Shown: in pieces, positions 1 through 32,084 of the stretch
Layout: the number at the start of each line of letters is the position of its first letter
How positions within the stretch are numbered: position 1 is the first letter of the stretch
The notes under the pieces: generated by a model
Seen by the model: only the letters and a program-made list of their open reading frames with translations
Databases searched by the model: none
What the model was told of the DNA's origin: nothing
Source of the DNA: a virus
Lineage: Duplodnaviria > Heunggongvirae > Uroviricota > Caudoviricetes
Strand: one strand, 5' to 3'
Length of the DNA stretch: 32,084 bases
Virus record (IMG/VR): IMGVR_UViG_2802429222_000004
Made by a program: the position numbers and the translations under genes

Positions 1-1014
1 TTACTCTACTGTGGACACTGTGTGGACACTCTCGGACCCAGTACCACCTCTTAGCGGATTAAGAGAAATGGCGTCCTGAAGGTACTCTGGCGCAAAATGA
101 GCGTAAACCATAGTTTGCTCAATCCGCGTGTGACCTAGTATCCGTTGTAGCGTGATAATACTTCCTCCATTAATCATGAAATGAGTGGCAAAGCTGTGCC
201 TTAGTGCATGTGTGGCTTGCCCCATTGGCAAATCCGGTTTTATTGCTTTCATTGTTCGTCTGAAGCGAGGGTAATCAGCATCAGGGAATAAAAAACCTCG
301 TTTGTTATCCGCGATCATTTTGGCAACAGCCTCTGAGATCGGGACGGTGCGTGGTTTGTTTGTTTTCGTTTTAACAAACGTGACGCGGTTATGGATGATA
401 TTTTCTGCTTTCAAACGAGCTGCTTCTCCCCAACGTGCTCCAGTACTCAGGCAAAGAATCGCAATCTTTTTGTTGTCTCCGTCAAGAGCAGCAAGCAGTA
501 AGGCAATTTCTTCCTGCGTGAGATAGCCTGTGTCTGGTTTTTCCTCCTTAAGCCTTTTTGTCCCTCTGATAGGGTGCTCACCAAAGAATAACTCCGCTTC
601 AATCAGGGCTGTAAACATGCCGCTAATACATGTTAAATCACGATTGATACTCGAAGGTTTAATACCCTGACTTCTTCGGGTGGCGCAGTACTGGCTGATA
701 AGCGATTTCGTAATTTGAAATGCGCATGGGTCATTCGTTATTTTTGTGAAGATTTCAATTTTTCCAAGATTAGATTTCCCATGCTCTTCGTGTTTACCCT
801 TTAAATCCCACCAGATCTGTGTCAGCTCCGACAGACGTCGCTTGTCTGTTGGTTTTGATAGCCATTCTTTATTGTGGTGGTTGTACAACGTGTATTTCTC
901 GAAAGCGACAGCTTCGCTTTTCTTATCAAACTTCCTACGGATGCGTTTTCCATTACGTCCAGTAGGGCGGATGTCCACTTCATATCGACCATCATCGAGT
1001 TTTTTGATTGCCAT
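1..1014 (-). CDS. int: Tyrosine integrase (P2 Int-like, 337 aa)
   Basis: 337 aa, the same length as P2 Int. C-terminal catalytic region HALRHSFATHF...LGHTRIEQTMVYAH carries the R/H/Y signature of tyrosine recombinases. It sits at the prophage end pointing toward att. Confidence 0.9.
   Translation of the reverse strand: MAIKKLDDGRYEVDIRPTGRNGKRIRRKFDKKSEAVAFEKYTLYNHHNKEWLSKPTDKRRLSELTQIWWDLKGKHEEHGKSNLGKIEIFTKITNDPCAFQITKSLISQYCATRRSQGIKPSSINRDLTCISGMFTALIEAELFFGEHPIRGTKRLKEEKPDTGYLTQEEIALLLAALDGDNKKIAILCLSTGARWGEAARLKAENIIHNRVTFVKTKTNKPRTVPISEAVAKMIADNKRGFLFPDADYPRFRRTMKAIKPDLPMGQATHALRHSFATHFMINGGSIITLQRILGHTRIEQTMVYAHFAPEYLQDAISLNPLRGGTGSESVHTVSTVE
10..29. repeat. Direct repeat TGTGGACAC x2, candidate Int arm-type binding sites (P' arm)
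   Basis: TGTGGACAC at 10-18 and 21-29. Similar TGTGG(T/A)C motifs occur at 30491-30510 on the other prophage arm. Confidence 0.5.
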
Positions 1015-1129
1015 CAGAAAACCCTCCGAGTGGTGTGTTTTTTTGCGACTACTAATCGCTTTTTTCGTGGTGGCTGAAATTTAGCCACCAATAGTAGGCA
1101 CTTGTGATGAATATATTCACGATGAATTG

Positions 1130-1429
1130 TTAACCAGTCTTTTGACCGGAGTGGGGCGACGTTGTTTCGTTTTGCCCAAAGTGTGCGAGAGCGGGCGCAA
1201 TTTGCCCGGACTCAGGAGCGATCTGATTGGTCATGAACCATAAAGTGTATTTGGTGAATTGTGGGGTCTGCAGGATGTTCATCATGACATCTGTTGGAGG
1301 TGTTGAACGACCACTTTCATAGTAACTCAGCGTGCCATACGGAACCCCTGTTAAATCAGCAAGTTGTTGTCTGCTCAAATACTCTGATTTTCGCATTAAG
1401 ACTATCTTCTCGCTTATCGTGTTTGACAT
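1130..1429 (-). CDS. C: Immunity repressor C (P2 C-like, 99 aa)
   Basis: 99 aa with an HTH segment (SRQQLADLTGVPYGTLSYYESG). Divergent from cox and directly upstream of int, as in P2. Confidence 0.85.
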   Translation of the reverse strand: MSNTISEKIVLMRKSEYLSRQQLADLTGVPYGTLSYYESGRSTPPTDVMMNILQTPQFTKYTLWFMTNQIAPESGQIAPALAHFGQNETTSPHSGQKTG

Positions 1430-1543
1430 GGTGTTTAGATCTCAATAGTATTTAGTTTAGATGTAGATTGTTTAGTGCTTGGATGTGGGCACTAAAAGGC
1501 ATTATAAGACATTAAACGCAATTCATGAGGGCTAGAGGACGAC
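1430..1543. promoter_or_regulatory. Lysis-lysogeny switch region (divergent Pc/Pe promoters and C operator repeats)
   Basis: Intergenic region between divergent C and cox. GTTTAGAT is directly repeated at 1433-1440 and 1455-1462 (22-bp spacing, two helical turns), with more TTTAG motifs through 1477. Confidence 0.55.
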
Positions 1544-1819
1544 ATGAGCAAGCAAGTAACACTCATGACTGATGCGATTCCTTATCAGGAGTTCGCAAAA
1601 CTAATAGGAAAATCGACAGGAGCGGTTCGTCGGATGATCGATAAAGGAAAGCTGCCTGTAATTGATATGACCGATCCACAATCAGCTTCAGGTCGTGCAG
1701 GTGAATATTGGGTATACCTTCCGGCATGGAATAACGGACTAAAACTGGCTTATGAAAGCCGCCCTAAAGAGATTCGTGACGGCTGGTTGATGTGGTTAGG
1801 TCTCGGTGAACCACGTTAA
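1544..1819 (+). CDS. cox: Cox excisionase / directionality factor (91 aa)
   Basis: 91 aa, the same size as P2 Cox. First gene of the rightward early operon, opposite C. Confidence 0.85.
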   Translation: MSKQVTLMTDAIPYQEFAKLIGKSTGAVRRMIDKGKLPVIDMTDPQSASGRAGEYWVYLPAWNNGLKLAYESRPKEIRDGWLMWLGLGEPR

Positions 1820-2000
1820 GGAGAACCGTATGAATGAGCCTCGTTGTATTGCTCAGTTACTGCGTAACGAAAGCCCCAGGGCGATTGACTTCACCATCAC
1901 CCACGGTAAGGGGCGTAAGGGAATCATTATCCGCACCAAAAAACAGAGTCCGTTAAAAAAGGCTCTGACCTTTCTGAAAAGCCGGAGGGTATGGAAATGA
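1806..2000 (+). CDS. Small early protein (P2 orf78 position)
   Basis: 64-aa ORF overlapping the cox stop and the B start, at the position of P2 orf78. Confidence 0.5.
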   Translation: MNHVKENRMNEPRCIAQLLRNESPRAIDFTITHGKGRKGIIIRTKKQSPLKKALTFLKSRRVWK

Positions 2001-2497
2001 CAGTGATGACGCTTAATCTCGTTGAAAAACAGCCAGCAGCTATGCGCCGGATAATTGGTAAGCATCTGGCCGTCCCTCGCTGGCAGGAGACATGCGATTA
2101 TTATAATCAGATGATGGAACGCGAACGGCTAACGGTTTGCTTTCATGCGCAGTTAAAACAGCGTCACGCAACGATGCGTTTTGAAGAAATGAACGACGTC
2201 GAACGTGAACGACTGGTATGTGCAATTGATGAATTGCGTGGGGCATTCTCAAAACGCCGTCAGGTCGGTGCAAGTGAGTATGCATATATTAGTTTTTTAA
2301 CAGTCAGTCAGCGTCGTACTTTATTTATGCATGCGGGATTGACAGAAAAAGAATTCAATCAGCCGTACTGGCGCATTAATGAAGAATCATGTTACTGGCG
2401 TGATGCTTTATTCCGTGCATTACGTGAATTATTCAGCCTGTTTGAGTATGCACCGACAATTCTGACGGCGGTAAAACCAGAGCAATATCTGCATTAA
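1991..2497 (+). CDS. B: Replication protein B (DnaB helicase loader-like, 168 aa)
   Basis: Position after cox and a size close to P2 B (166 aa). Confidence 0.75.
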   Translation: MEMTVMTLNLVEKQPAAMRRIIGKHLAVPRWQETCDYYNQMMERERLTVCFHAQLKQRHATMRFEEMNDVERERLVCAIDELRGAFSKRRQVGASEYAYISFLTVSQRRTLFMHAGLTEKEFNQPYWRINEESCYWRDALFRALRELFSLFEYAPTILTAVKPEQYLH

Positions 2498-2561
2498 ATA
2501 ATTAACCAGAGTTTTTAACGCACTTAATCGTGCGGGGGCTTCTTTTTGCCTGGAGAAAGTC

Positions 2562-2786
2562 ATGCATACAGTTTCTGAAAATCAGTGCGATAAATACGCA
2601 TTACTGCTGAAACAGGCCAGAACAGAAGCACAGGCCGACGCTGCGACGCGCTTTTCTTCTCATCTTGACGCCATGATTCGCCACATCACAAAGGCGGAGT
2701 TATCCCGCGTGGAGATAGTCGAGCTGCTCAGTCAGGAGTCGGAAAAATTTCACAATATCGGATTGTCTCGCGGGGAGGTGCTTTGA
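2562..2786 (+). CDS. Early hypothetical protein (P2 orf80 position)
   Basis: 74-aa ORF in the early operon between B and A. Confidence 0.6.
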
Positions 2787-3085
2787 TGTCCTGTTCTCGT
2801 TCGGTTGTATTACTGAATAACGCCTTAAAAATAGCTGTTATGGAAAATGGTGATTTGTCTCTTATTCAACTTTGTCTTGATAAAGAAAAACGCGACATAA
2901 CTGAATCTGTTATCGCGATTTATCAGAATGAATTAAACCTCCTGTCTGATGTGGTCAATTTACTTGTTAAACGCGCTGTGTTCCACAAACAAATTTCCTC
3001 AGTGGATGAACTGACAAAATTAACGACAGAACTCGCCAGTTATTGCGCTGATGTATCCAGGAAACTTAACGATAAAAGGAGCTGA
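2783..3085 (+). CDS. Early hypothetical protein (P2 orf81 position)
   Basis: 100-aa ORF whose start overlaps the preceding stop (translational coupling). Confidence 0.6.
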
Positions 3086-3087
3086 TA

Positions 3088-3312
3088 ATGCCGGACAACG
3101 TAGATTTTATTCAGGAACAACAGGCTGAATTACTGGAGCGCCAGATTAACGCGGCAAGGGTAAAACATTGCTGTGCTTCTGCGCTGGTTTGCGAAGAGTG
3201 TGACACGCCAATACCTGCTGCCCGTCGTGCGGCTTACCCGTCAGCCACGCGTTGTGTTTCCTGCCAGTCAGTCTTTGAAGCAAAAAACAAGCATTACCGG
3301 AGAATGGCATGA
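3088..3312 (+). CDS. TraR/DksA-like C4 zinc-finger protein (P2 orf82 position)
   Basis: 74 aa with CxxC...CxxC (CEECDTPIPAARRAAYPSATRCVSCQ), typical of the TraR/DksA C4 zinc-finger family. Confidence 0.7.
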   Translation: MPDNVDFIQEQQAELLERQINAARVKHCCASALVCEECDTPIPAARRAAYPSATRCVSCQSVFEAKNKHYRRMA

Positions 3313-3584
3313 GTATTCGTATCGAAATTGGCGAACGTTATGTCGTTACCAGTGACAGCTTTCAGTTTATTCTCCACGAGAAAAAGAGAGCGGAAAGCGG
3401 TAAAAACGCCGGTCAGGAATGGCTGGCGGTGGTTGGTTATTATCCGAAATTAAGCCAGCTCGTTTCCGGCCTGATGCATCACGATATTCTGACCGGAAGC
3501 GCAAAGTCTTTTGCTGATTTAAACGCGCAGGTTGAGCAACTCAGCAGGCGTTGTTCAGAGGCTTTTGGCTCATATGGACGTTAA
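3309..3584 (+). CDS. Early hypothetical protein (P2 orf83 position)
   Basis: 91-aa ORF coupled to the flanking genes. Confidence 0.6.
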   Translation: MSIRIEIGERYVVTSDSFQFILHEKKRAESGKNAGQEWLAVVGYYPKLSQLVSGLMHHDILTGSAKSFADLNAQVEQLSRRCSEAFGSYGR

Positions 3585-5844
3585 AGCCTCCGGGCGTTTT
3601 GTCCCTCCGTCAGCATTTGCCGCAGGCACCGGTAAGGCGTTTACCGGTGCTTATGCATGGAACGCGCCACGCGAGGCTGTCGGGCGCGAAAGACCCCTTA
3701 CACGTGACGAGATGCGTCAGGTGCAAGGTGTTTTATCCACGATTAACCGCCTGCCTTACTTTTTGCGCTCGCTGTTTACTTCACGCTATGACTACATCCG
3801 GCGCAATAAAAGCCCGGTGCACGGGTTTTATTTCCTCACATCCACTTTTCAGCGTCGTTTATGGCCGCGCATTGAGCGTGTGAATCAGCGCCATGAAATG
3901 AACACCGACGCGTCGTTGCTGTTTCTGGCAGAGCGCGACCAGTATGCGCGCCTGCCGGGGATGAATGACAAGGAGCTGAAAAAGTTTGCTGCCCGTATCT
4001 CATCGCAGCTTTTCATGATGTATGAGGAACTCTGCGATGCCTGGGTTGATGCACATGGCGAAAAAGAATCACTGTTTACGGATGAGGCTCAGGATCACCT
4101 GTATGGTCATGTTGCTGGCGCTGCACGAGCTTTCAATATTTCCCCTCTCTACTGGAAAAAATACCGTAAAGGACAGATGACCACGAGGCAGGCATATTCT
4201 GCCATTGCCCGTCTGTTTAACGATGAGTGGTGGACTCATCAGCTTAAAGGCCAGCGTATGCGCTGGCATGAGGCGTTACTGATTGCTGTCGGGGAGGTCA
4301 ATAAAGACCGTTCTCCTTATGCCAGTAAACATGCCATTCGTGATGTGCGTGCGCGCCGCCAGGCAAATCTGGAGTTTCTTAAATCATGTGACCTTGAAAA
4401 CAGGGAAACCGGCGAGCGCATCGACCTTATCAGTAAGGTGATGGGCAGTATTTCTAATCCTGAAATTCGCCGGATGGAGCTGATGAACACCATTGCCGGT
4501 ATTGAGCGTTACGCCGTCGCAGAGGGTGATGTGGGGATGTTTATCACGCTGACCACGCCGTCAAAGTATCACCCGACACGTCAGGTCGGAAAAGGAGAAA
4601 GTAAAACCGTCCAGCTTAATCACGGCTGGAACGATGAGGCATTTAATCCGAAGGATGCGCAGCGTTATCTCTGCCGTATCTGGAGCCTGATGCGCACGGC
4701 ATTCAAGGATAATGATTTACAGGTCTACGGTTTGCGTGTCGTCGAGCCACACCACGACGGAACGCCGCACTGGCATATGATGCTTTTTTGTAATCCACGC
4801 CAGCGTAACCAGATTATCGAAATCATGCGTCGCTATGCGCTCAAAGAGGATGGTAACGAAAGAGGAGCCGCGCGAAACCGTTTTCAGGCAAAACACCTTA
4901 ACCGGGGCGGTGCTGCGGGATATATCGCAAAATACATCTCAAAAAATATCGACGGCTATGCACTGGATGGTCAGCTCGATAACGATACCGGCAGGCCGCT
5001 GAAAGACACTGCAGCGGCTGTTACCGCATGGGCGTCAACGTGGCGTATCCCGCAATTTAAAACGGTTGGCCTGCCGACAATGGGCGCTTACCGTGAACTA
5101 CGCAAATTGCCTCGCGGCGTCAGCATTGCTGATGAGTTTGACGAACGCGTCGAGGCTGCACGCGCCGCCGCAGACAGTGGTGATTTTGCGTTGTATATCA
5201 GCGCGCAGGGTGGGGCAAATGTTCCGCGCGATTGTCAGACTGTCAGGGTTGCCCGTAGTCCGTCGGATGAAGTTAACGAGTACGAGGAAGAAGTCGAGAG
5301 AGTGGTCGGCATTTACGCGCCGCATCTCGGCGCGCGTCATATTCATATCACCAGAACGACGGACTGGCGCATTGTTCCGAAAGTGCCGGTCGTTGAGCCT
5401 TTGACTTTAAAAAGCGGCATCGCCGCGCCTCGGAGTCCTGTCAATAACTGTGGAAAGCTTGCCGACGGTGGCGATCCAGTTATGACACCTACGCCGTCTG
5501 AGCATGCCGCAGCGGTGCTAAATCTTGTCGATGATGGGGTTATTGCATGGGATGACCCCGAAGTTGTGACGGTGCTCAGGAGTGCATTAAAACACGGCGC
5601 GCCGCAGCAAAATCGACAGCAAAGAAGCGATGAGCCATTAAAATCGAATCAGATAGCACCATCAGGGCGAATGACAAAAGCCGAGAGGGCTCAGATTCCG
5701 CGCATCCGCTTCGAACTGGCGCAGCAGGGTATCACGCCGCAGCGGTGGGAACTTCAGGCGCTGGCTCGTGGCGGAATAGTGGTTTATGGCGAAAAAAGAT
5801 TTGTATACCCGATAGCGGACGAGTGGGTGAAGCATGAAGGGTGA
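3574..5844 (+). CDS. A: Rolling-circle replication initiator endonuclease A
   Basis: Large ORF (track 3532..5844) at the position of P2 A. The ATG at 3574 (MDVKASGRF...) gives about 756 aa, close to P2 A (761 aa). The exact start is uncertain. Confidence 0.85.
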   Translation: MDVKASGRFVPPSAFAAGTGKAFTGAYAWNAPREAVGRERPLTRDEMRQVQGVLSTINRLPYFLRSLFTSRYDYIRRNKSPVHGFYFLTSTFQRRLWPRIERVNQRHEMNTDASLLFLAERDQYARLPGMNDKELKKFAARISSQLFMMYEELCDAWVDAHGEKESLFTDEAQDHLYGHVAGAARAFNISPLYWKKYRKGQMTTRQAYSAIARLFNDEWWTHQLKGQRMRWHEALLIAVGEVNKDRSPYASKHAIRDVRARRQANLEFLKSCDLENRETGERIDLISKVMGSISNPEIRRMELMNTIAGIERYAVAEGDVGMFITLTTPSKYHPTRQVGKGESKTVQLNHGWNDEAFNPKDAQRYLCRIWSLMRTAFKDNDLQVYGLRVVEPHHDGTPHWHMMLFCNPRQRNQIIEIMRRYALKEDGNERGAARNRFQAKHLNRGGAAGYIAKYISKNIDGYALDGQLDNDTGRPLKDTAAAVTAWASTWRIPQFKTVGLPTMGAYRELRKLPRGVSIADEFDERVEAARAAADSGDFALYISAQGGANVPRDCQTVRVARSPSDEVNEYEEEVERVVGIYAPHLGARHIHITRTTDWRIVPKVPVVEPLTLKSGIAAPRSPVNNCGKLADGGDPVMTPTPSEHAAAVLNLVDDGVIAWDDPEVVTVLRSALKHGAPQQNRQQRSDEPLKSNQIAPSGRMTKAERAQIPRIRFELAQQGITPQRWELQALARGGIVVYGEKRFVYPIADEWVKHEG

Positions 5845-6170
5845 TTTATATCCATCTAAATCATGATGTTATGATGGCCGTGTGAGTTCTTTTCTGATTG
5901 GGGCTGCGTTCGACGGCTTGAAATGTTGTAAATGCTCATAATCTGGTTTAAAGTGTTTTTATGCCAACGACTAGGAGCATCTCCAGTCATAAATGTTGGC
6001 CTCTACAGGCCTTTATATAGTGTTGCTCTTGTACTGCCTTCTCTTTCGAGAGAAGGTATGTACAAGAAGTAAAGCCTGCGAAGGGAGGGTGTCTGGGGTG
6101 AGGAAAGACTGAGAGTTAAAGCATTCATCTTAGAATCCATTCAACTCAAAAAACAAAAGCTCAGCCAACG
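5845..6170 (+). ncRNA. Putative retron msr-msd non-coding RNA region (boundaries not resolved)
   Basis: About 330 bp of non-coding DNA directly upstream of a retron-sized RT. It contains a 39-nt hairpin at 6028-6066 (stems CTTGTAC/GTACAAG and CCTTCTCT/AGAGAAGG, TTCG loop), a GGCC-TCTACA-GGCC hairpin at 5998-6011, and a -35-like TTGAAA at 5918-5923. Confidence 0.4.
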
Positions 6171-7160
6171 ATGAAACCCCTTAGTCTCGAAAAAGCCTTC
6201 AATATTGCATTCTTCGAAAAAGATTCCTTTCAAAACTTTCTTTCGTTTGAACCATTTCAACAAACTAAATTTATAACCTTTGATGAAAGGTTAATTGCTG
6301 AGCCCACTTCTAAACTAAAAGAGTATCACAAATTCATAAATGAATTTGTTCTTTCATACTTGAAAGTAAATAAGGATGTTGTGTTTTCGTATAGAAAAGG
6401 AAGCAGCACTTATGATGCAGTAAAACTTCACGCCTGTAGTAAGATATTCTTCAATACTGATATTAAAAGCTTTTTCCCATCGATAACTCGTGAATATGCA
6501 CGATCAGTTTTAGTTGATAACTTATCGAACGTTCCCATTTCCGATTTAAATATACACTTGGATAAAATTTTAGATTATATTATTATCGATAATTCGTTGC
6601 CTGTAGGGTTCCCGACATCACCAGCTTTCAGCAATGCATGTTTATATGACTTTGATGTTGAGATGCAGCAATATTGTATTAACCATGAATATATATTCAC
6701 ACGCTATTCAGATGATATTATTATTTCCTCTGAAAATGATGAGGGCTTTGAGAATATTCATTCTGTAGTAAGTGACCTGCTGGGTGAGTTTGGGAAGGGA
6801 CATTTCAAACTAAACTCAGCAAAAACTAAATTGATTAAAAAAGGCAGTAAGATTAAGCTGCTGGGGATGGTTATTTTACCGTCTCAGATAGTCTCTGTTG
6901 ATATTAAAATAAAAAGAAAGCTTGAGCATTTGATTCATTTTTATGTAACGGATAAAGATAAATTTATAGATTCTATAATAAAAGATCCTAAGGTTAAAAC
7001 TAGCGGATTGAATGATAGTGAGATCTTGGAAAAGGGCGTTAATACAGTTTCTGGTCTTTTGAATCATATAAACACAATTGATAAGAGTTATCTCGATAAG
7101 CTAAAGAGAAAATACGGAAATACGATTGTCGATATGCTTTTTTACAAGAATGTAAATTAA
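6171..7160 (+). CDS. Reverse transcriptase, retron-type size (329 aa)
   Basis: RT motifs read directly: TDIKSFFPSI (domain 1/2), LPVGFPTSPAFSNACL (domain 4), and catalytic YSDD within IFTRYSDDIIIS (nt 6705-6716). Low GC compared with the flanking phage genes. Confidence 0.8.
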   Translation: MKPLSLEKAFNIAFFEKDSFQNFLSFEPFQQTKFITFDERLIAEPTSKLKEYHKFINEFVLSYLKVNKDVVFSYRKGSSTYDAVKLHACSKIFFNTDIKSFFPSITREYARSVLVDNLSNVPISDLNIHLDKILDYIIIDNSLPVGFPTSPAFSNACLYDFDVEMQQYCINHEYIFTRYSDDIIISSENDEGFENIHSVVSDLLGEFGKGHFKLNSAKTKLIKKGSKIKLLGMVILPSQIVSVDIKIKRKLEHLIHFYVTDKDKFIDSIIKDPKVKTSGLNDSEILEKGVNTVSGLLNHINTIDKSYLDKLKRKYGNTIVDMLFYKNVN

Positions 7161-7161
7161 A

Positions 7162-8514
7162 ATGAAAATAAACATTGAGATCTCGAAAATCCAGCATGTT
7201 GAACATATGTCATTTGCTATTGATCTTTCTGAAAATAAACTGACTTGCATTGTAGGAAAGAACGGTGCTGGAAAGACAACGCTAATCAAAGCAATTAAAA
7301 ATTTACAATCAGCAGATACATTCATAAAGACATCTTCTAGATATATATTCAATCCTGACAGTAGTATAGTATATAATATTAATGATCAAGATATAGTATA
7401 TGTCTATGATGAGAATTTGAAGGTAATAGATACTAAGCAAATAATTCCAGCAGATATAAAATCCAATCTTTATGTCGAGTTGCCCATTCCTCATGGAATG
7501 AGGTTCAATAACTTCCCAACACTTAGTAAAATTGATACTGAACTTAGAAAAAGTATTGCGTTTGAAAGCTATAGCGTTCCCGAGGATTTGATAAATATAC
7601 TCAATGAGGTATATCAGTCTTCTTCTTACAATAATCTTAAAGCATTTTCTGTAAAAAATGAAATTTTCTATTTCAGATTGAATGAGAACGGAACATACAT
7701 AAGGGAGGATTACTTTAGCTCGGGTGAGTATTTTATTTTGAATTTATTTAGAATGATTGAGCTCAAAAGAAAATTCATTGTCATAGATGAGATAGATATA
7801 TCACTAGACTCTTCGGCGCAAGTCCATCTTATAGCAGTGCTAAGGAAATATTGTCAGAGACACTCGGTGAATATTGTATTCACAACACATTCACTTGCTT
7901 TAATGCAAACGCTGAATGATGATGAATTGTACTATATGTGCGAAGGTGATGCTGGAACTACAATTACAAATCGATCATATAATTATATAAAAAGTACGCT
8001 TTTTGGATTTAAAGGATGGGATAAGTACATTCTTACTGAAGATGAAGTTCTGCAAAATTTCTTAGAATATATAATTAATGCTCCTGGGAGTGATTACTTC
8101 TACGAATATAAAATAATATATGTTGGTGGAGGAACTAATGTCATTGATTTAATGCGTCGTAATGAGAGAGAGAGCTTTCTCACGACTCAACAGAATGTGA
8201 TCTCAGTGTTAGACGGAGATCAATTAGGTCAAAGGCATGCTCGAGGTGAAAATATTTTATGCATACCTTTCCAAAGCGTTGAGAAGGATTTCTATCAAGC
8301 ATACGGCCAAGATGAATCGATCCCGAGAGTTACAACTAGAGGTAACGATAAACTTGATAAGCAAGTTTATCGAGGGGTAGTGAAAACCTATGACAACGGT
8401 TGGGATGAAACTAGGATTTTTGAATACCTTGAGAGGTTAAAGCCTGATGAATGTGAGGCTTTCAGGCAAAAAATTAGAGCATTTCTCCAAAGAAATATTT
8501 CGGCAGAGGGTTGA
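7162..8514 (+). CDS. OLD-family ABC ATPase with C-terminal TOPRIM-like domain (450 aa)
   Basis: Walker A GKNGAGKTT (nt 7255-7281), signature-like FSSGEY, Walker B FIVIDEID, H-loop TTHSLA. The C-terminal half has TOPRIM-like motifs YILTEDE, VGGGTN and VLDGDQ. The start is 2 nt after the RT stop, so the two are one operon. Confidence 0.75.
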   Translation: MKINIEISKIQHVEHMSFAIDLSENKLTCIVGKNGAGKTTLIKAIKNLQSADTFIKTSSRYIFNPDSSIVYNINDQDIVYVYDENLKVIDTKQIIPADIKSNLYVELPIPHGMRFNNFPTLSKIDTELRKSIAFESYSVPEDLINILNEVYQSSSYNNLKAFSVKNEIFYFRLNENGTYIREDYFSSGEYFILNLFRMIELKRKFIVIDEIDISLDSSAQVHLIAVLRKYCQRHSVNIVFTTHSLALMQTLNDDELYYMCEGDAGTTITNRSYNYIKSTLFGFKGWDKYILTEDEVLQNFLEYIINAPGSDYFYEYKIIYVGGGTNVIDLMRRNERESFLTTQQNVISVLDGDQLGQRHARGENILCIPFQSVEKDFYQAYGQDESIPRVTTRGNDKLDKQVYRGVVKTYDNGWDETRIFEYLERLKPDECEAFRQKIRAFLQRNISAEG

Positions 8515-8656
8515 ATATAAGCTTCGGGATCTCATGCCTCTCTATCTGCATGAAATTGCATTTGATAATTCCTATTTTTCTCGTGAACTGTGTCACGTTA
8601 GGCGCAGCTCAGGGCTCATAATGCATCTGCATTAAAACCGCCCCACGAAGCGGGCG

Positions 8657-8675
8657 GGCGAGGCGGGGAAAGCAC
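8657..8675. other. cos site (19-nt cohesive end GGCGAGGCGGGGAAAGCAC)
   Basis: Matches the P2 cohesive-end sequence as I recall it, and lies about 170 bp from the end of Q, as in P2. Confidence 0.6.
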
Positions 8676-8814
8676 TGCGCGCTGGCGGTGGTGCGGATTT
8701 TATTTTTTCAGCGTCTGAGCGCGTCGTGACGGCGTTTAGATTGTGCGCCGGGGCATTGGTGTGTCTGCGGGGTGTTTTGTGCGGTGGTGAGCGTGTGAGG
8801 TCGTGATGACGGGA

Positions 8815-8839
8815 TATAAAAAAGCCGCCCGCAGGCGGC
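8815..8839 (-). terminator. Rho-independent terminator after Q
   Basis: On the minus strand: GCCGCC-TGCG-GGCGGC hairpin followed by TTTTTT, immediately downstream of the Q stop. Confidence 0.7.
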
Positions 8840-8844
8840 GATGT

Positions 8845-9879
8845 TCAGCCGTTGTCAGTGTCCAGTGAGTAGTTTTTAAAGCGGATGACCTCCTGACCGA
8901 GCCAGCCGTTTATCTCGCGGATCCTGTCCTGTAACGGGATAAGCTCATTGCGGACAAAGACCTTTGCCACTTTCTCAATATCGCCCAGTGACCCGACGTT
9001 CTCCGGCTTGCCCCCCATCAACTGAAAGGGGATGCGGTGCGCGTCCAGCAGGTCAGCGGCGCTGACTTTTTTGATATTAAAAAAATCGTCCTTCGTTGCC
9101 ACTTCACTGAGCGGGATAATTTTAATGCCGTCGGCTTTTCCCTGTGGGGCGTAGAGAAACAGGTTTTTAAAGTTGTTGCGGCCTTTCGACTTAACCATGT
9201 TTTCGCGAAGCATTTCGATATCATTGCGATCCTGCACGGCATCGGTGACGTACATGATGTATCCGGCATGTGCGCCATTTTCGTAATACTTGCGGCGGAA
9301 CAGCGTGGCCGACTCATTCAGCCAGGCAGAGTTAAGGGCGCTGAGATATTCCGGCAGGCCGTACAGCTCCTGATTAATATCCGGCTCCAGCAGGTGAAAC
9401 ACGGAGCCGGTCGCGAAGGCTGTCGGCTCGTTGAAGGACGGCACCCACCAGTAAACATCCTCCTCCACGCCACGGCGGGTATATTTTGCCGGTGAGGTTT
9501 CCAGTCTGATGACCTTACCGGTGGTGCTGTAACGCTTTTCCAGAAACGCATTGCCGAACACCAGAAAATCCAGCACAAAGCGGCTGAAATCCTGCTGGGA
9601 AAGCCACGGGTGCGGGATAAACGTTGAAGCCAGAATATTGCGTTTAACGTAAATCGGCGAGCTGTGATGCACGGCAGCACGCAGGCTTTTTGCCAGACCG
9701 GTAAAGCTGACCGGCGGTTCATACCATCTGCCGTTACTGATGCACTCGACGTAATCCAGAATGTCACGGCGGTCGAGTACCGGCACCGGCTCACCAAAGG
9801 TGAATGCCTCCATTTTCGGGGCGCTGGCGGTCATTTTTTTTGCCGCAGGTTGCGGTGTTTTCCCTTTTTTCTTGCTCAT
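8845..9879 (-). CDS. Q: Portal protein Q (344 aa)
   Basis: 344 aa, the same length as P2 Q. Leftward, adjacent to cos, overlapping the terminase gene by 1 nt. Confidence 0.9.
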   Translation of the reverse strand: MSKKKGKTPQPAAKKMTASAPKMEAFTFGEPVPVLDRRDILDYVECISNGRWYEPPVSFTGLAKSLRAAVHHSSPIYVKRNILASTFIPHPWLSQQDFSRFVLDFLVFGNAFLEKRYSTTGKVIRLETSPAKYTRRGVEEDVYWWVPSFNEPTAFATGSVFHLLEPDINQELYGLPEYLSALNSAWLNESATLFRRKYYENGAHAGYIMYVTDAVQDRNDIEMLRENMVKSKGRNNFKNLFLYAPQGKADGIKIIPLSEVATKDDFFNIKKVSAADLLDAHRIPFQLMGGKPENVGSLGDIEKVAKVFVRNELIPLQDRIREINGWLGQEVIRFKNYSLDTDNG

Positions 9880-11651
9880 CAGTAAAACTCCAGAATGGTG
9901 GATGTCAGCGGGGTGCTGATACCGGCGGTGAGTGGCTCATTTAACAGGGCGTGCATGGTCGCCCAGGCGAGGTCGGCGTGGCTGGCTTCCTCGCTGCGGC
10001 TGGCCTCATAGGTGGCGCTGCGTCCGCTGCTGGTCATGGTCTTGCGGATAGCCATGAACGAGCTGGTGATGTCGGTGGCGCTGACGTCATATTCCAGACA
10101 GCCACGGCGGATAACGTCTTTTGCCTTGAGCACCATTGCGGTTTTCATTTCCGGCGTGTAGCGGATATCGCGCGCGGCAGGATAGAACGAGCGCACGAGC
10201 TGGAACACGCCGACACCGAGGCCGGTGGCATCAATACCGATGTATTCGACGTTATATTTTTCGGTGAGTTTGCGGATGGATTCAGCCTGGGTGGCAAAGT
10301 CCATGCCTTTCCACTGGTGACGCTCAAGTATTCTGAATTTACCTCCGGCCACCACCGGCGGTGCCAGCACCACGCATCCGGCGCTGTCGCCACGGTGTGA
10401 CGGGTCGTAACCAATCCATACCGGGCGGGAGCCGAACGGATTGGCGGCAAACGGCGCATAGTCTTCCCATTCTTCCAGCGTGTCGACCATGCAGCGTTGC
10501 AGCTCCTCGAACGGGAACACCGACGCCTTGTCGTCAACAAATTCACACATGAACAGGTTTTTAAAATCGTCGGCGCTGTTTTCGCGTTTAAGCTGCTCAA
10601 TGTCGAAGAGCGTGCAGCCGCCTTTCAGGGCGTCCTCAATGGTGACAATCTGCCGCCACTGGCCGTCCGCACAGAGAAGCCCACCGGCAAGGGCGTTATG
10701 ACTGACGTCGATTTCCACGCGTTCAGCGGCGCTGGCGCGTCCCCGGTTAAACAGTTCACCCGACCAGAACGGGTAGGCGTCGTGCGCCAGCGTGGACGGG
10801 GTGGAGAAATAGGTCGAGCGCAGGTGACTCTGTGAGGCCATACCAGATGCCACCTTACGCAGCACCTGAAAATTCGGGATCCAGAAAATCTCGTCGACGT
10901 ACAGGTCGCCGTTATGGCTCTGTGCGGTGTTGGAGTTGGTGCCGAGAAAAATCAGTTTTGCGCCGTTATTGCCCAGGACAATCGGGTCACCGGTCAGGTC
11001 AACGTCAACCAGACGGGCAAAGGCGATGATGTATTCACGGAACACATACGCCTGCGTTTTACTGGCCGACAGAAAAATCTGGTTATGACCGGTTTTCAGG
11101 GCACGCAGCAGCGCCTCGCGGGAGAAATAAAACGTTGCGCCAATCTGGCGGGATTTCAGGATATCGCGGATGCGGTGCTCAAGCCCGGCGCGATACCAGT
11201 GCAACTGATAGTCGAAAGACTGCTCAAAGAAAATCTGCTCCAGCTTTTCGATAGCCTCGTCACTGAAAAAATTCTTTTTCGGTTTGCGACGCCCGCCTTT
11301 GTTGCGGTTAGCGACGTTCGGATTAAGGTCTGCCTCGTTGCCGGTCTGGCTGTAGCGGTTTACCCGTGCCAGTCGTTCAATCTGGCGTCCCAGCAGGTCA
11401 ATTTCCTTGAAGTCACCGCCGGTTTTCTGCGGTTTGATGATGAGCTGGGTCAGCCGCGCTTCCAGACTCATTTCGACACGGCTGATGGGGGCAACGCTGT
11501 CCCAGCCGTCGCGCTGTTTCCAGCTCTGCACCGTCGGGCGTTTCATCTGCAACATGGCGGCAATCTGCGGCACGGAAAATCCCTGCCAGTACAGCAGCGC
11601 CGCCTGACGACGTGGGTCGTGTAAAAGAGTGGTGTCTGTGGTGATGGTCAT
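9879..11651 (-). CDS. P: Terminase large subunit P (590 aa from the internal ATG)
   Basis: Track ORF 9879..11681. Starting at the MTITTD methionine gives 590 aa, the same as P2 P. Divergent from O. Confidence 0.9.
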   Translation of the reverse strand: MTITTDTTLLHDPRRQAALLYWQGFSVPQIAAMLQMKRPTVQSWKQRDGWDSVAPISRVEMSLEARLTQLIIKPQKTGGDFKEIDLLGRQIERLARVNRYSQTGNEADLNPNVANRNKGGRRKPKKNFFSDEAIEKLEQIFFEQSFDYQLHWYRAGLEHRIRDILKSRQIGATFYFSREALLRALKTGHNQIFLSASKTQAYVFREYIIAFARLVDVDLTGDPIVLGNNGAKLIFLGTNSNTAQSHNGDLYVDEIFWIPNFQVLRKVASGMASQSHLRSTYFSTPSTLAHDAYPFWSGELFNRGRASAAERVEIDVSHNALAGGLLCADGQWRQIVTIEDALKGGCTLFDIEQLKRENSADDFKNLFMCEFVDDKASVFPFEELQRCMVDTLEEWEDYAPFAANPFGSRPVWIGYDPSHRGDSAGCVVLAPPVVAGGKFRILERHQWKGMDFATQAESIRKLTEKYNVEYIGIDATGLGVGVFQLVRSFYPAARDIRYTPEMKTAMVLKAKDVIRRGCLEYDVSATDITSSFMAIRKTMTSSGRSATYEASRSEEASHADLAWATMHALLNEPLTAGISTPLTSTILEFY

Positions 11652-11824
11652 GAATACCTCGCCGTGATGAATACACGGCAAGGCTACTGAGTCGCGCCCT
11701 GCGATTCGCTAAGGTGCTGTTGTGTCAGTGATAAGCCATCCGGGACTGATGGCGGAGGATGCGCATCGTCGGGAAACTGATGCCGACATGTGACTCCTCT
11801 AATCACTATTCAGGACTCCTGACA

Positions 11825-12679
11825 ATGGCAAAAAAAGTCTCAAAATTCTTTCGTATCGGCGTTGAGGGTGACACCTGTGACGGGCGTGTCATCAGTGCGC
11901 AGGATATTCAGGAAATGGCCGAAACCTTTGACCCGCGCGTCTATGGTTGCCGCATTAACCTGGAACATCTGCGCGGCATCCTGCCTGACGGTATTTTTAA
12001 GCGTTATGGCGATGTGGTCGAACTGAAGGCCGAAAAGATTGACGATGATTCGGCGCTGAAAGGCAAATGGGCGCTGTTTGCGAAAATCACCCCGACCGAT
12101 GACCTTATCGCGATGAACAAGGCCGCGCAGAAGGTCTACACCTCAATGGAAATTCAGCCGAACTTTGCCAACACCGGCAAATGTTATCTGGTGGGGCTGG
12201 CCGTCACCGATGACCCGGCAAGCCTCGGCACGGAATATCTGGAATTCTGCCGCACGGCAAAACACAACCCTCTGAACCGCTTCAAATTAAGCCCTGAAAA
12301 TCTGATTTCAGTGGCAACGCCCGTTGAGCTGGAATTTGAAGACCTGCCTGAAACCGTGTTCACCGCCCTGACCGAAAAGGTGAAATCCATTTTTGGCCGC
12401 AAACAGGCCAGCGATGACGCCCGTCTGAATGACGTGCATGAAGCGGTGACCGCTGTTGCTGAACATGTGCAGGAAAAACTGAGCGCCACTGAGCAGCGCC
12501 TCGCTGAGATGGAAAACGCCTTTTCCGCACTTAAGCAGGATGTGACTGACAGGGCGGATGAAACCAGTCAGGCATTCACCCGCCTGAAAAACAGTCTCGA
12601 CCACACCGAAAGTCTGACCCAGCAGCGCCGCAGCAAGGCCACCGGTGGTGGCGGTGACGCCCTGATGACGAACTGCTGA
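11825..12679 (+). CDS. O: Capsid scaffold protein O (284 aa)
   Basis: The internal ATG at 11825 (MAKKVSKF...) gives 284 aa, the same as P2 O. Coiled-coil-like C-terminus. Confidence 0.85.
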   Translation: MAKKVSKFFRIGVEGDTCDGRVISAQDIQEMAETFDPRVYGCRINLEHLRGILPDGIFKRYGDVVELKAEKIDDDSALKGKWALFAKITPTDDLIAMNKAAQKVYTSMEIQPNFANTGKCYLVGLAVTDDPASLGTEYLEFCRTAKHNPLNRFKLSPENLISVATPVELEFEDLPETVFTALTEKVKSIFGRKQASDDARLNDVHEAVTAVAEHVQEKLSATEQRLAEMENAFSALKQDVTDRADETSQAFTRLKNSLDHTESLTQQRRSKATGGGGDALMTNC

Positions 12680-12737
12680 CCGGCGTCAGTCAGTCCGGGA
12701 AAACCTTCACGATTAACCCTTAATTTCAGGAAAAACT

Positions 12738-13811
12738 ATGCGCCAGGAAACCCGCTTTAAATTTAATGCCTACCTGTCCCGTGTTGCCGAACTGAACGGC
12801 ATCGACGCCGGTGATGTGTCGAAAAAATTCACCGTTGAACCGTCGGTCACCCAGACCCTGATGAACACCATGCAGGAGTCCTCTGACTTTCTGACCCGCA
12901 TCAACATTGTGCCGGTCAGCGAAATGAAAGGGGAAAAAATTGGTATCGGTGTCACCGGCTCCATCGCCAGCACCACCGACACCGCCGGTGGCACCGAGCG
13001 TCAGCCGAAGGACTTCTCGAAGCTGGCGTCAAACAAGTACGAATGCGACCAGATTAACTTCGATTTTTATATCCGCTACAAAACGCTTGACCTGTGGGCG
13101 CGTTATCAGGATTTCCAGCTCCGTATCCGTAACGCCATTATCAAACGCCAGTCCCTTGATTTCATCATGGCCGGTTTTAACGGCGTGAAGCGTGCCGAAA
13201 CCTCTGACCGCAACAGCAATCCGATGCTGCAGGATGTGGCGGTCGGCTGGCTGCAGAAATACCGCAATGAAGCCCCGGCGCGCGTGATGAGCAAGGTCAC
13301 TGACGAGGAAGGGCACACCACCTCTGAGGTCATCCGCGTGGGTAAGGGCGGTGATTATGCCAGCCTCGATGCACTGGTGATGGATGCGACCAACAACCTG
13401 ATTGAACCGTGGTATCAGGAAGACCCTGACCTTGTGGTGATTGTGGGACGTCAGCTACTGGCGGACAAGTATTTCCCCATCGTTAACAAGGAACAGGACA
13501 ACAGCGAAATGCTGGCCGCTGACGTCATCATCAGCCAGAAACGCATCGGTAACCTGCCGGCGGTGCGCGTCCCGTACTTCCCGGCGGATGCGATGCTCAT
13601 CACGAAGCTGGAAAACCTGTCCATCTACTACATGGATGACAGCCATCGCCGCGTGATTGTGGAAAACCCGAAACTCGACCGCGTGGAGAACTACGAGTCA
13701 ATGAACATTGATTACGTGGTGGAAGACTACGCCGCCGGTTGTCTGGTGGAAAAAATCAAGGTCGGTGATTTCTCCACACCGGCTAAGGCGACCGCAGAGC
13801 CGGGAGCGTAA
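12738..13811 (+). CDS. N: Major capsid protein N (357 aa)
   Basis: 357 aa, the same as P2 N, in the O-N-M order. Confidence 0.9.
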   Translation: MRQETRFKFNAYLSRVAELNGIDAGDVSKKFTVEPSVTQTLMNTMQESSDFLTRINIVPVSEMKGEKIGIGVTGSIASTTDTAGGTERQPKDFSKLASNKYECDQINFDFYIRYKTLDLWARYQDFQLRIRNAIIKRQSLDFIMAGFNGVKRAETSDRNSNPMLQDVAVGWLQKYRNEAPARVMSKVTDEEGHTTSEVIRVGKGGDYASLDALVMDATNNLIEPWYQEDPDLVVIVGRQLLADKYFPIVNKEQDNSEMLAADVIISQKRIGNLPAVRVPYFPADAMLITKLENLSIYYMDDSHRRVIVENPKLDRVENYESMNIDYVVEDYAAGCLVEKIKVGDFSTPAKATAEPGA

Positions 13812-13814
13812 CCG

Positions 13815-14558
13815 ATGACGAGTCCCGCACAGCGCCACATGATGCGGGTCTCGGCAGCGATGACCGCGCAGCGGGAAGCCGCCCCGCTGCGACATGCAAC
13901 TGTCTATGAGCAGATGCTGGTTAAGCTGGCCGCAGACCAGCGCACACTGAAAGCGATTTATTCAAAAGAGCTGAAGGCCGCGAAAAAACGCGAACTGCTG
14001 CCGTTCTGGTTGCCGTGGGTGAACGGCGTGCTGGAGCAGGGCAAAGGTGCACAGGATGACATTCTGATGACGGTCATGCTGTGGCGTCTGGATACCGGCG
14101 ATATTGCCGGTGCGCTGGAGATTGCCCGTTATGCCCTGAAGTACGGTCTGACCATGCCGGGTAAACACCGCCGCACCCCGCCGTACATGTTCACCGAGGA
14201 GGTGGCGCTCGCGGCCATGCGCGCCCACGCTGCCGGTGAGTCTGTGGATACCCGCCTGCTGACGGAGACCCTTGCACTGACCGCCACGGCAGACATGCCT
14301 GATGAAGTGCGCGCAAAGCTGCACAAAATCACCGGTCTGTTTCTGCGTGACGCTGGTGATGCCGCCGGTGCGCTGGCTCACCTGCAACGTGCGACACAGC
14401 TCGACTGTCAGGCAGGCGTCAAAAAAGAGATTGAACGACTGGAGCGGGAGCTGAAACCGAAGCCGGAGCCGCAGCCCAAAGCGGCCACCCGCGCCCCGCG
14501 TAAGACCCGGAGCGTGACACCGGCAAAACGTGGACGCCCGAAAAAGAAAGCCAGTTAA
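13815..14558 (+). CDS. M: Terminase small subunit / endonuclease M (247 aa)
   Basis: 247 aa, the same as P2 M. Basic C-terminal tail (KRGRPKKK). Confidence 0.85.
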   Translation: MTSPAQRHMMRVSAAMTAQREAAPLRHATVYEQMLVKLAADQRTLKAIYSKELKAAKKRELLPFWLPWVNGVLEQGKGAQDDILMTVMLWRLDTGDIAGALEIARYALKYGLTMPGKHRRTPPYMFTEEVALAAMRAHAAGESVDTRLLTETLALTATADMPDEVRAKLHKITGLFLRDAGDAAGALAHLQRATQLDCQAGVKKEIERLERELKPKPEPQPKAATRAPRKTRSVTPAKRGRPKKKAS

Positions 14559-14657
14559 CAACCGAATGCGCCCCGCGCCAGGGCGGCACGCCGGTCAGTG
14601 AGGGTGAATCACCTGACACTGCACCAGCGTCCACCGCCCGACTTTTCAGAGGTAGTC

Positions 14658-15167
14658 ATGATGACGCTGATTATTCCGCGAAAGGAGGCTCCCGTGTCCG
14701 GTGAGGGTACGGTGGTCATCCCGCAACCGGCAGGCGACGAGCCGGTGATTAAAAACACGTTCTTTTTTCCCGATATCGACCCGAAGCGCGTCCGGGAACG
14801 TATGCGCCTTGAGCAGACCGTCGCCCCCGCCCGTCTGCGTGAGGCCATCAAGTCAGGCATGGCGGAGACGAATGCGGAGCTGTACGAGTACCGCGAACAG
14901 AAAATTGCCGCCGGTTTTACGCGTCTGGCGGAAGTCCCGGCGGACGACATCGACGGTGAAAGCATCAAAGTTTTTTACTACGAGCGCGCCGTGTGTGCGA
15001 TGGCGACCGCATCGCTTTATGAGCGTTATCGCGGCGTGGATGCCAGTGCCAAAGGCGACAAGAAGGCCGACAGCATTGACAGCACCATTGATGAGCTGTG
15101 GCGGGATATGCGCTGGGCAGTGGCGCGAATCCAGGACAAGCCGCGCTGCATTGTGAGTCAAATCTGA
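14658..15167 (+). CDS. L: Head completion protein L (169 aa)
   Basis: The internal ATG at 14658 (MMTLIIPRK) gives 169 aa, the same as P2 L. Confidence 0.8.
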   Translation: MMTLIIPRKEAPVSGEGTVVIPQPAGDEPVIKNTFFFPDIDPKRVRERMRLEQTVAPARLREAIKSGMAETNAELYEYREQKIAAGFTRLAEVPADDIDGESIKVFYYERAVCAMATASLYERYRGVDASAKGDKKADSIDSTIDELWRDMRWAVARIQDKPRCIVSQI

Positions 15168-15370
15168 TGAAGACCTTTGCTCTACAGGGCGACACGCTCG
15201 ACGCCATCTGTGTCCGGTATTACGGGCGCACTGAGGGCGTGGTCGAGGCCGTGCTCGCCGCAAATCCGGGACTGGCTGAACTGGGTGCGGTGCTGCCGCA
15301 CGGCACCGCCGTCGAACTGCCCGACGTTCAGACCGCGCCCGTGGCTGAAACTGTCAATCTGTGGGAGTAA
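15167..15370 (+). CDS. X: Tail protein X (67 aa, LysM-like)
   Basis: The ATG at 15167 overlaps the L stop and gives 67 aa, the same as P2 X. Confidence 0.8.
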   Translation: MKTFALQGDTLDAICVRYYGRTEGVVEAVLAANPGLAELGAVLPHGTAVELPDVQTAPVAETVNLWE

Positions 15371-15373
15371 CGC

Positions 15374-15655
15374 ATGACAGCAGAAGAAAAAAGCGTCCTG
15401 TCGCTTTTCATGATTGGGGTGCTGATTGTTGTCGGCAAGGTGCTTGCCGGTGGTGAACCCATCACCCCGCGTCTGTTTATCGGGCGCATGTTGCTCGGTG
15501 GTTTTGTCTCGATGGTTGCCGGTGTTGTTCTGGTGCAGTTTCCTGACCTGTCACTGCCTGCGGTGTGCGGCATCGGCTCCATGCTGGGTATCGCCGGTTA
15601 TCAGGTGATTGAGATTGCCATTCAGCGCCGCTTTAAGGGCAGGGGGAAACAGTAA
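15374..15655 (+). CDS. Y: Holin Y (93 aa)
   Basis: 93 aa with hydrophobic transmembrane segments, directly upstream of the endolysin gene. Confidence 0.85.
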   Translation: MTAEEKSVLSLFMIGVLIVVGKVLAGGEPITPRLFIGRMLLGGFVSMVAGVVLVQFPDLSLPAVCGIGSMLGIAGYQVIEIAIQRRFKGRGKQ

Positions 15656-16152
15656 TGCCGGTAATTAACACGCATCAGAATATCGCTGCCTTTCTCGACA
15701 TGCTGGCCGTGTCCGAAGGGACGGCGAATCACCCGCTGACGAAAAACCGGGGCTATGACGTGATAGTCACCGGACTGGACGGGAAGCCGGAAATCTTCAC
15801 CGACTACAGTGACCACCCGTTCGCACATGGCCGACCGGCGAAGGTGTTTAACCGTCGCGGTGAAAAATCCACGGCCTCCGGTCGCTATCAGCAGCTTTAC
15901 CTGTTCTGGCCGCACTACCGCAAACAGCTTGCCCTGCCGGATTTCAGTCCGTTGTCGCAGGACAGACTCGCCATTCAGTTGATCCGCGAACGCGGTGCAC
16001 TGGATGACATCCGGGCGGGACGCATTGAGCGCGCCATTTCACGCTGTCGCAATATCTGGGCGTCCCTGCCGGGTGCCGGTTACGGTCAGCGTGAGCATTC
16101 ACTGGAAAAACTGGTCACCGTCTGGCGTACCGCTGGCGGCGTACCGGCTTAA
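15655..16152 (+). CDS. K: Endolysin K (165 aa)
   Basis: 165 aa, the same as P2 K, within the lysis cassette. Confidence 0.85.
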   Translation: MPVINTHQNIAAFLDMLAVSEGTANHPLTKNRGYDVIVTGLDGKPEIFTDYSDHPFAHGRPAKVFNRRGEKSTASGRYQQLYLFWPHYRKQLALPDFSPLSQDRLAIQLIRERGALDDIRAGRIERAISRCRNIWASLPGAGYGQREHSLEKLVTVWRTAGGVPA

Positions 16153-16166
16153 ACGGAGTAAACACC

Positions 16167-16592
16167 ATGAAGAAATTATCCCTTTCACTGATGCTGCACG
16201 TGTCGCTGGCGCTGATGCTGGCACTGTCCCTGATTTACCCGCAGAGCGTGGCCGTCAATTTTGTCGCTGCCTGGGCGATTCTGGCGACGGTTATCTGTGT
16301 GGTTGCCGGTGGTGTCGGCGTTTATGCCACTGAGTATGCGCTGGAACGCTACGGGCGGGAGCTGCCACCGGAGTCGCTGGCCGTGAAGATTGTCATGTCG
16401 CTGTTTTTGCAGCCGGTGCCGTGGTGCAGACGGGCGGCGGCTCTGGTGGTGATGGTGGCGACATTTATCTCGCTGGTCGCTGCCGGGTGGATTTTTACCG
16501 CGCTGATTTATCTCGTGGCGTCGGTGTTCTTCCGGCTGATACGTACGGCCTGCCGTCAACGTCTTGAGGGGCGGGAACCATGTCAAAGCTGA
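16167..16592 (+). CDS. lysA: Lysis timing membrane protein LysA (141 aa)
   Basis: 141 aa with multiple hydrophobic helices. Same size and position as P2 lysA. Confidence 0.8.
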   Translation: MKKLSLSLMLHVSLALMLALSLIYPQSVAVNFVAAWAILATVICVVAGGVGVYATEYALERYGRELPPESLAVKIVMSLFLQPVPWCRRAAALVVMVATFISLVAAGWIFTALIYLVASVFFRLIRTACRQRLEGREPCQS

Positions 16593-17005
16593 TGATTGTG
16601 CTGGTTGTGTTGTTATCGCTGGCGGTGGCGGGGCTGTTTCTGGCGAAGCATGAAAACGCCAGCCTGCGCGCCTCGCTGGACAGGGCAAACAATGTCGCCA
16701 GCGGGCAGCAGACGACCATCACCATGCTGAAAAACCAGCTTCATGTTGCCCTTACCAGGGCAGACAAAAACGAGCTGGCGCAGGTGGCACTGCGTCAGGA
16801 GCTGGAGAACGCCGCGAAGCGTGAAGCACAGCGCGAGAAAACCATCACGAGGTTACTGAATGAAAACGAAGATTTTCGCCGCTGGTACGGCGCTGACCTG
16901 CCTGATGCTGTGCGCCGGTTGCACCAGCGCCCGGCCTGCACTGACGCCAGTGATTGTCCACAACGCCTGCCCGAAAGTGAGCCTTTGCCCGATGCCGGGC
17001 AGTGA
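16580..17005 (+). CDS. lysB: LysB, Rz-like inner-membrane spanin (141 aa)
   Basis: N-terminal transmembrane segment followed by a charged, coiled-coil-like region. 141 aa as in P2. Confidence 0.8.
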   Translation: MSKLMIVLVVLLSLAVAGLFLAKHENASLRASLDRANNVASGQQTTITMLKNQLHVALTRADKNELAQVALRQELENAAKREAQREKTITRLLNENEDFRRWYGADLPDAVRRLHQRPACTDASDCPQRLPESEPLPDAGQ

Positions 17006-17150
17006 CCCGGAGACGAACGGTGATTTAAGTGCCGATATCCGGCAGCTTGAGAACGCGCTGGCACGCTGTGCCAGCCAGGTAAAAATGATTAAACACTGTC
17101 AGGACGAAAACGATGCTCAAACCCGACAGCCTGCGCAGGGCGCTGACTGA
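16860..17150 (+). CDS. lysC: LysC, Rz1-like outer-membrane lipoprotein spanin (96 aa)
   Basis: Signal peptide with lipobox LCAGC. Starts inside lysB in another frame and runs past its end. 96 aa as in P2. Confidence 0.75.
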   Translation: MKTKIFAAGTALTCLMLCAGCTSARPALTPVIVHNACPKVSLCPMPGSDPETNGDLSADIRQLENALARCASQVKMIKHCQDENDAQTRQPAQGAD

Positions 17151-17580
17151 TGCCGTCACGGTGCTGAAAACCAGTCCCGAGATGCTGCGGATATTCGTGG
17201 ATAACGGGAGTATTGCCTCCACACTGGCGGCGTCGTTGTCATTCGAAAAGCGTTACACGCTCAATGTCATTGTGACCGACTTTACCGGTGATTTTGACCT
17301 GCTCATCGTGCCGGTGCTGGCGTGGCTGCGGGAAAATCAGCCCGACATCATGACCACCGACGCAGGCCAGAAAAAGGGCTTCACGTTTTATGCAGACATC
17401 AACAATGACAGCAGCTTTGATATCAGTATCAGCCTGATGCTGACCGAGCGCACGCTGGTCAGTGAGGTGGACGGCGCACTGCATGTGAAGAATATCCCGG
17501 AACCTCCGCCGCCGGAGCCGGTCACCCGCCCGATGGAGCTTTATATCAATGGCGAACTGGTGAGCAAGTGGGATGAATGA
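17113..17580 (+). CDS. R: Tail completion protein R (155 aa)
   Basis: 155 aa, matching P2 R in size and position. Confidence 0.85.
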   Translation: MLKPDSLRRALTDAVTVLKTSPEMLRIFVDNGSIASTLAASLSFEKRYTLNVIVTDFTGDFDLLIVPVLAWLRENQPDIMTTDAGQKKGFTFYADINNDSSFDISISLMLTERTLVSEVDGALHVKNIPEPPPPEPVTRPMELYINGELVSKWDE

Positions 17581-18025
17581 GTTTAAGCGTTTTGAAGACC
17601 GGCTGACCGGACTTATTGAGTCGCTGTCACCGTCAGGGCGTCGGCGACTGAGTGCCGAACTGGCGAAACGCCTGCGGCAGAGTCAGCAGCGTCGGGTGAT
17701 GGCACAGAAAGCTCCGGACGGCACACCCTATGCGCCACGCCAGCAGCAGAGCGCCAGAAAAAAGACCGGTCGCGTTAAGCGAAAAATGTTTGCGAAACTT
17801 ATCACCAGTCGTTTTTTGCATATCCGCGCCAGCCCTGAACAGGCATCAATGGAGTTTTACGGCGGGAAGTCACCGAAAATCGCCAGTGTGCATCAGTTTG
17901 GTCTGTCGGAAGAAACCCGGAAAGACGGTAAGAAAATTGATTATCCTGCGCGTCCTCTGCTCGGCTTTACCGGTGAGGATGTGCAGATGATTGAAGAGAT
18001 TATCCTGGCTCACCTCGACCGTTAG
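17573..18025 (+). CDS. S: Tail completion protein S (150 aa)
   Basis: 150 aa, matching P2 S in size and position. Confidence 0.85.
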   Translation: MNEFKRFEDRLTGLIESLSPSGRRRLSAELAKRLRQSQQRRVMAQKAPDGTPYAPRQQQSARKKTGRVKRKMFAKLITSRFLHIRASPEQASMEFYGGKSPKIASVHQFGLSEETRKDGKKIDYPARPLLGFTGEDVQMIEEIILAHLDR

Positions 18026-18091
18026 TTGTGCCATTCCCGACACCTCATCGTCACATTGCCGCCGGTATGACCCGGCGGCATCCTTCCCGTT

Positions 18092-18727
18092 ATGAACACT
18101 CTCGCAAATATTCAGGAACTCGCGCGCGCACTGCGCAACATGATTCGCACCGGCGTTATCGTCGAAACCGACCTTAACGCCGGTCGCTGCCGTGTGCAGA
18201 CCGGCGGCATGTGTACCGACTGGCTGCAGTGGCTGACCCATCGCGCCGGTCGTTCGCGCACATGGTGGGCACCTTCCGTGGGGGAACAGGTGCTGATTCT
18301 GTCCGTGGGCGGTGAACTCGACACGGCGTTTGTTCTGCCGGGGATTTATTCCGGCGATAATCCCGCGCCGTCTGCGTCGGCGGATGCCCTGCATATCCGT
18401 TTCCCTGACGGGGCGGTGATTGAGTATGAACCCGAAACCAGTGCGCTCACGGTAAGCGGAATTAAAACGGCCAGCGTGACGGCTTCCGGTTCTGTTACTG
18501 CCACTGTGCCGGTGGTCATGGTGAAAGCGTCAACCCGCATCACCCTGGACACACCGGAGGTGGTCTGCACCAACAGGCTGATTACCGGCACGCTGGAAGT
18601 GCAGAAGGGCGGGACGATGCGCGGCAACATTGAACACACCGGCGGTGAACTCTCATCAAACGGTAAGGTACTGCATACCCATAAACACCCCGGCGACAGC
18701 GGCGGCACAACCGGGAGTCCTCTATGA
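18092..18727 (+). CDS. V: Baseplate spike protein V (211 aa)
   Basis: 211 aa, matching P2 V, first gene of the V-W-J-I baseplate block. Confidence 0.85.
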   Translation: MNTLANIQELARALRNMIRTGVIVETDLNAGRCRVQTGGMCTDWLQWLTHRAGRSRTWWAPSVGEQVLILSVGGELDTAFVLPGIYSGDNPAPSASADALHIRFPDGAVIEYEPETSALTVSGIKTASVTASGSVTATVPVVMVKASTRITLDTPEVVCTNRLITGTLEVQKGGTMRGNIEHTGGELSSNGKVLHTHKHPGDSGGTTGSPL

Positions 18728-19071
18728 CAGCGCGTTATCTCGGAATGAATCGCAGTGATGGCCTGACGGTCACTGACCTTGAGCATATCAGCCAGAGTAT
18801 CGGCGATATCCTGCGCACACCGGTCGGCTCACGGGTGATGCGCCGTGATTACGGCTCGTTGCTGGCGTCAATGATTGACCAGCCGCAGACCCCGGCGCTT
18901 GAGTTGCAGATTAAGGTCGCCTGTTACATGGCGGTGCTGAAATGGGAACCCCGCGTCACCCTGTCATCCGTCACCACGGCGCGCAGTTTTGACGGGCGAA
19001 TGACGGTCACGTTAACCGGTCAGCACAACGACACCGGTCAGCCACTTTCGTTAACCATCCCTGTGAGTTGA
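18724..19071 (+). CDS. W: Baseplate wedge protein W (gp25-like, 115 aa)
   Basis: 115 aa, matching P2 W. Confidence 0.85.
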   Translation: MTARYLGMNRSDGLTVTDLEHISQSIGDILRTPVGSRVMRRDYGSLLASMIDQPQTPALELQIKVACYMAVLKWEPRVTLSSVTTARSFDGRMTVTLTGQHNDTGQPLSLTIPVS

Positions 19072-19075
19072 AACC

Positions 19076-19984
19076 ATGCCGATTATCGACCTGAACCAGC
19101 TACCCGCACCGGATGTGGTCGAGGAGCTGGACTTTGAAACCATTCTTGCCGAACGCAAGGCGACACTGATTTCCCTTTACCCGGAAGACCAGCAGGAGGT
19201 GGTCGCCCGTACCCTGACGCTGGAATCGGAGCCTCTCGTCAAACTGCTGGAAGAAAATGCTTATCGTGAGCTTATCTGGCGTCAGCGTGTGAATGAGGCC
19301 GCACGGGCGGTGATGCTGGCCTGTGCCGCCGGTAATGACCTTGATGTGATTGGTGCCAATTACAACACCACACGCCTGATTATCATCCCGGCAGATGATT
19401 CGACCATCCCGCCGACACCGGCAGTGATGGAATCTGACACCGATTATCGTCTGCGTATTCAGCAGGCGTTTGAAGGTTTAAGCGTTGCCGGGTCGGTGGG
19501 AGCCTATCAGTATCATGGTCGCAGTGCCGACGGGCGTGTCGCGGATATCTCTGTCACCAGTCCGTCTCCGGCCTGTGTCACTATCTCCGTGCTGTCCCGA
19601 GAAAATAACGGTGTCGCATCCGAAGACCTGCTGGCTGTGGTGCGTAACGCTCTTAATGGCGAGGACGTCAGGCCGGTGGCTGACCGTGTGACCGTGCAGT
19701 CTGCCGCCATTGTTGAATACCAGATAAACGCCACGCTGTATCTTTACCCTGGTCCAGAAAGCGAACCCATCCGCGCCGCCGCCGTGAAAAAACTGGAAGC
19801 GTACATCACGGCACAGCACCGGCTGGGGCGCGACATCCGTCTGTCTGCCATTTATGCCGCTTTGCATGTGGAAGGCGTGCAGCGTGTCGAACTGACTGCA
19901 CCGCTGGCTGACATCGTGCTCAACAGTACGCAGGCGTCTTTCTGCACCGAATACAGCGTCGTGACCGGAGGCTCGGATGAGTGA
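19076..19984 (+). CDS. J: Baseplate protein J (302 aa)
   Basis: 302 aa, matching P2 J. Confidence 0.85.
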   Translation: MPIIDLNQLPAPDVVEELDFETILAERKATLISLYPEDQQEVVARTLTLESEPLVKLLEENAYRELIWRQRVNEAARAVMLACAAGNDLDVIGANYNTTRLIIIPADDSTIPPTPAVMESDTDYRLRIQQAFEGLSVAGSVGAYQYHGRSADGRVADISVTSPSPACVTISVLSRENNGVASEDLLAVVRNALNGEDVRPVADRVTVQSAAIVEYQINATLYLYPGPESEPIRAAAVKKLEAYITAQHRLGRDIRLSAIYAALHVEGVQRVELTAPLADIVLNSTQASFCTEYSVVTGGSDE

Positions 19985-20507
19985 TTCGCGACTGCTGCCG
20001 ACCGGCTCATCACCGCTTGAGATCGCCGCCGCAAAAGCCTGTGCGGAAATTGAAAAAACACCGGTCAGTATTCGTGAGCTGTGGAACCCGGACTCCTGTC
20101 CGGCAAATCTGCTGCCGTGGCTGGCGTGGGCGTTTTCGGTCGACAGGTGGGATGAAAAGTGGCCGGAAGCGACAAAACGCGCCGTTATCCGCGATGCCTA
20201 TTTCATCCACTGTCATAAAGGCACTATCGGCGCAATCCGACGCGTGGTGGAGCCGCTCGGCTATCTCATTAACGTAAAGGAATGGTGGGAGACAAACGAC
20301 CCGCCCGGAACCTTTCGCCTTGATATCGGCGTACTGGAAAGCGGCATCACGGAGGAGATGTATCTGGAAATGGAACGGCTGATTGCCGATGCCAAACCCG
20401 CAAGTCGCCACCTTATCGGTCTGAACATTATCCAGGACATTCCCGGCTGTCTGTATACAGGCGGTGTGGTCTGTGATGGTGATGTTATTACTGTTTATCC
20501 CGGATAA
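19977..20507 (+). CDS. I: Baseplate protein I (176 aa)
   Basis: 176 aa, matching P2 I. Confidence 0.85.
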   Translation: MSDSRLLPTGSSPLEIAAAKACAEIEKTPVSIRELWNPDSCPANLLPWLAWAFSVDRWDEKWPEATKRAVIRDAYFIHCHKGTIGAIRRVVEPLGYLINVKEWWETNDPPGTFRLDIGVLESGITEEMYLEMERLIADAKPASRHLIGLNIIQDIPGCLYTGGVVCDGDVITVYPG

Positions 20508-20517
20508 GTGAGAAACA

Positions 20518-23136
20518 ATGAGCACGAAATTTAAAACCGTTATCACTACTGCCGGAGCCGCAAAGCTGGCAGCCGCCACTGTCCCCGGCGGGAAAAAAGT
20601 AAACCTGTCTGCAATGGCCGTGGGTGATGGTAATGGCAAATTGCCGGTGCCGGATACCGGTCAGACGAAGCTGGTGCATGAGGTCTGGCGTCATGCCCTG
20701 AATAAAGTCAGCGTGGATAATAAGAATAAAAACTATATCGTGGCTGAACTGGTTGTTCCGCCAGAAGTGGGCGGCTTCTGGATGCGTGAGCTTGGTCTGT
20801 ATGACGATGCCGGAACACTGATTGCGGTATCCAACATGGCAGAAAGCTATAAGCCTGAACTCGCTGAAGGCTCCGGGCGTGCGCAGACCTGCCGCATGGT
20901 TATTATTGTCAGTAACGTGGCGTCCGTTGAGCTGAGTATTGATGCCAGCACGGTGATGGCGACGCAGGATTACGTCGATGACAAAATCGCAGAGCATGAG
21001 CAGTCCCGCCGCCATCCTGACGCCACACTGACAGAAAAAGGCTTTACTCAGTTAAGCAGCACAACAAACAGCACCAGTGAAAAGCTGGCGGCAACGCCAA
21101 AGGCAGTAAAAGCAGCCTATGACAATGCTGAGAAACGTCTGCAGAAAGACCAGAACGGTGGCGATATTCCAGATAAGGGCGCTTTTCTGGACAATGTTGG
21201 CGTTACCAGCCTGACGTTTATGAAAAACAACGGCGAAATGCCGGTTGATGCTGATCTGAATACATTTGGTCCCGTTAAAGCTTATCTGGGTACATGGTCA
21301 AAAGGCACTTCGACTAATGCACAGATAGCCAAACACTTCCCGGAAGAGAATGCCGTTGGTGTCCTGGAAGTATTTGCAGCAGGAAATTTTAACGGAACAC
21401 AGCGTTACACTGTTCGCAATGGAAATACTTATATTCGCCACCTGACGGCTAAATGGAACGGCAAAGATGGTCCGTGGAGCGTATGGCGTAACGTTCAGGG
21501 GACGGCCAGAACGCTGGATGACAGTATGGATCTCGATTTTCTGGCCGGGGAGGATAACCTGGGTACATGGAGAAACAGTTCCAGTACGTTAGCTTCTCTT
21601 GCGTTGCACTATCCCGAAGCTGGTAGTTACGCGCAGGGAGTGCTTGAAGTTATGAAAGGTGGTGGATTCAGTTATACCCAGCGTTATACCACTCGCCGTG
21701 GGAACATGTATGTCCGCTGCCTTGCTGCAAACTGGGATGCATCAAACCCACAGTGGGAACCGTGGCTGAGAATTGGCAGCCAGACTGCAAGCAGCTTTTA
21801 TGACGGTGATTTGAATGATCTAACCGACCCTGGTATTTACAGTGTGACGGGTAAAGCAACCAATGGTCCATTGCTGGATTCATCTGGTGCAACACTACTA
21901 GGGGTGTTAGAGGTTATCAGACGTTTTGATTACGTTGCTGTATTGCAACGCTATACCACTACAGGGACAGGAACGACAACGAAAGGTCGCACGTTTGAGC
22001 GCGTCTATACCGGCAGTTCGTGGAGCGAATGGCGGGAAGTCTACACCTCGTATTCACTTCCCCTGAATCTGGGTATCGGCGGTGCTGTGGCAAAGCTCAC
22101 TAGCCTGGACTGGCAGACCTACGACTTTGTGCCGGGCAGTCTGATAACCGTTCGGCTTGATAACATGACCAACATTCCCGACGGTATGGACTGGGGCGTC
22201 ATTGATGGCAACCTGATAAACATCGCAGTTGGTCCGAGTGATGATTCCGGTACGGGGCGCTCAATGCATGTATGGCGCAGCACTGTAAGTAAAGCGAACT
22301 ACCGCTTTTTTATGGTGCGTATTTCAGGAAATCCGGGAAGCCGCACGATCACGACAAGACGTGTGCCAATTATTGACGAAGCTCAGACATGGGCGGCGAA
22401 ACAGACATTCAGCGGTGGTCTTTCAGGCGAACTGTCCGGCAATGCGGCTACAGCAACAAAGCTGAAAACGGCAAGGACAATTAACGGCGTAAAATTTGAC
22501 GGCTCGGCAAATATTGAAGCGTTTCCGCCAGGTGTTCCGCTGCCGTGGCCATCAGATACACCACCTGCAGGCTATGCAATTATGCAGGGGCAGACGTTTG
22601 ATAAGGCAGCATATCCGAAACTGGCTATAGCCTATCCTTCTGGTGTTATTCCGGATATGCGCGGTTGGACAATCAAGGGCAAACCCGCCAGTGGGCGTGC
22701 TGTATTGTCACAGGAACAGGACGGGATTAAATCGCATACTCACAGCGCCAGTGCGTCAAATACGGATTTGGGAACGAAAACAACCAGTTCGTTTGATTAC
22801 GGGACGAAGACAGTCAGTACGTTTAACTACGGAACAAAAACCACTAATACCACTGGTAACCATACACATACCATTTACAGAGGGAATGCCAATACTAATG
22901 GTGAAACCGGTAAAACAGGCTTTGACAACCCATCGTTTAATGGCACATCAGGAGCTGCCGGGAATCATGCCCACACGGTAGATATTGGTGCACATAATCA
23001 TACGGTTGGTATTGGTGCACATTCACACACGGTTGCTATTGGCTCACACGGGCACTCTATTACCGTTAATGCTACAGGTAATACAGAAAACACCGTCAAA
23101 AACATCGCATTTAACTATATTGTGAGGCTTGCATAA
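20518..23136 (+). CDS. H: Tail fibre protein H (872 aa, mosaic extended C-terminus)
   Basis: The N-terminus ([24 protein letters not shown]...) is the conserved P2 H-type baseplate-attachment domain. The C-terminal part is longer than P2 H (669 aa) and ends in GTKT and HxHT repeats. Confidence 0.85.
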
Positions 23137-23714
23137 TGGCTTTCAGAATGAGTGCAGAAGCACAAACTATCCGCGTTTTCAATTTACTTAATGGAACCAA
23201 TGAGTTTATTGGCGAAAGTGATGCATATATTCCGCCGTATACTGGCCTGCCTGCAAACAGTACAGATATTGCACCGCCTGATATTCCTGCTGGTTATGCA
23301 GCCGTTTTCAATGCAGATGAAATGAAATGGGAACTGATGGAAGACCATCGCGGAAAGACCGTCTACGAAACGAAAACAGGAGCAGCCATTTATATTTCTG
23401 AACTTGGCGTATTACCTCCAGACGTGACAGCTATTTCCCCGGAGGGGGATTATCAGAAATGGGACGGAAATGCGTGGGTGAATGATGAGAATGCAGAACG
23501 TGATGCGCTTGTCAGAGCGGCGGAGTCTCAGAAGAAAGAGCAGATTGCATATGCAGGTGAAATTATTGCCACGCTGCAGGATGCTGTCGATTTAGATATG
23601 GCTACCGAGGAAGAAAAGTTAAGCCTGACACACTGGAAAAAATACCGTGTGCTACTGAATCGCGTTCAGCCGGAAAATGCCCCGGATATTGAATGGCCGG
23701 AACTACCGCAATAA
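23136..23714 (+). CDS. G: Tail fibre assembly chaperone G (192 aa)
   Basis: Start overlaps the H stop, at the position of P2 G. Confidence 0.8.
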
Positions 23715-23719
23715 ACACA

Positions 23720-23746
23720 GGCGGGCTGATTGCCCGCCTTTTCTTT
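23720..23746 (+). terminator. Rho-independent terminator after G
   Basis: GGCGGGC-TGATT-GCCCGCC hairpin followed by TTTTCTTT. Confidence 0.7.
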
Positions 23747-23846
23747 ACCGGTGGTTGTGCTGTTGATTAGCCAACCGGGACAAATAGCCTGACATCTCCG
23801 GCACAACTGAAAATACCACTCACCCATTAACCACGGAGTTAAACGG

Positions 23847-25037
23847 ATGAGTGACTATCATCACGGCGTGCAGGTGCTGGAGATTAACGACGGCACCCGC
23901 GTCATTTCCACCGTATCCACGGCCATTGTCGGCATGGTCTGTACGGCCAGCGATGCGGATGTCGAAACCTTCCCCCTCAATAAACCGGTACTGATTACCA
24001 ATGTGCAGAGCGCAATTGCAAAGGCCGGTAAAAAAGGCACGCTGGCGGCATCGTTGCAGGCCATCTCCGACCAGTCAAAACCGGTCACCGTTGTCGTACG
24101 TGTGGAAGACGGCACCGGCGACGACGAGGAAACGAAACTCGCGCAGACCGTTTCCAATATCATCGGCACCACTGACGAAAACGGTCAGTACACCGGACTG
24201 AAAGCCCTGCTGGCGGCGGAGTCGGTAACCGGTGTTAAACCGCGTATTCTTGGTGTGCCGGGGCTGGATACCAAAGAGGTGGCTGTTGCACTGGCATCAG
24301 TCTGTCAGAAGCTGCGCGCTTTCGGATATATCAGCGCATGGGGCTGTAAGACCATTTCCGAGGTGAAAGCCTATCGCCAGAATTTCAGTCAGCGTGAGCT
24401 GATGGTCATCTGGCCGGATTTCCTCGCATGGGATACGGTCACCAGTACCACCGCCACCGCGTATGCCACCGCCCGTGCACTGGGCCTGCGCGCTAAAATC
24501 GACCAGGAGCAGGGCTGGCATAAAACGCTGTCCAATGTCGGGGTGAACGGTGTTACCGGCATCAGCGCATCTGTATTCTGGGATTTGCAGGAGTCCGGCA
24601 CCGATGCTGACCTGCTTAACGAGTCAGGCGTCACTACGCTGATTCGCCGTGACGGTTTCCGCTTCTGGGGTAACCGTACCTGCTCTGATGACCCGCTGTT
24701 CCTCTTTGAAAACTACACCCGCACCGCGCAGGTGTTGGCCGACACGATGGCTGAGGCGCACATGTGGGCGGTGGACAAACCCATCACCGCAACGCTGATT
24801 CGCGACATCGTTGACGGCATCAATGCCAAATTCCGTGAGCTGAAAACAAACGGCTATATCGTGGATGCGACCTGCTGGTTCAGCGAAGAATCCAACGATG
24901 CGGAAACCCTCAAGGCCGGAAAACTGTATATCGACTACGACTATACCCCGGTGCCTCCTCTTGAAAACCTGACCCTGCGCCAGCGTATTACTGATAAATA
25001 CCTGGCAAATCTGGTCACCTCGGTTAACAGCAATTAA
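23847..25037 (+). CDS. FI: Contractile tail sheath protein FI (396 aa)
   Basis: 396 aa, matching P2 FI. Confidence 0.9.
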   Translation: MSDYHHGVQVLEINDGTRVISTVSTAIVGMVCTASDADVETFPLNKPVLITNVQSAIAKAGKKGTLAASLQAISDQSKPVTVVVRVEDGTGDDEETKLAQTVSNIIGTTDENGQYTGLKALLAAESVTGVKPRILGVPGLDTKEVAVALASVCQKLRAFGYISAWGCKTISEVKAYRQNFSQRELMVIWPDFLAWDTVTSTTATAYATARALGLRAKIDQEQGWHKTLSNVGVNGVTGISASVFWDLQESGTDADLLNESGVTTLIRRDGFRFWGNRTCSDDPLFLFENYTRTAQVLADTMAEAHMWAVDKPITATLIRDIVDGINAKFRELKTNGYIVDATCWFSEESNDAETLKAGKLYIDYDYTPVPPLENLTLRQRITDKYLANLVTSVNSN

Positions 25038-25049
25038 GGAGCCTGACCG

Positions 25050-25568
25050 ATGGCAATGCCGCGCAAACTCAAATACATGAATGTCTTTCTGAACGGCTAC
25101 AGCTATCAGGGCGTTGCAACGTCCGTCACGCTGCCAAAACTGACCCGTAAGCTCGAAAATTATCGCGGTGCGGGGATGAACGGCAGCGCACCGGTAGACC
25201 TCGGCCTTGATGACGATGCGCTGTCAATGGAGTGGTCGCTCGGGGGGTTCCCGGATTCGGTTATCTGGGAGCTTTACGCTGCAACCAGTGTTGATGCCGT
25301 ACCGATTCGTTTTGCTGGTTCTTACCAGCGCGACGATACCGGCGAAACGGTGGCCGTCGAAGTGGTCATGCGTGGGCGTCAGAAAGAAGTCGACACCGGA
25401 GAGGGTAAACAGGGAGAGGATACCGAATCGAAACTCCCGGTGATTTGTACTTATTTCAAGTTGACGATGGACGGTAAGGAGCTGGTCGAAATCGACACCA
25501 TCAACATGATTGAGAAGGTGAACGGCGTCGACCGGCTGGAGCAACACCGCCGTAATATCGGCCTGTGA
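25050..25568 (+). CDS. FII: Tail tube protein FII (172 aa)
   Basis: 172 aa, matching P2 FII. Confidence 0.9.
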   Translation: MAMPRKLKYMNVFLNGYSYQGVATSVTLPKLTRKLENYRGAGMNGSAPVDLGLDDDALSMEWSLGGFPDSVIWELYAATSVDAVPIRFAGSYQRDDTGETVAVEVVMRGRQKEVDTGEGKQGEDTESKLPVICTYFKLTMDGKELVEIDTINMIEKVNGVDRLEQHRRNIGL

Positions 25569-25624
25569 TTTTCATACGGTCAGCCAGGCTGACCGGTTAA
25601 CCCTGATTCAGAAGTGAGAAAACC

Positions 25625-25900
25625 ATGAACAAAGAAAATGTGATTACCCTGGACAATCCGGTCAAGCGTGGTGAGCAGGTTATCGAACAGGTCACGCTGA
25701 TGAAACCCAATGCCGGGACGCTGCGCGGTGTCAGTCTGGCAGCGGTCGCGAACTCCGAAGTCGATGCACTGATTAAGGTGCTGCCGCGCATGACGGCACC
25801 GATGCTGACCGAGCAGGAAGTCGCCGCGCTGGAACTGCCTGACCTTGTGGCGCTGGCCGGTAAGGTGGTCGGTTTTTTGTCGCCGAACTCGGTGCAGTAA
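25625..25900 (+). CDS. E: Tail assembly chaperone E (91 aa), with an E+E' frameshift product extending to 26052
   Basis: 91 aa as in P2 E. The slippery run TTTTTTG at 25873-25879 lies near the 3' end, and the -1 frame stays open to the TAA at 26050-26052. Confidence 0.85.
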   Translation: MNKENVITLDNPVKRGEQVIEQVTLMKPNAGTLRGVSLAAVANSEVDALIKVLPRMTAPMLTEQEVAALELPDLVALAGKVVGFLSPNSVQ

Positions 25901-26044
25901 CGTTTCCGAAAAATCTCTCGGTCGATGACCTGATGGCGGATGTGGCAGTGATATTTCACTGGCCGCCATCAGAACTGTATCCCATGAGCCTGACCGAACT
26001 CATCACATGGCGAGAAAAGGCGCTCCGGCGAAGCGGAAACACGA

Positions 26045-28492
26045 ATGAGTAACAATGTAAAATTACAGGTATTGCTCAGGGCTGTTGACCAGGCATCCCG
26101 CCCGTTTAAATCCATCCGCACAGCGAGTAAGTCGCTGTCGGGGGATATCCGGGAAACACAAAAATCACTGCGCGAGCTGAACGGTCACGCATCCCGTATT
26201 GAGGGATTCCGCAAGACCAGTGCACAGCTCGCCGTGACTGGTCATGCACTTGAAAAGGCTCGGCAGGAAGCCGAAGCCCTTGCCACACAGTTTAAAAACA
26301 CCGAACGTCCGACCCGTGCTCAGGCGAAAGTGCTGGAATCCGCAAAGCGTGCGGCGGAGGACTTACAGGCGAAATATAACCGCCTGACGGATTCCGTTAA
26401 ACGCCAGCAGCGGGAACTGGCCGCTGTGGGAATTAATACCCGCAATCTTGCACATGATGAGCAGGGACTGAAAAACCGTATCAGTGAAACCACCGCACAG
26501 CTTAACCGGCAGCGTGACGCGCTGGCGCGTGTCAGTGCGCAACAGGCAAAACTTAACGCAGTCAAACAGCGTTATCAGGCCGGCAAGGAACTGGCCGGAA
26601 ATATGGCCTCAGTGGGCGCTGCCGGTGTGGGGATTGCGGCGGCGGGAACGATGGCCGGAGTTAAGCTGCTGATGCCCGGTTATGAGTTTGCGCAGAAAAA
26701 CTCAGAATTACAGGCTGTGCTCGGAGTGGCAAAAGACTCCGCCGAAATGGCCGCGCTCCGCAAACAGGCGCGCCAGCTCGGCGACAACACCGCCGCCTCG
26801 GCGGATGATGCAGCCGGTGCGCAGATTATCATTGCGAAAGCCGGTGGGGATGTTGATGCCATTCAGGCGGCAACGCCGGTCACGCTGAATATGGCGCTGG
26901 CGAACCGTCGCACGATGGAAGAAAACGCCGCCCTGTTGATGGGGATGAAATCCGCCTTTCAGCTTTCAAACGATAAGGTCGCTCATATCGGGGATGTTCT
27001 CTCCATGACGATGAACAAAACCGCCGCCGATTTTGACGGCATGAGCGATGCGCTGACCTATGCCGCACCTGTGGCAAAAAATGCCGGTGTCAGCATTGAA
27101 GAAACCGCCGCAATGGTCGGGGCGCTGCATGATGCAAAAATCACAGGCTCAATGGCGGGGACGGGAAGCCGTGCCGTGTTAAGTCGCCTGCAGGCACCAA
27201 CGGGAAAAGCATGGGATGCACTCAAAGAGCTTGGCGTAAAAACCTCAGACAGTAAGGGGAATACCCGACCAGTATTTACCATTCTGAAAGAAATGCAGGC
27301 CAGTTTTGAGAAAAACCGGCTCGGTACTGCCCAGCAGGCTGAATACATGAAAACCATTTTCGGGGAGGAGGCCAGCTCAGCCGCCGCCGTGCTGATGACT
27401 GCCGCCTCAACCGGAAAGCTGGACAAACTGACCGCTGCGTTTAAAGCCTCAGACGGGAAGACCGCCGAGCTGGTAAATATCATGCAGGACAACCTCGGCG
27501 GTGACTTTAAAGAGTTTCAGTCCGCTTATGAGGCGGTGGGGACTGACCTGTTTGACCAGCAGGAAGGCGCACTGCGTAAGCTCACGCAGACGGCCACAAA
27601 GTATGTGTTAAAACTCGACGGCTGGATCCAGAAAAACAAATCACTGGCGTCAACCATCGGCCTCATTGCCGGTGGCGCACTGGCGCTTACTGGCATCATC
27701 GGTGCCATTGGTCTTGTAGCCTGGCCGGTTATCACCGGCATCAATGCCATCATTGCTGCAGCAGGCGCAATGGGGGCAATTTTCACGACGGTTGGCAGTG
27801 CCGTTATGACGGCCATCGGGGCGATTAGCTGGCCGGTAGTGGCCGTGGTGGCCGCCATTGTCGCCGGAGCGTTACTTATCCGTAAATACTGGGAGCCTGT
27901 CAGCGCATTCTTTGGCGGTGTGGTGGAAGGGCTGAAAGCGGCATTTGCGCCGGTGGGAGAACTGTTCACGCCACTTAAGCCGGTGTTTGACTGGCTGGGT
28001 GAAAAGTTACAGGCTGCGTGGCAGTGGTTTAAAAACCTGATTGCCCCGGTCAAAGCCACCCAGGACACCCTGAACCGTTGCCGTGACACGGGCGTCATGT
28101 TCGGGCAGGCACTGGCTGACGCGCTGATGCTGCCGCTTAATGCGTTCAACAAATTACGCAGCGGCATTGACTGGGTACTGGAAAAGCTCGGGTTCATCAA
28201 CAAAGAGTCAGACACACTTGACCAGACAGCCGCCAGAACTCATGCCGCCACGTATGGCACCGGTGGTTATATTCCGGCGACCAGCTCTTATGCAGGTTAT
28301 CAGGCTTATCAGCCGGTTACGGCACCGGCTGGCCGCTCTTATGTGGACCAGAGTAAAAACGAATATCACATCAGCCTGACGGGTGGTACTGCGCCGGGGA
28401 CACAGCTTGACCGCCAGTTACAGGATGCGCTCGAAAAATACGAGCGGGATAAACGTGCGCGCGCCCGTGCCAGCATGATGCATGACGGTTAA
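26045..28492 (+). CDS. T: Tail tape measure protein T (815 aa)
   Basis: 815 aa, matching P2 T. Coiled-coil N-terminal part, Gly/Ala-rich hydrophobic central segment. Confidence 0.9.
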   Translation: MSNNVKLQVLLRAVDQASRPFKSIRTASKSLSGDIRETQKSLRELNGHASRIEGFRKTSAQLAVTGHALEKARQEAEALATQFKNTERPTRAQAKVLESAKRAAEDLQAKYNRLTDSVKRQQRELAAVGINTRNLAHDEQGLKNRISETTAQLNRQRDALARVSAQQAKLNAVKQRYQAGKELAGNMASVGAAGVGIAAAGTMAGVKLLMPGYEFAQKNSELQAVLGVAKDSAEMAALRKQARQLGDNTAASADDAAGAQIIIAKAGGDVDAIQAATPVTLNMALANRRTMEENAALLMGMKSAFQLSNDKVAHIGDVLSMTMNKTAADFDGMSDALTYAAPVAKNAGVSIEETAAMVGALHDAKITGSMAGTGSRAVLSRLQAPTGKAWDALKELGVKTSDSKGNTRPVFTILKEMQASFEKNRLGTAQQAEYMKTIFGEEASSAAAVLMTAASTGKLDKLTAAFKASDGKTAELVNIMQDNLGGDFKEFQSAYEAVGTDLFDQQEGALRKLTQTATKYVLKLDGWIQKNKSLASTIGLIAGGALALTGIIGAIGLVAWPVITGINAIIAAAGAMGAIFTTVGSAVMTAIGAISWPVVAVVAAIVAGALLIRKYWEPVSAFFGGVVEGLKAAFAPVGELFTPLKPVFDWLGEKLQAAWQWFKNLIAPVKATQDTLNRCRDTGVMFGQALADALMLPLNAFNKLRSGIDWVLEKLGFINKESDTLDQTAARTHAATYGTGGYIPATSSYAGYQAYQPVTAPAGRSYVDQSKNEYHISLTGGTAPGTQLDRQLQDALEKYERDKRARARASMMHDG

Positions 28493-28506
28493 GGAGGTGA
28501 TGAAAA

Positions 28507-28986
28507 ATGATGCTCGCGTTAGGGATGTTTGTTTTTATGCGCCAGACGCTGCCACACCAGACCATGCAGCGTGAATCAGATTATCGCTGGCCGTCAAATT
28601 CCCGTATCGGTAAACGGGATGCCTACCAGTTTCTCGGTGTGGGTGAGGAAAACATGACGCTGGCCGGTGTGCTTTATCCCGAACTGACCGGCGGCAAGCT
28701 GACGATGACCACGCTCAGGCTGATGGCAGAGGAGGGACGGGCGTGGCCGTTGCTGGATGGCACCGGCATGATTTACGGCATGTATGTCATCAGCAGGGTG
28801 AGTGAAACAGGGAGTATTTTCTTTGCAGACGGCACACCCCGGAAAATTGATTTTACGCTGTCACTCACCCGCGTTGATGAATCACTGGCCGCGCTTTATG
28901 GCGATATCGGTAAACAGGCGGAGTCGCTCATCGGTAAGGCCGGTAGTCTGGCGACCAGATTCACGGGTATGACGGGGGCGGGATAA
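28507..28986 (+). CDS. U: Tail protein U (159 aa)
   Basis: 159 aa, matching P2 U. Confidence 0.85.
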   Translation: MMLALGMFVFMRQTLPHQTMQRESDYRWPSNSRIGKRDAYQFLGVGEENMTLAGVLYPELTGGKLTMTTLRLMAEEGRAWPLLDGTGMIYGMYVISRVSETGSIFFADGTPRKIDFTLSLTRVDESLAALYGDIGKQAESLIGKAGSLATRFTGMTGAG

Positions 28987-30149
28987 TGCTGGATGCGCTG
29001 ACATTTGATGCAGGCAGTACGCTGACGCCGGATTACATGCTGATGCTCGACAGCAGGGATATTACCGGCAATATCAGTGACCGTCTGATGAGCATGACCC
29101 TGACGGATAACCGGGGCTTTGAGGCTGACCAGCTTGATATTGAACTGAACGACGCCGACGGGCAGGTCGGGCTACCGATTCGTGGCGCTGTCCTGACGGT
29201 GTATATCGGCTGGAAAGGTTTTGCCCTGGTATGCAAAGGGAAATTTACCGTTGATGAGGTTGAACACCGGGGCGCGCCGGATGTGGTTACCATCCGCGCC
29301 CGGAGTGCAGACTTCCGCGGGACGCTTAATTCCCGCCGGGAAGGCTCCTGGCATGACACCACGCTCGGTGCGATTGTTGAGGCGATAGCCTCCCGTAACA
29401 GGCTGGAAGCCAGTGTCGCTCCGTCACTGGCCGGAATTAAAATCCCGCACATCGACCAGTCGCAGGAGTCTGATGCGAAATTCCTGACCCGTCTTGCAGA
29501 ACGCAACGGCGGTGAGGTGTCGGTAAAAATGGGAAAACTGTTGTTTCTCAAAGCGGGGCAGGGGGTGACGGCCAGCGGTAAAAAAATCCCGCAGGTCACC
29601 ATCACCCGCAGCGACGGCGACCGCCATCATTTTGCGATTGCTGACCGTGGAGCCTATACCGGCGTAACGGCAAAGTGGTTACACACCAAAGACCCGAAAC
29701 CACAAAAGCAGAAGGTAAAACTGAAACGCAAAAAGAAAGAGAAACACCTGCGCGCACTGGAGCACCCGAAAGCGAAACCGGTCACGCAGAAGAAAGCGCC
29801 AAAAGCACCGGAAGCGCGCGAAGGTGAATACATGGCAGGTGAAGCTGACAACGTTTTTGCCCTGACCACGGTATATGCCACAAAAGCGCAGGCCATGCGT
29901 GCCGCTCAGGCGAAGTGGGATAAACTGCAACGGGGCGTTGCGGAGTTCTCCATCATCCTGGCTACCGGTCGTGCAGATATTTACACGGAAACACCGGTCA
30001 GAGTGTCTGGCTTTAAGCGCGTCATAGACGAGCAGGACTGGACAATCACTAAGGTGACACATTTTCTGAATAATAGCGGCTTCACGACGTCCTTAGAGCT
30101 TGAGGTCAGGCTTTCTGATGTGGAGTATGAAACAGAAGATGAAGAGTGA
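28986..30149 (+). CDS. D: Tail protein D (387 aa)
   Basis: 387 aa, matching P2 D. Last gene of the tail operon. Confidence 0.85.
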   Translation: MLDALTFDAGSTLTPDYMLMLDSRDITGNISDRLMSMTLTDNRGFEADQLDIELNDADGQVGLPIRGAVLTVYIGWKGFALVCKGKFTVDEVEHRGAPDVVTIRARSADFRGTLNSRREGSWHDTTLGAIVEAIASRNRLEASVAPSLAGIKIPHIDQSQESDAKFLTRLAERNGGEVSVKMGKLLFLKAGQGVTASGKKIPQVTITRSDGDRHHFAIADRGAYTGVTAKWLHTKDPKPQKQKVKLKRKKKEKHLRALEHPKAKPVTQKKAPKAPEAREGEYMAGEADNVFALTTVYATKAQAMRAAQAKWDKLQRGVAEFSIILATGRADIYTETPVRVSGFKRVIDEQDWTITKVTHFLNNSGFTTSLELEVRLSDVEYETEDEE

Positions 30150-30230
30150 TGATTTATATTTATCTGTTTGTTTTATAAGGATAAGTTAACTAAAATGGCA
30201 CCATCAACAAAACCGGAAGAGGTGCTCGCG

Positions 30231-30449
30231 ATGTTTCATTGTCCTTTATGCCAGCATGCCGCACATGCGCGTACAAGCCGCTATATCACTGACACGACAA
30301 AAGAGCGTTATCACCAGTGCCAGAACGTGAATTGCAGCGCCACGTTCATCACTTATGAGTCGGTACAGAGATACATCGTGAAGCCGGGAGAAGTCCACGC
30401 CGTAAGGCCGCACCCGTTGCCATCAGGGCAGCAAATTATGTGGATGTAA
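30231..30449 (+). CDS. ogr: Late gene transcriptional activator Ogr (zinc finger, 72 aa)
   Basis: The internal ATG at 30231 gives MFHCPLCQHAAHARTSRYITDTTKERYHQCQNVNCSATF..., the Ogr C2C2 zinc-finger protein, 72 aa (track ORF 30168..30449). Confidence 0.9.
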   Translation: MFHCPLCQHAAHARTSRYITDTTKERYHQCQNVNCSATFITYESVQRYIVKPGEVHAVRPHPLPSGQQIMWM

Positions 30450-30462
30450 TTACAAACAGAAA

Positions 30463-30486
30463 GCCCCTCAGTCGAGGGGCTTTTTT
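30463..30486 (+). terminator. Rho-independent terminator after ogr
   Basis: GCCCCTC-AGTC-GAGGGGC hairpin followed by TTTTTT. Confidence 0.75.
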
Positions 30487-30550
30487 GTCGATGTGGTCAA
30501 TGTGTGGACGTGACCAGAAATAAATCCTTTTATTTCAATTGATTATGCAT

Positions 30551-30637
30551 AAAAAATAAGCCCGTGTAAGGGAGATTACACAGGCTAAGGAGGTGGTTCC
30601 TGGTACAGCTAGCATTTTATGGGTTATGTTTTTCAGC
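30551..30637 (-). ncRNA. cyaR: CyaR (RyeE) Hfq-dependent sRNA
   Basis: The reverse complement reads GCTGAAAAACATAACCCATAAAATGCTAGCTGTACCAGGAACCACCTCCTTAGCCTGTGTAATCTCCCTTACACGGGCTTATTTTTT, matching the E. coli CyaR sequence as I recall it. The terminator hairpin plus U-tract forms its 3' end. Confidence 0.75.
30552..30578. other. attR core (P2 att core AAAAAATAAGCCCGTGTAAGGGAGATT)
   Basis: Exact 27-bp match to the P2 attachment core as I recall it. Lies between the ogr terminator and host DNA and overlaps the 3' end of cyaR. Confidence 0.75.
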
Positions 30638-30639
30638 GA

Positions 30640-30700
30640 AACAGATAATAACCTTAATAAATGCAGCCGTATGTGATCGGTTTCTAAGAATTTTCTATCC
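30640..30700 (-). promoter_or_regulatory. cyaR promoter with candidate class II CRP site
   Basis: On the cyaR strand, a TATTAT -10 sits 7 nt upstream of the inferred +1. A TGTGA-N6-TCTAA element at 30672-30687 is centred about 41.5 bp upstream of +1. Confidence 0.5.
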
Positions 30701-30722
30701 GGGGAAAAATAATCGAAATGAA

Positions 30723-32084
30723 TCACTTACCGTGCGGGTTACGCGTGGTTTCCCCGGAGAAATTACGCATCAGCAGTGCGTAATTCAGCTCGAGATCCTG
30801 CGGAACCGGGAGCCACACGGTATAGCCATCGCCAGGCGCGACCGGCATCGCTTCACCTTTGGCGTTTTCCATGTGCTCAAGGGTAAAGTTGATATTGCCC
30901 TGTGGCGTCATCAGTTCCAGGCTGTCGCCAACGGAGAATTTATTTTTCACCGCTACGGCTGCCAGAGAGCCTTTACGCTCACCGGTAAACTCTCCAACAA
31001 ACTGCTGGCGGTCAGAAACGGAATAACCGTATTCGTAGTTCTGGTAATCGTCGTGAGTATGACGACGCAGGAAACCTTCGGTGTAACCACGATGCGCCAG
31101 GCCTTCCAGTGTTTCCAGCAGGCTGGTGTCGAACGGTTTGCCCGCAGCGGCGTCATCGATAGCTTTACGATAAACCTGCGCGGTACGTGCACAATAGTAG
31201 AAAGATTTAGTGCGGCCTTCGATTTTCAGCGAATGCACGCCCATTTTGGTCAGGCGTTCAACATGGGCGATGGCGCGCAGATCTTTCGAGTTCATGATGT
31301 AAGTGCCGTGCTCATCTTCAAACGCGGTCATATACTCGCCCGGGCGCTGGGCTTCTTCGATCATAAACACTTTGTCGGTTGGCGCACCGATACCCAGCGT
31401 CGGCTCGACGTTTTGCACCGGAATCGGCTCGTATTTGTGTACGATGTTGCCAACGTCATCTTCTTTCCCTTCCTGCACGTTGTACTCCCAACGGCAGGCG
31501 TTGGTGCAGGTGCCCTGGTTTGGATCGCGTTTGTTGATGTAGCCAGAGAGCAGGCAGCGGCCGGAGTAGGCCATGCACAGCGCGCCGTGAACGAAGATTT
31601 CAAGCTCCATATCCGGAACCTGATTGCGGATCTCTTCAATCTCTTCCAGCGACAGCTCGCGGGAGAGGATCACGCGGGTCAACCCCATTTGCTGCCAGAA
31701 TTTCACCGTCGCCCAGTTTACGGCGTTGGCCTGCACGGAAAGGTGGATCGGCATTTCAGGGAAGTGTTCACGCACCAGCATAATCAGCCCCGGATCGGAC
31801 ATAATCAGTGCGTCCGGCCCCATTTCCACCACCGGTTTCAGATCACGGATAAAGGTTTTTAGCTTGGCATTGTGTGGCGCAATGTTGACCACGACATAAA
31901 ACTTTTTCCCCAGCGCGTGGGCTTCATTGATGCCGAGCTGGAGATTTTCGTGGTTAAATTCGTTGTTGCGCACACGCAGGGAGTAACGCGGTTGCCCCGC
32001 ATAAACAGCATCTGCGCCATAAGCGAAAGCGTAACGCATATTTTTCAGCGTTCCCGCCGGGGAAAGGAGTTCCGGTTTAAACAT
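30723..32084 (-). CDS. yegQ: U32-family peptidase-like protein YegQ (453 aa)
   Basis: A complete 453-aa ORF ending at the window edge. The sequence (MFKPELLSPAGTLKNMRYAFAYGADAVYAGQPRYSLRVRNNEF...) is the U32 family protein encoded next to cyaR in E. coli. Confidence 0.85.
   Translation of the reverse strand: MFKPELLSPAGTLKNMRYAFAYGADAVYAGQPRYSLRVRNNEFNHENLQLGINEAHALGKKFYVVVNIAPHNAKLKTFIRDLKPVVEMGPDALIMSDPGLIMLVREHFPEMPIHLSVQANAVNWATVKFWQQMGLTRVILSRELSLEEIEEIRNQVPDMELEIFVHGALCMAYSGRCLLSGYINKRDPNQGTCTNACRWEYNVQEGKEDDVGNIVHKYEPIPVQNVEPTLGIGAPTDKVFMIEEAQRPGEYMTAFEDEHGTYIMNSKDLRAIAHVERLTKMGVHSLKIEGRTKSFYYCARTAQVYRKAIDDAAAGKPFDTSLLETLEGLAHRGYTEGFLRRHTHDDYQNYEYGYSVSDRQQFVGEFTGERKGSLAAVAVKNKFSVGDSLELMTPQGNINFTLEHMENAKGEAMPVAPGDGYTVWLPVPQDLELNYALLMRNFSGETTRNPHGK

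What the first reader, a model, noticed from the sequence alone, without database searches (positions are those of the whole stretch)
5845..8640. Retron-like RT plus OLD-family ATPase/TOPRIM cassette in the P2 tin/old cargo slot
Between A and cos, where P2 carries tin and old, this prophage carries a co-oriented, tightly coupled pair. The first gene is a 329-aa reverse transcriptase with FFPSI, LPVGFPTSPAF and YSDD motifs. The second is a 450-aa protein with ABC-ATPase motifs (Walker A GKNGAGKTT, Walker B FIVIDEID) and a TOPRIM-like C-terminus (ILTEDE, VLDGDQ). About 330 bp of structured non-coding DNA precedes them. The RT size is typical of retron RTs rather than the larger Abi/DRT-type RTs, and an RT paired with an OLD-like nuclease is the architecture of a retron defence system with an OLD-type effector. 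This slot is a known hotspot for anti-phage systems in P2-like prophages. Whether this cassette is a described retron subtype or a new variant cannot be decided by eye.
Basis: partly seen in the sequence, partly recalled or inferred. Interest (0 to 1): 0.88.

Follow-up and report, generated by a model that had tools for sequence, protein, structure and literature searches.

The report
Untested retron subtype in P2 prophage
This P2-like E. coli prophage carries, where P2 has tin and old, an intact type I-B1 retron (small RNA gene, reverse transcriptase, OLD-like ATPase-nuclease): a catalogued anti-phage subtype for which I found no defence test, and whose RNA does not fit the textbook retron plan.

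Summary
RT (6171-7160, 329 aa) and ATPase-TOPRIM (7162-8514, 450 aa) are intact, 1 nt apart, and carry every quoted motif. They fill the whole variable slot between P2 gene A and cos.

Both proteins match the PADLOC retron I-B models over their full length (365 and 595 bits). Gene order, TOPRIM motifs (EDxxL, DxD) and RT affinity (closest to type I-A RTs, far from Eco8) identify subtype I-B1, also called Class 3B OLD. It is not the characterised Eco8 subtype, I-B2.

The upstream DNA encodes a conserved ncRNA with its own sigma-70 promoter (TSS about 5961). It has a covarying stem around an invariant hairpin, a CCUCUAC motif and a long hairpin. This RNA is found in 79 of 80 related loci and points away from the RT in 17 of them. 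I could not find canonical a1/a2 repeats.

Two I-B1 homologues in a published census gave no msDNA band, and I found no report testing I-B1 for phage defence.

Verdict: a new member of a known kind. Interest is moderate, because it is an E. coli-native example of the one OLD-retron subtype whose mechanism is still open.

The parts
3532..5844 (+). P2 replication gene A (context; left border of the cargo slot)
   Evidence: Pfam Phage_GPA 409 bits. Homology to P2-like phages ends near 5811.
5926..5954 (+). Sigma-70-type promoter of the ncRNA: -35 TTGTAA (5926-5931), 17-nt spacer, -10 TAAAGT (5949-5954)
   Evidence: A position-specific logo over 71 non-redundant loci, anchored on the invariant G, shows TTG at -44..-42, TAnAnT at -20..-15 and C/A at -9/-8. 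Window coordinates were checked.
5961..6006 (+). ncRNA 5' domain. Inferred TSS is A5961. P1 stem is 5963-5968 paired with 5995-6000. The invariant hairpin GACUAGGAG-CAU-CUCCAGUC is 5969-5988. The conserved CCUCUAC is 6000-6006.
   Evidence: Covariance model R1 scores 68.3 bits, E 1.5e-13, with a single hit in the window. All 6 P1 pairs show changes on both sides, 92% of cells are paired, and 0 of 500 shuffles reach the observed covariation score.
6023..6072 (+). Long msd-like hairpin (base UUGC/GUAA; arms 6027-6034/6060-6067 and 6037-6044/6049-6056). A possible extension pairs CAGGC 6006-6010 with GCCUG 6074-6078.
   Evidence: Inverted repeats I5 and I6. RNAalifold shows compensatory pairs. 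A hairpin of at least 10 pairs sits at the same place, with different sequence, in 68 of 80 loci; among 61 non-redundant loci the median is 18 pairs and 42 nt.
6074..6170 (+). Spacer between ncRNA and RT. It is purine-rich, holds a promoter-like site (CTGAGA-16-TAGAAT, 6109-6136), and repeats GCCAACG (6164-6170) just before the RT ATG.
   Evidence: Promoter scan and motif positions. Function is not established. The length of this spacer varies widely between loci.
6171..7160 (+). Retron reverse transcriptase, 329 aa (YSDD at residues 179-182; region X AVKLH; region Y LLG)
   Evidence: PADLOC RT_I-B PDLC02937 365 bits, residues 3-328. Pfam RVT_1 68.6 bits. Closest solved relatives are type I-A retron RTs, E 3e-22 to 1e-19, against Eco8 RT at 4e-8. 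R178, Y179, D181 and D182 are invariant in 24 homologues.
7162..8514 (+). Effector, 450 aa: ABC ATPase (Walker A G32-T40, signature S187-G-E189, Walker B D209-E210, H243) fused to an OLD-type TOPRIM domain (E293-D294-x-x-L297; D351-G-D353)
8657..8675 (+). P2 cos 19-mer (right border of the cargo slot)
   Evidence: Identical to cosR of phage P2 NC_001895. Phage homology resumes near 8620.

Best explanation
This is a complete type I-B1 retron, carried as lysogenic-conversion cargo in the gpA-cos hotspot of a P2-like prophage.

Shown here:
- There are three linked parts: an ncRNA gene with its own promoter, a retron-type RT with an intact YSDD site, and a 450-aa ABC-ATPase/OLD-type TOPRIM protein with all catalytic motifs intact.
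- All three are conserved together across Gamma- and Betaproteobacteria.
- The two genes are under purifying selection.

Inferred, by analogy with the solved type I-A (Eco7/Ec78, Ec83) and I-B2 (Eco8) retrons:
- The RT binds the 5' domain of the ncRNA.
- It copies the long hairpin region into cDNA.
- The RT-RNA/cDNA particle holds an oligomer of the ATPase-TOPRIM protein inactive.
- A phage product that binds, modifies or degrades the cDNA releases the ATP-dependent nuclease.
- The nuclease damages nucleic acid and aborts the infection, protecting the lysogen population and the prophage.

The priming step and the amount of cDNA made before infection may differ from the textbook scheme (see rival 1).
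For: Membership:
- Full-length PADLOC matches to both I-B models.
- Gene order RT then ATPase-TOPRIM, and motifs EDxxL and DxD, as Mestre et al. define I-B1 (residues).
- The RT is closest to clade-1 type I-A RTs, not to Eco8.

Linkage:
- An effector homologue follows the RT in 80 of 80 loci. It is directly adjacent in 79.
- The ncRNA 5' domain is found next to the RT in 79 of 80 loci.

Intactness:
- A 98%-identical E. coli copy has 24 nt but 5 aa differences in the RT, and 22 nt but 8 aa in the effector.
- It has one difference in the ncRNA core, in the hairpin loop.
- Catalytic residues are invariant.

Effector fold: OLD-type ATPase plus TOPRIM.

Hotspot: the same slot holds the cassette in E. 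coli A15 and LR-45 and in Kluyvera. The gpA-gpQ hotspot is known to carry defence systems, including retrons.

Mechanistic analogy: Eco8 forms a 4:4:4 RT/msDNA/OLD complex that is activated when phage SSB displaces the msDNA (PMC12916289; abstracts).
Against: - I found no phage-defence test of any I-B1 retron.
- The two I-B1 retrons in the Khan et al. census gave 0 RT-DNA by PAGE. Only one yielded cDNA reads, and those spanned almost the whole ncRNA, including the msr-like domain.
- I found no a1/a2 inverted repeats, and the inferred TSS leaves no room for an a1.
- RT regions X and Y keep only their most conserved residue: AVKLH instead of NAxxH, and LLG instead of VTG.
- The TOPRIM domain has no Pfam hit.
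- The nuclease substrate is unknown.
Confidence: 0.7

Rival explanations
1. It is a type I-B1 retron, but it works by a non-canonical route. The ncRNA is a separate transcript that begins at the P1 stem and has no a1/a2 duplex. cDNA is scarce or absent before infection. Reverse transcription, primed in an unknown way 3' of the long hairpin and running nearly to the RNA 5' end, is itself the regulated or triggering step, as recently proposed for type VI retrons. On this view cDNA is not a standing antitoxin.
For: - The promoter logo puts the TSS 2 nt before P1.
- The ncRNA gene is divergent from the RT in 17 of 80 loci.
- No conserved closing duplex was found.
- The census found 0 RT-DNA by PAGE for Mestre-308 and Mestre-314. 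The sequenced Mestre-308 cDNA covers the hairpin, the linker and the whole P1 domain.
- There is a precedent of a retron type with no baseline msDNA (10.1101/2025.10.22.683967).
Against: - The census constructs lacked the effector and the native 5' end. The Mestre-314 construct lacked the 5' domain entirely, so both negatives may be technical.
- Low-complexity or short a1/a2 pairings could escape my tests.
- The upstream-versus-downstream duplex test gave a weak positive signal that may reflect GC matching.
- The RT belongs to clade 1, whose solved members are canonical.
Confidence: 0.25
2. It is an Eco8-like (type I-B2, Class 3A OLD) retron that senses phage SSB exactly as Eco8 does.
Against: - Gene order is reversed. 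Here the effector lies downstream of the RT; in I-B2 it lies upstream.
- TOPRIM motif IV is EDxxL, not EGxxE.
- Eco8 RT is only a remote hit (E 4e-8), against 3e-22 for a type I-A RT.
- By sequence the effector has no PDB hit at 1e-5. It is 450 aa against 738 for the Eco8 OLD chain.
- The second PADLOC RT_I-B model scores only 115 bits.
Confidence: 0.03
3. The pair is not a retron. It is a defence-associated RT (DRT/Abi type) that happens to sit next to a stand-alone OLD, Gabija, PARIS or Septu-like ATPase-nuclease.
For: - The effector gives weak hits to AriA, PtuA and GajA models.
- No msDNA has been demonstrated for this subtype.
- A different RT was reported in this same P2 locus (Odegrip 2006, cited; I could not read it).
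Against: - Drt2 and Drt3a models score about 40 bits, against 365 for the retron I-B model.
- The RT, the effector and a specific structured ncRNA co-occur in essentially all loci.
- No GajB, AriB or PtuB partner gene fits in the slot.
Confidence: 0.03
4. The cassette mainly serves the prophage rather than acting as a broad anti-phage system. It could be an addiction (toxin-antitoxin) module that stabilises the lysogen, or a weapon against particular competitors such as satellites or other temperate phages, in the way P2 Old acts on lambda.
For: - It sits where P2 carries old and tin, both narrow interference genes.
- It is rare: 10 of 5426 complete E. coli genomes, all chromosomal.
- Retrons behave as tripartite toxin-antitoxin systems (literature cited).
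Against: Most relatives are not in P2-like contexts. Only 4 of the 80 related loci (plus the window's own LR-45 copy, L001) have a gpA homologue nearby. This points to a general, mobile defence module. All characterised retron types defend against several lytic phages.
Confidence: 0.1

Closest known systems
Type I-B1 retrons (Mestre et al. 2020, PMC7736814), also called Class 3B OLD retrons (PMC10568477). Examples: Mestre-308 (Atopomonas/Pseudomonas hussainii) and Mestre-314 (Burkholderia pseudomallei).
   Same: - Gene order ncRNA, RT, ATPase-TOPRIM.
- TOPRIM motifs EDxxL and DxD.
- Full-length PADLOC I-B matches.
- The same ncRNA 5' domain: the Mestre-308 ncRNA printed in the census supplement contains CATGTCAGCGACTAGGAGCATCTCCAGTC...CCTCTAG.
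- The Atopomonas hussainii proteins appear among the homologues at 45% (RT) and 50% (effector) identity.
   Different: No defining difference. This copy rides in an E. coli P2-like prophage hotspot, while most relatives are elsewhere in the chromosome. It is AT-rich (33% GC). I found no named or tested E. coli representative.
Retron-Eco8 (type I-B2; RT + msDNA + OLD nuclease; triggered by phage SSB)
   Same: Same concept: a retron RT with an ABC-ATPase/TOPRIM OLD-family effector. It is probably also an abortive-infection nuclease held in check by the RT-nucleic acid particle.
   Different: - Different RT clade (3 versus 1).
- Effector upstream rather than downstream.
- Motif IV EGxxE rather than EDxxL.
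- The Eco8 OLD chain is 738 aa against 450.
- No detectable sequence similarity between the effectors at E 1e-5.
- Different ncRNA.
Type I-A retrons (Eco7/Ec78, Eco4/Ec83; RT + PtuA ATPase + PtuB HNH)
   Different: - The nuclease is a fused TOPRIM domain instead of a separate HNH protein.
- The I-A ncRNA has a canonical a1/a2 stem with branching and opposing G. No such stem was found here.
P2 Old (Class 1 OLD) and Tin, the cargo of the same slot in phage P2
   Same: Same locus between gene A and cos. Old is also an ABC-ATPase/TOPRIM nuclease used for phage interference.
   Different: - BLASTP finds only the P-loop region (25 bits, E 0.004).
- Old is 586 aa, works alone, and lies on the opposite strand.
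- Old has no RT or ncRNA partner.

Membership tests
Retron (general) | Reverse transcriptase with an intact YxDD catalytic site and retron-type sequence affinity | tested here: met
   YSDD at residues 179-182, invariant R178/Y179/D181/D182. Pfam RVT_1 68.6 bits. The best hits in PADLOC, NCBIfam and PDB are all retron RTs.
Retron (general) | Region X NAxxH and region Y VTG motifs in the RT | tested here: inconclusive
   Aligned to a solved type I-A RT, NALAH corresponds to AVKLH and VTG to LLG. Only H87 and G232 are kept, and both are invariant in the family. Mestre et al. name these two as the most conserved residues of the motifs.
Retron (general) | Adjacent conserved structured ncRNA with msr-like hairpin(s) and a long msd-like hairpin | tested here: met
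   CM hit of 68.3 bits in the window and hits in 79 of 80 loci. P1 and the inner hairpin are supported by covariation. The long hairpin is conserved in position but not in sequence.
Retron (general) | a1/a2 inverted repeats at the RNA ends, closing msr and msd together | tested here: not met
   The inferred TSS lies 2 nt before P1. No conserved complement was found between 5' and 3' flanks. In the window itself there is only a 7-nt A/U-rich pair, 5954-5960 with 6149-6155, and its 5' arm lies upstream of the inferred TSS. Short or irregular pairings cannot be excluded.
Retron (general) | Conserved branching G that primes cDNA through its 2'-OH | not testable with these tools
   G5969, directly 3' of the P1 5' strand, is invariant in 46 of 46 sequences, but it is predicted to pair with C5988. 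The Mestre-308 cDNA reads run through the equivalent G.
Retron (general) | Production of msDNA | not testable with these tools
   Literature only. Two I-B1 homologues gave 0 RT-DNA by PAGE. One gave a cDNA of about 116 nt by sequencing.
Retron type I-B1 (Class 3B OLD) | RT followed by an ABC ATPase + TOPRIM protein with motif IV EDxxL and motif V DxD | tested here: met
   The effector starts 1 nt after the RT stop. E293-D294-E-V-L297 and D351-G-D353 are present; E293, D351, G352 and D353 are invariant in 48 homologues, and D294 and L297 are at least 90% conserved. PADLOC ATPase-Toprim_I-B 595 bits. Definition.
Retron type I-B1 (Class 3B OLD) | RT of clade 1 (with I-A and II-A1) rather than clade 3 | tested here: met
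   No tree was built. As a proxy, the nearest solved RTs are type I-A (E 3e-22 to 1e-19), with Eco8 at 4e-8. After RT_I-B, the next best PADLOC models are II-A and I-A.
Retron type I-B2 (Eco8) | OLD gene upstream of ncRNA-RT; motif IV EGxxE; clade 3 RT | tested here: not met
   The effector is downstream, the motif is EDxxL, and Eco8 RT is a remote hit only.
OLD-family nucleases | N-terminal ABC ATPase fused to a C-terminal TOPRIM nuclease domain with a catalytic Glu and DxD | tested here: met
P2 gpA-gpQ defence hotspot cargo | Variable insert between replication gene A and cos/portal gene Q of a P2-like prophage | tested here: met
   gpA ends at 5844, cos is at 8657-8675, and the portal gene is 8845-9879 on the minus strand. 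Phage homology breaks at about 5811 and 8620. The arrangement is the same in E. coli LR-45 and A15.

The most novel reading that the evidence does not exclude
Type I-B1 retrons, including this one, may not make msDNA the textbook way. Their ncRNA is an independent transcript that starts at the RT-binding stem, lacks an a1/a2 duplex and can even be encoded divergently from the RT. cDNA is scarce before infection and, when made, copies nearly the whole RNA. This would imply a new priming and termination mode, or infection-induced reverse transcription, coupled to a minimal 450-aa OLD nuclease.
Probability: 0.3. Interest if true: 0.7.

Novelty: new member of a known kind. Interest (0 to 1): 0.45.

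Why it matters
Type I-B1 is the OLD-nuclease retron subtype for which I found no phage-defence test, no solved structure and no demonstrated msDNA. This copy is native to E. coli and sits in a well-understood prophage hotspot. It is compact (about 2.7 kb) and appears to carry its own promoters, so it can be tested directly in the standard host with standard coliphages.

Testing it could show two things. One is whether a 450-aa 'minimal' OLD nuclease is controlled by an RT-RNA/cDNA particle as in Eco8. The other is whether the unusual ncRNA architecture reflects a different way of starting reverse transcription.

If it behaves canonically, it is one more retron subtype ticked off. It would also be another example of prophage-borne immunity swapping in and out of the P2 tin/old slot.

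Tried and rejected
- Rfam scan of 5400-9000 at E<=1: no family.
- Pfam on the C-terminal 181 aa of the effector at E<=10: nothing.
- PDB sequence search with the effector: no hit at 1e-5. A profile search found only P-loop and ABC-signature stretches.
- Phage genome collection: no DNA match to the cassette, no protein match to the effector, and only remote RT matches at about 25% identity.
- Search for a1/a2, four ways, none conserved:
  - RNAduplex of flanks in 7 close relatives gave inconsistent long duplexes.
  - Matched versus mismatched duplex energies were only weakly different, and the result is confounded by GC content.
  - The best contiguous helix between the linker and the 3' flank had a mean z of 0.3.
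  - The complement of the conserved CCUCUAC was no more frequent than in shuffles.
- Pairing of the P1 3' strand with the RT ribosome-binding region: present in the three enteric loci but not general.
- Odegrip 2006 (an RT in the P2-EC30 variable locus) is not in the library, so I could not check whether that RT belongs to this family.
- Two extra cargo ORFs annotated in the LR-45 prophage are absent from the window, so the window is not from LR-45 even though the cassette is 100% identical.
- The I-B2/Eco8, DRT/Abi and pseudogene readings were rejected (see rivals).
Full report
**What is there**

The two ORFs are as described. The RT is 6171-7160 (329 aa) and the second protein is 7162-8514 (450 aa). 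They are co-oriented, and a single base separates the stop from the next start. All quoted motifs are present.

Upstream lies P2 gene A (Pfam Phage_GPA, 409 bits). Downstream lie the P2 cos 19-mer at 8657-8675, identical to cosR of phage P2, and the portal gene on the minus strand. Similarity to sequenced P2-like phages stops near 5811 and resumes near 8620. The cassette therefore occupies the entire slot where P2 has orf91, tin and old. The coding genes are 33% GC against 54% for the rest of the window.

**Identity of the proteins**

- **Family models.** The RT matches the PADLOC model RT_I-B (PDLC02937) end to end at 365 bits. The second protein matches ATPase-Toprim_I-B (PDLC02914) end to end at 595 bits. 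Pfam sees RVT_1 in the first and ABC/AAA ATPase families in the second. NCBIfam's best RT hit is retron_St85_RT at 177.6 bits, below its cut-off of 235. DRT and group II intron models score about 40-45 bits.
- **Solved relatives.** The RT is nearest to type I-A retron RTs (E 3e-22 to 1e-19) and far from Eco8 RT (4e-8). The effector has no PDB sequence hit at 1e-5.
- **Conserved residues.** In 48 homologues Walker A, the ABC signature, Walker B, the H-loop, E293 and D351-G-D353 are invariant. In 24 RT homologues R178, Y179, D181 and D182 are invariant.

**Which retron type**

Mestre et al. (PMC7736814) define two OLD-like subtypes.

| | I-B1 | I-B2 |
|---|---|---|
| RT clade | 1 | 3 |
| Effector position | downstream of RT | upstream of RT |
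| TOPRIM motif IV | EDxxL | EGxxE |
| TOPRIM motif V | DxD | DxD |
| Characterised example | none named | Eco8 |

A review calls these Class 3B and Class 3A OLD proteins (PMC10568477). The window has the I-B1 order, TEDEVL and DGD, so it is I-B1.

No described retron is listed for I-B1 in Mestre's table. My literature searches found no defence test or structure for it.

**Distribution and selection**

- **In E. coli.** The cassette occurs at 98% identity or better in 10 of 5426 complete E. coli genomes. All copies are chromosomal and are annotated only as 'reverse transcriptase family protein' and 'AAA family ATPase'. In strains LR-45 and A15 it sits in the same gpA-portal slot.
- **In other genomes.** A scan of species-representative genomes returned 326 relatives, of which I fetched 80. 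In all 80 an effector homologue follows the RT. One locus, L043, has an insertion between the two genes. Only four of these 80 loci (plus L001, the window's own LR-45 copy) have a gpA homologue nearby, so the module is mobile and not tied to P2.
- **Purifying selection.** Against the 98% E. coli copy the RT has 24 nucleotide but 5 amino-acid differences. The effector has 22 nucleotide but 8 amino-acid differences.

**The ncRNA**

Between E. coli and Photorhabdus the proteins are only 55-64% identical, but a stretch upstream of the RT is much better conserved. An nhmmer profile found it in 63 loci. A covariance model of the 5' domain found it once in the window (5960-6007, 68.3 bits, E 1.5e-13) and in 79 of 80 loci.

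Anatomy in the window:
- **P1 stem:** 5963-5968 paired with 5995-6000.
- **Invariant hairpin** enclosed by P1: GACUAGGAG-CAU-CUCCAGUC, 5969-5988.
- **Conserved motif:** CCUCUAC, 6000-6006.
- **Linker,** then a long hairpin, 6023-6072.

All six P1 pairs show changes on both sides. Of all cells, 92% pair, against 19-44% when the partner is slid, and no shuffle reaches the observed covariation score. The long hairpin varies in sequence but keeps its place and a YUAC...GUAR base. Among 61 non-redundant loci its median is 18 pairs.

A logo of the upstream DNA in 71 non-redundant loci shows a textbook sigma-70 promoter at a fixed distance. TTG lies at -44..-42, followed by a 17-nt spacer and TAnAnT at -20..-15, with C/A at -9/-8 relative to the invariant G. 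In the window this gives -35 TTGTAA at 5926, -10 TAAAGT at 5949 and a TSS at A5961.

In 17 loci, mostly Betaproteobacteria, the ncRNA gene lies on the opposite strand, divergent from the RT. The ncRNA is therefore its own transcription unit.

**What does not fit the textbook retron**

A canonical retron RNA has a1/a2 repeats at its ends that close msr and msd together, with a branching G next to a1. This RNA departs from that plan in several ways.

- **No room for a1.** The inferred 5' end lies 2 nt before P1.
- **No conserved a2.** Four different tests found no conserved complement between 5' and 3' flanks.
- **Degenerate RT motifs.** RT regions X and Y keep only H87 and G232, reading AVKLH and LLG instead of NAxxH and VTG.
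- **No msDNA band in homologues.** The Khan et al. census (PMC10849725) expressed the RT plus predicted ncRNA of two I-B1 retrons, and both gave 0 RT-DNA by PAGE.
  - Mestre-314, whose synthetic ncRNA lacked the 5' domain, gave no reads.
  - Mestre-308, which included the domain, gave a cDNA of about 116 nt. It starts just 3' of the hairpin's GUAA and runs through the hairpin, the linker and the whole P1 domain to the third nucleotide of the natural transcript.
- **Predicted cDNA here.** By analogy, the window's cDNA would be the complement of about 5963-6073.

The negatives may be technical. The constructs had no effector and a non-native 5' end, and exonuclease trimming could hide the true cDNA start. 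Even so, the priming site is unknown.

**Most likely mechanism**

- **Shown:** a linked, intact, selected triad of ncRNA, RT and OLD-type ATPase-nuclease, in a prophage defence hotspot.
- **Inferred from Eco8 (I-B2) and Eco7/Ec83 (I-A)**: the RT bound to its RNA/cDNA holds the nuclease oligomer inactive. A phage factor that disturbs the cDNA releases ATP-dependent nuclease activity, and the infected cell dies or arrests.
- **Confidence:** I put 0.7 on this overall picture. I put about 0.3 on the possibility that cDNA synthesis or priming is non-canonical, or induced by infection as in type VI retrons.

**Verdict**

The cassette is a member of a catalogued subtype, so it is not a new kind of system. 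Its value is as an E. coli-native, compact representative of an experimentally unexplored subtype with an atypical ncRNA.

Noticed in passing
L019, L027, L030, L036, L042, L047, L055, L056, L062, L066, L068, L071, L074, L076, L078, L079, L080 (about 60-290 nt, mostly 60-130 nt, upstream of the RT start, minus strand): In 17 of 80 related loci the I-B1 ncRNA gene is divergently oriented from the RT-effector operon. In this subgroup the base of the long hairpin is UCUAC/GUAGA, which resembles the conserved CCUCUA motif upstream. That raises the possibility of alternative pairings.
   Followed up: partly
L020 about 3700-3800; L031 about 3680-3800: The spacer between ncRNA and RT carries pyrimidine-rich tandem repeats in some loci: (CTCCAG)n in Pseudomonas azerbaijanoccidentalis and (GCACTCTCA)n in Shewanella ulleungensis. 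In the window the equivalent spacer is purine-rich. The hairpin-to-RT spacing ranges from under 20 to about 400 nt.
   Followed up: no
window 6164-6170 versus 5963-5969: The P1 5' strand plus the invariant G (GCCAACG) is repeated immediately before the RT start codon. The P1 3' strand could therefore pair with the RT translation-initiation region. Kluyvera has GUUAACG there, which keeps the pairing by wobble. The feature is not seen outside the three enteric loci.
   Followed up: yes
L001/L084 (E. coli LR-45, NZ_AP027532.1 about 1466.7-1499.2 kb): The LR-45 P2-like prophage carrying the identical cassette is integrated between pflA and pflB. It has two extra hypothetical-protein cargo genes, one between the virion morphogenesis and baseplate V genes and one between the tail fibre assembly and tail sheath genes. 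Both are absent from the window's prophage.
   Followed up: partly
L043 4930-6287: In one locus (a Cardiobacteriales MAG) about 1.3 kb separates the RT from the effector homologue, and the ncRNA model finds no hit. This may be an insertion or a decayed copy.
   Followed up: no
window 5998-6011: GGCC-UCUACA-GGCC followed by UUUAUAU was flagged as terminator-like by the simple scan. It overlaps the P1 3' strand and the CCUCUAC motif, and a U-rich run after this point is conserved in many loci. It could be an alternative fold that competes with P1.
   Followed up: partly
PMC10849725 supplement, Retron Terminal 314: The ncRNA synthesised for the Burkholderia I-B1 retron in the census starts after the CCUCUC motif, so it lacks the conserved 5' domain found here. 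That may explain why no RT-DNA was recovered from it.
   Followed up: partly

Follow-up and report, generated by a model that had tools for sequence, protein, structure and literature searches.

A probable type I-B1 retron RNA gene preceding a reverse transcriptase in the replication gene-portal interval of a P2-like Escherichia coli prophage

Retrons of type I-B1 were defined computationally in 2020 by a clade-1 reverse transcriptase (RT) with an ABC-ATPase plus Toprim protein downstream, the latter showing EDxxL as motif IV and DxD as motif V, and their RNA family, 'IB1', was already predicted at that time (Mestre et al. 2020, PMC7736814). The table of that study gives no described retron for I-B1 (PMC7736814), the effector class has been named 'class 3B OLD' (PMC10568477), and the subtype is without a validated member, having no msDNA, defence phenotype or structure to its name. 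Two I-B1 retrons, Terminal 308 from Pseudomonas hussainii and Terminal 314 from Burkholderia pseudomallei, were tested in a retron census, which scored RT-DNA as '0 by PAGE' for both (PMC10849725). More is known of related systems. Ec83, a type I-A retron, primes from G8; the thumb of its RT grips stem-loop 1 as a handle, and the RT is also touched by a conserved 'clamp' that is single-stranded (PMC12475279). Complexes of Retron-Eco8, of type I-B2, have been solved, and abortive infection by this system is set off by phage SSB (PMC13402713).

The position between gene A and portal gene Q of P2-like phages is a known defence hotspot with variable anti-phage cargo, retrons among it (Rousset et al. 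2022, PMC9122126); that report describes neither the present system nor its RNA. Here, we analyzed a viral sequence of 32,084 nt, referred to below as the window, with an RT gene at this same position. An initial annotation had placed a candidate retron RNA in the gap preceding the RT. We estimate a probability of about 0.8 that positions 5961-6078 are the ncRNA gene of a type I-B1 retron, composed of ncRNA, RT and an OLD-like ATPase-Toprim protein, in the hotspot of a P2-like E. coli prophage.

Gene content and prophage setting

The gene A (gpA) and portal context identifies the window as a P2-like prophage of E. coli. The interval between these two genes encodes a 329-aa RT and then, beginning one base later, a 450-aa protein (Table 1). 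Seven complete E. coli genomes share the 326-bp gap between gene A and the RT at 100% identity (it is present in 10/5,426), and its copies in those genomes are chromosomal and unannotated in every case. The identical region occurs in E. coli strains A30 and LR-45. In A30, its neighboring genes bear the annotations replication endonuclease, reverse transcriptase family protein, AAA family ATPase and portal. Among eight additional Enterobacterales relatives (L082-L089), five (L083, L084, L085, L088 and L089) are likewise directly preceded by a Phage_GPA gene. The gap had been described as containing no ORF, which agrees with our check for open reading frames, where only chance ones of at most 46 aa were found. 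An Rfam scan of positions 5400-8900 at E <=10 returned noise only (E >=1.9, all far below gathering scores), with no match to any curated covariance model, the retron msr family included. BLAST of the conserved element described below against deposited phage genomes gave zero matches, and a literature search on the accessions of both proteins found nothing.

The best PADLOC hits of the two proteins are the I-B models PDLC02937, which spans the full length of the RT, and PDLC02914 for the downstream protein. The latter carries Walker A (GKNGAGKTT) and Walker B (FIVIDEID) motifs together with the Toprim motifs TEDEVL (EDxxL) and DGD (DxD), and the order of RT then effector is kept in 75 of 80 related loci, with a spacing of mostly about 10-50 nt. 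The window thus has the RT clade and HMM of I-B1 retrons, an ATPase-Toprim protein with EDxxL and DxD directly downstream, and a structured RNA adjoining the RT. A retron-clade RT next to a structured ncRNA is also what marks retrons in general (PMC12475279; PMC7736814). Judged by these sequence features, the RT is a type I-B1 retron RT and the locus a member of the subtype, and nothing excludes that membership.

The RT carries a YSDD catalytic motif, and this motif and the other polymerase residues are invariant across the RT family. The retron hallmark motifs NAxxH and VTG were not found in the RT: in a HMMER alignment to a solved retron RT, AVKLH lies opposite NALAH and LLG opposite VTG. 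The family consensus reads YDAVxxH ... KLLGMVI and retains only the H and the G of the two hallmarks.

Type I-B2 was considered and rejected as the identity of the locus. Retron-Eco8 is likewise tripartite, with an OLD-family ATPase-Toprim nuclease as effector, and is the nearest functional analogue for effector control. However, its RT belongs to clade 3 and its OLD gene lies upstream of the RT, whereas the window combines a clade-1 RT with a downstream effector. The Eco8 RT matches the window RT at E 4e-8 only, the I-B2-type PADLOC model (the second I-B model) scores 115 bits against 365 bits for the best hit, and none of the Eco8 effector chains matched the window effector at E <= 0.001. 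The best solved relatives of the RT belong to type I-A, namely Ec83 and Ec78 (Retron-Eco4 and Retron-Eco7; E 1e-16 to 3e-22), with which it shares RT clade 1; type II-A1 retrons belong to this clade too. Effectors differ between the two types, consisting of a PtuA ATPase and a PtuB HNH protein in type I-A and of a fused ATPase-Toprim protein in the window.

A conserved structured RNA upstream of the RT

Loci for comparison were gathered with RT homologues of 98% down to about 37% identity, giving a set of 80 with one genome per species. A profile of the window sequence from position 5961 on showed that nearly all 80 loci carry a conserved element upstream of the RT. The RNAalifold consensus from 27 diverse members comprises four helices (P1-P4) and 30 pairs. 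In this 27-sequence alignment 92.7% of cells are paired, versus 79.3% in shuffled alignments and about 40% when partners are slid, and 20/30 pairs show double changes, a number reached by 0/500 shuffles (14.0 +/- 1.4). Covariance model R1 was then used to search the window and the 80 loci on both strands (552 kb). Linkage of the RNA to the RT proved obligatory, with exactly one match in 79/81 sources, ranging from Enterobacterales to Burkholderiales, and always just upstream of the RT. The match in the window (cmsearch; 5961-6084, 96.6 bits, E 4.9e-23) is the sole one in its 32 kb. The eight further Enterobacterales loci, L082-L089, gave one match each (8/8). In the alignment of 79 sequences, which is fitted to the covariance model and is biased towards structure, 94.7% of cells are paired versus 74.6% when shuffled, double changes occur in 25/30 pairs, and covariation scores 0.583 versus 0.202. 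A scan of IMG/VR viral contigs for the 20-mer of the P2 hairpin found 17 contigs, with an RT adjoining in 16. The seventeenth, L102, was considered as an orphan copy and set aside as a partial chance match, given that only the 20 nt of the P2 hairpin agree and that they lie inside a 588-aa ORF.

Folding of the region is also beyond chance, as the initial annotation had anticipated. RNA from 5900-6170 folds at -86.5 kcal/mol (z = -3.62), with 0/200 shuffles as good, and RNA from 5961-6084 at -48.8 kcal/mol (z = -6.05). The reverse complement of 6018-6078, taken as DNA, folds at -13.5 kcal/mol (z = -5.56). The earlier proposal had let the ncRNA fill the entire gap from 5845 to 6170; the element is confined to the much shorter segment given in Table 1, and among Enterobacterales relatives conservation ceases past about 6078. 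The ncRNA's 3' end is undefined because there is no consistent intrinsic terminator in either orientation: none follows the ncRNA in the window, and downstream terminators occur in only 4/79 sources with a match.

Table 1. Positions of genes, promoter elements and RNA features in the analyzed window
Feature	Position	Strand	Remarks
gpA replication protein ORF	3532-5844		Pfam Phage_GPA, E 1.4e-122
-35 hexamer TTGTAA	5926-5931	+	17 nt upstream of -10; 4/6 versus consensus
-10 hexamer TAAAGT	5949-5954	+	Position-conserved across 78 loci
Probable type I-B1 retron ncRNA, conserved element of ~118 nt	5961-6078	+	Predicted start A5961; 3' end undefined
5' domain (msr-like, proposed RT-binding handle)	5963-6000	+	Nested helices P1 and P2
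P1	5963-5968 with 5995-6000	+	Consensus 5963-5967/5996-6000, plus 5968:5995 in window
P2	5969-5972 and 5974-5977 with 5981-5988	+	Bulged A5973, loop 5978-5980
Single-stranded conserved motif CUCUA	6001-6005	+	Conservation of C6001, C6003, U6004 and A6005 is 92% or more each (79-sequence alignment A3)
a1-like segment CAGGCCUUUA	6006-6015	+	Ends in near-invariant unpaired A6015; can pair with 6070-6078
3' domain (proposed msd, cDNA template)	6023-6072	+	P3 and long hairpin P4
P3 closing helix	6023-6026 with 6069-6072	+	UUGC/GUAA
P4 long hairpin	6027-6034/6060-6067 and 6037-6044/6049-6056	+	Loop UUCG 6045-6048
a2-like segment UAAAGCCUG	6070-6078	+	Overlaps P3 3' strand; lineage-specific support only
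Lineage-specific RT-gene leader	6085-6170	+	G-U-rich stem 6092-6102 with 6124-6134
Promoter-like site in leader	ending 6136	+	CTGAGA, 16 nt, TAGAAT
Retron reverse transcriptase, 329 aa, type I-B1	6171-7160	+	PADLOC RT_I-B PDLC02937, 365 bits, E 6.5e-110; Pfam RVT_1
ATPase-Toprim effector (OLD-like, 'class 3B'), 450 aa	7162-8514	+	PADLOC ATPase-Toprim_I-B PDLC02914, 595 bits, E 2e-179
Portal gene	8845-9879	-	3' neighbor of retron genes

G-U wobbles in P1 and P2 set the plus strand as the functional one. All five modelled pairs of P1 show compensatory changes, with 99.7% of cells paired. P2 is 100% paired and displays U:A to C:G exchanges, while three pairs of the 5' domain (G5969:C5988, A5970:U5987 and G5974:C5984) are unvarying in 78 distinct sequences. 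Conservation extends to single-stranded positions: A5973, A5979 and A6015 are, like the four residues of the CUCUA motif, each at least 92% conserved, and A6015 is A in 78/79 sequences. The long hairpin noticed in the initial annotation is real. Both stems of P4 are 100% complementary, and P3 adds four more pairs. Compensatory changes affect 13/13 modelled pairs of P4, whose sequence and length are free to vary across the family, and 16/17 pairs of P3 and P4 together, with 88-91% of cells paired. P3/P4 thereby couples a variable sequence to a conserved structure in the manner of an msd-type stem-loop. A nearly invariant 5' domain versus a freely varying 3' hairpin is the usual split between the RT-recognition part and the template part of a retron RNA; the 5' domain is probably the recognition handle of the RT, and the 3' domain probably the msd template.

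Alignment of upstream sequences shows that the ncRNA has its own weak, position-conserved sigma-70 promoter, with a predicted start at A5961. In a logo built from a gap-free alignment of the 45 nt upstream of the element in 78 loci, TTG starts at -36 to -34 in 54 loci, and the first base of TAnnnT falls at -12 in 53 and at -13 in another 13. Frequencies in the -10 region are 71% T at -12, 78% A at -11 and 73% T at -7, and +1 is A in 79%. A generic promoter scan missed TTGTAA because only four of its six bases match the consensus. The initial annotation had instead pointed to TTGAAA at 5918-5923 as -35-like. This hexamer is present, only 13 nt from CATAAT, the nearest -10-like hexamer, but the site conserved across the 78 loci lies elsewhere, and TTGAAA was rejected as the -35 both for its spacing and on the strength of the logo. 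A second small hairpin from the same source, with GGCC arms at 5998-6011, was rejected as a conserved element or terminator. It exists in the sequence but is not conserved (its Photorhabdus counterpart reads AGCC...GAGCC), its 5' arm overlaps the 3' strand of P1 (5963-5968/5995-6000) and competes with that covarying helix, and it is absent from both the minimum-energy fold of the window and the RNAalifold consensus.

In 19/79 sources with a match, all of them Burkholderiales-type, the element lies on the opposite strand and is transcribed away from the RT, these divergent copies beginning about 50-85 nt from the RT start. The ncRNA is therefore a gene of its own and not an mRNA leader. Taken together, the I-B RT, the R1 matches, the covariation and the 104-bit score of Terminal 308 (see below) sustain the earlier idea of a retron ncRNA in the gap, as a cognate RNA of the RT with the hairpin as its msd-like part, while the promoter and second hairpin had been mis-assigned. 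With an I-B retron RT and an RT-linked covarying RNA, an Abi/DRT-like RT acting independently of any ncRNA, the alternative named at the outset, is excluded.

Priming features and the record of related retrons

Neither a1/a2 inverted repeats nor a branching G had been recognized by eye in the gap, and family-wide tests found neither. When the 5' end and the segment following CUCUA were matched with their own 3' tail, cognate duplexes were no better than non-cognate ones (median rank 0.47-0.58). No terminal a1/a2 duplex is predicted in the RNAalifold consensus of 27 sequences, and no unpaired G is conserved at >=90% in the 79-sequence alignment, where the conserved unpaired residues are A5961, A5973, A5979, C6001, C6003, U6004, A6005 and A6015. 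G5969 is invariant (78/78) and base-paired; it lies 9 nt from the 5' end, at a position that matches the priming G8 of Ec83.

A search for flanking repeats recovered a lineage-specific helix only. The minimum-energy fold of the window pairs 6006-6010 with 6074-6078, extendable by 6012-6015 with 6070-6073. Compensatory variants of this a1/a2-like helix are CAGGCCUU/AAGGCCUG in L003 and L089 and CAAGC/GCUUG in L085. Against shuffled tails, it reaches p about 0.002 in L003, L089 and L017 and p = 0.27 in the window. A 5-9-bp helix flanks the msd in some relatives from Enterobacterales and Pseudomonas (p about 0.002-0.04), and Photorhabdus, L087, L088 and Terminal 308 lack the a1/a2-like helix. A 7-nt repeat, TGTTTTT at 5954-5960 and AAAAACA at 6149-6155, was discarded as a1/a2, being upstream of the predicted start and lost in the relatives L002 and L003.

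Type I-A and I-B1 ncRNAs are alike in their long msd stem, whose sequence varies. They also share, as judged by eye, an order of motifs (G, 2 nt, UAGGAN..NUCCA-GUC; CUCUA; UUUAU; A-G-UAA), seen in the window RNA as C-G5969-AC-UAGGAG...CUCCA-GUC, CUCUA, UUUAU and A-G-UAA, and the window CUCUA resembles, again by eye only, the clamp region that is conserved in type I-A ncRNAs. We regard this likeness as a by-eye lead because an nhmmer profile of the I-B1 RNA gave zero matches to nine I-A/II-A1 ncRNAs. The I-A and II-A1 layout runs from a1 (CUCUUUA) through the priming G, a stem-loop, a second stem, CUCUAA-UUUAUUGA and the msd stem to G-UAAAGAG (a2), and comparison of measured RT-DNAs places their end at CUCUAA-UUUAUUGA. 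Type I-A pairs its 5' a1 with its 3' a2 and primes from G8, whereas nt 3-8 of the window RNA pair internally in P1, and a conserved terminal duplex is missing. The I-A mechanism, with its thumb-held handle, single-stranded clamp and termination sequence, is a plausible template by analogy for how I-B1 may work.

The experimental record of I-B1 bears on the RNA in two ways. The annotated ncRNA of Terminal 314 begins at CGGCTCTGCATC (PMC10849725), past the conserved 5' domain; in L012, CGGCTCTGCATC follows CCTCTCC. Compared with the family, the Terminal 314 construct was probably incomplete, lacking the conserved 5' domain, and this gap in one of the two census constructs weakens that negative. 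The annotated ncRNA of Terminal 308 holds the whole element, and its natural locus (L090, from Atopomonas/Pseudomonas hussainii) scores 104 bits with the window-family model, which places the window RNA in the 'IB1' RNA family. Terminal 308 is the only I-B1 ncRNA with published RT-DNA reads, and its listed RT-DNA is complementary to the RNA over a stretch that begins at four A's following GUAA and passes through the hairpin and the whole 5' domain to nt 3 (PMC10849725). These reads suggest, weakly, that the hairpin is copied, since RT-DNA boundaries in the census are coverage thresholds (PMC10849725) and there was no gel band. The copy as listed runs through the presumed RT handle, in conflict with G5969 as a branch point, and reads that reach nt 3 misfit a canonical msr that stays uncopied.

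Alternative explanations and a proposed mechanism

As judged from alignments, the family departs from the textbook retron: neither a1/a2 nor an unpaired G is conserved, the RT motifs are altered, and the RNA can be encoded on either strand. Non-canonical priming is for these reasons a live possibility, if a minority one. I-B1 could, tentatively, have a re-wired ncRNA in which the RT-binding domain lies 5' of the template, priming proceeds without a terminal a1/a2 duplex or branching G, and the gene acts in trans from either strand. Priming might then involve the paired, invariant G5969 or an adenosine such as A6015, or else yield an unbranched product that extends across most of the RNA. Such an arrangement, if true, would explain why a normal msDNA band was missing in the census. 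A canonical msr-msd, with a1 at 6006-6015, a2 at 6070-6078 and a branching G (G6008/G6009 or G5969) yielding 2'-5'-branched msDNA, is possible but doubtful. It gains from the 6006-6010/6074-6078 helix in the minimum-energy fold of the window, from compensatory variants of that helix in L003, L089, L085 and L086, from p about 0.002 in three relatives (combined p = 6e-6, for sequences that are not independent), and from the invariance of G5969 at the Ec83 G8 position. Yet the helix is missing in Photorhabdus, Yersinia-type relatives and Terminal 308, has p = 0.27 in the window and leaves no family-wide a1/a2 signal. Moreover, the a1-like strand is followed by a nucleotide other than G, G5969 is itself base-paired, the partner of nt 3-8 is nt 35-40 and not the 3' end, and the msr-like domain lies 5' of a1 instead of between a1 and the msd, which is a permuted layout at best.

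We consider it distinctly unlikely that the ncRNA is a structural or antitoxin-like partner of the RT and/or the effector that is normally uncopied, with cDNA made only on infection or never. This explanation would account for the lack of gel-visible RT-DNA from both tested I-B1 retrons, for the missing canonical priming features and for the deviating RT hallmark motifs. It sits poorly with the invariance of YSDD and the polymerase residues, with a hairpin that varies in sequence while its structure is conserved (the signature of an msd template) and with the RT-DNA reads reported for Terminal 308, and one of the two negative constructs was without the 5' domain. Far less probable still is a cis-acting leader, whether an attenuator or 5' UTR of the RT-effector operon, or else a terminator of gene A. 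In the window, the element does lie between gene A and the RT on the same strand, no terminator precedes the RT, and the GGCC hairpin plus a U-rich tract is terminator-like. Against such a role stand the opposite-strand copies transcribed away from the RT in 19/79 sources, the element's own conserved promoter, the lack of conservation of the GGCC hairpin, and the occurrence of the element outside P2 prophages with no preceding gene A.

If the locus is a type I-B1 retron, then reverse transcription, its product, effector control and defence can be pictured by analogy with characterized systems. The weak, position-conserved sigma-70 promoter would initiate transcription at A5961, and the 5' domain (P1, P2, the bulged A5973 and single-stranded CUCUA) would be the handle by which the RT recognizes its own RNA. 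Through its YSDD site, the RT would copy P3 and P4 into a single-stranded DNA able to form a hairpin. This product is predicted to measure about 50-60 nt if synthesis halts before the conserved UUUAU/CUCUA region, with termination near 6016-6022 should the likeness to type I-A hold, and about 115 nt if there is read-through, as in the sole set of published reads. On the pattern of Retron-Eco8 and type I-A, the RT-RNA-DNA complex would restrain the OLD-like nuclease until a phage factor disturbs the complex, leading to abortive infection. This effector restraint is modelled on OLD-type (PMC13402713) and clade-1 (PMC12475279) retrons.

The present copy is native to E. coli, in a P2-like prophage, and is directly testable in a standard host, for which usable boundaries are supplied here (promoter 5926-5954, start 5961, conserved element to about 6078). 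Should the departures in a1/a2, unpaired G and RT motifs stem from another way of priming, retrons would have to be defined more broadly than in the textbooks, and design rules for retron editors would not transfer to the I-B1 clade. If the system is canonical, a known defence system has simply been annotated correctly, at a hotspot already known.

Between the end of the R1 match and the RT start codon, the window carries a lineage-specific RT-gene leader with a promoter-like site of its own (Table 1). This leader lies outside the family-wide element and is kept only in the closest relatives, L002, L003, L082 and L089.

The conserved 5' domain and a repeat at the RT start

Retron Terminal 314, a type I-B1 retron of Burkholderia pseudomallei, gave a negative RT-DNA result in a published retron census (PMC10849725, supplement 3). 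The ncRNA annotated for it in the same supplement starts 3' of the conserved domain formed by helix P1, the P2 hairpin within it and the single-stranded CUCUA motif, so an incomplete construct probably lies behind that result.

In the window, the 5' strand of P1 is also part of an 8-mer, GCCAACGA, that is present twice as a direct repeat. The first copy (5963-5970) comprises this strand plus G5969 and A5970. The second copy (6164-6171) abuts and enters the RT start codon (GCCAACG-ATG) and might compete with the first for pairing to GUUGGC, the P1 3' strand. Among the compared loci, all very close relatives, GCCAAC before the RT is retained in L002, L082 and L089 and is replaced by GTTAAC in L003.

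The region between ncRNA and RT

Across the family, the spacer separating the ncRNA from the RT measures between about 30 and about 450 nt, and in some species it contains short tandem repeats (table). The spacer of the window holds a second, G-U-rich stem, which can form in RNA of the + strand only, together with a promoter-like site. Among the relatives, the stem is confined to the closest ones (L002, L003, L082 and L089), and its copy in L082 carries one-sided changes that preserve the pairs. This stem and promoter-like region may represent either a leader for the RT or an internal promoter. The E. coli A30 locus has a gap copy identical to that of the window; the annotation lists the portal gene beside its retron (L001, 7001-8035) as a pseudogene interrupted by an internal stop, and the A30 prophage copy may be defective.

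Past the hairpin, at a distance of about 25 nt from the GUAA strand of P3 on its 3' side, a short motif, CUAGCAGC, is found in four loci of Pseudomonas and Saccharospirillum (L009, L010, L016 and L079).

Features of the ncRNA-RT region in the window and related loci
Feature	Locus	Position	Strand	Remark
G-U-rich second stem	Window	6092-6102 with 6124-6134	+	Between ncRNA and RT start
Promoter-like site, CTGAGA, 16 nt, TAGAAT	Window	6109-6136		Overlapped by G-U-rich stem
(CCAGCT)n, about 15 copies	L016, Pseudomonas azerbaijanoccidentalis	about 2720-2830		ncRNA-RT spacer
(GCAAATAG)x4	L084, Kosakonia cowanii	about 1400-1440		ncRNA-RT spacer
Inverted ncRNA	L021, L024, L030, L035, L040, L047, L048, L053, L057, L059, L061, L062, L064, L066, L067, L068, L070, L071, L072	about 2790-2940	minus	

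Inverted ncRNA genes and their 3' tails

In 19 loci of Burkholderiales type, the ncRNA gene is oriented opposite to the RT. Its start lies about 50-85 nt from the start codon of the RT, with transcription directed away from the RT, and therefore divergent promoters must express the RNA and the RT. In this inverted group (e.g. L040, L061 and L071), the 3' tail after P3, the helix closing the 3' domain, reads GUAGAG(G) in 8 of the 19 loci, an apparent, mild enrichment. Such a tail complements the P3 5' strand, UCUAC, and can also match the invariant CCUCUA motif over 5-6 bp, which suggests two mutually exclusive pairings, one with each partner.

Follow-up and report, generated by a model that had tools for sequence, protein, structure and literature searches.

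P2-like phages have a defence hotspot between gpA and gpQ, and retrons are among its listed cargo (Rousset et al. 2022, Cell Host Microbe; PMC9122126). In the founding example, phage P2 itself, this position holds the old/tin locus. Among retrons, type I-B1 was defined bioinformatically, by gene order and motifs (Mestre et al. 2020; PMC7736814), and Class 3B OLD proteins are the effectors of I-B1 retrons (PMC10568477). Table 1 of Mestre et al. (PMC7736814) contains no described I-B1 member, the main text of a retron census preprint has no entry for I-B types, and we found no experimentally studied I-B1 system in the literature that we searched. Among retrons with an OLD nuclease, the mechanism has been studied only for Retron-Eco8 (type I-B2, Class 3A OLD): binding of phage SSB to the msDNA frees an autoinhibited tetrameric complex, whose nuclease then degrades DNA (PMC13402713).

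Here we analyze an AT-rich island in a 32,084-nt stretch of viral DNA (IMG/VR record IMGVR_UViG_2802429222_000004), the whole of which we refer to as the window. The host element is a complete P2-like prophage, and the island is its variable slot between gpA and cos. We consider it very probable that the island is the accessory cargo slot of a Peduovirus-type prophage, filled with a self-contained type I-B1 retron, and that its low GC content is persistent. The phenomenon of a swappable slot is already published; the locus is a clean, well-mapped example of it, and the finding is largely ordinary.

The slot between gpA and cos

We mapped the breakpoints of the island against four comparison sequences (L003, L004, L005 and L076) and sequenced Peduovirus phages (Table 1). 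Compared to prophages with other cargo, homology stops at 5802-5826 on the left, and the last 6-14 codons of gpA (from 5803/5827) already lie inside the variable region. On the right, homology to 113 phage records begins at query position 60-63, which corresponds to 8619-8622 of the window. The variable region ends 36 nt before the 19-mer of the cos cohesive end, GGCGAGGCGGGGAAAGCAC (8657-8675), which matches the window exactly once and has the sequence annotated as cosL in phage P2 (NC_001895). The original prediction had placed the limits of the island at the stop codon of gene A and just before cos, and had proposed comparing the locus across P2-like prophages; the recombination breakpoints mapped in this way, 5803/5827 and 8620, lie within 20-40 nt of those limits.

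The slot lies between replication gene A and cos/portal gene Q, as the definition of the hotspot demands. Its position from the gpA stop to cos/gpQ, conserved flanks, highly variable content and anti-phage cargo are those of the hotspot of Rousset et al. (2022), from which nothing essential differs. The RT and effector sequences of the window were not found in the available part of the supplementary tables of that study. In P2-like prophages of other Enterobacterales (n = 52), the slot spans 1.05-6.8 kb, contains unrelated ORFs and has a GC content of 0.34-0.50; it is more AT-rich than its flanks in all 52. Cargo proteins from these slots match 281 PADLOC families, including IetAS, AbiL and Dru, and this homology identifies the slot cargo as predicted anti-phage systems.

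Table 1. Features of the slot, its flanks and the retron cassette (window coordinates)
Feature	Position	Strand	Basis
gpA replication endonuclease, conserved left flank	3574..5844	+	Pfam Phage_GPA, 409 bits; RefSeq annotation of the colinear LR-45 prophage
Tract in common with the E. coli A15 prophage	5550..8640		98-99% identity; mismatch positions versus L002
Variable cargo region	5827..8620		GC ~0.34; no homology to P2-like prophages with other cargo
Predicted sigma-70 promoter of the retron	5926..5954	+	-35 TTGTAA 5926-5931, 17-nt spacer, -10 TAAAGT 5949-5954
5′ stem-loop of the ncRNA (msr-like)	5963..6000	+	Outer stem P1, 5963-5968 pairing with 5995-6000; encloses hairpin P2
Long stem-loop, candidate msd (msDNA template)	6020..6075	+	RNAalifold consensus
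Retron reverse transcriptase, 329 aa, YSDD active site	6171..7160	+	PADLOC RT_I-B, 365 bits, full length; Pfam RVT_1
OLD-family ABC-ATPase + Toprim nuclease (Class 3B OLD), 450 aa	7162..8514	+	PADLOC ATPase-Toprim_I-B, 595 bits, full length
Conserved right flank and cos 19-mer	8621..8675	+	P2-like phage homology resumes at 8621
gpQ portal protein, first late gene right of cos	8845..9879	-	Pfam Phage_portal; RefSeq annotation of colinear prophages

Assignment of the cassette to type I-B1

Judged from its sequence, the cassette is a four-part retron, with a promoter of its own, a structured ncRNA (msr/msd), an RT and an OLD-family ATPase-Toprim nuclease. The best solved relatives of the RT are retron RTs of the Ec78/Ec83/St85 group (E 3e-22 to 3e-15), and the best 25 PADLOC RT matches are all retron types. 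With NCBIfam, retron_St85_RT scored 178 bits versus ~40 bits for Drt2 and Drt3a, and no model reached its cut-off for either the RT or the effector. The RT ORF is intact, and its catalytic residues are invariant across 20 homologues. Two signatures of retron RTs, the NAxxH motif and the VTG triplet (Mestre 2020, Fig. 1 legend; PMC7736814), are absent in their literal form: NAxxH reads NACLY, and VTG reads LLG (LLGM). N155, L158 and G232 are invariant in the 20 RT homologues, with the H and the VT replaced, and by this alignment the altered signatures characterize I-B1 as a whole and are not peculiar to the window copy.

The effector ORF is also intact and follows the RT ORF after a gap of 1 nt. 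It encodes a Walker A motif (GKNGAGKT, 32-39), Walker B (D209/E210) and Toprim motifs IV (E293-D-E-V-L) and V (D351-G-D353), and these motifs and catalytic residues are invariant in 55 homologues. A PDB sequence search with the effector returned only generic P-loop and ABC matches; we therefore predicted its structure and searched by fold. For the AF2 model (pLDDT 87.4), the best PDB matches by Foldseek were the T. scotoductus OLD nuclease 6P74 (5e-13) and GajA 8X5I (3e-11), with TM-scores of just 0.32-0.37; values in this range are expected when a multidomain protein lacks the dimerisation insert. The modeled protein has an OLD-like ABC-ATPase and Toprim fold, and we predict that it acts as a nuclease.

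We found no difference from the definition of type I-B1 and therefore assign the cassette to this subtype as a member. The order of the window is ncRNA-RT-effector, with the effector downstream of the RT; the effector joins an ABC ATPase to a Toprim domain with EDxxL as motif IV and DxD as motif V; the RT is closest to clade-1 retron RTs; and the PADLOC I-B models match at full length. Retron-Eco8 shares the three-part logic of an RT, an msDNA and an OLD-family ATPase-Toprim nuclease. However, its RT belongs to another clade (clade 3) and matches the window RT at only E 4e-8, its effector lies upstream and not downstream of the RT, and its motif IV reads EGxxE compared to EDxxL (EDEVL) in the window. 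Membership in type I-B2 was rejected on these three grounds of RT clade, gene order and motif IV. The Eco8 effector is absent from the PDB sequence matches of the window effector at E <= 1e-5 and from the 60 best at E <= 5, as well as from its best 50 fold matches. Of the solved RTs, those of type I-A retrons (Ec78/Eco7, Ec83/Eco4) lie closest to the window RT (E 1e-19 to 1e-16), and the ATPase fold is related, but these retrons combine a PtuA ATPase with a separate PtuB HNH nuclease, whereas the Toprim domain of the window effector is fused, and they have a different ncRNA family.

Among 50,697 phage records (INPHARED), we found neither the cassette at the DNA level nor a related RT at the protein level. 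The documented carriers are therefore limited to prophages and IMG/VR contigs.

Promoter and structure of the ncRNA

Taken alone, the promoter of the window matches at 8/12 positions, which is under the threshold of the promoter scan. Across I-B1 loci, a TTGnnn-16..18-TAnnnT element ends 12-16 nt 5′ of an invariant hairpin in 50/52 non-identical loci, versus 1.2 expected from shuffles. Transcription would start at ~5961, and the structured retron ncRNA spans ~5961-6078, within a region (5860-6170) that has a fold z-score of -3.4. The invariant hairpin, P2, is the 20-nt sequence GACTAGGAGCATCTCCAGTC at 5969-5988. Across 47 sequences, P2 never varies, and each of the 6 pairs of the outer stem P1 has changes on both sides in 5-11 of them. 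The P2 motif is present 5′ of the RT in 67/90 related loci. For the long stem-loop, compensatory changes are found at 5 pairs (RNAalifold, 8 sequences). An Rfam scan of 5400-9000 at E <= 1 gave no match for the ncRNA.

No clear canonical a1/a2 repeats or branch G emerged from an inverted-repeat search, an MFE fold, RNAduplex pairing of upstream with downstream segments (8 relatives) or inspection of 59 anchored sequences; the candidates for a1/a2 were all short or imperfect, and none covaried convincingly. Pairing of AAGCC (6072-6076) with GGCUU (5914-5918) or with GGUUU (5945-5949) was rejected because both upstream partners lie before the predicted transcription start. One possible closing helix, CAGGCC (6005-6010) with AGCCUG (6073-6078), appears only in single-sequence folds of the enterobacterial subgroup and may be the equivalent of a1/a2. 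This helix, the only candidate, encloses the msd hairpin alone, and such a layout would leave the RT-recognition element outside.

It is a tentative idea, and one that we think rather unlikely, that type I-B1 retrons use a non-canonical ncRNA layout. The predicted I-B1 transcript starts only ~2 nt before the stem that encloses the hairpin GACUAGGAGYAUCUCCAGUC, at a conserved promoter position, and this hairpin is identical in loci with RTs only 36-48% identical to the window RT. In a sister group, the long hairpin lies upstream of the hairpin element and not downstream.

Exchange of the cassette between backbones

The prophages of E. coli 2c3 and EH41, whose early regions match the window at 96.6-98.4% identity, contain unrelated cargo in the slot. 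Conversely, gpA, Q and P of the E. coli A15 prophage share only 73-85% identity with the window, but the cassette that this prophage carries is 98-99% identical. The LR-45 cassette is 100% identical to that of the window and resides in a prophage with a different integrase and attachment site. Exchange at conserved flanks, as originally proposed, is borne out by both configurations, the same backbone with different cargo (2c3, EH41) and a different backbone with the same cargo (A15). The prophage alignments give good support to the view that cargo is swapped among P2-like phages by homologous recombination in conserved flanks.

In the A15 comparison, mismatch density drops sharply after ~5545 and climbs again from ~8641. 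Read from these mismatches, the most recent cassette exchange spanned 5550-8640; this tract takes in ~290 nt of the 3′ end of gpA, and its right end lies ~20 nt before cos. The positions of the breakpoints suggest that the recombination pathway was a homologous exchange in gpA together with a cos-proximal event. The identities show that the retron cassette has, on this comparative evidence, moved recently between divergent backbones. Because near-identical cassettes occur in divergent backbones, the latest transfer is younger than the divergence of these backbones. The cassette is present in 10/5426 complete E. coli genomes and the flank in 1734; gpA-cos loci in these 5426 genomes number roughly 2400.

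Base composition of the island and its relatives

The GC content of 5845-8640 is 0.344, compared to 0.483 in the left flank (1-5844) and 0.551 in the right flank (8641 to the end). Segments of the same size that do not overlap the island (n = 474, 2796 nt each) have a mean of 0.543 (sd 0.037, minimum 0.441), and the island therefore lies ~5 sd under the mean. This bears out the proposed AT-rich island at 5845-8640, and the GC profile and codon usage, suggested as checks, both drop clearly relative to the flanks: GC3 is ~0.30 in the cassette (RT 0.306, ATPase 0.297) versus 0.54-0.70 in backbone genes (gpA 0.542, Q 0.664, P 0.705). The proteins are rich in Lys, Asn and Ile as described: the two encoded by the island contain 27.4% and 23.8% K+N+I, versus 13.6-21.1% in six backbone proteins. 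The reported long A/T runs are a weak feature, with runs of at least 6 at 1.8/kb in the island versus 1.4/kb elsewhere. Gene A and the late genes (0.53-0.63) fit the description of the backbone as GC-rich, but the early region, 1-3250 (0.43-0.49), does not.

A two-change-point likelihood segmentation over 3600-11000 placed the low-GC segment at 6104-8579 (lnL gain 155), with 2-lnL support intervals of 5824-6131 for its left edge and 8570-8602 for its right edge. The compositional change is abrupt on the right. On the left it proceeds in steps, since the non-coding 5845-6170 (326 nt) has an intermediate GC content of 0.417.

P2-like elements from Kluyvera, Dickeya and IMG/VR carry relatives of the retron (57-91% RT identity) in the same gpA-cos slot, where the GC content of the cassette is 0.30-0.33 in backbones of 0.47-0.57. 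The orf91-tin-old slot of phage P2 is equally AT-rich (GC 0.351). Among independent I-B1 retron loci, the cassette is AT-richer than its neighborhood in 32/32 (mean GC 0.351 versus 0.505), and cassette GC tracks flank GC across these loci (r = 0.69). Taken together, the relatives, the P2 slot, the 52 prophages and the 32 loci indicate that the offset is long-lived and family-wide. Since relatives with 57-65% RT identity still have a GC content of 0.30-0.33 in the same slot, there has been no amelioration over a long residence. Low GC is a persistent signature of a mobile defence-gene lineage, ~0.15-0.2 below the carrier genome, and not a date stamp.

Alternative explanations

The RT and ATPase could belong to another RT-based defence system (DRT, Abi-P2 or AbiK-like) or to a decayed remnant instead of a retron, an explanation that we regard as extremely unlikely. 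It could draw on the altered NAxxH and VTG motifs, on the a1/a2 repeats and branch G that we did not assign and on a different functional RT gene reported in the same P2 locus (Odegrip et al. 2006). Against it stand the low Drt2 and Drt3a scores compared to retron_St85_RT, the retron types that make up all 25 best PADLOC RT matches, the structured RNA immediately 5′ of the RT, which is conserved and includes a long hairpin of variable sequence, and two intact ORFs with invariant catalytic residues. The original prediction took composition as a mark of recent acquisition. On such a reading, the cassette would have entered from a low-GC donor outside P2-like phages and enterobacteria and would not yet have ameliorated. 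The size of the contrast (GC 0.34 versus 0.55, with GC3 to match), the rarity of the cassette in E. coli and its near identity wherever present would fit such an entry. However, distant relatives in the same slot and all tested I-B1 loci are AT-shifted too, source-named RT relatives at 53% identity or more are all from Enterobacterales, and cassettes that fall below their flanks in every locus while following flank GC fit a maintained offset and not a single low-GC source. We therefore reject a single low-GC donor, given the persistence of the offset in relatives and in I-B1 loci, and consider the time-stamp interpretation as a whole very unlikely.

AT-richness may also be kept for its function, for example by attracting H-NS-type xenogeneic silencing of a toxic abortive-infection nuclease in the lysogen. 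This would complement and not replace a persistent low GC content of the lineage, and we hold it possible, if on balance doubtful. The family-wide, persistent offset and the AT-richness of all cargo in the P2 slot are consistent with it, and the abstract of a 2026 preprint describes immunity genes on AT-rich mobile elements as bound and silenced by H-NS. However, an AT bias could equally arise from biased mutation where selection on accessory genes is weak, and the retron has its own conserved promoter.

Implications

Retron-Eco8 is the likely model for the mechanism of type I-B1, and the following steps are proposed by analogy with it and with type I-A retrons. The RT would use the long ncRNA hairpin as its template for msDNA, and the RT, the msDNA and the OLD nuclease would build an autoinhibited complex. 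An infecting phage would perturb the msDNA, and the freed nuclease would degrade DNA and abort the infection. In this way, the lysogen population and the prophage may be shielded from competing phages.

If type I-B1 retrons do use a non-canonical layout, their priming geometry, and possibly the sensing by the OLD effector, would be unlike those of every retron studied so far. With its promoter, ncRNA elements and catalytic residues mapped, the E. coli copy is a convenient candidate for a first functional or structural study of type I-B1. GC content is unsuited to dating the acquisition of defence cargo, as the retron lineage keeps a deficit of ~0.15-0.2 in every carrier genome. For P2-like prophages, the locus illustrates a swappable defence slot beside cos, whose cargo moves between backbones faster than the backbones diverge.

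An AT-rich island between gpA and cos

The window is a complete P2-like prophage, whose features are listed below; its nearest E. coli relatives adjoin yegR. The 19-mer GGCGAGGCGGGGAAAGCAC, which occurs once within the window, exactly matches the left cohesive end annotated for phage P2 (NC_001895).

Features of the prophage and of its putative retron cassette
Feature	Position	Strand	Remarks
Integrase	1-1014	minus	
Early/replication genes			after integrase: C-type repressor, Cox, B, two DUF5405 proteins, gpA
gpA (replication endonuclease)	3574-5844		directly 5′ of island
Predicted sigma-70-like promoter	5926-5931, 5949-5954		TTGTAA, 17-nt spacer, TAAAGT
Nested stem-loop	5963-6000		eight-relative alignment
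Long hairpin	6020-6075		eight-relative alignment; compensatory changes at five pairs
RT ORF	6171-7160		329 aa; PADLOC RT_I-B, 365 bits, full length; Pfam RVT_1
Effector ORF	7162-8514		450 aa; PADLOC ATPase-Toprim_I-B, 595 bits, full length
cos 19-mer	8657-8675		
Q portal	8845-9879	minus	first late gene, then P terminase
Capsid, lysis, tail and tail-fibre genes			right of Q and P, left of gpD
Tail-fibre gene	20518-23136		
Tail-fibre assembly gene	23136-23714		
gpD	28986-30149		
Host peptidase-U32 gene	30723-32084		right end of window

The original prediction placed a sharp AT-rich island at 5845-8640, and sliding-window and codon-position analyses confirmed the GC dip. In a 500-nt sliding profile, GC is 0.54-0.57 over the 3′ half of gpA, drops to 0.30-0.36 across ~6000-8500 and returns to 0.53-0.59 right of ~8500. 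The GC content of the island is 0.344, compared to a mean of 0.543 (sd 0.037, minimum 0.441) for 474 windows of equal length that do not overlap it. The deficit is present in the island ORFs at every codon position and is largest at the third (GC3 of 0.306 and 0.297, compared to 0.542 for A, 0.664 for Q and 0.705 for P). Two-change-point likelihood segmentation delimited a low-GC block at 6104-8579, with a tight right edge (8570-8602) and a loose left edge (5824-6131) because the 326-nt non-coding stretch 3′ of the A stop is of intermediate composition (GC 0.417).

In line with the prediction, Lys, Asn and Ile together account for 27% and 24% of the two island proteins vs 14-21% of backbone proteins; long A/T runs are barely enriched (1.8/kb in the island vs 1.4/kb elsewhere). 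The early/immunity region at 1-3250 has a GC content of 0.43-0.49, so only gene A and the late genes fit the description of the backbone as GC-rich. GC is likewise below the late-gene level, in the same range, at the right prophage end past gpD (30000-31000). A second, milder low-GC patch (22750-23500, GC 0.43-0.44) spans the junction of the tail-fibre and tail-fibre assembly genes, from the C-terminal part of the former into the start of the latter, and could be a separately exchanged host-range module.

A candidate type I-B1 retron fills the island

The RT has a YSDD active site, and its nearest solved relatives are retron RTs of the Ec78/Ec83/St85 group (E 3e-22 to 3e-15); the RT of Retron-Eco8, which belongs to another subtype, I-B2, is distant (E 4e-8). 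The effector matches the Pfam families AAA_21, AAA_15 and ABC_tran. Its ATPase motifs (Walker A GKNGAGKT, Walker B D209/E210 and the H-loop histidine H243) and Toprim motifs (motif IV E293-D-E-V-L and motif V D351-G-D353) do not vary among 55 homologues at 47-93% identity. Among PDB sequences, none is related to the effector beyond generic ABC motifs. In a fold search with its AlphaFold2 model (mean pLDDT 87.4), the best match was the Thermus scotoductus OLD nuclease 6P74 (E 5e-13), followed by Gabija GajA and the retron I-A PtuA ATPases; the model indicates an OLD-like fold, and the catalytic motifs are intact. Among relatives (loci L073-L075 and L081), the effector is consistently better kept than the RT (66-77% vs 57-65% identity).

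Three features place the cassette in type I-B1 as defined by Mestre et al. 2020: the order ncRNA-RT-effector, the Toprim EDxxL/DxD motifs and an RT closest to clade 1. Table 1 of that study gives no described retron for I-B1 (PMC7736814). Type I-B1 retrons correspond to Class 3B OLD nucleases (PMC10568477). We found no experimental work on any I-B1 retron in the searchable literature.

A predicted conserved promoter and ncRNA elements

The non-coding sequence between gpA and the RT ORF has a more stable predicted fold than its shuffles (z = -3.4), and no other part of the cassette is as well conserved (88-92% identity vs 84-89% for the genes, in relatives that are 84-91% identical). We derived an ncRNA consensus from an alignment of eight relatives; the ncRNA has no match in Rfam.

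Using the RT alignment as query, we gathered 80 more loci (L081-L160) from metagenomes. A 20-nt hairpin, GACTAGGAGYATCTCCAGTC, is located upstream of the RT in 67/90 loci and is nucleotide-identical even where the RT shares only 36-48% identity with that of the window. Across 47 distinct sequences, the inner stem is invariant and the outer stem shows both-side changes at 6/6 pairs. Of 52 distinct loci, 50 have a TTGnnn-16..18-TAnnnT motif whose end lies 12-16 nt (mode 14) before the hairpin, a fixed distance, compared to 1.2 expected from shuffles. The copy in the window falls below the threshold of a generic scan; its position is nevertheless conserved. These sequence comparisons point to a promoter belonging to the retron itself, with a probable transcription start near 5961; the ncRNA would begin with the 20-nt hairpin.

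We searched for canonical a1/a2 repeats and a branching G, which yielded no assignable candidate. The sole candidate closing helix, CAGGCC (6005-6010) with AGCCUG (6073-6078), was seen in the enterobacterial subgroup only and would enclose the long hairpin alone.

A sister group (L080, L105, L110, L117, L120, L138, L144 and L145) has a variant hairpin, GACTGGAG...CTCCTAGTC, upstream of the RT, and its long GC-rich hairpin, flanked by UCUAC/GUAGA, lies upstream rather than downstream of this variant. The ncRNA layout of the group looks permuted relative to the window retron. The metagenomic contig L116, with the invariant 20-nt hairpin at both 2136 and 5561 (~3.4 kb apart), may contain two adjacent I-B1 retrons.

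Cargo exchange at conserved flanks

In 52 P2-like prophages from other Enterobacterales, located via gpA, A and Q lie 1.05-6.8 kb apart, and the GC content of the slot (0.34-0.50) is under that of both flanks in 52/52. A total of 140 slot ORFs match 281 PADLOC families at E <= 1e-10, including IetAS, PDC-M03, AbiL and Dru. The left arm of the window (1-5844) is present in 1734/5426 complete E. coli genomes, with alignments ending at 5771-5802, and the cassette in 10/5426.

Two prophages, in E. coli strains 2c3 and EH41, have an early region 96.6-98.4% identical to the window and unrelated slot genes. Compared to these two, E. albertii, E. ruysiae and an Escherichia sp., homology ends on the left at 5802-5826, 6-14 codons ahead of the A stop, and restarts on the right at 8609-8621; sequenced Peduovirus phages begin aligning at 8619-8622. 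The opposite arrangement is found in strain A15, whose prophage is 97.6-99.2% identical to the window across 5701-8615 vs 73-85% in gpA and 74-77% in Q and P, with mismatch positions placing the edges of the shared tract at ~5545-5583 and ~8626-8641. In strain LR-45, the cassette is 100% identical, the prophage integrase is unrelated and the insertion adjoins pflA. Slot variation, the same backbone with different cargo and a different backbone with the same cargo therefore support exchange by recombination in the conserved flanks, as originally proposed. The last cassette exchange is younger than the divergence of these backbones.

The right junction falls within ~40 nt of cos in every comparison, which would fit a published suggestion that cos ends take part in cargo exchange (PMC9122126). 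The last 58 nt of the "variable" region (8583-8640) are 98% identical to a prophage of E. coli O157:H7 TR01 (H11) without the retron; therefore, right-hand junctions are not all at 8620/8621. At the left junction, a 10-nt inverted repeat, TGATTTATAT/ATCTAAATCA (5842-5863), overlaps the gpA stop codon. The variable region takes in the final 6-14 codons of gpA (5803-5844 in the window), and the C terminus of the replication protein therefore differs from one cargo to another: after ...DEW, the window has VKHEG and a stop, vs LGYSTVSEWN... in E. ruysiae (L004).

The interval from the A stop to cos in phage P2 is annotated with orf91, tin and old. This slot (L079, 30316-33574) encodes Old, the founding OLD-family ATPase-Toprim nuclease, where the window carries its retron-linked OLD nuclease, and different OLD-family systems thus occupy one phage locus. 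The integrase-immunity module (1-1800) is ~67-71% identical to LR-45 and A15 and 98% identical to 2c3, so the prophage is a mosaic of at least three modules.

Low GC is a property of the retron lineage

The original prediction also took the low GC as a mark of recent acquisition. In Kluyvera and Dickeya P2-like elements and in six IMG/VR contigs, this slot also contains retrons of the window retron's lineage (57-91% RT identity), with GC contents of 0.30-0.33 vs 0.47-0.57 in their flanks; the orf91-tin-old slot of P2 is at 0.351. We compared cassette and surroundings at the 32 independent I-B1 loci whose flanks were long enough, and GC was lower in the cassette at 32/32 (means 0.351 vs 0.505, Wilcoxon p = 5e-10). 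Cassette GC content rises with that of the flanks (r = 0.69), reaching 0.47 in a 0.71 context. The deficit, persisting in slot relatives down to 57% RT identity and in all 32 loci, is therefore a maintained property of the I-B1 retron lineage and gives no date of acquisition. Thus, the island and its exchange at conserved flanks are upheld, unlike the GC-based dating. The deficit could stem from mutational bias in accessory genes under weak selection, or from selection for xenogeneic silencing of toxic immunity genes; a 2026 preprint reportedly argues the latter for AT-rich immunity loci in general.

Discussion

As early as 2006, a study reportedly described an RT gene from this variable locus in P2-like coliphages. 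The gpA-gpQ hotspot, its cargo diversity and the retrons inside it are already published (PMC9122126), the retron subtype is already classified, with PADLOC models, and identical proteins are in RefSeq, labelled only "reverse transcriptase family protein" and "AAA family ATPase". The island finding is therefore correct, well delimited and of an already known kind.

For the window cassette, our analysis establishes a parts list, a structured RNA, a conserved predicted promoter, a modeled OLD-like fold and intact catalytic motifs. The RT of Retron-Eco8 is part of an autoinhibited tetramer with the msr-msd hybrid and the OLD nuclease; binding of phage SSB to the msDNA frees the nuclease, which degrades phage and host DNA, aborting infection (PMC13402713). 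Type I-A retrons reportedly also sequester an ATPase-nuclease. By analogy, the I-B1 system would follow the same logic, with a sequestered nuclease released by a trigger. The I-B1 ncRNA features described here may be of use to those who study I-B1 retrons experimentally. For the prophage, the gain would be the exclusion of competing phages, as with old and tin of P2.

Follow-up and report, generated by a model that had tools for sequence, protein, structure and literature searches.

When a gene of the OLD type stands next to a reverse transcriptase (RT) at the very place where phage P2 carries its old gene, it may be asked whether an effector was exchanged within a resident defence locus, or whether the whole locus was replaced. 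The question is raised by a 32,084-nucleotide stretch of viral DNA (IMG/VR record IMGVR_UViG_2802429222_000004, hereafter the window), in which a 450-aa open reading frame with an ATG start occupies positions 7162..8514 of the plus strand, exactly as first described. This frame is not a chance one, because it was matched by 1173 database proteins, 47 residues are invariant in the family, and the gene is also annotated by RefSeq in 10 complete Escherichia coli genomes.

Alignment of the window to P2 showed that homology ended at position 5826 and came back from position 8628. The gap between them (5827..8627) confirms the earlier claim that the gene occupies the P2 old slot beside cos. On the left is a P2 gpA homologue (3532..5844), on the right a portal gene (8845..9879, minus strand). 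The P2 cos site lies 143 nt beyond the stop codon of the effector, at 8657..8675 on the plus strand, with a 19-nt cohesive end, GGCGAGGCGGGGAAAGCAC, identical to the final 19 nt of the P2 record, which are annotated cosR. The equivalent P2 interval contains orf91, tin and old, the last being nearest to cosR. GC content is 0.31–0.35 within the gap versus 0.53–0.58 in its flanks, and both limits define a foreign, low-GC cassette present in place of the orf91-tin-old block. Its order is a candidate promoter, a structured ncRNA, the RT and the ABC-ATPase/TOPRIM protein; between 8514 and cos no other frame of at least 60 aa was found, except one of 62 aa overlapping the end of the effector. The cassette was present in 10 of 5426 complete E. 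coli genomes, and the cos-side flank was matched in 2154. Retrons have already been reported in the P2 hotspot.

The RT (329 aa, 6171..7160, plus strand, catalytic residues Y179-S-D-D182) was identified as retron-type by PADLOC, Pfam, NCBIfam and PDB matches. It matched the PADLOC RT_I-B model at 6.5e-110, over residues 3–328 on a model of 316 positions, and the runners-up were other retron RT types. Pfam RVT_1 was matched at 8.2e-19 and the NCBIfam St85-family RT model at 3.2e-52, the latter under that model's cutoff. The best PDB matches were all retron RTs (1e-19 to 3e-22, Ec78/St85-like), those of Ec78 and Ec83 being among the best, and the RT of Eco8 was a weak match (4e-8). An Abi-P2 or DRT-type identity was rejected, because the retron RT models score far higher. 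The YSDD motif is conserved in the RT family, and at the positions of NAxxH and VTG, stated to be signature motifs of retron RTs, the protein carries NACL[Y/L] and LLG. The gene ends with TAA, followed by a single A and the ATG of the effector, ahead of which there is no evident Shine-Dalgarno sequence. Inspection of 79 related loci, spread across Proteobacteria and for the most part outside any P2 context, revealed an RT homologue ending just upstream of the effector in every one of them. The predicted coupling of the effector to an RT is thus upheld, both by the 1-nt gap and by the related loci.

Upstream of the RT, a candidate sigma-70 promoter was found at 5926..5954 on the plus strand, with TTGTAA (5926–5931) and TAAAGT (5949–5954) separated by a 17-nt spacer, and a predicted transcription start at about position 5961. 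The TTG and TAnnnT columns, whose distance from the RNA core is constant, are conserved across 75 loci, and in other lineages the pattern reads TTGCnn-17/18-TGnTAnnnT. It would therefore be the promoter of the ncRNA/RT operon, as judged from the sequence. A conserved 5′ RNA domain follows (5963..6000, plus strand), closed by a helix, P1, that pairs 5963–5968 with 5995–6000 and encloses a near-invariant hairpin, hp1 (5969–5988, plus strand), of sequence GACUAGGAG-CAU-CUCCAGUC. In an alignment of 61 loci, 92.3% of the cells of P1 and hp1 were paired and changes on both sides were observed at 8 pairs; the covariation score was reached by none of 500 shuffles, and controls in which the pairing was slid were 21–47% paired. 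P1 ends in an invariant G, and the base opposite is G in 36 of the 61 loci and U in the window. Next comes a single-stranded linker, CUCUAC (6001..6006, plus strand), whose columns are at least 70–90% conserved among these 61 loci. It is followed by a long msd-like hairpin, SL3 (6023..6072, plus strand; 22 bp, −27 kcal/mol), which was also recovered in the regional fold and as the repeats I3/I4. SL3 occurs in every one of 58 loci (medians of 55 nt, 22 bp and −28 kcal/mol), and its sequence differs between lineages while the base of the stem, UUAC/UUGC...GUAA, is conserved.

This RNA is conserved and covarying, yet it is unlike the canonical a1-G-msr-msd-a2 layout of retrons. The predicted transcript starts at P1, the msd-like hairpin lies outside P1, and no residue could be assigned as the branching G. 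No outer a1/a2 pairing rose above shuffled controls, the longest complementary runs being 7.7 versus 8.1 in the shuffles, and an anchored heat map of such pairings over 52 loci peaked at 14%. A long-range pairing of 5888–5905 with 6090–6110, proposed by the inverted-repeat finder and the MFE fold, was discarded as unconserved in close relatives, and in a closely related subgroup conservation stops right after the long hairpin. Two further pairings in the window, CAGGC/GCCUG and UUUUAU/GUAAAG, were dropped because they are unconserved or upstream of the predicted transcription start.

The locus might then be a retron-related, RT-dependent defence system that makes no true msDNA and uses its RNA differently, for instance by templating a very short product within P1, or by priming other than from a 2′-OH. 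The canonical order cannot be fitted to the RNA, the signature motifs of the RT are altered, a permissive Rfam search of 5500–9000 matched no family, and no experimental msDNA is reported for the closest retron subtype, type I-B1, in the literature searched. We nevertheless regard this as distinctly unlikely: the RT scores far better on retron models than on DRT or group II models, an msd usually shows itself as a long, stable and variable hairpin immediately before the RT, and a structured RNA family, ‘IB1’, has been reported for type I-B1 (Mestre et al. 2020, PMC7736814).

The effector itself (7162..8514, plus strand) was classified as an OLD-like ABC ATPase-TOPRIM protein by PADLOC, AlphaFold and Foldseek. 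The PADLOC ATPase-Toprim_I-B model was matched at 2e-179, over residues 1–443 on a model of 443 positions; the ATPase_I-A model was matched at only 2e-10 and PtuA models at 1e-10 to 1e-14. Pfam recognized AAA_21 (3.4e-16), AAA_15 (7.7e-12) and ABC_tran (9.5e-8). The Walker A motif, G32-KNGAGK-T39 (7255..7278, plus strand), was placed by conservation and by these Pfam matches, and G37, K38, T39 and T40 are invariant among 99 homologues. The signature S186-S-G-E189, the Walker B motif F205-IVIDE210, the D-loop S214-L-D216 and the H-loop H243 follow (7717..7893, plus strand), and S187, G188, E189, D209, E210, D212, S214, L215, D216 and H243 are invariant in the family. By its motifs, the ABC ATPase assignment is solid. 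The AlphaFold model (pLDDT 87.4), searched in full length with Foldseek, gave the OLD protein of Thermus scotoductus as top PDB match (2.1e-13), followed by the retron I-A PtuA (about 3e-11) and GajA.

OLD TOPRIM domains are defined by a Glu after beta1, a Gly after beta2 and a DxD after beta3. In the effector the TOPRIM core spans residues ~285–390 (8014..8331, plus strand) and contains E293-D294 at beta1 (motif EDxxL, within ILTEDEVL), G321-G323 after beta2, D351-G-D353 after beta3 (motif DxD, within LDGDQ) and S372-V-E374-K375 where the next helix (373–383) begins. E293, D351 and D353 are invariant in the family, G323 is at least 90% conserved, and S372-x-E374, K375 and K400 are conserved. 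In the model E293, the Gly and D351/D353 sit at strand ends, in line with this definition. Class 1 and 2 OLD proteins have, in addition, a second Glu at motif IV position +4, a T-x-E in the first post-core helix and a catalytic Lys. S372-x-E374 parallels the metal-B ligands T506-x-E508, and the distance from the Glu to the DxD is 58 residues versus 55 in the Burkholderia pseudomallei OLD and in P2 Old. Position +4 of motif IV, however, is a Leu, D294 being conserved at +1. Since the metal-B Glu of EGxxE is thus replaced, a complete two-metal nuclease mechanism cannot be taken for granted.

Aligned profile to profile, the effector family and the P2 Old family are colinear across both domains (E 4e-6, probability 87%, about 17% identity), with E293/E398, the GGG/DGKG segment and D351, D353/D453, D455 in register. 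The C-terminal profile by itself aligned in the correct register with hhalign, at E 0.0096 and a probability of 4%. When the family profile was compared with the single P2 Old sequence, hhalign returned the Walker B region only (probability 55%), and BLASTP of the two proteins was limited to residues 28–89, around the P-loop (E 0.004). Residues 268–450 had no Pfam match at E≤10, and OLD-like_TOPRIM (PF20469), which P2 Old matches at 1.2e-17, was found in none of the 120 effector homologues listed. PDB sequences were searched by phmmer and hmmsearch, with the protein itself as well as with profiles of the family and of its C-terminal part; only ABC/P-loop matches and no TOPRIM came back. Foldseek of the C-terminal model against the PDB gave nothing below 1e-3, and its highest-probability matches were GajA, the B. 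pseudomallei OLD and AriB.

The C-terminal domain has a TOPRIM fold with the conserved Glu, Gly, DxD and S-x-E inventory, and the OLD architecture that had been proposed, with an ABC ATPase before a TOPRIM, is supported. That this half is instead a degenerate or non-catalytic TOPRIM-like (Rossmann-like) domain, in an ATPase that does not itself cut nucleic acid but works through binding, oligomerisation or recruitment of a host factor, we hold to be very unlikely.

The 450-aa gene very likely encodes a type I-B1 retron effector (subtype defined by Mestre et al. 2020, NAR, PMC7736814), for which Class 3B OLD protein is another name (Dot et al. 2023, summarised in PMC10568477). This same degree of confidence covers its arrival, with the rest of the cassette as one foreign unit, in a P2-like prophage, where the cassette displaced orf91-tin-old from the gpA-cos defence hotspot. 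Published accounts of the subtype give EDxxL as motif IV, DxD as motif V and an effector gene that follows the RT gene, and the window pair shows all of these. Type I-B1 retrons share with it a clade-1-like RT, a downstream EDxxL/DxD effector and an upstream structured RNA; there is no difference at the level of classification, and the copy in the window is one from E. coli that lies in the P2 gpA-cos hotspot.

Other known systems resemble the locus less. Retron-Eco8 (type I-B2, Class 3A OLD) likewise has an OLD-type ATPase-TOPRIM effector, and is reported to form an autoinhibited 4:4:4 RT-msDNA-OLD complex that is activated when phage SSB binds the msDNA, after which DNA is degraded. Its effector gene, however, lies upstream of a clade-3 RT and has EGxxE as motif IV, whereas that of the window lies downstream and has EDxxL; with the weak RT match given above, an Eco8-like identity was rejected. 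The Eco8 effector chain was absent among the PDB sequence matches listed and among the top Foldseek matches. In type I-A retrons (Ec78/Eco7, Ec83), where the RT-msDNA sequesters an ATPase-nuclease effector, the RTs and PtuA ATPases are related to the window proteins, but nuclease activity there belongs to an HNH protein of its own (PtuB), whereas here the TOPRIM is fused to the ATPase. No separate HNH gene precedes cos, and this Septu-like identity was also set aside, in view of the low ATPase_I-A score. PARIS (AriA ATPase plus AriB TOPRIM), another system of P4/P2 hotspots, consists of two genes, has neither RT nor RNA component, and is reported to be triggered by Ocr and to act on tRNA.

P2 Old, the founding member (Class 1), has the same succession of ABC ATPase and TOPRIM, a prophage-borne abortive-infection function and the same slot beside cos; it has been reported to form tetramers, to cut tRNA and to sense hairpins of ssDNA. 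The effector was correctly described as shorter and divergent, and the divergence is large: it has 450 aa versus 586 aa, with about 87 residues fewer between Walker A and the signature and about 35 fewer in the C-terminal region. P2 Old is a stand-alone protein whose gene is transcribed together with tin from the opposite strand, and it carries EGxxE with a PF20469 match. An orthologue of it was rejected on the BLASTP result and the constant RT linkage. The proposal that OLD-type effectors are traded as modules in the hotspot, the gene being related to P2 old but remodelled or exchanged, and having gained an RT as partner, draws on the common architecture and slot, on the colinear profiles with their conserved catalytic residues and on the presence of several P2/P4 hotspot systems (old, PARIS) with that same ATPase-TOPRIM architecture, but it is extremely improbable, given that sequence similarity to P2 Old is confined to the Walker A region, that PF20469 is found in P2 Old and all 120 of its listed homologues and in none of those listed for the window protein, that P2 Old matches the T. 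scotoductus OLD (1e-10) and GajA (2e-9) through the TOPRIM by sequence and the window protein does not, that the strand is opposite, and that the entire island is low in GC, with its own promoter, RNA and RT. The strand, the low GC content, the cassette's own RT and RNA and the RT linkage in 79 of 79 loci, mostly outside P2, therefore indicate replacement of the whole cassette by a lineage that was already RT-linked; not an effector module but the complete cassette was swapped, and the effector does not derive from P2 old.

How the type I-B1 retron of the window would work can be proposed by analogy with Eco8, Eco7 and Eco1. The RT would copy part of the upstream RNA into msDNA, and the RT-msDNA complex would bind the effector and keep it inactive. 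A phage-derived cue may upset this complex, upon which the ATPase-regulated TOPRIM nuclease would cut nucleic acid and abort the infection, an outcome that would protect the lysogen population and the prophage. Candidate substrates are DNA, as for Eco8, or tRNA, the cutting of which is now reported for P2 OLD, PARIS and Eco7. That type I-B1 retrons use a non-canonical RNA architecture, and that their EDxxL TOPRIM cuts tRNA rather than DNA, is a combined proposal that we consider unlikely. If the RNA part were true, priming or templating would be unlike that of all characterised retrons: a conserved DNA of ~25 nt might be copied from the P1-enclosed hairpin, or initiation might take place at the foot of the long hairpin, where UUAC/GUAA is conserved.

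Publications already exist on type I-B1 retrons, on Class 3B OLD proteins and on the presence of retrons in the P2 hotspot, and the locus adds one more, ordinary example to a retron subtype that had been classified before. In the literature searched, we found no msDNA, defence or structural work on type I-B1 and no experimental model of it, so that a representative carried by an E. coli prophage and directly clonable (~2.7 kb, 5900–8520) is of practical value. For the biology of these prophages, the locus offers a clean natural example of complete defence-cassette swapping in the P2 gpA-cos hotspot, in which the place that the archetypal stand-alone Old has in P2 is taken by an RT-guarded ATPase-TOPRIM system.

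The effector gene (7162..8514, plus strand, 450 aa from an ATG start) lies directly 3' of the reverse transcriptase (RT) gene (6171..7160, plus strand, 329 aa): one A separates the TAA stop of the RT from the effector ATG. Given this 1-nt spacing, and since no obvious ribosome-binding site was seen between the RT stop and the effector ATG, the two genes are probably translationally coupled. Both belong to an island of 31–35% GC, flanked by DNA of 53–58% GC. Judged by its sequence, the whole window is a P2-like prophage. Window 2540-5826 corresponds to P2 27000-30286, through gene A, with a 93.7% match, and window 8628-8675 matches P2 33546-33593, the cosR end; the 19-nt P2 cohesive end GGCGAGGCGGGGAAAGCAC is found at 8657-8675. 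Portal and terminase genes follow beyond cos, on the minus strand. The corresponding stretch of P2, from A to cos, carries orf91, tin and old; old is closest to cos, and tin and old are both on the minus strand. The original prediction, which placed the effector in the slot of P2 old, was therefore right as to position; the gene runs in the opposite orientation, however, and the entire orf91-tin-old block is replaced rather than old alone.

Of 5426 complete E. coli genomes, 10 carried the same cassette, whereas 2154 had the cos-side flank. For E. coli LR-45, the RefSeq gene order is replication endonuclease, "reverse transcriptase family protein", "AAA family ATPase", portal. A database search found the cassette in no sequenced phage record. 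P2 homology stops 18 nt short of the gpA stop codon (5826-5844); the C-terminal end of the replication protein, a few residues long, therefore comes from the left edge of the cassette or from the junction. A 62-aa ORF (8447-8635), overlapping the effector 3' end and heading toward cos, is unannotated in the RefSeq copies and probably spurious. Elsewhere in the prophage, only about 130 nt (23714-23847) separate a putative tail-fibre assembly gene from a putative sheath gene, both named from ORF order. P2 has Z/fun in the corresponding place, and this second cargo site therefore appears empty.

Both proteins matched curated retron models from end to end: the effector matched PADLOC ATPase-Toprim_I-B (E 2e-179, residues 1-443 of the 443-position model), and the RT matched RT_I-B (E 6.5e-110). 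Pfam detected RVT_1 in the RT and only ABC/AAA families, within residues 1-270, in the effector. The nearest NCBIfam family for the RT was that of the St85 retron, and its closest solved relatives were the retron RTs of Ec78, Ec83 and one unnamed retron (1e-16 to 3e-22), whereas the Eco8 RT was a much weaker match (4e-8). Type I-B1 retrons are defined by a clade-1 RT and an ABC ATPase-TOPRIM protein with motif IV EDxxL and motif V DxD; no described retron is given for this type, and Eco8 is of type I-B2, with motif EGxxE (Mestre et al., PMC7736814). A later review (PMC10568477) names the I-B1 proteins "Class 3B" OLD proteins, with genes downstream of the RT. With ILTEDEVL, LDGDQ and its position downstream of the RT, the effector fits this published subtype exactly. 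Across 77 family members the RT carries SNACL[Y/L] (around residues 153-158) and KLLGMVI (around 229-235), thus NACL[Y/L] and LLG instead of the NAxxH and VTG described as the retron RT signature (PMC7736814); its catalytic motif is YSDD instead of YADD.

In an alignment of 99 effector homologues, 47–93% identical, the ATPase residues were invariant: Walker A G37, K38 and T39, signature S187, G188 and E189, Walker B D209 and E210, the D-loop and H243. Within the C-terminal half, E293, D294, G323, R333, N334, D351, D353, P369, S372, E374, K375 and K400 were invariant or nearly so. Searches with this half gave no Pfam match at E<=10, whereas P2 Old matched OLD-like_TOPRIM at 1.2e-17, and nothing relevant in a PDB profile search. 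PF20469 was absent from all effector homologues listed and present in every full-length P2 Old homologue listed. The predicted structures were confident, with a pLDDT of 87.4 for the full-length protein, and 87.6 with a pTM of 0.83 for residues 268-450 alone. In the PDB, the full-length model best matched the T. scotoductus OLD nuclease (2.1e-13), and next retron I-A PtuA and GajA; for the 268-450 model, Foldseek returned no significant match, the top entries by probability being GajA, B. pseudomallei OLD and AriB.

A local profile-profile comparison with the P2 Old family (57 sequences) aligned the I-B1 family colinearly across both domains, residues 3-441 against 6-565 (E 4e-6, probability 87%, identity 17%). 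It paired E293 with E398, GGG with DGKG, and D351 and D353 with D453 and D455; the C-terminal halves alone gave the identical register, without statistical support. The Glu-to-DxD spacing is 58 residues, versus 55 in both P2 Old and B. pseudomallei OLD, and position +4 of motif IV is Leu where OLD has Glu. At the start of the post-core helix, S372-x-E374 parallels T506-x-E508, the ligands of metal B in B. pseudomallei OLD. The predicted fold and the conserved residues in register thus support the TOPRIM assignment first made from short motifs, the acidic residues aligning with those of P2 Old, which speaks against an ATPase with an unrelated C-terminal domain; the domain is nevertheless a divergent TOPRIM variant, putatively catalytic.

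The relationship to P2 Old itself is distant. BLASTP aligned the P-loop only (E 0.004), whereas P2 Old matched T. scotoductus OLD (1e-10) and GajA (2e-9) at the sequence level through Walker B and TOPRIM. Two stretches account for most of the effector's shorter length relative to P2 Old: it lacks about 87 residues between Walker A and the signature, the dimerisation-insert region of OLD proteins, and about 35 more towards the C terminus. A survey covered related loci in 80 species-level genomes (Enterobacterales, Pseudomonas, Burkholderiales, Xanthomonadales, methanotrophs, Vibrionales and others). In 79 of 79 loci, the effector came immediately after the end of an RT homologue; the eightieth locus was truncated. 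In Kluyvera (L002, 366-6731) the cassette is once more flanked by gpA and portal homologues, and in Paraburkholderia (L065, 7829-8773) a portal homologue (55% identity) lies about 2.5 kb downstream of it, so that I-B1 retrons may occur repeatedly in P2-like hotspots, in distant hosts. Most other loci had no P2 genes within 4 kb, and the effector lineage was therefore linked to an RT before it entered P2. This argues against an exchange of OLD modules between stand-alone and RT-linked contexts, as had been proposed; the event is a cassette replacement in the gpA-cos hotspot, already known for retrons and many other systems (Rousset 2022).

Non-coding elements in the 325 nt from gpA to the RT are conserved even where the proteins are only 35–50% identical. 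All are on the plus strand. A candidate promoter (TTGTAA 5926-5931, 17-nt spacer, TAAAGT 5949-5954; TTGCnn-17/18-TGnTAnnnT elsewhere in the family) keeps a constant spacing to the RNA core and predicts a transcript start around 5961, at helix P1 (5963-5968 with 5995-6000). P1 encloses hp1, a near-invariant 20-nt hairpin, GACUAGGAG-CAU-CUCCAGUC (5969-5988). Over 61 loci, 92% of cells in P1 and the hairpin were paired (21–47% in slid controls), with double changes in 8 of 14 pairs and a covariation score reached by none of 500 shuffles. A conserved linker, CUCUAC, follows directly 3' of P1. Further on, a 22-bp hairpin (6023-6072), present in 58 of 58 loci and variable in sequence except for its conserved UUAC...GUAA base, looks like an msd stem. 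At 6108-6116, about 35 nt past it, GACTGAGAG looks like GACTAGGAG, the 5' half of the conserved hairpin, probably by chance, because the closest relatives carry CACTAAGAG there.

As read from these alignments, the canonical retron order (a1, branching G, msr, msd, a2) cannot be fitted to this RNA. P1 is the sole closing helix; it encloses only about 26 nt, leaves the msd-like hairpin outside and terminates with an invariant G; opposite this G stands U5994 here and, after a C.U mismatch, another G in 36 of 61 loci. No conservation was seen past the long hairpin on its 3' side, and an outer a1/a2 pairing was absent: the sequence 5' of the core was no more complementary to the 45 nt after that hairpin than shuffled sequence was. 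Rfam gave no match.

The I-B1 subtype (Mestre 2020), its Class 3B assignment within the OLD family and retrons in the P2 hotspot (Rousset 2022) are already published, and curated models match both proteins over their full length; the cassette is therefore of a known kind, correctly recognised. Its remaining interest lies in the atypical conserved RNA and in a subtype for which no experimental model was found in the literature searched. Retrons that have been characterised keep the effector bound and restrained by RT-msDNA until a phage signal disturbs the complex. Eco8 (I-B2) forms a 4:4:4 RT-msDNA-OLD complex activated by phage SSB on the msDNA, after which DNA is degraded; in Eco7 (I-A), PtuA-PtuB is scaffolded by msDNA; and P2 OLD itself, according to a 2026 preprint, is a tetrameric tRNase that ssDNA hairpins open. 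From these parallels, the most likely role of the I-B1 effector is that of an ATP-regulated TOPRIM nuclease, kept inactive by RT-msDNA and freed upon infection; the lysogen would benefit from the abortive infection that its release would bring about.

Follow-up and report, generated by a model that had tools for sequence, protein, structure and literature searches.

The window analysed here, the whole stretch of 32,084 nucleotides deposited as IMG/VR record IMGVR_UViG_2802429222_000004, carries a phage genome whose backbone is ~96% identical to that of P2 and in which the order of the genes J-I-H-G is the same as in P2. The tail-fibre gene H extends from 20518 to 23136, stop codon included, on the + strand (as do all the features described below) and encodes a protein of 872 aa. 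Its identification is based on the ORF listing, on the Pfam domains Phage_tail_fib (PF12571; aa 1-151, E=1e-57) and Phage_fiber_2 (aa 170-210) and on the match with PHROG 295, tail fiber (E=2e-250); an NCBIfam scan of H and of the downstream gene G assigned a family to neither. An overlapping ORF of 112 aa in the +2 frame (22643-22981), which no evidence supports, was regarded as a consequence of the H frame and discounted.

A previous sequence-only reading of this DNA had described H as a P2-like fibre, longer than its P2 counterpart, with an extended mosaic C-terminus acquired by recombination. The sizes are correct, since the ORF listing gives 872 aa and P2 gpH in AF063097 has 669 aa, and so is the P2-like character of the N-terminus, aa 1-204 (20518..21129) being 84% identical to P2 gpH and presumed to represent the baseplate-attachment end of the protein. 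On the other hand, the C-terminus, although longer than in P2, is replaced rather than extended: alignment of the two proteins to check whether the C-terminus of H could be that of canonical P2 gpH yielded no significant similarity past aa 204, the DNA-level match with P2 is limited to nt 1-606 of the gene, and H lacks the distal receptor-binding region of P2 (gpH aa ~205-669), everything that follows aa 204 being unrelated to P2 gpH. HxH motifs, which abound in the distal part of H, number zero in the P2 protein. The native target of P2 is LPS (PMC9594776).

The bulk of the extra length of H over P2 gpH lies not in the tip but in the central region, where three tandem knob-like domains of ~90 aa each occupy aa ~235-515 (21220..22062). 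These repeats, undetected by BLASTP self-comparison, become visible only in an L-INS-i alignment, in which they have in common the pattern GVLEV..QRYT..W..W, and in the structure model. The AF2 model of this region (pLDDT 81) finds as its top PDB match in Foldseek the R1 pyocin fibre 6CL5 (E=2.7e-5, probability 1.0) and matches also 5EFV (E=1.5e-4, probability 1.0); the overall TM-scores are low because the orientation of the domains is arbitrary in a monomer model. The modelling thus supports the presence in central H of a tandem β-sheet knob fold of ~85-90 aa of the R-pyocin type. Relatives bear the name “pyocin knob domain-containing protein”.

The distal part of H begins with a linker of 28 residues (aa 640-667; 22435..22518), located at the junction between shaft and exchangeable tip as defined by the similarity breakpoints and shared by alternative distal modules. 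It is followed by a collar domain of the T4 gp37 type (aa 668-739; 22519..22734), in which Pfam recognizes Collar PF07484 at aa 672-719 (E=2e-10, 40.7 bits with a cut-off of 24), which aligns with the gp37 collar of 2XGF and has a mean identity of 85% among 55 homologues. The ascending strand of the needle (aa 740-784; 22735..22869) contains the first HxH motif (H740/H742), three GTKT repeats and the second HxH motif (H782/H784); the His residues of both motifs are invariant and the mean identity of the strand across homologues is 82%. Next come a hypervariable distal loop or head of 30 residues (aa 785-814; 22870..22959), defined by homologue variability, the descending strand (aa 815-846; 22960..23055) with HxH motifs 3-6, and a conserved C-terminal strand which, with the stop codon, occupies 23056..23136 and has a mean identity of 87%; the last 16 residues of H, from a glutamate onward, are identical in T4 gp37 and in lambda Stf.

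The succession of GTKT repeats and HxH repeats was correctly recognized from the sequence, and translation of 22720-23136 reproduces exactly the peptides then quoted. The GTKT repeats start at aa 752, 762 and 772 with a 10-aa unit GTKTxSxFxY, whereas the HxH motifs are at aa 740, 782, 817, 826, 835 and 844, the last four being spaced by the 9-aa unit HxHTVxIGA. Tandem Repeats Finder detects both repeats at the DNA level, with periods of 30 nt (22774-22841) and 27 nt (22972-23042), respectively. Histidines are concentrated here: aa 735-872, which make up 16% of H, contain 12 of its 20 His residues, all 12 within HxH motifs. A count of six such motifs, far above chance, was reached in only 4 of 100,000 shuffles of the segment and never in 20,000 when the entire H sequence was shuffled. 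In the 56 homologues the HxH histidines are either invariant or conserved at 90% or more.

The proposed likeness of this segment to a metal-binding fibre needle turned out to be a direct homology. In a phmmer comparison aa 653-872 of H match PDB 2XGF (gp37 800-1026, chain residues 16-242) with E=3e-76, and the identity of the tip amounts to ~68% with T4 gp37 and to ~69% with lambda Stf. In gp37 seven iron ions lie along the needle in Fe(His)6 sites, their ligands being HxH motifs contributed by three chains, and H929/H931 are essential (PMC6957217, PMC6116203). By homology, the H tip would, like gp37, be trimeric, bind metal, depend on a chaperone for folding and bind a receptor. For aa 640-872 the monomer model obtained from AF2 with a 56-sequence alignment is poor (pLDDT 56, pTM 0.22), as expected for a single chain of an intertwined trimer.

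The tips of H and T4 gp37 (785-1026, 2XGF) are alike in having a collar, an HxH needle, an apical variable region and the same C-terminal motif, yet gp37 has seven HxH motifs and H has six, while H contains one additional 10-aa GTKT repeat and one additional 9-aa HxHTVxIGA repeat. How the individual HxH motifs of H correspond to the seven sites of T4 is ambiguous at the level of alignment. HMMER aligns five distal and proximal T4 sites with H and drops H915/H917; MAFFT and the spacing patterns suggest instead that the 929/966 pair has been lost and one lambda-like proximal repeat gained, and according to the spacing patterns the pair which flanks the T4 head at 11-aa spacing would be absent in H. 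In view of this ambiguity, the apical region of H may be about half the size of that of T4, so that its fold may differ from that of the T4 head. The apical loop is, moreover, unrelated in sequence to that of gp37, so that the receptor of H need not be OmpC or LPS. The carriers of the tip also differ, being an 872-aa P2-type fibre in the present case and, in T4, gp37 (1026 aa), a member of the four-protein long fibre. With lambda Stf, H shares the three GTKT repeats and the four HxH repeats spaced 9 aa, but the HxH motifs of Stf number eight and its head, of 45 aa, has an additional flanking HxH pair; furthermore, the Stf of lambda (Ur-lambda) is the side fibre of a siphovirus, whereas H is the baseplate fibre of a myovirus.

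Tips of this kind constitute the “T4- and lambda-based RBP family” of Magaziner and Salmond (2022), found in more than 200 phages with a chaperone gene adjacent (PMC9659904). This family occurs on otherwise unrelated phages and includes ORF6 of Citrobacter phage PhiNP, which uses LPS Glc-II as its receptor; H shares with it a ~215-aa distal module, conserved save for the specificity region, and an adjacent gp38/Tfa-like gene, and is likened to the family by these features (PMC9659904).

Within this conserved module, aa 785-814 stand out: their mean identity in 55 homologues is 18% with an entropy of 2.6 bits, compared with 81–87% and 0.4–0.7 bits in the flanks, and dozens of unrelated alternative loops are found between identical flanks. 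This loop, placed between HxH motifs 2 and 3, is likely the specificity determinant and is predicted to constitute the receptor-contact apex; its position corresponds to that of the gp37 tip subdomain which in T4 binds OmpC/LPS (PMC6957217, PMC9659904), and the receptor specificity of both T4 and PhiNP maps to the tip (PMC9659904). No paper, and no receptor information, came up when the literature was searched for peptides of the loop (GFDNPSFNG and others). As to the extent of the segment, 22720-23136, which had been singled out as probably defining the host range, does cover needle and head and its role is supported by inference, but the probable determinant is narrower, namely the loop, and the homologous module begins upstream, at ~aa 653 (nt 22474). 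The exchanged cassette is wider than that segment, comprising collar, needle, head and the chaperone gene and ending at 23714.

The chaperone gene, found in the position of P2 G (23136..23714), encodes a tail-fibre assembly chaperone of the lambda Tfa/T4 gp38 type (Pfam Caudo_TAP, E=3e-40). Its start overlaps the stop of H by one base, an arrangement found also between the fibre and chaperone genes Stf/Tfa of lambda. Over the full length of G, both domains included, the identity with lambda Tfa amounts to 64%; with T4 gp38 it is 29%, whereas the match of G with P2 gpG is restricted to the C-terminal half (39%), the N-terminal half being unrelated to the P2 protein. This restriction fits the modular model of Tfa, in which the N-domain is specific to the fibre and the C-domain is conserved (PMC9608196), since the half of G that aligns with P2 would be the conserved one. 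That the downstream protein is a gp38 adhesin of the T2/S16 type, which caps gp37, is not borne out, as in the profile searches G matches Caudo_TAP and Tfa PHROGs only and as its homologues are the chaperone gp38 of T4 and lambda Tfa. The H-G transcription unit is closed by a terminator-like hairpin (23719..23739), whose 8-bp stem contains 7 G-C pairs and precedes a T run; in P2 a terminator is annotated at the equivalent place after G.

That recombination shaped this region, as had been proposed, is supported by several lines of evidence. The similarity to H genes of the NC_070906-type peduovirus stops at gene nt 1967 and that to lambda, STYP1 and T4 starts at nt 2002-2014 (the lambda and P2 breakpoints being taken from BLASTN coordinates), one and the same shaft occurs with at least four unrelated distal modules, attached just past the conserved ATATKL...FDG...NI linker, the GC content drops to 0.43–0.47 in the cassette from 0.56–0.59 in the flanking genes, and the tip is accompanied by a lambda-Tfa-like chaperone. 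Peduovirus P24A7b contains this cassette as well, and so do P2-like prophages in no fewer than 12 complete E. coli genomes, where the identity is 99.2%; in the prophage of E. coli 5-1 (WP_106474431), whose context is P2-like, H together with G is 99.2% identical at the nt level. The 874-aa tail fibre of Peduovirus P24A7b (YP_009877362) has the same architecture and a tip 99.5% identical at the protein level; nt 1921-3197 of the two are 93–100% identical, as against ~52–78% in the knob region, which is the most diverged stretch of H with respect to both close relatives (52–85% nt identity). Protein P0001 (308 aa) is 92% identical to the H tip, its 4.7 kb contig being uninformative on morphotype.

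The homology of the tip, the conservation of its motifs, the hypervariability of the loop, the boundaries of the mosaic segments and the linkage with the chaperone gene are directly observed, and their best explanation is, with high probability, that a receptor-binding tip of the T4 gp37/lambda Stf type has been joined to a P2-family fibre through a conserved linker. According to the mechanism that can be envisaged, the P2-family N-terminus would dock the fibre on the P2 baseplate and three H chains would intertwine, as their homology with 2XGF predicts, to form a six-stranded antiparallel β needle, each chain running up through HxH 1, the GTKT repeats and HxH 2, turning in the apical loop (aa 785-814), descending through HxH 3-6 and ending near the collar. 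At each HxH motif and its two symmetry-related copies a single metal ion, which in T4 is Fe2+, would lie buried in octahedral coordination, with six predicted sites compared to seven in T4 and to the eight HxH motifs of lambda Stf. The metals would have a structural role, receptor specificity would reside in the hypervariable apical loop, folding of the tip would require the co-inherited lambda-Tfa-like chaperone encoded directly downstream, and recombination would shuttle the cassette of tip and chaperone among P2-like, lambdoid and T-even phages.

The gp38 of T2/S16 is an adhesin, and G could likewise be retained on the mature tip and contribute to receptor binding, or even provide it, leaving to the HxH needle mainly the function of a scaffold. 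The extensive identity of G with lambda Tfa speaks in favor of this premise, as does the reported presence of Ur-lambda and Mu Tfa in mature virions, where Mu Tfa contributes to receptor recognition (PMC9608196); but T4 gp38, itself a homologue of G, is not in the virion (PMC9608196), the matches of G are those of a Caudo_TAP/Tfa protein, the pattern of variability puts diversifying selection in the loop of H, and the T4 gp37 tip itself binds OmpC and LPS (PMC6957217), so that we regard this reading as unlikely. Still somewhat less probable is that the three knobs, acting as saccharide-binding sites as has been proposed for Knob2 of the R-pyocins, are the main determinant of host range, with only a generic or secondary contact by the tip. 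The knob fold is supported by AF2 and Foldseek, the knobs are the most diverged part of H, and in R-pyocin fibres Knob2 is the most diverse part, knob-like domains binding sugars (PMC6116203). However, a single knob shaft is found in combination with at least four distal modules, which argues that it is the distal module that carries specificity; in addition, hypervariability in the tip is sharply confined to one loop and the specificity of T4 and PhiNP has been localized to the tip (PMC9659904). Since knob domains contribute to specificity in pyocin fibres too (PMC6116203), the tip may nevertheless not be the sole determinant.

There is, finally, hardly any likelihood that the GTKT/HxH repeats are incidental low-complexity or decaying sequence, devoid of structural role, in a defective prophage gene. 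Although the repeats are short and visible as tandem repeats in the DNA, the 872-aa ORF is intact and followed by an intact chaperone gene, the His positions are invariant across 56 homologues, the identity with a solved functional structure is 68% and Peduovirus P24A7b, a sequenced phage, carries an identical tip; the conservation effectively refutes this reading.

The preferred reading, that of a gp37/Stf-type tip joined to a P2-family fibre, leads to a more tentative suggestion. The form of the tip with six HxH motifs (spacing 39-32-6-6-6), predominant among the best-scoring homologues retrieved and for which we know of no solved structure, might represent a structurally distinct and uncharacterised “short-apex” subclass, in which a compact ~30-aa loop replaces the T4 head and the receptors recognized are different from OmpC and the LPS core, the loop of H setting a specificity common to P2-like prophages of clinical E. 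coli; at present we consider this somewhat less probable than its contrary.

The mosaicism of P2, lambda and T-even fibres and the HxH-iron needle are both established and the family has already been described, so that nothing conceptually new emerges from this locus. Since the repeat-rich end of H is a well-known and widely exchanged tip, the case is a real but ordinary one of tail-fibre module swapping. For particle engineering, chimeras of P2 and S16 gp37 have been constructed artificially (PMC9594776), and the H locus is their natural equivalent. The segment would mark the part of the fibre that sets the host range in this prophage, and tip and chaperone, joined at the ATATKL...FDG linker, would make up a retargeting unit of practical use in the engineering of P2-based or pyocin-based particles.

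The window, whose DNA is ~96% identical to that of P2 over ~80% of its first 25 kb, is a Peduovirus (P2-like) genome. Its tail-fibre gene H (20518–23136, + strand) encodes 872 aa as against 669 aa in P2 gpH (AF063097), these being the lengths quoted in the sequence-only reading, and the peptides given there are found exactly in the translation of 22720–23136. The GTKT repeats (aa 752, 762 and 772) follow a 10-aa unit, GTKTxSxFxY, and the HxH motifs (aa 740, 782, 817, 826, 835 and 844) are arranged, as far as the last four are concerned, in a 9-aa unit, HxHTVxIGA; at the DNA level, Tandem Repeats Finder detects the two arrays with periods of 30 (22774–22841) and 27 (22972–23042), respectively. 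All 12 His residues of aa 735–872 lie inside HxH motifs, and as many as six such motifs turned up in only 4 of 100,000 segment shuffles, while shuffling the whole protein 20,000 times never gave that number; P2 H contains no HxH motif. The GTKT/HxH pattern is real and beyond chance. A 112-aa ORF (22643–22981, + strand, other frame) overlaps the tip-coding region and is presumed spurious.

It is textbook knowledge since the 1990s that tail-fibre segments are exchanged horizontally among P2, Mu, P1, lambda and the T-even phages and that the "His boxes" of T-even gp37 are recombination motifs. Both points are reported in papers by Haggard-Ljungquist et al. (1992) and Tetart et al. (1996, 1998).

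Alignment with canonical P2 H revealed that the C-terminal region is not shared, the match being limited to aa 1–204 (84% identity; nt 1–606, counted from the H start). H is 203 aa longer than P2 H, yet the earlier description of an "extended" C-terminus is a misnomer: the tip (aa 653–872) does not extend P2 H, everything beyond aa 204 having been replaced. Breakpoints within H, three at the least, lie around gene nt 720, 1500 and 1900–1980, and the gene is a mosaic whose neighbouring segments are closest to different peduoviruses. Over nt 1–720 the identity is ≥90% with both Peduovirus P24A7b and an NC_070906-type peduovirus, reaching nt 780 with the latter; over nt 721–1500 it falls to 52–68% with P24A7b and, from nt 781, to 55–85% with the NC_070906 type; over nt 1501–1860 it is 63–78% and 92–100%, respectively, whereas over nt 1921–3197 (tip and chaperone) it is 93–100% with P24A7b, the NC_070906 type being unrelated after ~nt 1980. 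Since similarity to the latter ends there and lambda, STYP1 and T4 become similar from nt 2002–2014 onwards, the shaft–tip junction can be placed in the linker of aa 640–667 (22435–22518), which carries the motif ATATKL(K/Q)T(A/P)R.I(N/S).V.FDG...I. In proteins with the same knob shaft this motif is followed by at least four unrelated distal modules (e.g., ...NLTPKNIGAFASGKTGD, ...NINTLVSRNRVAALSGS, ...NLTPEDIGALPITGGTL), and it acts as a universal junction. Furthermore, the GC content is 0.56–0.59 in the flanking baseplate and sheath genes J, I and FI versus 0.43–0.47 across tip and chaperone, the dip at 22550–23600 reaching 0.43–0.48. Together with the confinement of the P2 match to aa 1–204, the segmental identity, the module swapping at the linker and the GC drop support the proposed acquisition of the tip by recombination, in which the transfer may have gone in either direction.

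The gene that follows, G (23136–23714, + strand), encodes a Caudo_TAP protein and shares one base with the H stop, the arrangement also seen in lambda stf–tfa. Along its whole length the product has 64% identity to lambda Tfa, and it is 29% identical to T4 gp38, whereas it resembles P2 gpG in the C-terminal half only (39%), a pattern that agrees with the modular Tfa model of a fibre-specific N-terminal domain joined to a conserved C-terminal oligomerisation domain (PMC9608196) and which shows that tip and chaperone travel together. Lambda and Mu Tfa are reported to stay on the virion (PMC9608196) and, by analogy, G may do so as well. Between G and the sheath gene FI there are only 132 nt (23715–23846), including a terminator-like hairpin (23719–23739), and no moron occupies this slot in the window; in P2 the same slot holds the lysogenic-conversion gene fun(Z), and in the near-identical prophage of E. 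coli 5-1 a hypothetical gene together with the remnant of an IS3 element. In a metagenomic contig (L008:1698–2567) a gene for a 289-aa Macro-domain protein (PF01661) lies between a tip gene (P0001), 92% identical to that of H, and its Tfa gene, an unusual passenger within a fibre–chaperone cassette.

When full-length H is compared with solved structures, one strong match is found at the distal end, namely the T4 gp37 tip (PDB 2XGF, E=3e-76), in which aa 653–872 align with chain residues 16–242, i.e., gp37 800–1026. When the three tips are aligned together, that of H shows ~68% identity with T4 gp37 and ~69% with Stf, the side tail fibre of lambda, the last 16 residues being the same in all three; aa 672–719 match the Pfam Phage Tail Collar domain. 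In gp37 the tip region forms a needle of three chains, along whose axis seven iron atoms lie, and one of their sites, H929/H931, is essential (PMC6957217); at every site six His form an octahedron, one HxH motif coming from each of the three chains, and R-pyocin fibres as well as the P2 gpV spike likewise bind iron through HxH motifs (PMC6116203). The His residues of all six motifs of H are invariant or ≥90% conserved in an alignment of 56 homologues and, in light of this conservation and of the 2XGF homology, the "His ladder" predicted earlier is a true homologue of the metal-binding needle, from which we infer that the needle of H probably binds metal. The AF2 model of the tip, a monomer only, is uninformative (pLDDT 56), so that it is the invariance of the motifs, together with 68% identity to 2XGF, that underlies the putative trimeric fold with His6–metal sites.

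The residues between successive HxH motifs number 39-32-6-6-6 in H, 29-11-34-11-6-6 in T4 and 39-11-45-11-6-6-6 in lambda. In the simplest reading lambda, with eight motifs, would be the full form; T4 would be without one proximal rung (one 10-aa GTKT repeat ascending and one 9-aa HxH repeat descending), whereas H would keep this rung and be without the distal HxH pair flanking the head at 11-aa spacing. Alternatively, the HMMER pairwise alignment pairs H782 with T4 H929 and H817 with H966, dropping H915/H917. Six metal sites are predicted for H in either case. The six-motif form is common and no oddity, ~110 of the 120 best-scoring homologues retrieved having this pattern with a 30–39-aa apical gap.

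The largest new element, to which H owes the greater part of its added residues, consists of three tandem knob-like domains of ~90 aa each (aa ~235–515; 21220–22062) sharing GVLEV..QRYT..W..W. The PDB structures that best match their AF2 monomer model (pLDDT 81) are the fibre of R1 pyocin (6CL5, E=2.7e-5) and gp45 of Staphylococcus phage Phi11 (5EFV), both known to have knob domains (PMC6116203), and many relatives are named "pyocin knob domain-containing protein" at NCBI. The same shaft, at 55% identity, is seen in the "large distal tail fiber subunit" (P0205) of the T-even Shigella phage JK23. The knobs may add a second binding site.

Among 5426 complete E. coli genomes, 3586 contain matches to the tip DNA, mostly partial and at 80–90% identity, at least 80% of its length being covered in 345 of them; H and G together are covered to this extent in 97. 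The best match of H + G is ≥99% in 13 records and, among the matches listed, 12 carry the full cassette at 99.2%; that of E. coli 5-1 lies in a P2-like prophage, annotated "phage tail protein" and "tail fiber assembly protein". The fibre of P24A7b measures 874 aa, its tip being 99.5% identical to that of H, and tblastn finds the module in 629 phage records, among them those of Tequatrovirus, lambdoid phages, peduoviruses and Felixounavirus. The family, with its conserved flanks, variable specificity region and adjoining chaperone, was described by Magaziner and Salmond (PMC9659904), and P2–gp37 chimeras have been engineered (PMC9594776). Overall, what the sequence-only reading had observed is confirmed and its interpretation supported with refinements, the tip of H belonging to a family that is already known, is widespread and has been characterised structurally, with near-identical copies in public databases.

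Across 55 homologues conservation amounts to 85% in the collar, 82% and 81% in the ascending and descending strands and 87% in the C-terminal strand, versus only 18% (entropy 2.6 bits) at aa 785–814 (22870–22959), the peptide of which had no match in the literature. Between identical flanks the homologues display many unrelated loop sequences, and it is at this position that T4 and its relatives diverge and that T4 receptor specificity maps (PMC9659904; PMC6957217); the loop is taken to be the receptor-contact apex.

Follow-up and report, generated by a model that had tools for sequence, protein, structure and literature searches.

In phage P2, a -1 shift at the heptamer TTTTTTG yields two products, the 91-aa E and the 142-aa E+E′ (PMC3091744). 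A parallel case is the G/GT frameshift of lambda, which also precedes the tape measure gene, and the efficiency in P2-type phages is reported to be 2-3 times lambda's (PMC5009743). In lambda, the shift occurs near the 3′ end of a small gene that has the major tail (tube) gene on one side and the tape measure gene on the other; it is a -1 slip on G_GGA_AAG at roughly 1:30, the fusion is a fixed minority, and tail assembly requires both products, neither of which is found in virions (PMC5009743). The P2 record (NC_001895) labels both E products "essential tail protein" and describes E+E′ with the words "-1 frameshift" and "shares amino terminus with gpE". The E. coli dnaX and IS911/IS3 cassettes likewise rely on tandem slippage on an X_XXY_YYZ heptamer, and they pair a strong A_AAA_AAG with two further parts, a Shine-Dalgarno (SD)-like element lying 9-14 nt before it and, on the 3′ side, a hairpin or pseudoknot. 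Such 3′ structures lie about 5-9 nt behind the heptamer. The SD spacing rules are 9-14 nt for stimulation of -1 shifting and 3 nt for +1 shifting. The tail-chaperone frameshift of the lambda G/GT type is said to have been described by Xu, Hendrix and Duda in 2004 as conserved in long-tailed phages, and E′ of P2 is reportedly essential, according to Christie et al. in 2002.

We analyzed a 32,084-nt stretch of prophage DNA (the window) that carries a locus of this kind; all features below are on the plus strand. Gene E (25625..25900) lies between the tail tube gene FII upstream (25050..25568; PF04985 Phage_tube, E = 2.1e-60; called FII in the P2 and L-413C records) and the tape measure gene T (26045..28492; PF10145, E = 1.8e-45; TIGR01760, E = 6.5e-105). 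Its zero-frame product, a 91-aa tail assembly chaperone, ends in ...GKVVGFLSPNSVQ at the TAA 25898-25900. Six codons before this stop, inside the overlap of both frames, is the slippery heptamer TTTTTTG (25873..25879), and here the letters agree with a first-pass annotation of the region. That annotation had spaced the codons as G GTT TTT TGT, which is an unused frame. The zero frame reads GGT TTT TTG (Gly83 Phe84 Leu85), giving the canonical X_XXY_YYZ register T_TTT_TTG with the Phe84 codon in the P site and the Leu85 codon in the A site. Read from 25873, the -1 frame is FF followed by VAELGAVTFPKNLSVDDLMADVAVIFHWPPSELYPMSLTELITWREKALRRSGNTNE and a stop. Re-translation reproduced the 57 open codons described earlier: the E′ extension (25879..26052) has its codons at 25879-26049 and ends with the TAA 26050-26052. 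The composite E+E′ coding region (25625..26052) encodes 85 + 57 = 142 aa, matching the approximate size proposed for the fusion. The E′ stop had also been said to overlap the start codon of T. At the junction, ATGAGTAA, the two reading frames do overlap by 8 nt, but T starts at ATG 26045-26047 and the TAA is 2 nt further on.

The 1.7 kb of DNA from FII to T shares 96.6-97.6% identity with P2-group phages, and the P2 and L-413C records hold E, E+E′, and T in the same arrangement. The E and E+E′ genes of the P2 FETUD tail operon (NP_046781.1/NP_046780.1, UniProt O64312) are the same genes as those found here, with the same heptamer, register, 91- and 142-aa products, junction with T, and FII and T flanks. 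In the comparison with the P2 site that the first-pass annotation had proposed, the heptamer was invariant in a three-way alignment with P2 and L-413C. The genes differ by just a few substitutions. In E, a single amino acid has changed (S29 in P2, N29 here), and E′ is the same in both phages; where this prophage ends E with TAA, P2 has TGA, a change that is synonymous in the E′ frame (GTA/GTG, Val). The identity to the P2 group, the annotated homologous site, and a PF06528 match seen only in the fusion bear out the earlier proposal of a programmed -1 frameshift that gives E+E′. We consider that the site is very probably a programmed -1 ribosomal frameshift of a P2-type tail assembly chaperone gene, and we found no evidence that speaks against this. 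Both genes, the site, and its function were already established in P2, a phage nearly identical to this prophage, so the call is correct but ordinary and biologically nothing new. For this prophage, we computed the sequence anatomy, both family memberships, the -1 coding signature, and the conserved arrangement; that the fusion would be made by a -1 shift is carried over from the literature and the records of near-identical P2. The locus is unlike lambda G/GT in that sequence similarity to E/E′ is undetectable, the Pfam family is different, the heptamer is T_TTT_TTG, and the tail is contractile (sheath and tube), whereas lambda's is of the siphovirus type. Mannheimia 587AP1, a deep relative in the E/E′ family, uses lambda's G_GGA_AAG.

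E matches PF10109 Phage_TAC_7, a tail assembly chaperone family, over residues 7-85 (47 bits; gathering cut-off, 25 bits) and phrog_103 (tail protein; E = 2.6e-45), and its exact sequence belongs to a 988-member cluster titled "phage tail assembly protein". The PF06528 "Phage P2 GpE" match covers fusion residues 104-139 (76.3 bits, E = 1.2e-21; gathering cut-off, 23 bits), and the zero-frame product has no match to this family. A model for E or E+E′ was not found in NCBIfam, nor was a relative with a solved structure in a sequence search of the PDB. No Rfam family was found at or near the frameshift site, the sole match in the window being CyaR. All 57 E′ residues are covered by phrog_1756, also a PHROG tail family (E = 1.4e-28). 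This match bears on the idea that E′ is an independent 39-aa gene starting at ATG 25933, which would require no frameshift. Such a gene would agree with PGAP and several phage records, which annotate a separate ORF of 37-51 aa, and with phrog_6416, which matches E′ residues 19-57 only. However, both the phrog_1756 and the tblastn matches span all 57 residues. The E′ frame opens at 25864 and has no ATG, GTG, or TTG before ATG 25933, and pairing with the anti-SD sequence does not peak just before that codon. In the 18 codons between the heptamer and the ATG, the protein sequence is kept while synonymous sites vary (F-P...L-S-V-D-D-L). Furthermore, the P2 record has E+E′ sharing the gpE amino terminus through a -1 frameshift. 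We regard a separate E′ gene as highly improbable.

A tblastn search with the fused protein returned 424 phage records, 401 of which covered at least 80% of the query at one place; among the matches listed, the match came in two pieces in 56 of 60 rows. E′ is -1 relative to E in all 19 phage loci, each with an in-register heptamer (TTTTTTG in 15; TTTTTTT, TTTTTTC, AAATTTT, and GGGAAAG in the rest), and in 65 of 66 bacterial-species loci (TTTTTTG in 59 and TTTTTTA in 6). Diverged lineages have other in-register slippery heptamers in place of TTTTTTG. The codon preceding the P-site codon keeps a T at its third base, though its amino acid varies in deep relatives. In relatives with 74-84% amino acid identity in E′, third codon positions hold 12-14 of the 20-26 differences. 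The ATGAGT of T is nearly invariant across 50 aligned relatives and is followed by the stop at the same position. The order tube FII, E/E′, tape measure T on one strand, together with the two frames and the heptamer, is kept in relatives, in line with the conserved tail-chaperone arrangement that had been claimed, and the arrangement extends to prophages of Gamma-, Beta-, and Alphaproteobacteria. One could still suppose that a functionless open frame happens to lie beside a chance T-run. The window contains 16 copies of TTTTTTG, where 9.4 ± 2.8 would be expected, and from 2.6% of the codon positions in its genes a -1 frame can be read for 57 codons or more. Of all in-register heptamers in those genes of the window that are likely to be real, only that of E lies few codons from the stop and is followed by a long -1 frame. 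The family matches in the -1 frame (E = 1e-21 to 1e-28), its coding signature at codon positions, and its deep conservation across the three proteobacterial classes led us to dismiss a chance ORF. To judge from the sequences compared, the conservation data have already refuted it, and we give it virtually no credence.

By the preferred reading, a programmed -1 ribosomal frameshift, the majority of ribosomes would stop at the E TAA 25898-25900 and release the 91-aa gpE. A minority would slip back one base on T_TTT_TTG while the P site holds tRNA-Phe paired to UUU and the A site holds tRNA-Leu paired to UUG. The two tRNAs would re-pair on UUU UUU, and the next codon would be GUC (25879-25881). 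The shifted ribosomes would then read 57 codons to the TAA 26050-26052, making a 142-aa gpE+E′ with the expected junction ...GFL/VAELG... (the slash marks the junction). If the analogy with gpG/gpGT of lambda holds, the E portion common to both products may bind gpT, the tape measure protein whose gene follows directly, and the E′ portion may recruit the tail tube protein. Assembly of the tail would need a fixed E to E+E′ ratio, set by the efficiency of the slip, and as in lambda, both gpE and gpE+E′ would be absent from the virion.

The junction distinguishes possible routes to the fusion. Tandem ribosomal slippage predicts the junction peptide ...VVGFLVAELGAVTFPK; the peptide ...VVGFFVAELGAVTFPK is expected if the P-site tRNA slips before the A site is decoded, or if the slippage is transcriptional. 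The deposited P2 "Tail assembly protein E′" (NP_046780.1/O64312) carries ...GFL/VAELG..., as for a tandem slip. On exact look-up of this protein, we rejected the junction ...GFF/VAELG... as the ribosomal product, and the same entry led us to reject ...GFL/FAELG..., which follows from the P2 misc_feature coordinate.

Under transcriptional slippage, RNA polymerase would add one U on the T6 run; the resulting U7 mRNAs, a minority, would carry E+E′ as one uninterrupted frame with the junction ...GFF/VAELG.... The site is indeed a homopolymer run, ribosomes shift poorly on its heptamer in E. coli reporters (PMC4066793 supplement), and the product length deduced from sequence does not discriminate between the two routes. 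A hairpin at 25852-25873 (-10.2 kcal/mol) adjoins the T-run in a terminator-like layout. Stem-loops beside short runs can reportedly stimulate slippage by RNA polymerase (Penno et al. in 2015). Against this, the hairpin has a z of about -2, lacks covariation, with 232 of 500 shuffles doing as well, and is missing or different in relatives, and we rejected it as a driver of slippage. In bacteria, the runs on which transcriptional slippage is described as productive have about 9 A or T (PMC5009743); the run here has 6. Moreover, the run always keeps the X_XXY_YYZ register, and the A_AAT_TTT and G_GGA_AAG of diverged homologues are canonical, non-homopolymeric tandem-slip heptamers that slippage of RNA polymerase does not explain. 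This route to the fusion is quite unlikely in our estimate.

How the ribosomal frameshift would reach its efficiency is a further matter. With no stimulator present, U_UUU_UUG shifted at 0.118% in E. coli reporters, and adding the IS3 pseudoknot brought this to 0.765% (PMC4066793 supplement). We considered an unrecognized stimulator because the heptamer alone gives 0.1-0.8% in reporters while P2 is reported to reach several-fold lambda's level. That a P2-type site depends on such an element strikes us as doubtful. Folding, covariation, synonymous constraint, and anti-SD pairing around the heptamer revealed no canonical stimulator at the usual distance. In contrast to the dnaX and IS cassettes, the site combines a weak heptamer with an SD-like element only 4 nt upstream and has no conserved 3′ structure at a stimulatory distance; neither a 5′ SD-like element at 9-14 nt nor a close 3′ structure of the stimulated type was found.

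The SD-like AAGGTGG (25862..25868), a candidate modulator, is the one nearby element with excess synonymous constraint: at synonymous sites, Lys is AAG in 44 of 44 cases and Val is GTG in 49 of 50, and the neighboring codons vary. Its duplex with the anti-SD sequence is worth -8.4 kcal/mol. Across 76 loci, anti-SD pairing peaks at the position of this element (mean of -6.8 versus -1.3 for background), and in deep relatives SD-like sites recur 4-17 nt from the heptamer. The spacing of 4 nt fits neither the +1 nor the -1 rule. A slip by tRNA-Leu in the P site alone, one codon further on, would match this spacing; alternatively, the element may make the ribosome pause.

On the 3′ side, the nearest hairpin has 4 bp and a 2-nt spacer after the heptamer. 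The region 25880-25980 folds at -38.8 kcal/mol, with z = -3.6 to -3.8 for these 101 nt after the heptamer. Inside E′ there is a 10-bp stem (25930..25972; arms CTGATGGCGG at 25930-25939 and CCGCCATCAG at 25963-25972) that is 96% paired in 50 relatives. Two-sided changes occur at one pair only, within one clade, and covariation contributes -0.97 kcal/mol to the alifold energy. The stem has a synonymous entropy of 0.737 versus 0.739 elsewhere in E′ (p = 0.66), and deeper relatives lose or re-register the stem. The stem lies 50 nt from the heptamer, on a near-invariant peptide motif, and shows no excess synonymous constraint; we rejected it as a selected 3′ stimulator. It is probably incidental to that motif, the almost invariant DLMAD...HWPPSE. 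The one point of broader interest is mechanistic: a heptamer that performs poorly in E. coli reporters would have to attain adequate efficiency with no canonical stimulator.

The recoding event at this locus is usually missed by automatic pipelines. In RefSeq PGAP and many phage records it appears as two entries, a "phage tail assembly protein" and a "GpE family" ORF of roughly 39 aa. We found the locus in 1,583 of 5,426 complete E. coli genomes. Database versions of the fusion with the GFF junction stem from assemblies with T7 in the run.

The site is the textbook E/E+E′ recoding site of P2, here in a near-identical prophage, and is already known. Across 1.7 kb, from the tail tube gene FII into the tape measure gene T, the window shares 96.6-97.6% identity with Yersinia phage L-413C, P2, and numerous further Peduovirus records. 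The L-413C record annotates gpE and gpE+E′ ("-1 frameshift"), and the P2 reference record has entries for E and for E+E′ ([quoted passage not shown]), besides a misc_feature marking the "site of -1 translational frameshift". The first-pass annotation had proposed a comparison with the P2 site. A three-way alignment of the window, P2, and L-413C shows no change in or around the heptamer; P2 has an identical E′ and an E that differs by one residue. The E stop codon (25898-25900) is TAA here versus TGA in P2 and L-413C, a change that is synonymous (GTA/GTG, Val) in the E′ frame. The slippery run and the open -1 frame are confirmed, and their interpretation as an E+E′ tail chaperone site is supported.

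E occupies 25625-25900 on the plus strand and encodes 91 aa by translation. TTTTTTG was correctly placed at 25873-25879, but the codon spacing first given, G GTT TTT TGT, follows a frame that is not used; the 3′ end of E reads GGT AAG GTG GTC GGT TTT TTG TCG CCG AAC TCG GTG CAG TAA. Since the zero frame is GGT TTT TTG (Gly83-Phe84-Leu85), the heptamer T_TTT_TTG is in the canonical X_XXY_YYZ register. From 25879 the -1 frame is open for 57 sense codons, encoding the very peptide originally quoted, and then stops at TAA 26050-26052. This stop was said to overlap the T start codon; because T starts at ATG 26045-26047 (ATGAGTAA), it in fact sits 2 nt past the ATG, and the E′ and T open reading frames share 8 nt. 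The predicted fusion of about 142 aa agrees with the computed length (85 + 57 = 142 aa). The flanking genes, FII (PF04985) and T (PF10145, TIGR01760), bear out the tail-chaperone arrangement upstream of the tape measure gene.

The bare pattern, TTTTTTG with an open -1 frame, is not beyond chance; context and homology decide. TTTTTTG occurs 16 times on both strands of the window versus 9.4 ± 2.8 expected, and within its genes 2.6% of codon positions have a -1 frame that stays open for 57 codons or more. Among the window's likely real genes, judged by reading the heptamer list, E has the sole in-register X_XXY_YYZ heptamer near its stop (6 codons left) with a long -1 frame. The zero-frame E product matches the tail assembly chaperone family PF10109. 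The fused product also matches PF06528, "Phage P2 GpE" (E = 1.2e-21), with the match confined to the -1 frame, and PHROG tail families cover both halves: phrog_103 for E (2.6e-45) and phrog_1756 for all 57 E′ residues (1.4e-28).

E′ itself bears a coding signature. Compared with four relatives of 74-84% E′ amino acid identity (L003-L006), 12-14 of 20-26 differences in the E′-only stretch fall at third codon positions of the -1 frame. From the E stop up to ATG 25933, the first in frame, the protein is kept (F-P, L-S-V-D-D-L) while third positions vary in 50 aligned sequences. We found no ATG, GTG, or TTG in the E′ frame upstream of 25933 and no peak of anti-Shine-Dalgarno (anti-SD) pairing just before this ATG, so the stretch can only be translated by ribosomes entering from E. 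A coding signature with no upstream start rules out a free-standing E′ gene of about 39 aa, as automatic annotation commonly has it. Most related records, and PGAP in E. coli genomes, annotate it in this way, without a frameshift join. Labels in related records are also inconsistent: FII is called "head closure" in RefSeq phage records, and T is "smc: chromosome partition protein" in one Yersinia phage record and "tail fiber assembly protein" in another.

A tblastn search with the fused 142-aa query matched 424 of 50,697 phage records, from hosts including Escherichia, Yersinia, Salmonella, Klebsiella, Burkholderia, Ralstonia, Pseudomonas, Vibrio, Mannheimia, and Zymomonas. In 401 of these records, a single place accounts for 80% or more of the query. 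Among the matches listed, all but four of 60 rows are in two pieces, consistent with two reading frames. In all 19 phage loci fetched to span this host range, E′ is -1 relative to E, with an in-register slippery heptamer within the overlap. TTTTTTG is used in 15; the substitutes are T_TTT_TTT in a Zymomonas element, T_TTT_TTC in Vibrio VP58.5, A_AAT_TTT in Escherichia phage 520873, and G_GGA_AAG in Mannheimia 587AP1, the last being the same as the lambda G-T heptamer. We also collected 67 bacterial loci from one-genome-per-species assemblies, 66 of them analysable (one, L084, has no detectable E half). The -1 arrangement is present in 65 of the 66, with TTTTTTG in 59 and TTTTTTA in 6. The lone exception, Enterobacter sp. 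EA-1, has lost one base of the run (T5), which disrupts both products, and is therefore an assembly error or a decaying prophage. The third-position T of the codon before the heptamer is invariant, while the amino acid there varies among deep relatives. Together with the substitution of other slippery heptamers, this shows that the conserved property is slipperiness itself. Of complete E. coli genomes, 29% carry the E/E+E′ locus.

Tandem -1 slippage on the heptamer has the best support as the mechanism. The P site would hold tRNA-Phe on UUU (25874-25876) and the A site tRNA-Leu on UUG (25877-25879); the two tRNAs would slip back by one base and pair again, on UUU UUU, and reading would resume at GUC (25879-25881), giving ...GFL/VAELG.... 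By exact-sequence look-up, the deposited P2 protein (NP_046780.1, UniProt O64312, "Tail assembly protein E′") has this junction. The alternative ...GFF/VAELG... would result if the P-site tRNA slipped before the A site was decoded, or if the slippage were transcriptional. The database proteins that show it derive from E. coli assemblies carrying T7 (L087-L089), where gene callers output one 142-aa "GpE family" ORF. In two of these three T7 contigs the adjacent genes are broken into fragments as well, a usual sign of homopolymer sequencing errors, which suggests that T7 at the slip site is such an error, not biology. A terminator-like hairpin abuts the T-run (25852-25873, -10.2 kcal/mol), but it is not conserved and deep relatives carry nonhomopolymeric heptamers, which makes transcriptional slippage an unlikely main route.

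Christie et al. 2002 reportedly found E′ essential by complementation, and the fusion is said to be made at about 10%. The P2 shift at TTTTTTG yields 91- and 142-aa proteins (PMC3091744). In the lambda model, the tape measure protein is bound by the N-terminal part common to both products and the major tail subunit by the part that the frameshift adds, and the virion contains neither product; P2 and its relatives are reported to shift 2-3 times as efficiently as lambda (PMC5009743). In E. coli, U_UUU_UUG was measured at 0.118% when unstimulated, at 0.247% in combination with the IS911 stimulators, and at 0.765% when followed by the IS3 pseudoknot (Sharma et al., PMC4066793), far below the reported P2 efficiency. 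What lifts the efficiency of a weak heptamer is the point of wider interest, and we therefore sought stimulators on either side. The 101 nt 3′ of the heptamer have a computed fold of -38.8 kcal/mol (z = -3.8), driven by a perfect 10-bp plus-strand inverted repeat inside E′ (CTGATGGCGG / CCGCCATCAG, 25930-25939 / 25963-25972). We rejected this stem as a 3′ stimulator. It begins 50 nt from the heptamer, over the conserved peptide DLMAD...HWPPSE; it has one two-sided change, in one clade, with a covariation term of only -0.97 kcal/mol; and it shows no excess synonymous constraint (0.737 versus 0.739 bits, p = 0.66). The P2/186-like clade keeps the stem and deeper relatives have it in another register or not at all, so that we regard it as a probable, incidental by-product of the conserved peptide. 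On the 5′ side, an SD-like AAGGTGG (25862-25868, plus strand; anti-SD duplex, -8.4 kcal/mol) lies 4 nt from the heptamer. In 50 relatives, AAG GTG (25862-25867) is essentially invariant at synonymous positions (44/44; 49/50) and adjacent codons vary freely. Anti-SD pairing potential peaks sharply at AAGGTGG, with a mean of -6.8 versus -1.3 kcal/mol, in 76 nonredundant loci, most of them close relatives. In several deep relatives, the strongest SD-like site of the E gene lies within 25 nt upstream, at variable distance. The 4-nt spacing in the P2 clade is outside the known stimulatory distances for +1 (3 nt) and -1 (9-14 nt) shifts; because of this and the closeness of most loci, AAGGTGG is a candidate 5′ stimulator, a lead and not a finding.

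Elsewhere, the slot between replication gene A and portal gene Q, a known P2 defence hotspot, holds a two-gene cargo (6171-8514, plus strand). Its PADLOC matches, a reverse transcriptase (RT_I-B, E = 6.5e-110) and ATPase-Toprim_I-B (E = 2e-179), identify it as a predicted type I-B retron antiphage system. By NCBIfam the reverse transcriptase is nearest to the St85 retron family, below that family's cut-off. Rfam gave no msr/msd RNA at the gathering threshold; the retron noncoding RNA presumably lies within 5845-6170. At the P2 H position, a tail fibre gene (20518-23136, plus strand) encodes 872 aa, longer than P2 H. GTKT and His-x-His motifs recur in the C-terminal part of the protein (...GNHTHTI...) and resemble metal-binding HxH repeats of phage fibre tips.

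The layout is that of a P2 prophage, with the integrase at the left end and D, ogr, CyaR, and a host peptidase-U32 gene at the right. The CyaR/RyeE small RNA (30554-30639, minus strand; RF00112, 100.7 bits) lies between the prophage gene ogr (30168-30449, plus strand) and the yegQ-like peptidase gene (30723-32084, minus strand) and marks the right-hand prophage/host junction. Both edges of the window are exact, the first base falling at the integrase stop codon and the last at the peptidase start codon.

Follow-up and report, generated by a model that had tools for sequence, protein, structure and literature searches.

The integrase of bacteriophage P2 is a heterobivalent tyrosine recombinase, and the preferred attachment site of this phage in E. 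coli is called locI in the P2 literature. CyaR is an sRNA whose expression depends on cAMP-CRP and which regulates targets such as ompX. Its gene, cyaR (ryeE), is an already known, ordinary and documented target of P2. In E. coli, ryeE has been described as a known phage target, with reference to Wassarman et al. 2001 (PMC3603311), and 'cyaR RNA' is tabulated as the site where Wphi2 (P2) is inserted in E. coli W, ogr-D' in K-12 and P2*B in E. coli B, the same site being empty in Crooks/ATCC 8739 (PMC3032704, Table 2). Beyond these two papers, the literature searched yielded no further explicit statement that joins cyaR to the P2 attachment site.

Two other groups of integration sites are close enough to be compared. 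Phage 186 resides in a tRNA-Ile gene, and Fels-2 and SopE-phi in ssrA (PMC3448106). The element described below shares with such tRNA- and tmRNA-targeting phages a tyrosine integrase, a core that lies over the 3' end of a structured-RNA gene and the regeneration of that gene by the phage copy. It differs from them in that the target is the terminator of an Hfq-type regulatory sRNA rather than a tRNA-like acceptor/T-arm, and in the length of the core (27 bp here vs. 50-110 bp for some tRNA-targeting relatives; PMC3448106). The Salmonella sRNA gene ryeB/sdsR is also a prophage integration site (PMC3603311, PMC3333887) and provides a second instance of an sRNA locus acting as a recurrent phage attachment site, although it differs in its sRNA, its phages and its core.

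The DNA analyzed here, a stretch of 32,084 nucleotides that we refer to as the window, almost certainly carries a P2 prophage integrated at the classical site in an E. marmotae-like host, with the 3' end of cyaR as the core and the CyaR terminator rebuilt. As proposed in an earlier reading of the sequence only, a prophage lies to the left of cyaR; it is of the P2 type, running from int (1-1014) to ogr (30231-30449) and ending in a P arm, an IHF region and the core. The sequences, the junctions, both copies of the core, the empty sites and the completeness of the genes were all read directly from sequence. Like the P2 elements already described at cyaR (Wphi2, P2*B and the K-12 ogr-D'/ogrK-yegZ element), this prophage has the 27-bp core and the P arm/IHF/P' layout, shares Int at 99.1% and C, Cox and Ogr at 100% identity, is located between cyaR/yegQ and the yegS side and leaves cyaR intact. 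It differs from them in its E. marmotae-like backbone, with no yegR and with attL abutting the region upstream of yegS, in the type I-B retron found at the tin/old position and in a different H/G tail-fibre cassette.

The core, AAAAAATAAGCCCGTGTAAGGGAGATT, is present once in the window, as a single exact match at 30551-30577 (plus strand), and has the same sequence as the annotated attP of P2 (AF063097, 24356-24382). The sequence-only reading had correctly seen a 27-bp core within the terminator stem and U-tract of CyaR, but its coordinates (30552-30578) were one base off. A direct comparison of P2 attP with an unoccupied host site gave a run of identity of exactly 27 nt. We read the junction by aligning four sequences (attR, attP, attB and the K-12 remnant): identity to P2 attP ends at 30577, while identity to the empty E. 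marmotae site begins at 30551 and continues at 100% to the end of the window. The right flank as a whole (30551-32084) is 100% identical to an unoccupied site (locus L015). On the left side, BLAST against phage records matched P2 and further Peduovirus genomes at 97-98% identity up to 30577, and the right boundary of the prophage is now set at this position.

The P2 record AF063097 is annotated with ogr, a terminator, the Int P arm, an IHF site and the attP core in that order, and the window is collinear with it without gaps. The terminator of ogr and the F operon is found at 30460-30483 (plus strand; P2 24265-24288), where it was also detected as inverted repeat I1. The P arm (30488-30515, plus strand) aligns collinearly and without gaps to the P2 'Int P arm' at 24293-24320 and holds two Int arm-type repeats, TGTGGTCA at 30492-30499 and TGTGGACG at 30503-30510 (both plus strand), which match the published consensus tgTGGaCa (PMC3448106). 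The putative IHF region of attP would occupy 30519-30552 (plus strand), judging from its collinearity with P2 24324-24357. When window 30543-30551 was compared with L012-L016 and L002, the 8 nt immediately left of the core, TTATGCAT, agreed with the flank of the core in E. coli, discussed below as a possible fossil, and not with P2 (TTGTACGT).

The sRNA gene itself lies on the opposite (minus) strand. The sole Rfam match above threshold in the whole window was to CyaR/RyeE (RF00112) at 30554-30639 (minus strand), with a score of 100.7 bits vs. a gathering score of 47 (E = 3e-19) and coverage of the full length of the model (positions 1-85 of 85). The 87 nt at 30551-30637 (minus strand), GCUGAAAAACAUAACCCAUAAAAUGCUAGCUGUACCAGGAACCACCUCCUUAGCCUGUGUAAUCUCCCUUACACGGGCUUAUUUUUU, are found exactly (87/87 nt) in K-12 BW25113, in E. 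coli ATCC 8739 and at the empty site of the E. marmotae type. The identification of 30551-30637 as cyaR, which had been put forward together with an alignment of its reverse complement as the means of checking it, is thus confirmed by an exact match, and the gene should be annotated as intact. Upstream of it, the predicted cyaR promoter region and the cyaR-yegQ spacer (30638-30722, minus strand) are host DNA by comparison with the empty site L015, to which they are identical at 85/85 positions, vs. 5 substitutions and 1 indel relative to E. coli K-12. The spacer leads to the flanking host gene yegQ (30723-32084, minus strand), which encodes a protein of 453 aa with a Pfam Peptidase_U32 match; RefSeq names the gene adjoining cyaR yegQ/trhP. 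The cyaR gene here is the orthologue of K-12 cyaR, adjoining yegQ, and the placement of the prophage at the cyaR-yegQ locus stands, with a spacer 100% identical to that of the empty E. marmotae-type site.

An RNA fold, a terminator scan and an inverted-repeat search (repeat I2) agreed on the limits of the CyaR intrinsic terminator, a hairpin at 30559-30586 (minus strand) with an 11-bp stem and a 6-nt loop. Its arms occupy 30559-30569 and 30576-30586, its loop 30570-30575 and its T/U tract 30551-30558. The att core therefore spans the U-tract, the entire 3' arm, the loop and 2 nt of the 5' arm, while the remaining 9 nt of the 5' arm (30578-30586) are found in the host only. After the stem, the tail of CyaR reads UUAUUUUUU, predicted to form a Rho-independent 3' end of the Hfq-binding type. 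Since phage and host have the same core sequence, cyaR is restored exactly and is not truncated. The sequence-only reading had gone one step further, stating that the 3' end of the gene comes from the prophage. The absence of truncation holds at all 87 positions; the origin of the 3' end can only be inferred, since the point of exchange is invisible within an identical core and so, therefore, is the number of phage-derived bases in cyaR.

The other junction cannot lie in the window, because the window begins at the int stop codon. A second copy of the core to the left of int had been called for in advance, and we found it in contig L008 (GCA_002965465.1, PTSZ01000008.1), which encodes exactly this Int, is 100% identical to window positions 1-7014 and is probably the contig from which the window derives; attL was read from this contig, compared with the window over 7 kb only. 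In L008, the second core is at 7094-7120, corresponding to 80-106 nt left of window base 1. P' sequence borders it on one side and a host flank, ...GAAAGCGTGGTACA, upstream of yegS on the other. The same flank borders the single core of unoccupied sites of the E. marmotae type (L012-L016 and L018). The P' arm, identified by a pattern search and equivalent to the P2 'Int P' arm' at 24470-24496, consists of two direct TGTGGACA repeats (10-17 and 21-28; overall 10-28, plus strand) located inside the 3' end of int. The set of attP, attB, attL and attR is complete. When Rfam was applied to 18 loci containing the core, CyaR was found in 16 and at neither of the two attL copies (L008 and L033); the 16 positive loci were from Escherichia, Shigella, Kluyvera and two records labelled Enterobacter hormaechei.

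What is known of P2 and of tyrosine integrases in general suggests how this arrangement would have arisen. Int would bind the arm-type repeats in P and P' as well as the core, IHF would bend the P arm, and strand exchange would take place within the 27 bp common to attP and attB; Cox would direct excision, of which the prophage should be capable. The expected attL product, host yegS side - core - P' - int, would lie just beyond the window, and the attR product, ogr - terminator - P arm - core - rest of cyaR, would carry its core at 30551-30577. The CyaR terminator (3' arm, loop, 2 nt of the 5' arm and U-tract) would in this way be rebuilt base for base, and expression of CyaR would be expected to continue. 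The position of the exchange within the core is likewise deduced from this general knowledge; the literature searched contained nothing usable on the strand-exchange positions of P2 within the core.

Could integration nonetheless subtly alter host RNA? CyaR would then end in a tail one U shorter, joined to a new downstream sequence, and the half-terminator left at attL would no longer insulate yegS, with read-through from the C-int transcript as a possible consequence. The base just 3' of the core is indeed altered, attR reading ...UUAUUUUUU-A vs. ...UUAUUUUUUU-G at the empty site of the E. marmotae type. CyaR has 6 terminal U's at attR and 7 in the empty sites of this type (L012-L016) and in ATCC 8739 (L002). 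However, K-12 cyaR, which is located at a P2 remnant, also has the 6-U end of the attR type, and this well-studied CyaR shows that the shorter tail is compatible with function. At attL, int and yegS point in the same direction and are 191 nt apart, with no terminator-like site between the int stop codon and yegS in a terminator scan (L008 6900-7300). The RNA fold of the orphan half of the CyaR terminator at attL was no better than that of shuffled sequences (z = -1.6). Read-through of a lysogenic C-int transcript into yegS is conceivable from this arrangement, although it is pure inference. Overall, we consider an effect of this kind unlikely. We also looked for a substitute terminator at attL and rejected the idea, since no terminator-like site was present and the fold was unconvincing.

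Window positions 1-30577 correspond to a phage P2 (Peduovirus) prophage that, as far as its gene content can tell, is apparently intact. Its first gene, int (1-1014, minus strand), encodes a P2 tyrosine integrase of 337 aa with Pfam Int_N and Phage_integrase domains, and its last gene, ogr (30231-30449, plus strand; Pfam Ogr_Delta), encodes the late-gene activator. The immunity switch (1133-1819) consists of the C repressor gene (1133-1429, minus strand) and cox (1544-1816, plus strand). The cos site, GGCGAGGCGGGGAAAGCAC at 8657-8675 (plus strand), matches the P2 cohesive end exactly. The essential genes of P2 are present, both Q, P, O, N, M, L, X, Y, K, R, S, V, W, J and I, and H, G, FI, FII, E, T, U, D, ogr, int, C, cox, B and A. 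All are full length and lack internal stops, with 92-100% amino acid identity to P2 except for H and G.

A defective or cryptic P2 remnant comparable to the K-12 ogrK-D' relic, fixed in the chromosome and incapable of excision or of particle formation, would nevertheless be in keeping with the history of the site. Relics are common at cyaR: K-12 retains only D' and ogrK beside the gene, and E. coli W, K-12 and B are tabulated with partial elements (PMC3032704). The window lacks orf30, fun(Z), orf91, tin and old, and the C-terminus of H and G are replaced. However, the P2 annotation marks each of the missing genes as nonessential, and the prophage retains intact cos, P and P' arms, cores at both ends, int, C and cox alongside the full-length essential genes. 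In place of H and G there are intact ORFs of 872 and 192 aa, as is usual when a tail-fibre cassette is swapped. We therefore regard a dead remnant as very unlikely, less likely still than an effect on host RNA. The tail-fibre genes H and G (20518-23714) are unlike those of P2, as in a host-range cassette swap; the match of H to its P2 counterpart (669 aa) is confined to the first 207 aa, and G is 39% identical to P2 G over its C-terminal part.

At the tin/old position, the apparently intact P2 prophage carries a type I-B retron (6171-8514, plus strand), predicted by PADLOC, with a reverse transcriptase gene at 6171-7160 (RT_I-B, 6.5e-110) and an ATPase-Toprim effector gene at 7162-8514 (ATPase-Toprim_I-B, 2e-179). 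A search of the PDB returned only distant retron reverse transcriptases for the former and no match for the effector. The 326-nt gap upstream of the reverse transcriptase gene contains a long hairpin (6027-6067) that may be the msd stem (region analyzed, 5845-8514); an Rfam search of this gap matched no known msr family.

The last alternative, that the 27-bp match is a coincidence or the junction an assembly chimera of phage and host contigs, has a negligible probability and was rejected, since the core had 0 chance matches in 100 shuffles, the same junctions are seen in several independent assemblies (attL in L007-L009; attR in L017 and L019), the breakpoints coincide with the annotated P2 attP, and the ogr/P-arm-cyaR junction recurs in 1,224 of the 5,424 complete E. 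coli genomes with a match (~23%).

The sequences flanking the prophage point to an Escherichia marmotae-like host. YegQ has the same amino acid sequence as its counterpart in E. marmotae CP025979.1, a genome accession that a paper on this species cites (PMC6650469), whereas E. coli genomes are only 93-97% identical to the flank in the window. Genomes of the E. marmotae type have yegS directly after cyaR, without yegR. The host background is the sole new aspect of this integration. It adds one more clean case of a phage that uses the terminator of a regulatory sRNA as its att site and rebuilds it; beyond a correct annotation, as P2 itself with retron cargo and with cyaR intact, it has little significance.

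The comparison of empty sites brought out a different feature, the yegR island of E. coli, and the fossil att sequences that may surround yegR are the only part of this work that might add knowledge. Compared with E. marmotae, the yegS-cyaR interval of E. coli ATCC 8739 (L002 2196-3036) contains an extra island of ~815 bp that holds yegR and is absent from E. marmotae and E. ruysiae. It has a GC content of 39% vs. 50-54% in the flanking genes, and the product of yegR has a lipoprotein-like signal sequence. We compared the two ends of the island with the window attR (30488-30577) and with L008 7015-7205. On the right, the island ends in a decayed P arm, TCGATGTGGTCAATG...ACCAGAgATA, that directly abuts the intact core, with a local alignment score of 38 vs. 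19.7 +/- 2.4 for shuffled sequences (shuffle maximum, 30). The left end is exactly where E. coli departs from E. marmotae and is collinear with the real attL (core + P' side) at ~65% identity; its fixed-position global score was 16 vs. 4.1 +/- 1.9, a value reached by 2/3000 shuffles, and other windows within the island scored at most 7.

These data tip us slightly towards the idea that the 'unoccupied' P2 site of E. coli is the scar of an earlier P2-type element, in which case the association between phage and cyaR would be older than the current prophages. On this view, yegR would be an orphan that an integrated element left behind, and the 3' end of cyaR throughout E. coli would have undergone one integration or more; P2 phages arriving now would be integrating beside a fossil of their own attachment site. 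The fossil att sequences around yegR would then bear on how integration hot spots gather orphan genes. The phage-related evidence at the island is limited to the att-like ends. A phage origin of yegR itself was considered and found to be unsupported: only two phage records matched, and both resemble excerpts of a prophage or chromosome.

The core at the cyaR 3' end is not confined to E. coli and E. marmotae-type genomes. We found it, exactly, in Shigella, in E. ruysiae, in another Escherichia species, in many Kluyvera species and in two records labelled Enterobacter hormaechei; the E. ruysiae example is a lysogen with both junctions. Variants that resemble the P arm abut the same core in Kluyvera intermedia (L039) and in other Escherichia records (L021 and L040), which suggests further elements or relics that use the cyaR core outside E. 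coli. In L039, neither Ogr nor gpD was found within 8 kb. The two records titled Enterobacter hormaechei (L020 and L031) encode a YegQ that is 99% identical to that of the window, and the Rfam score of their cyaR is as in Escherichia; their species labels look doubtful.
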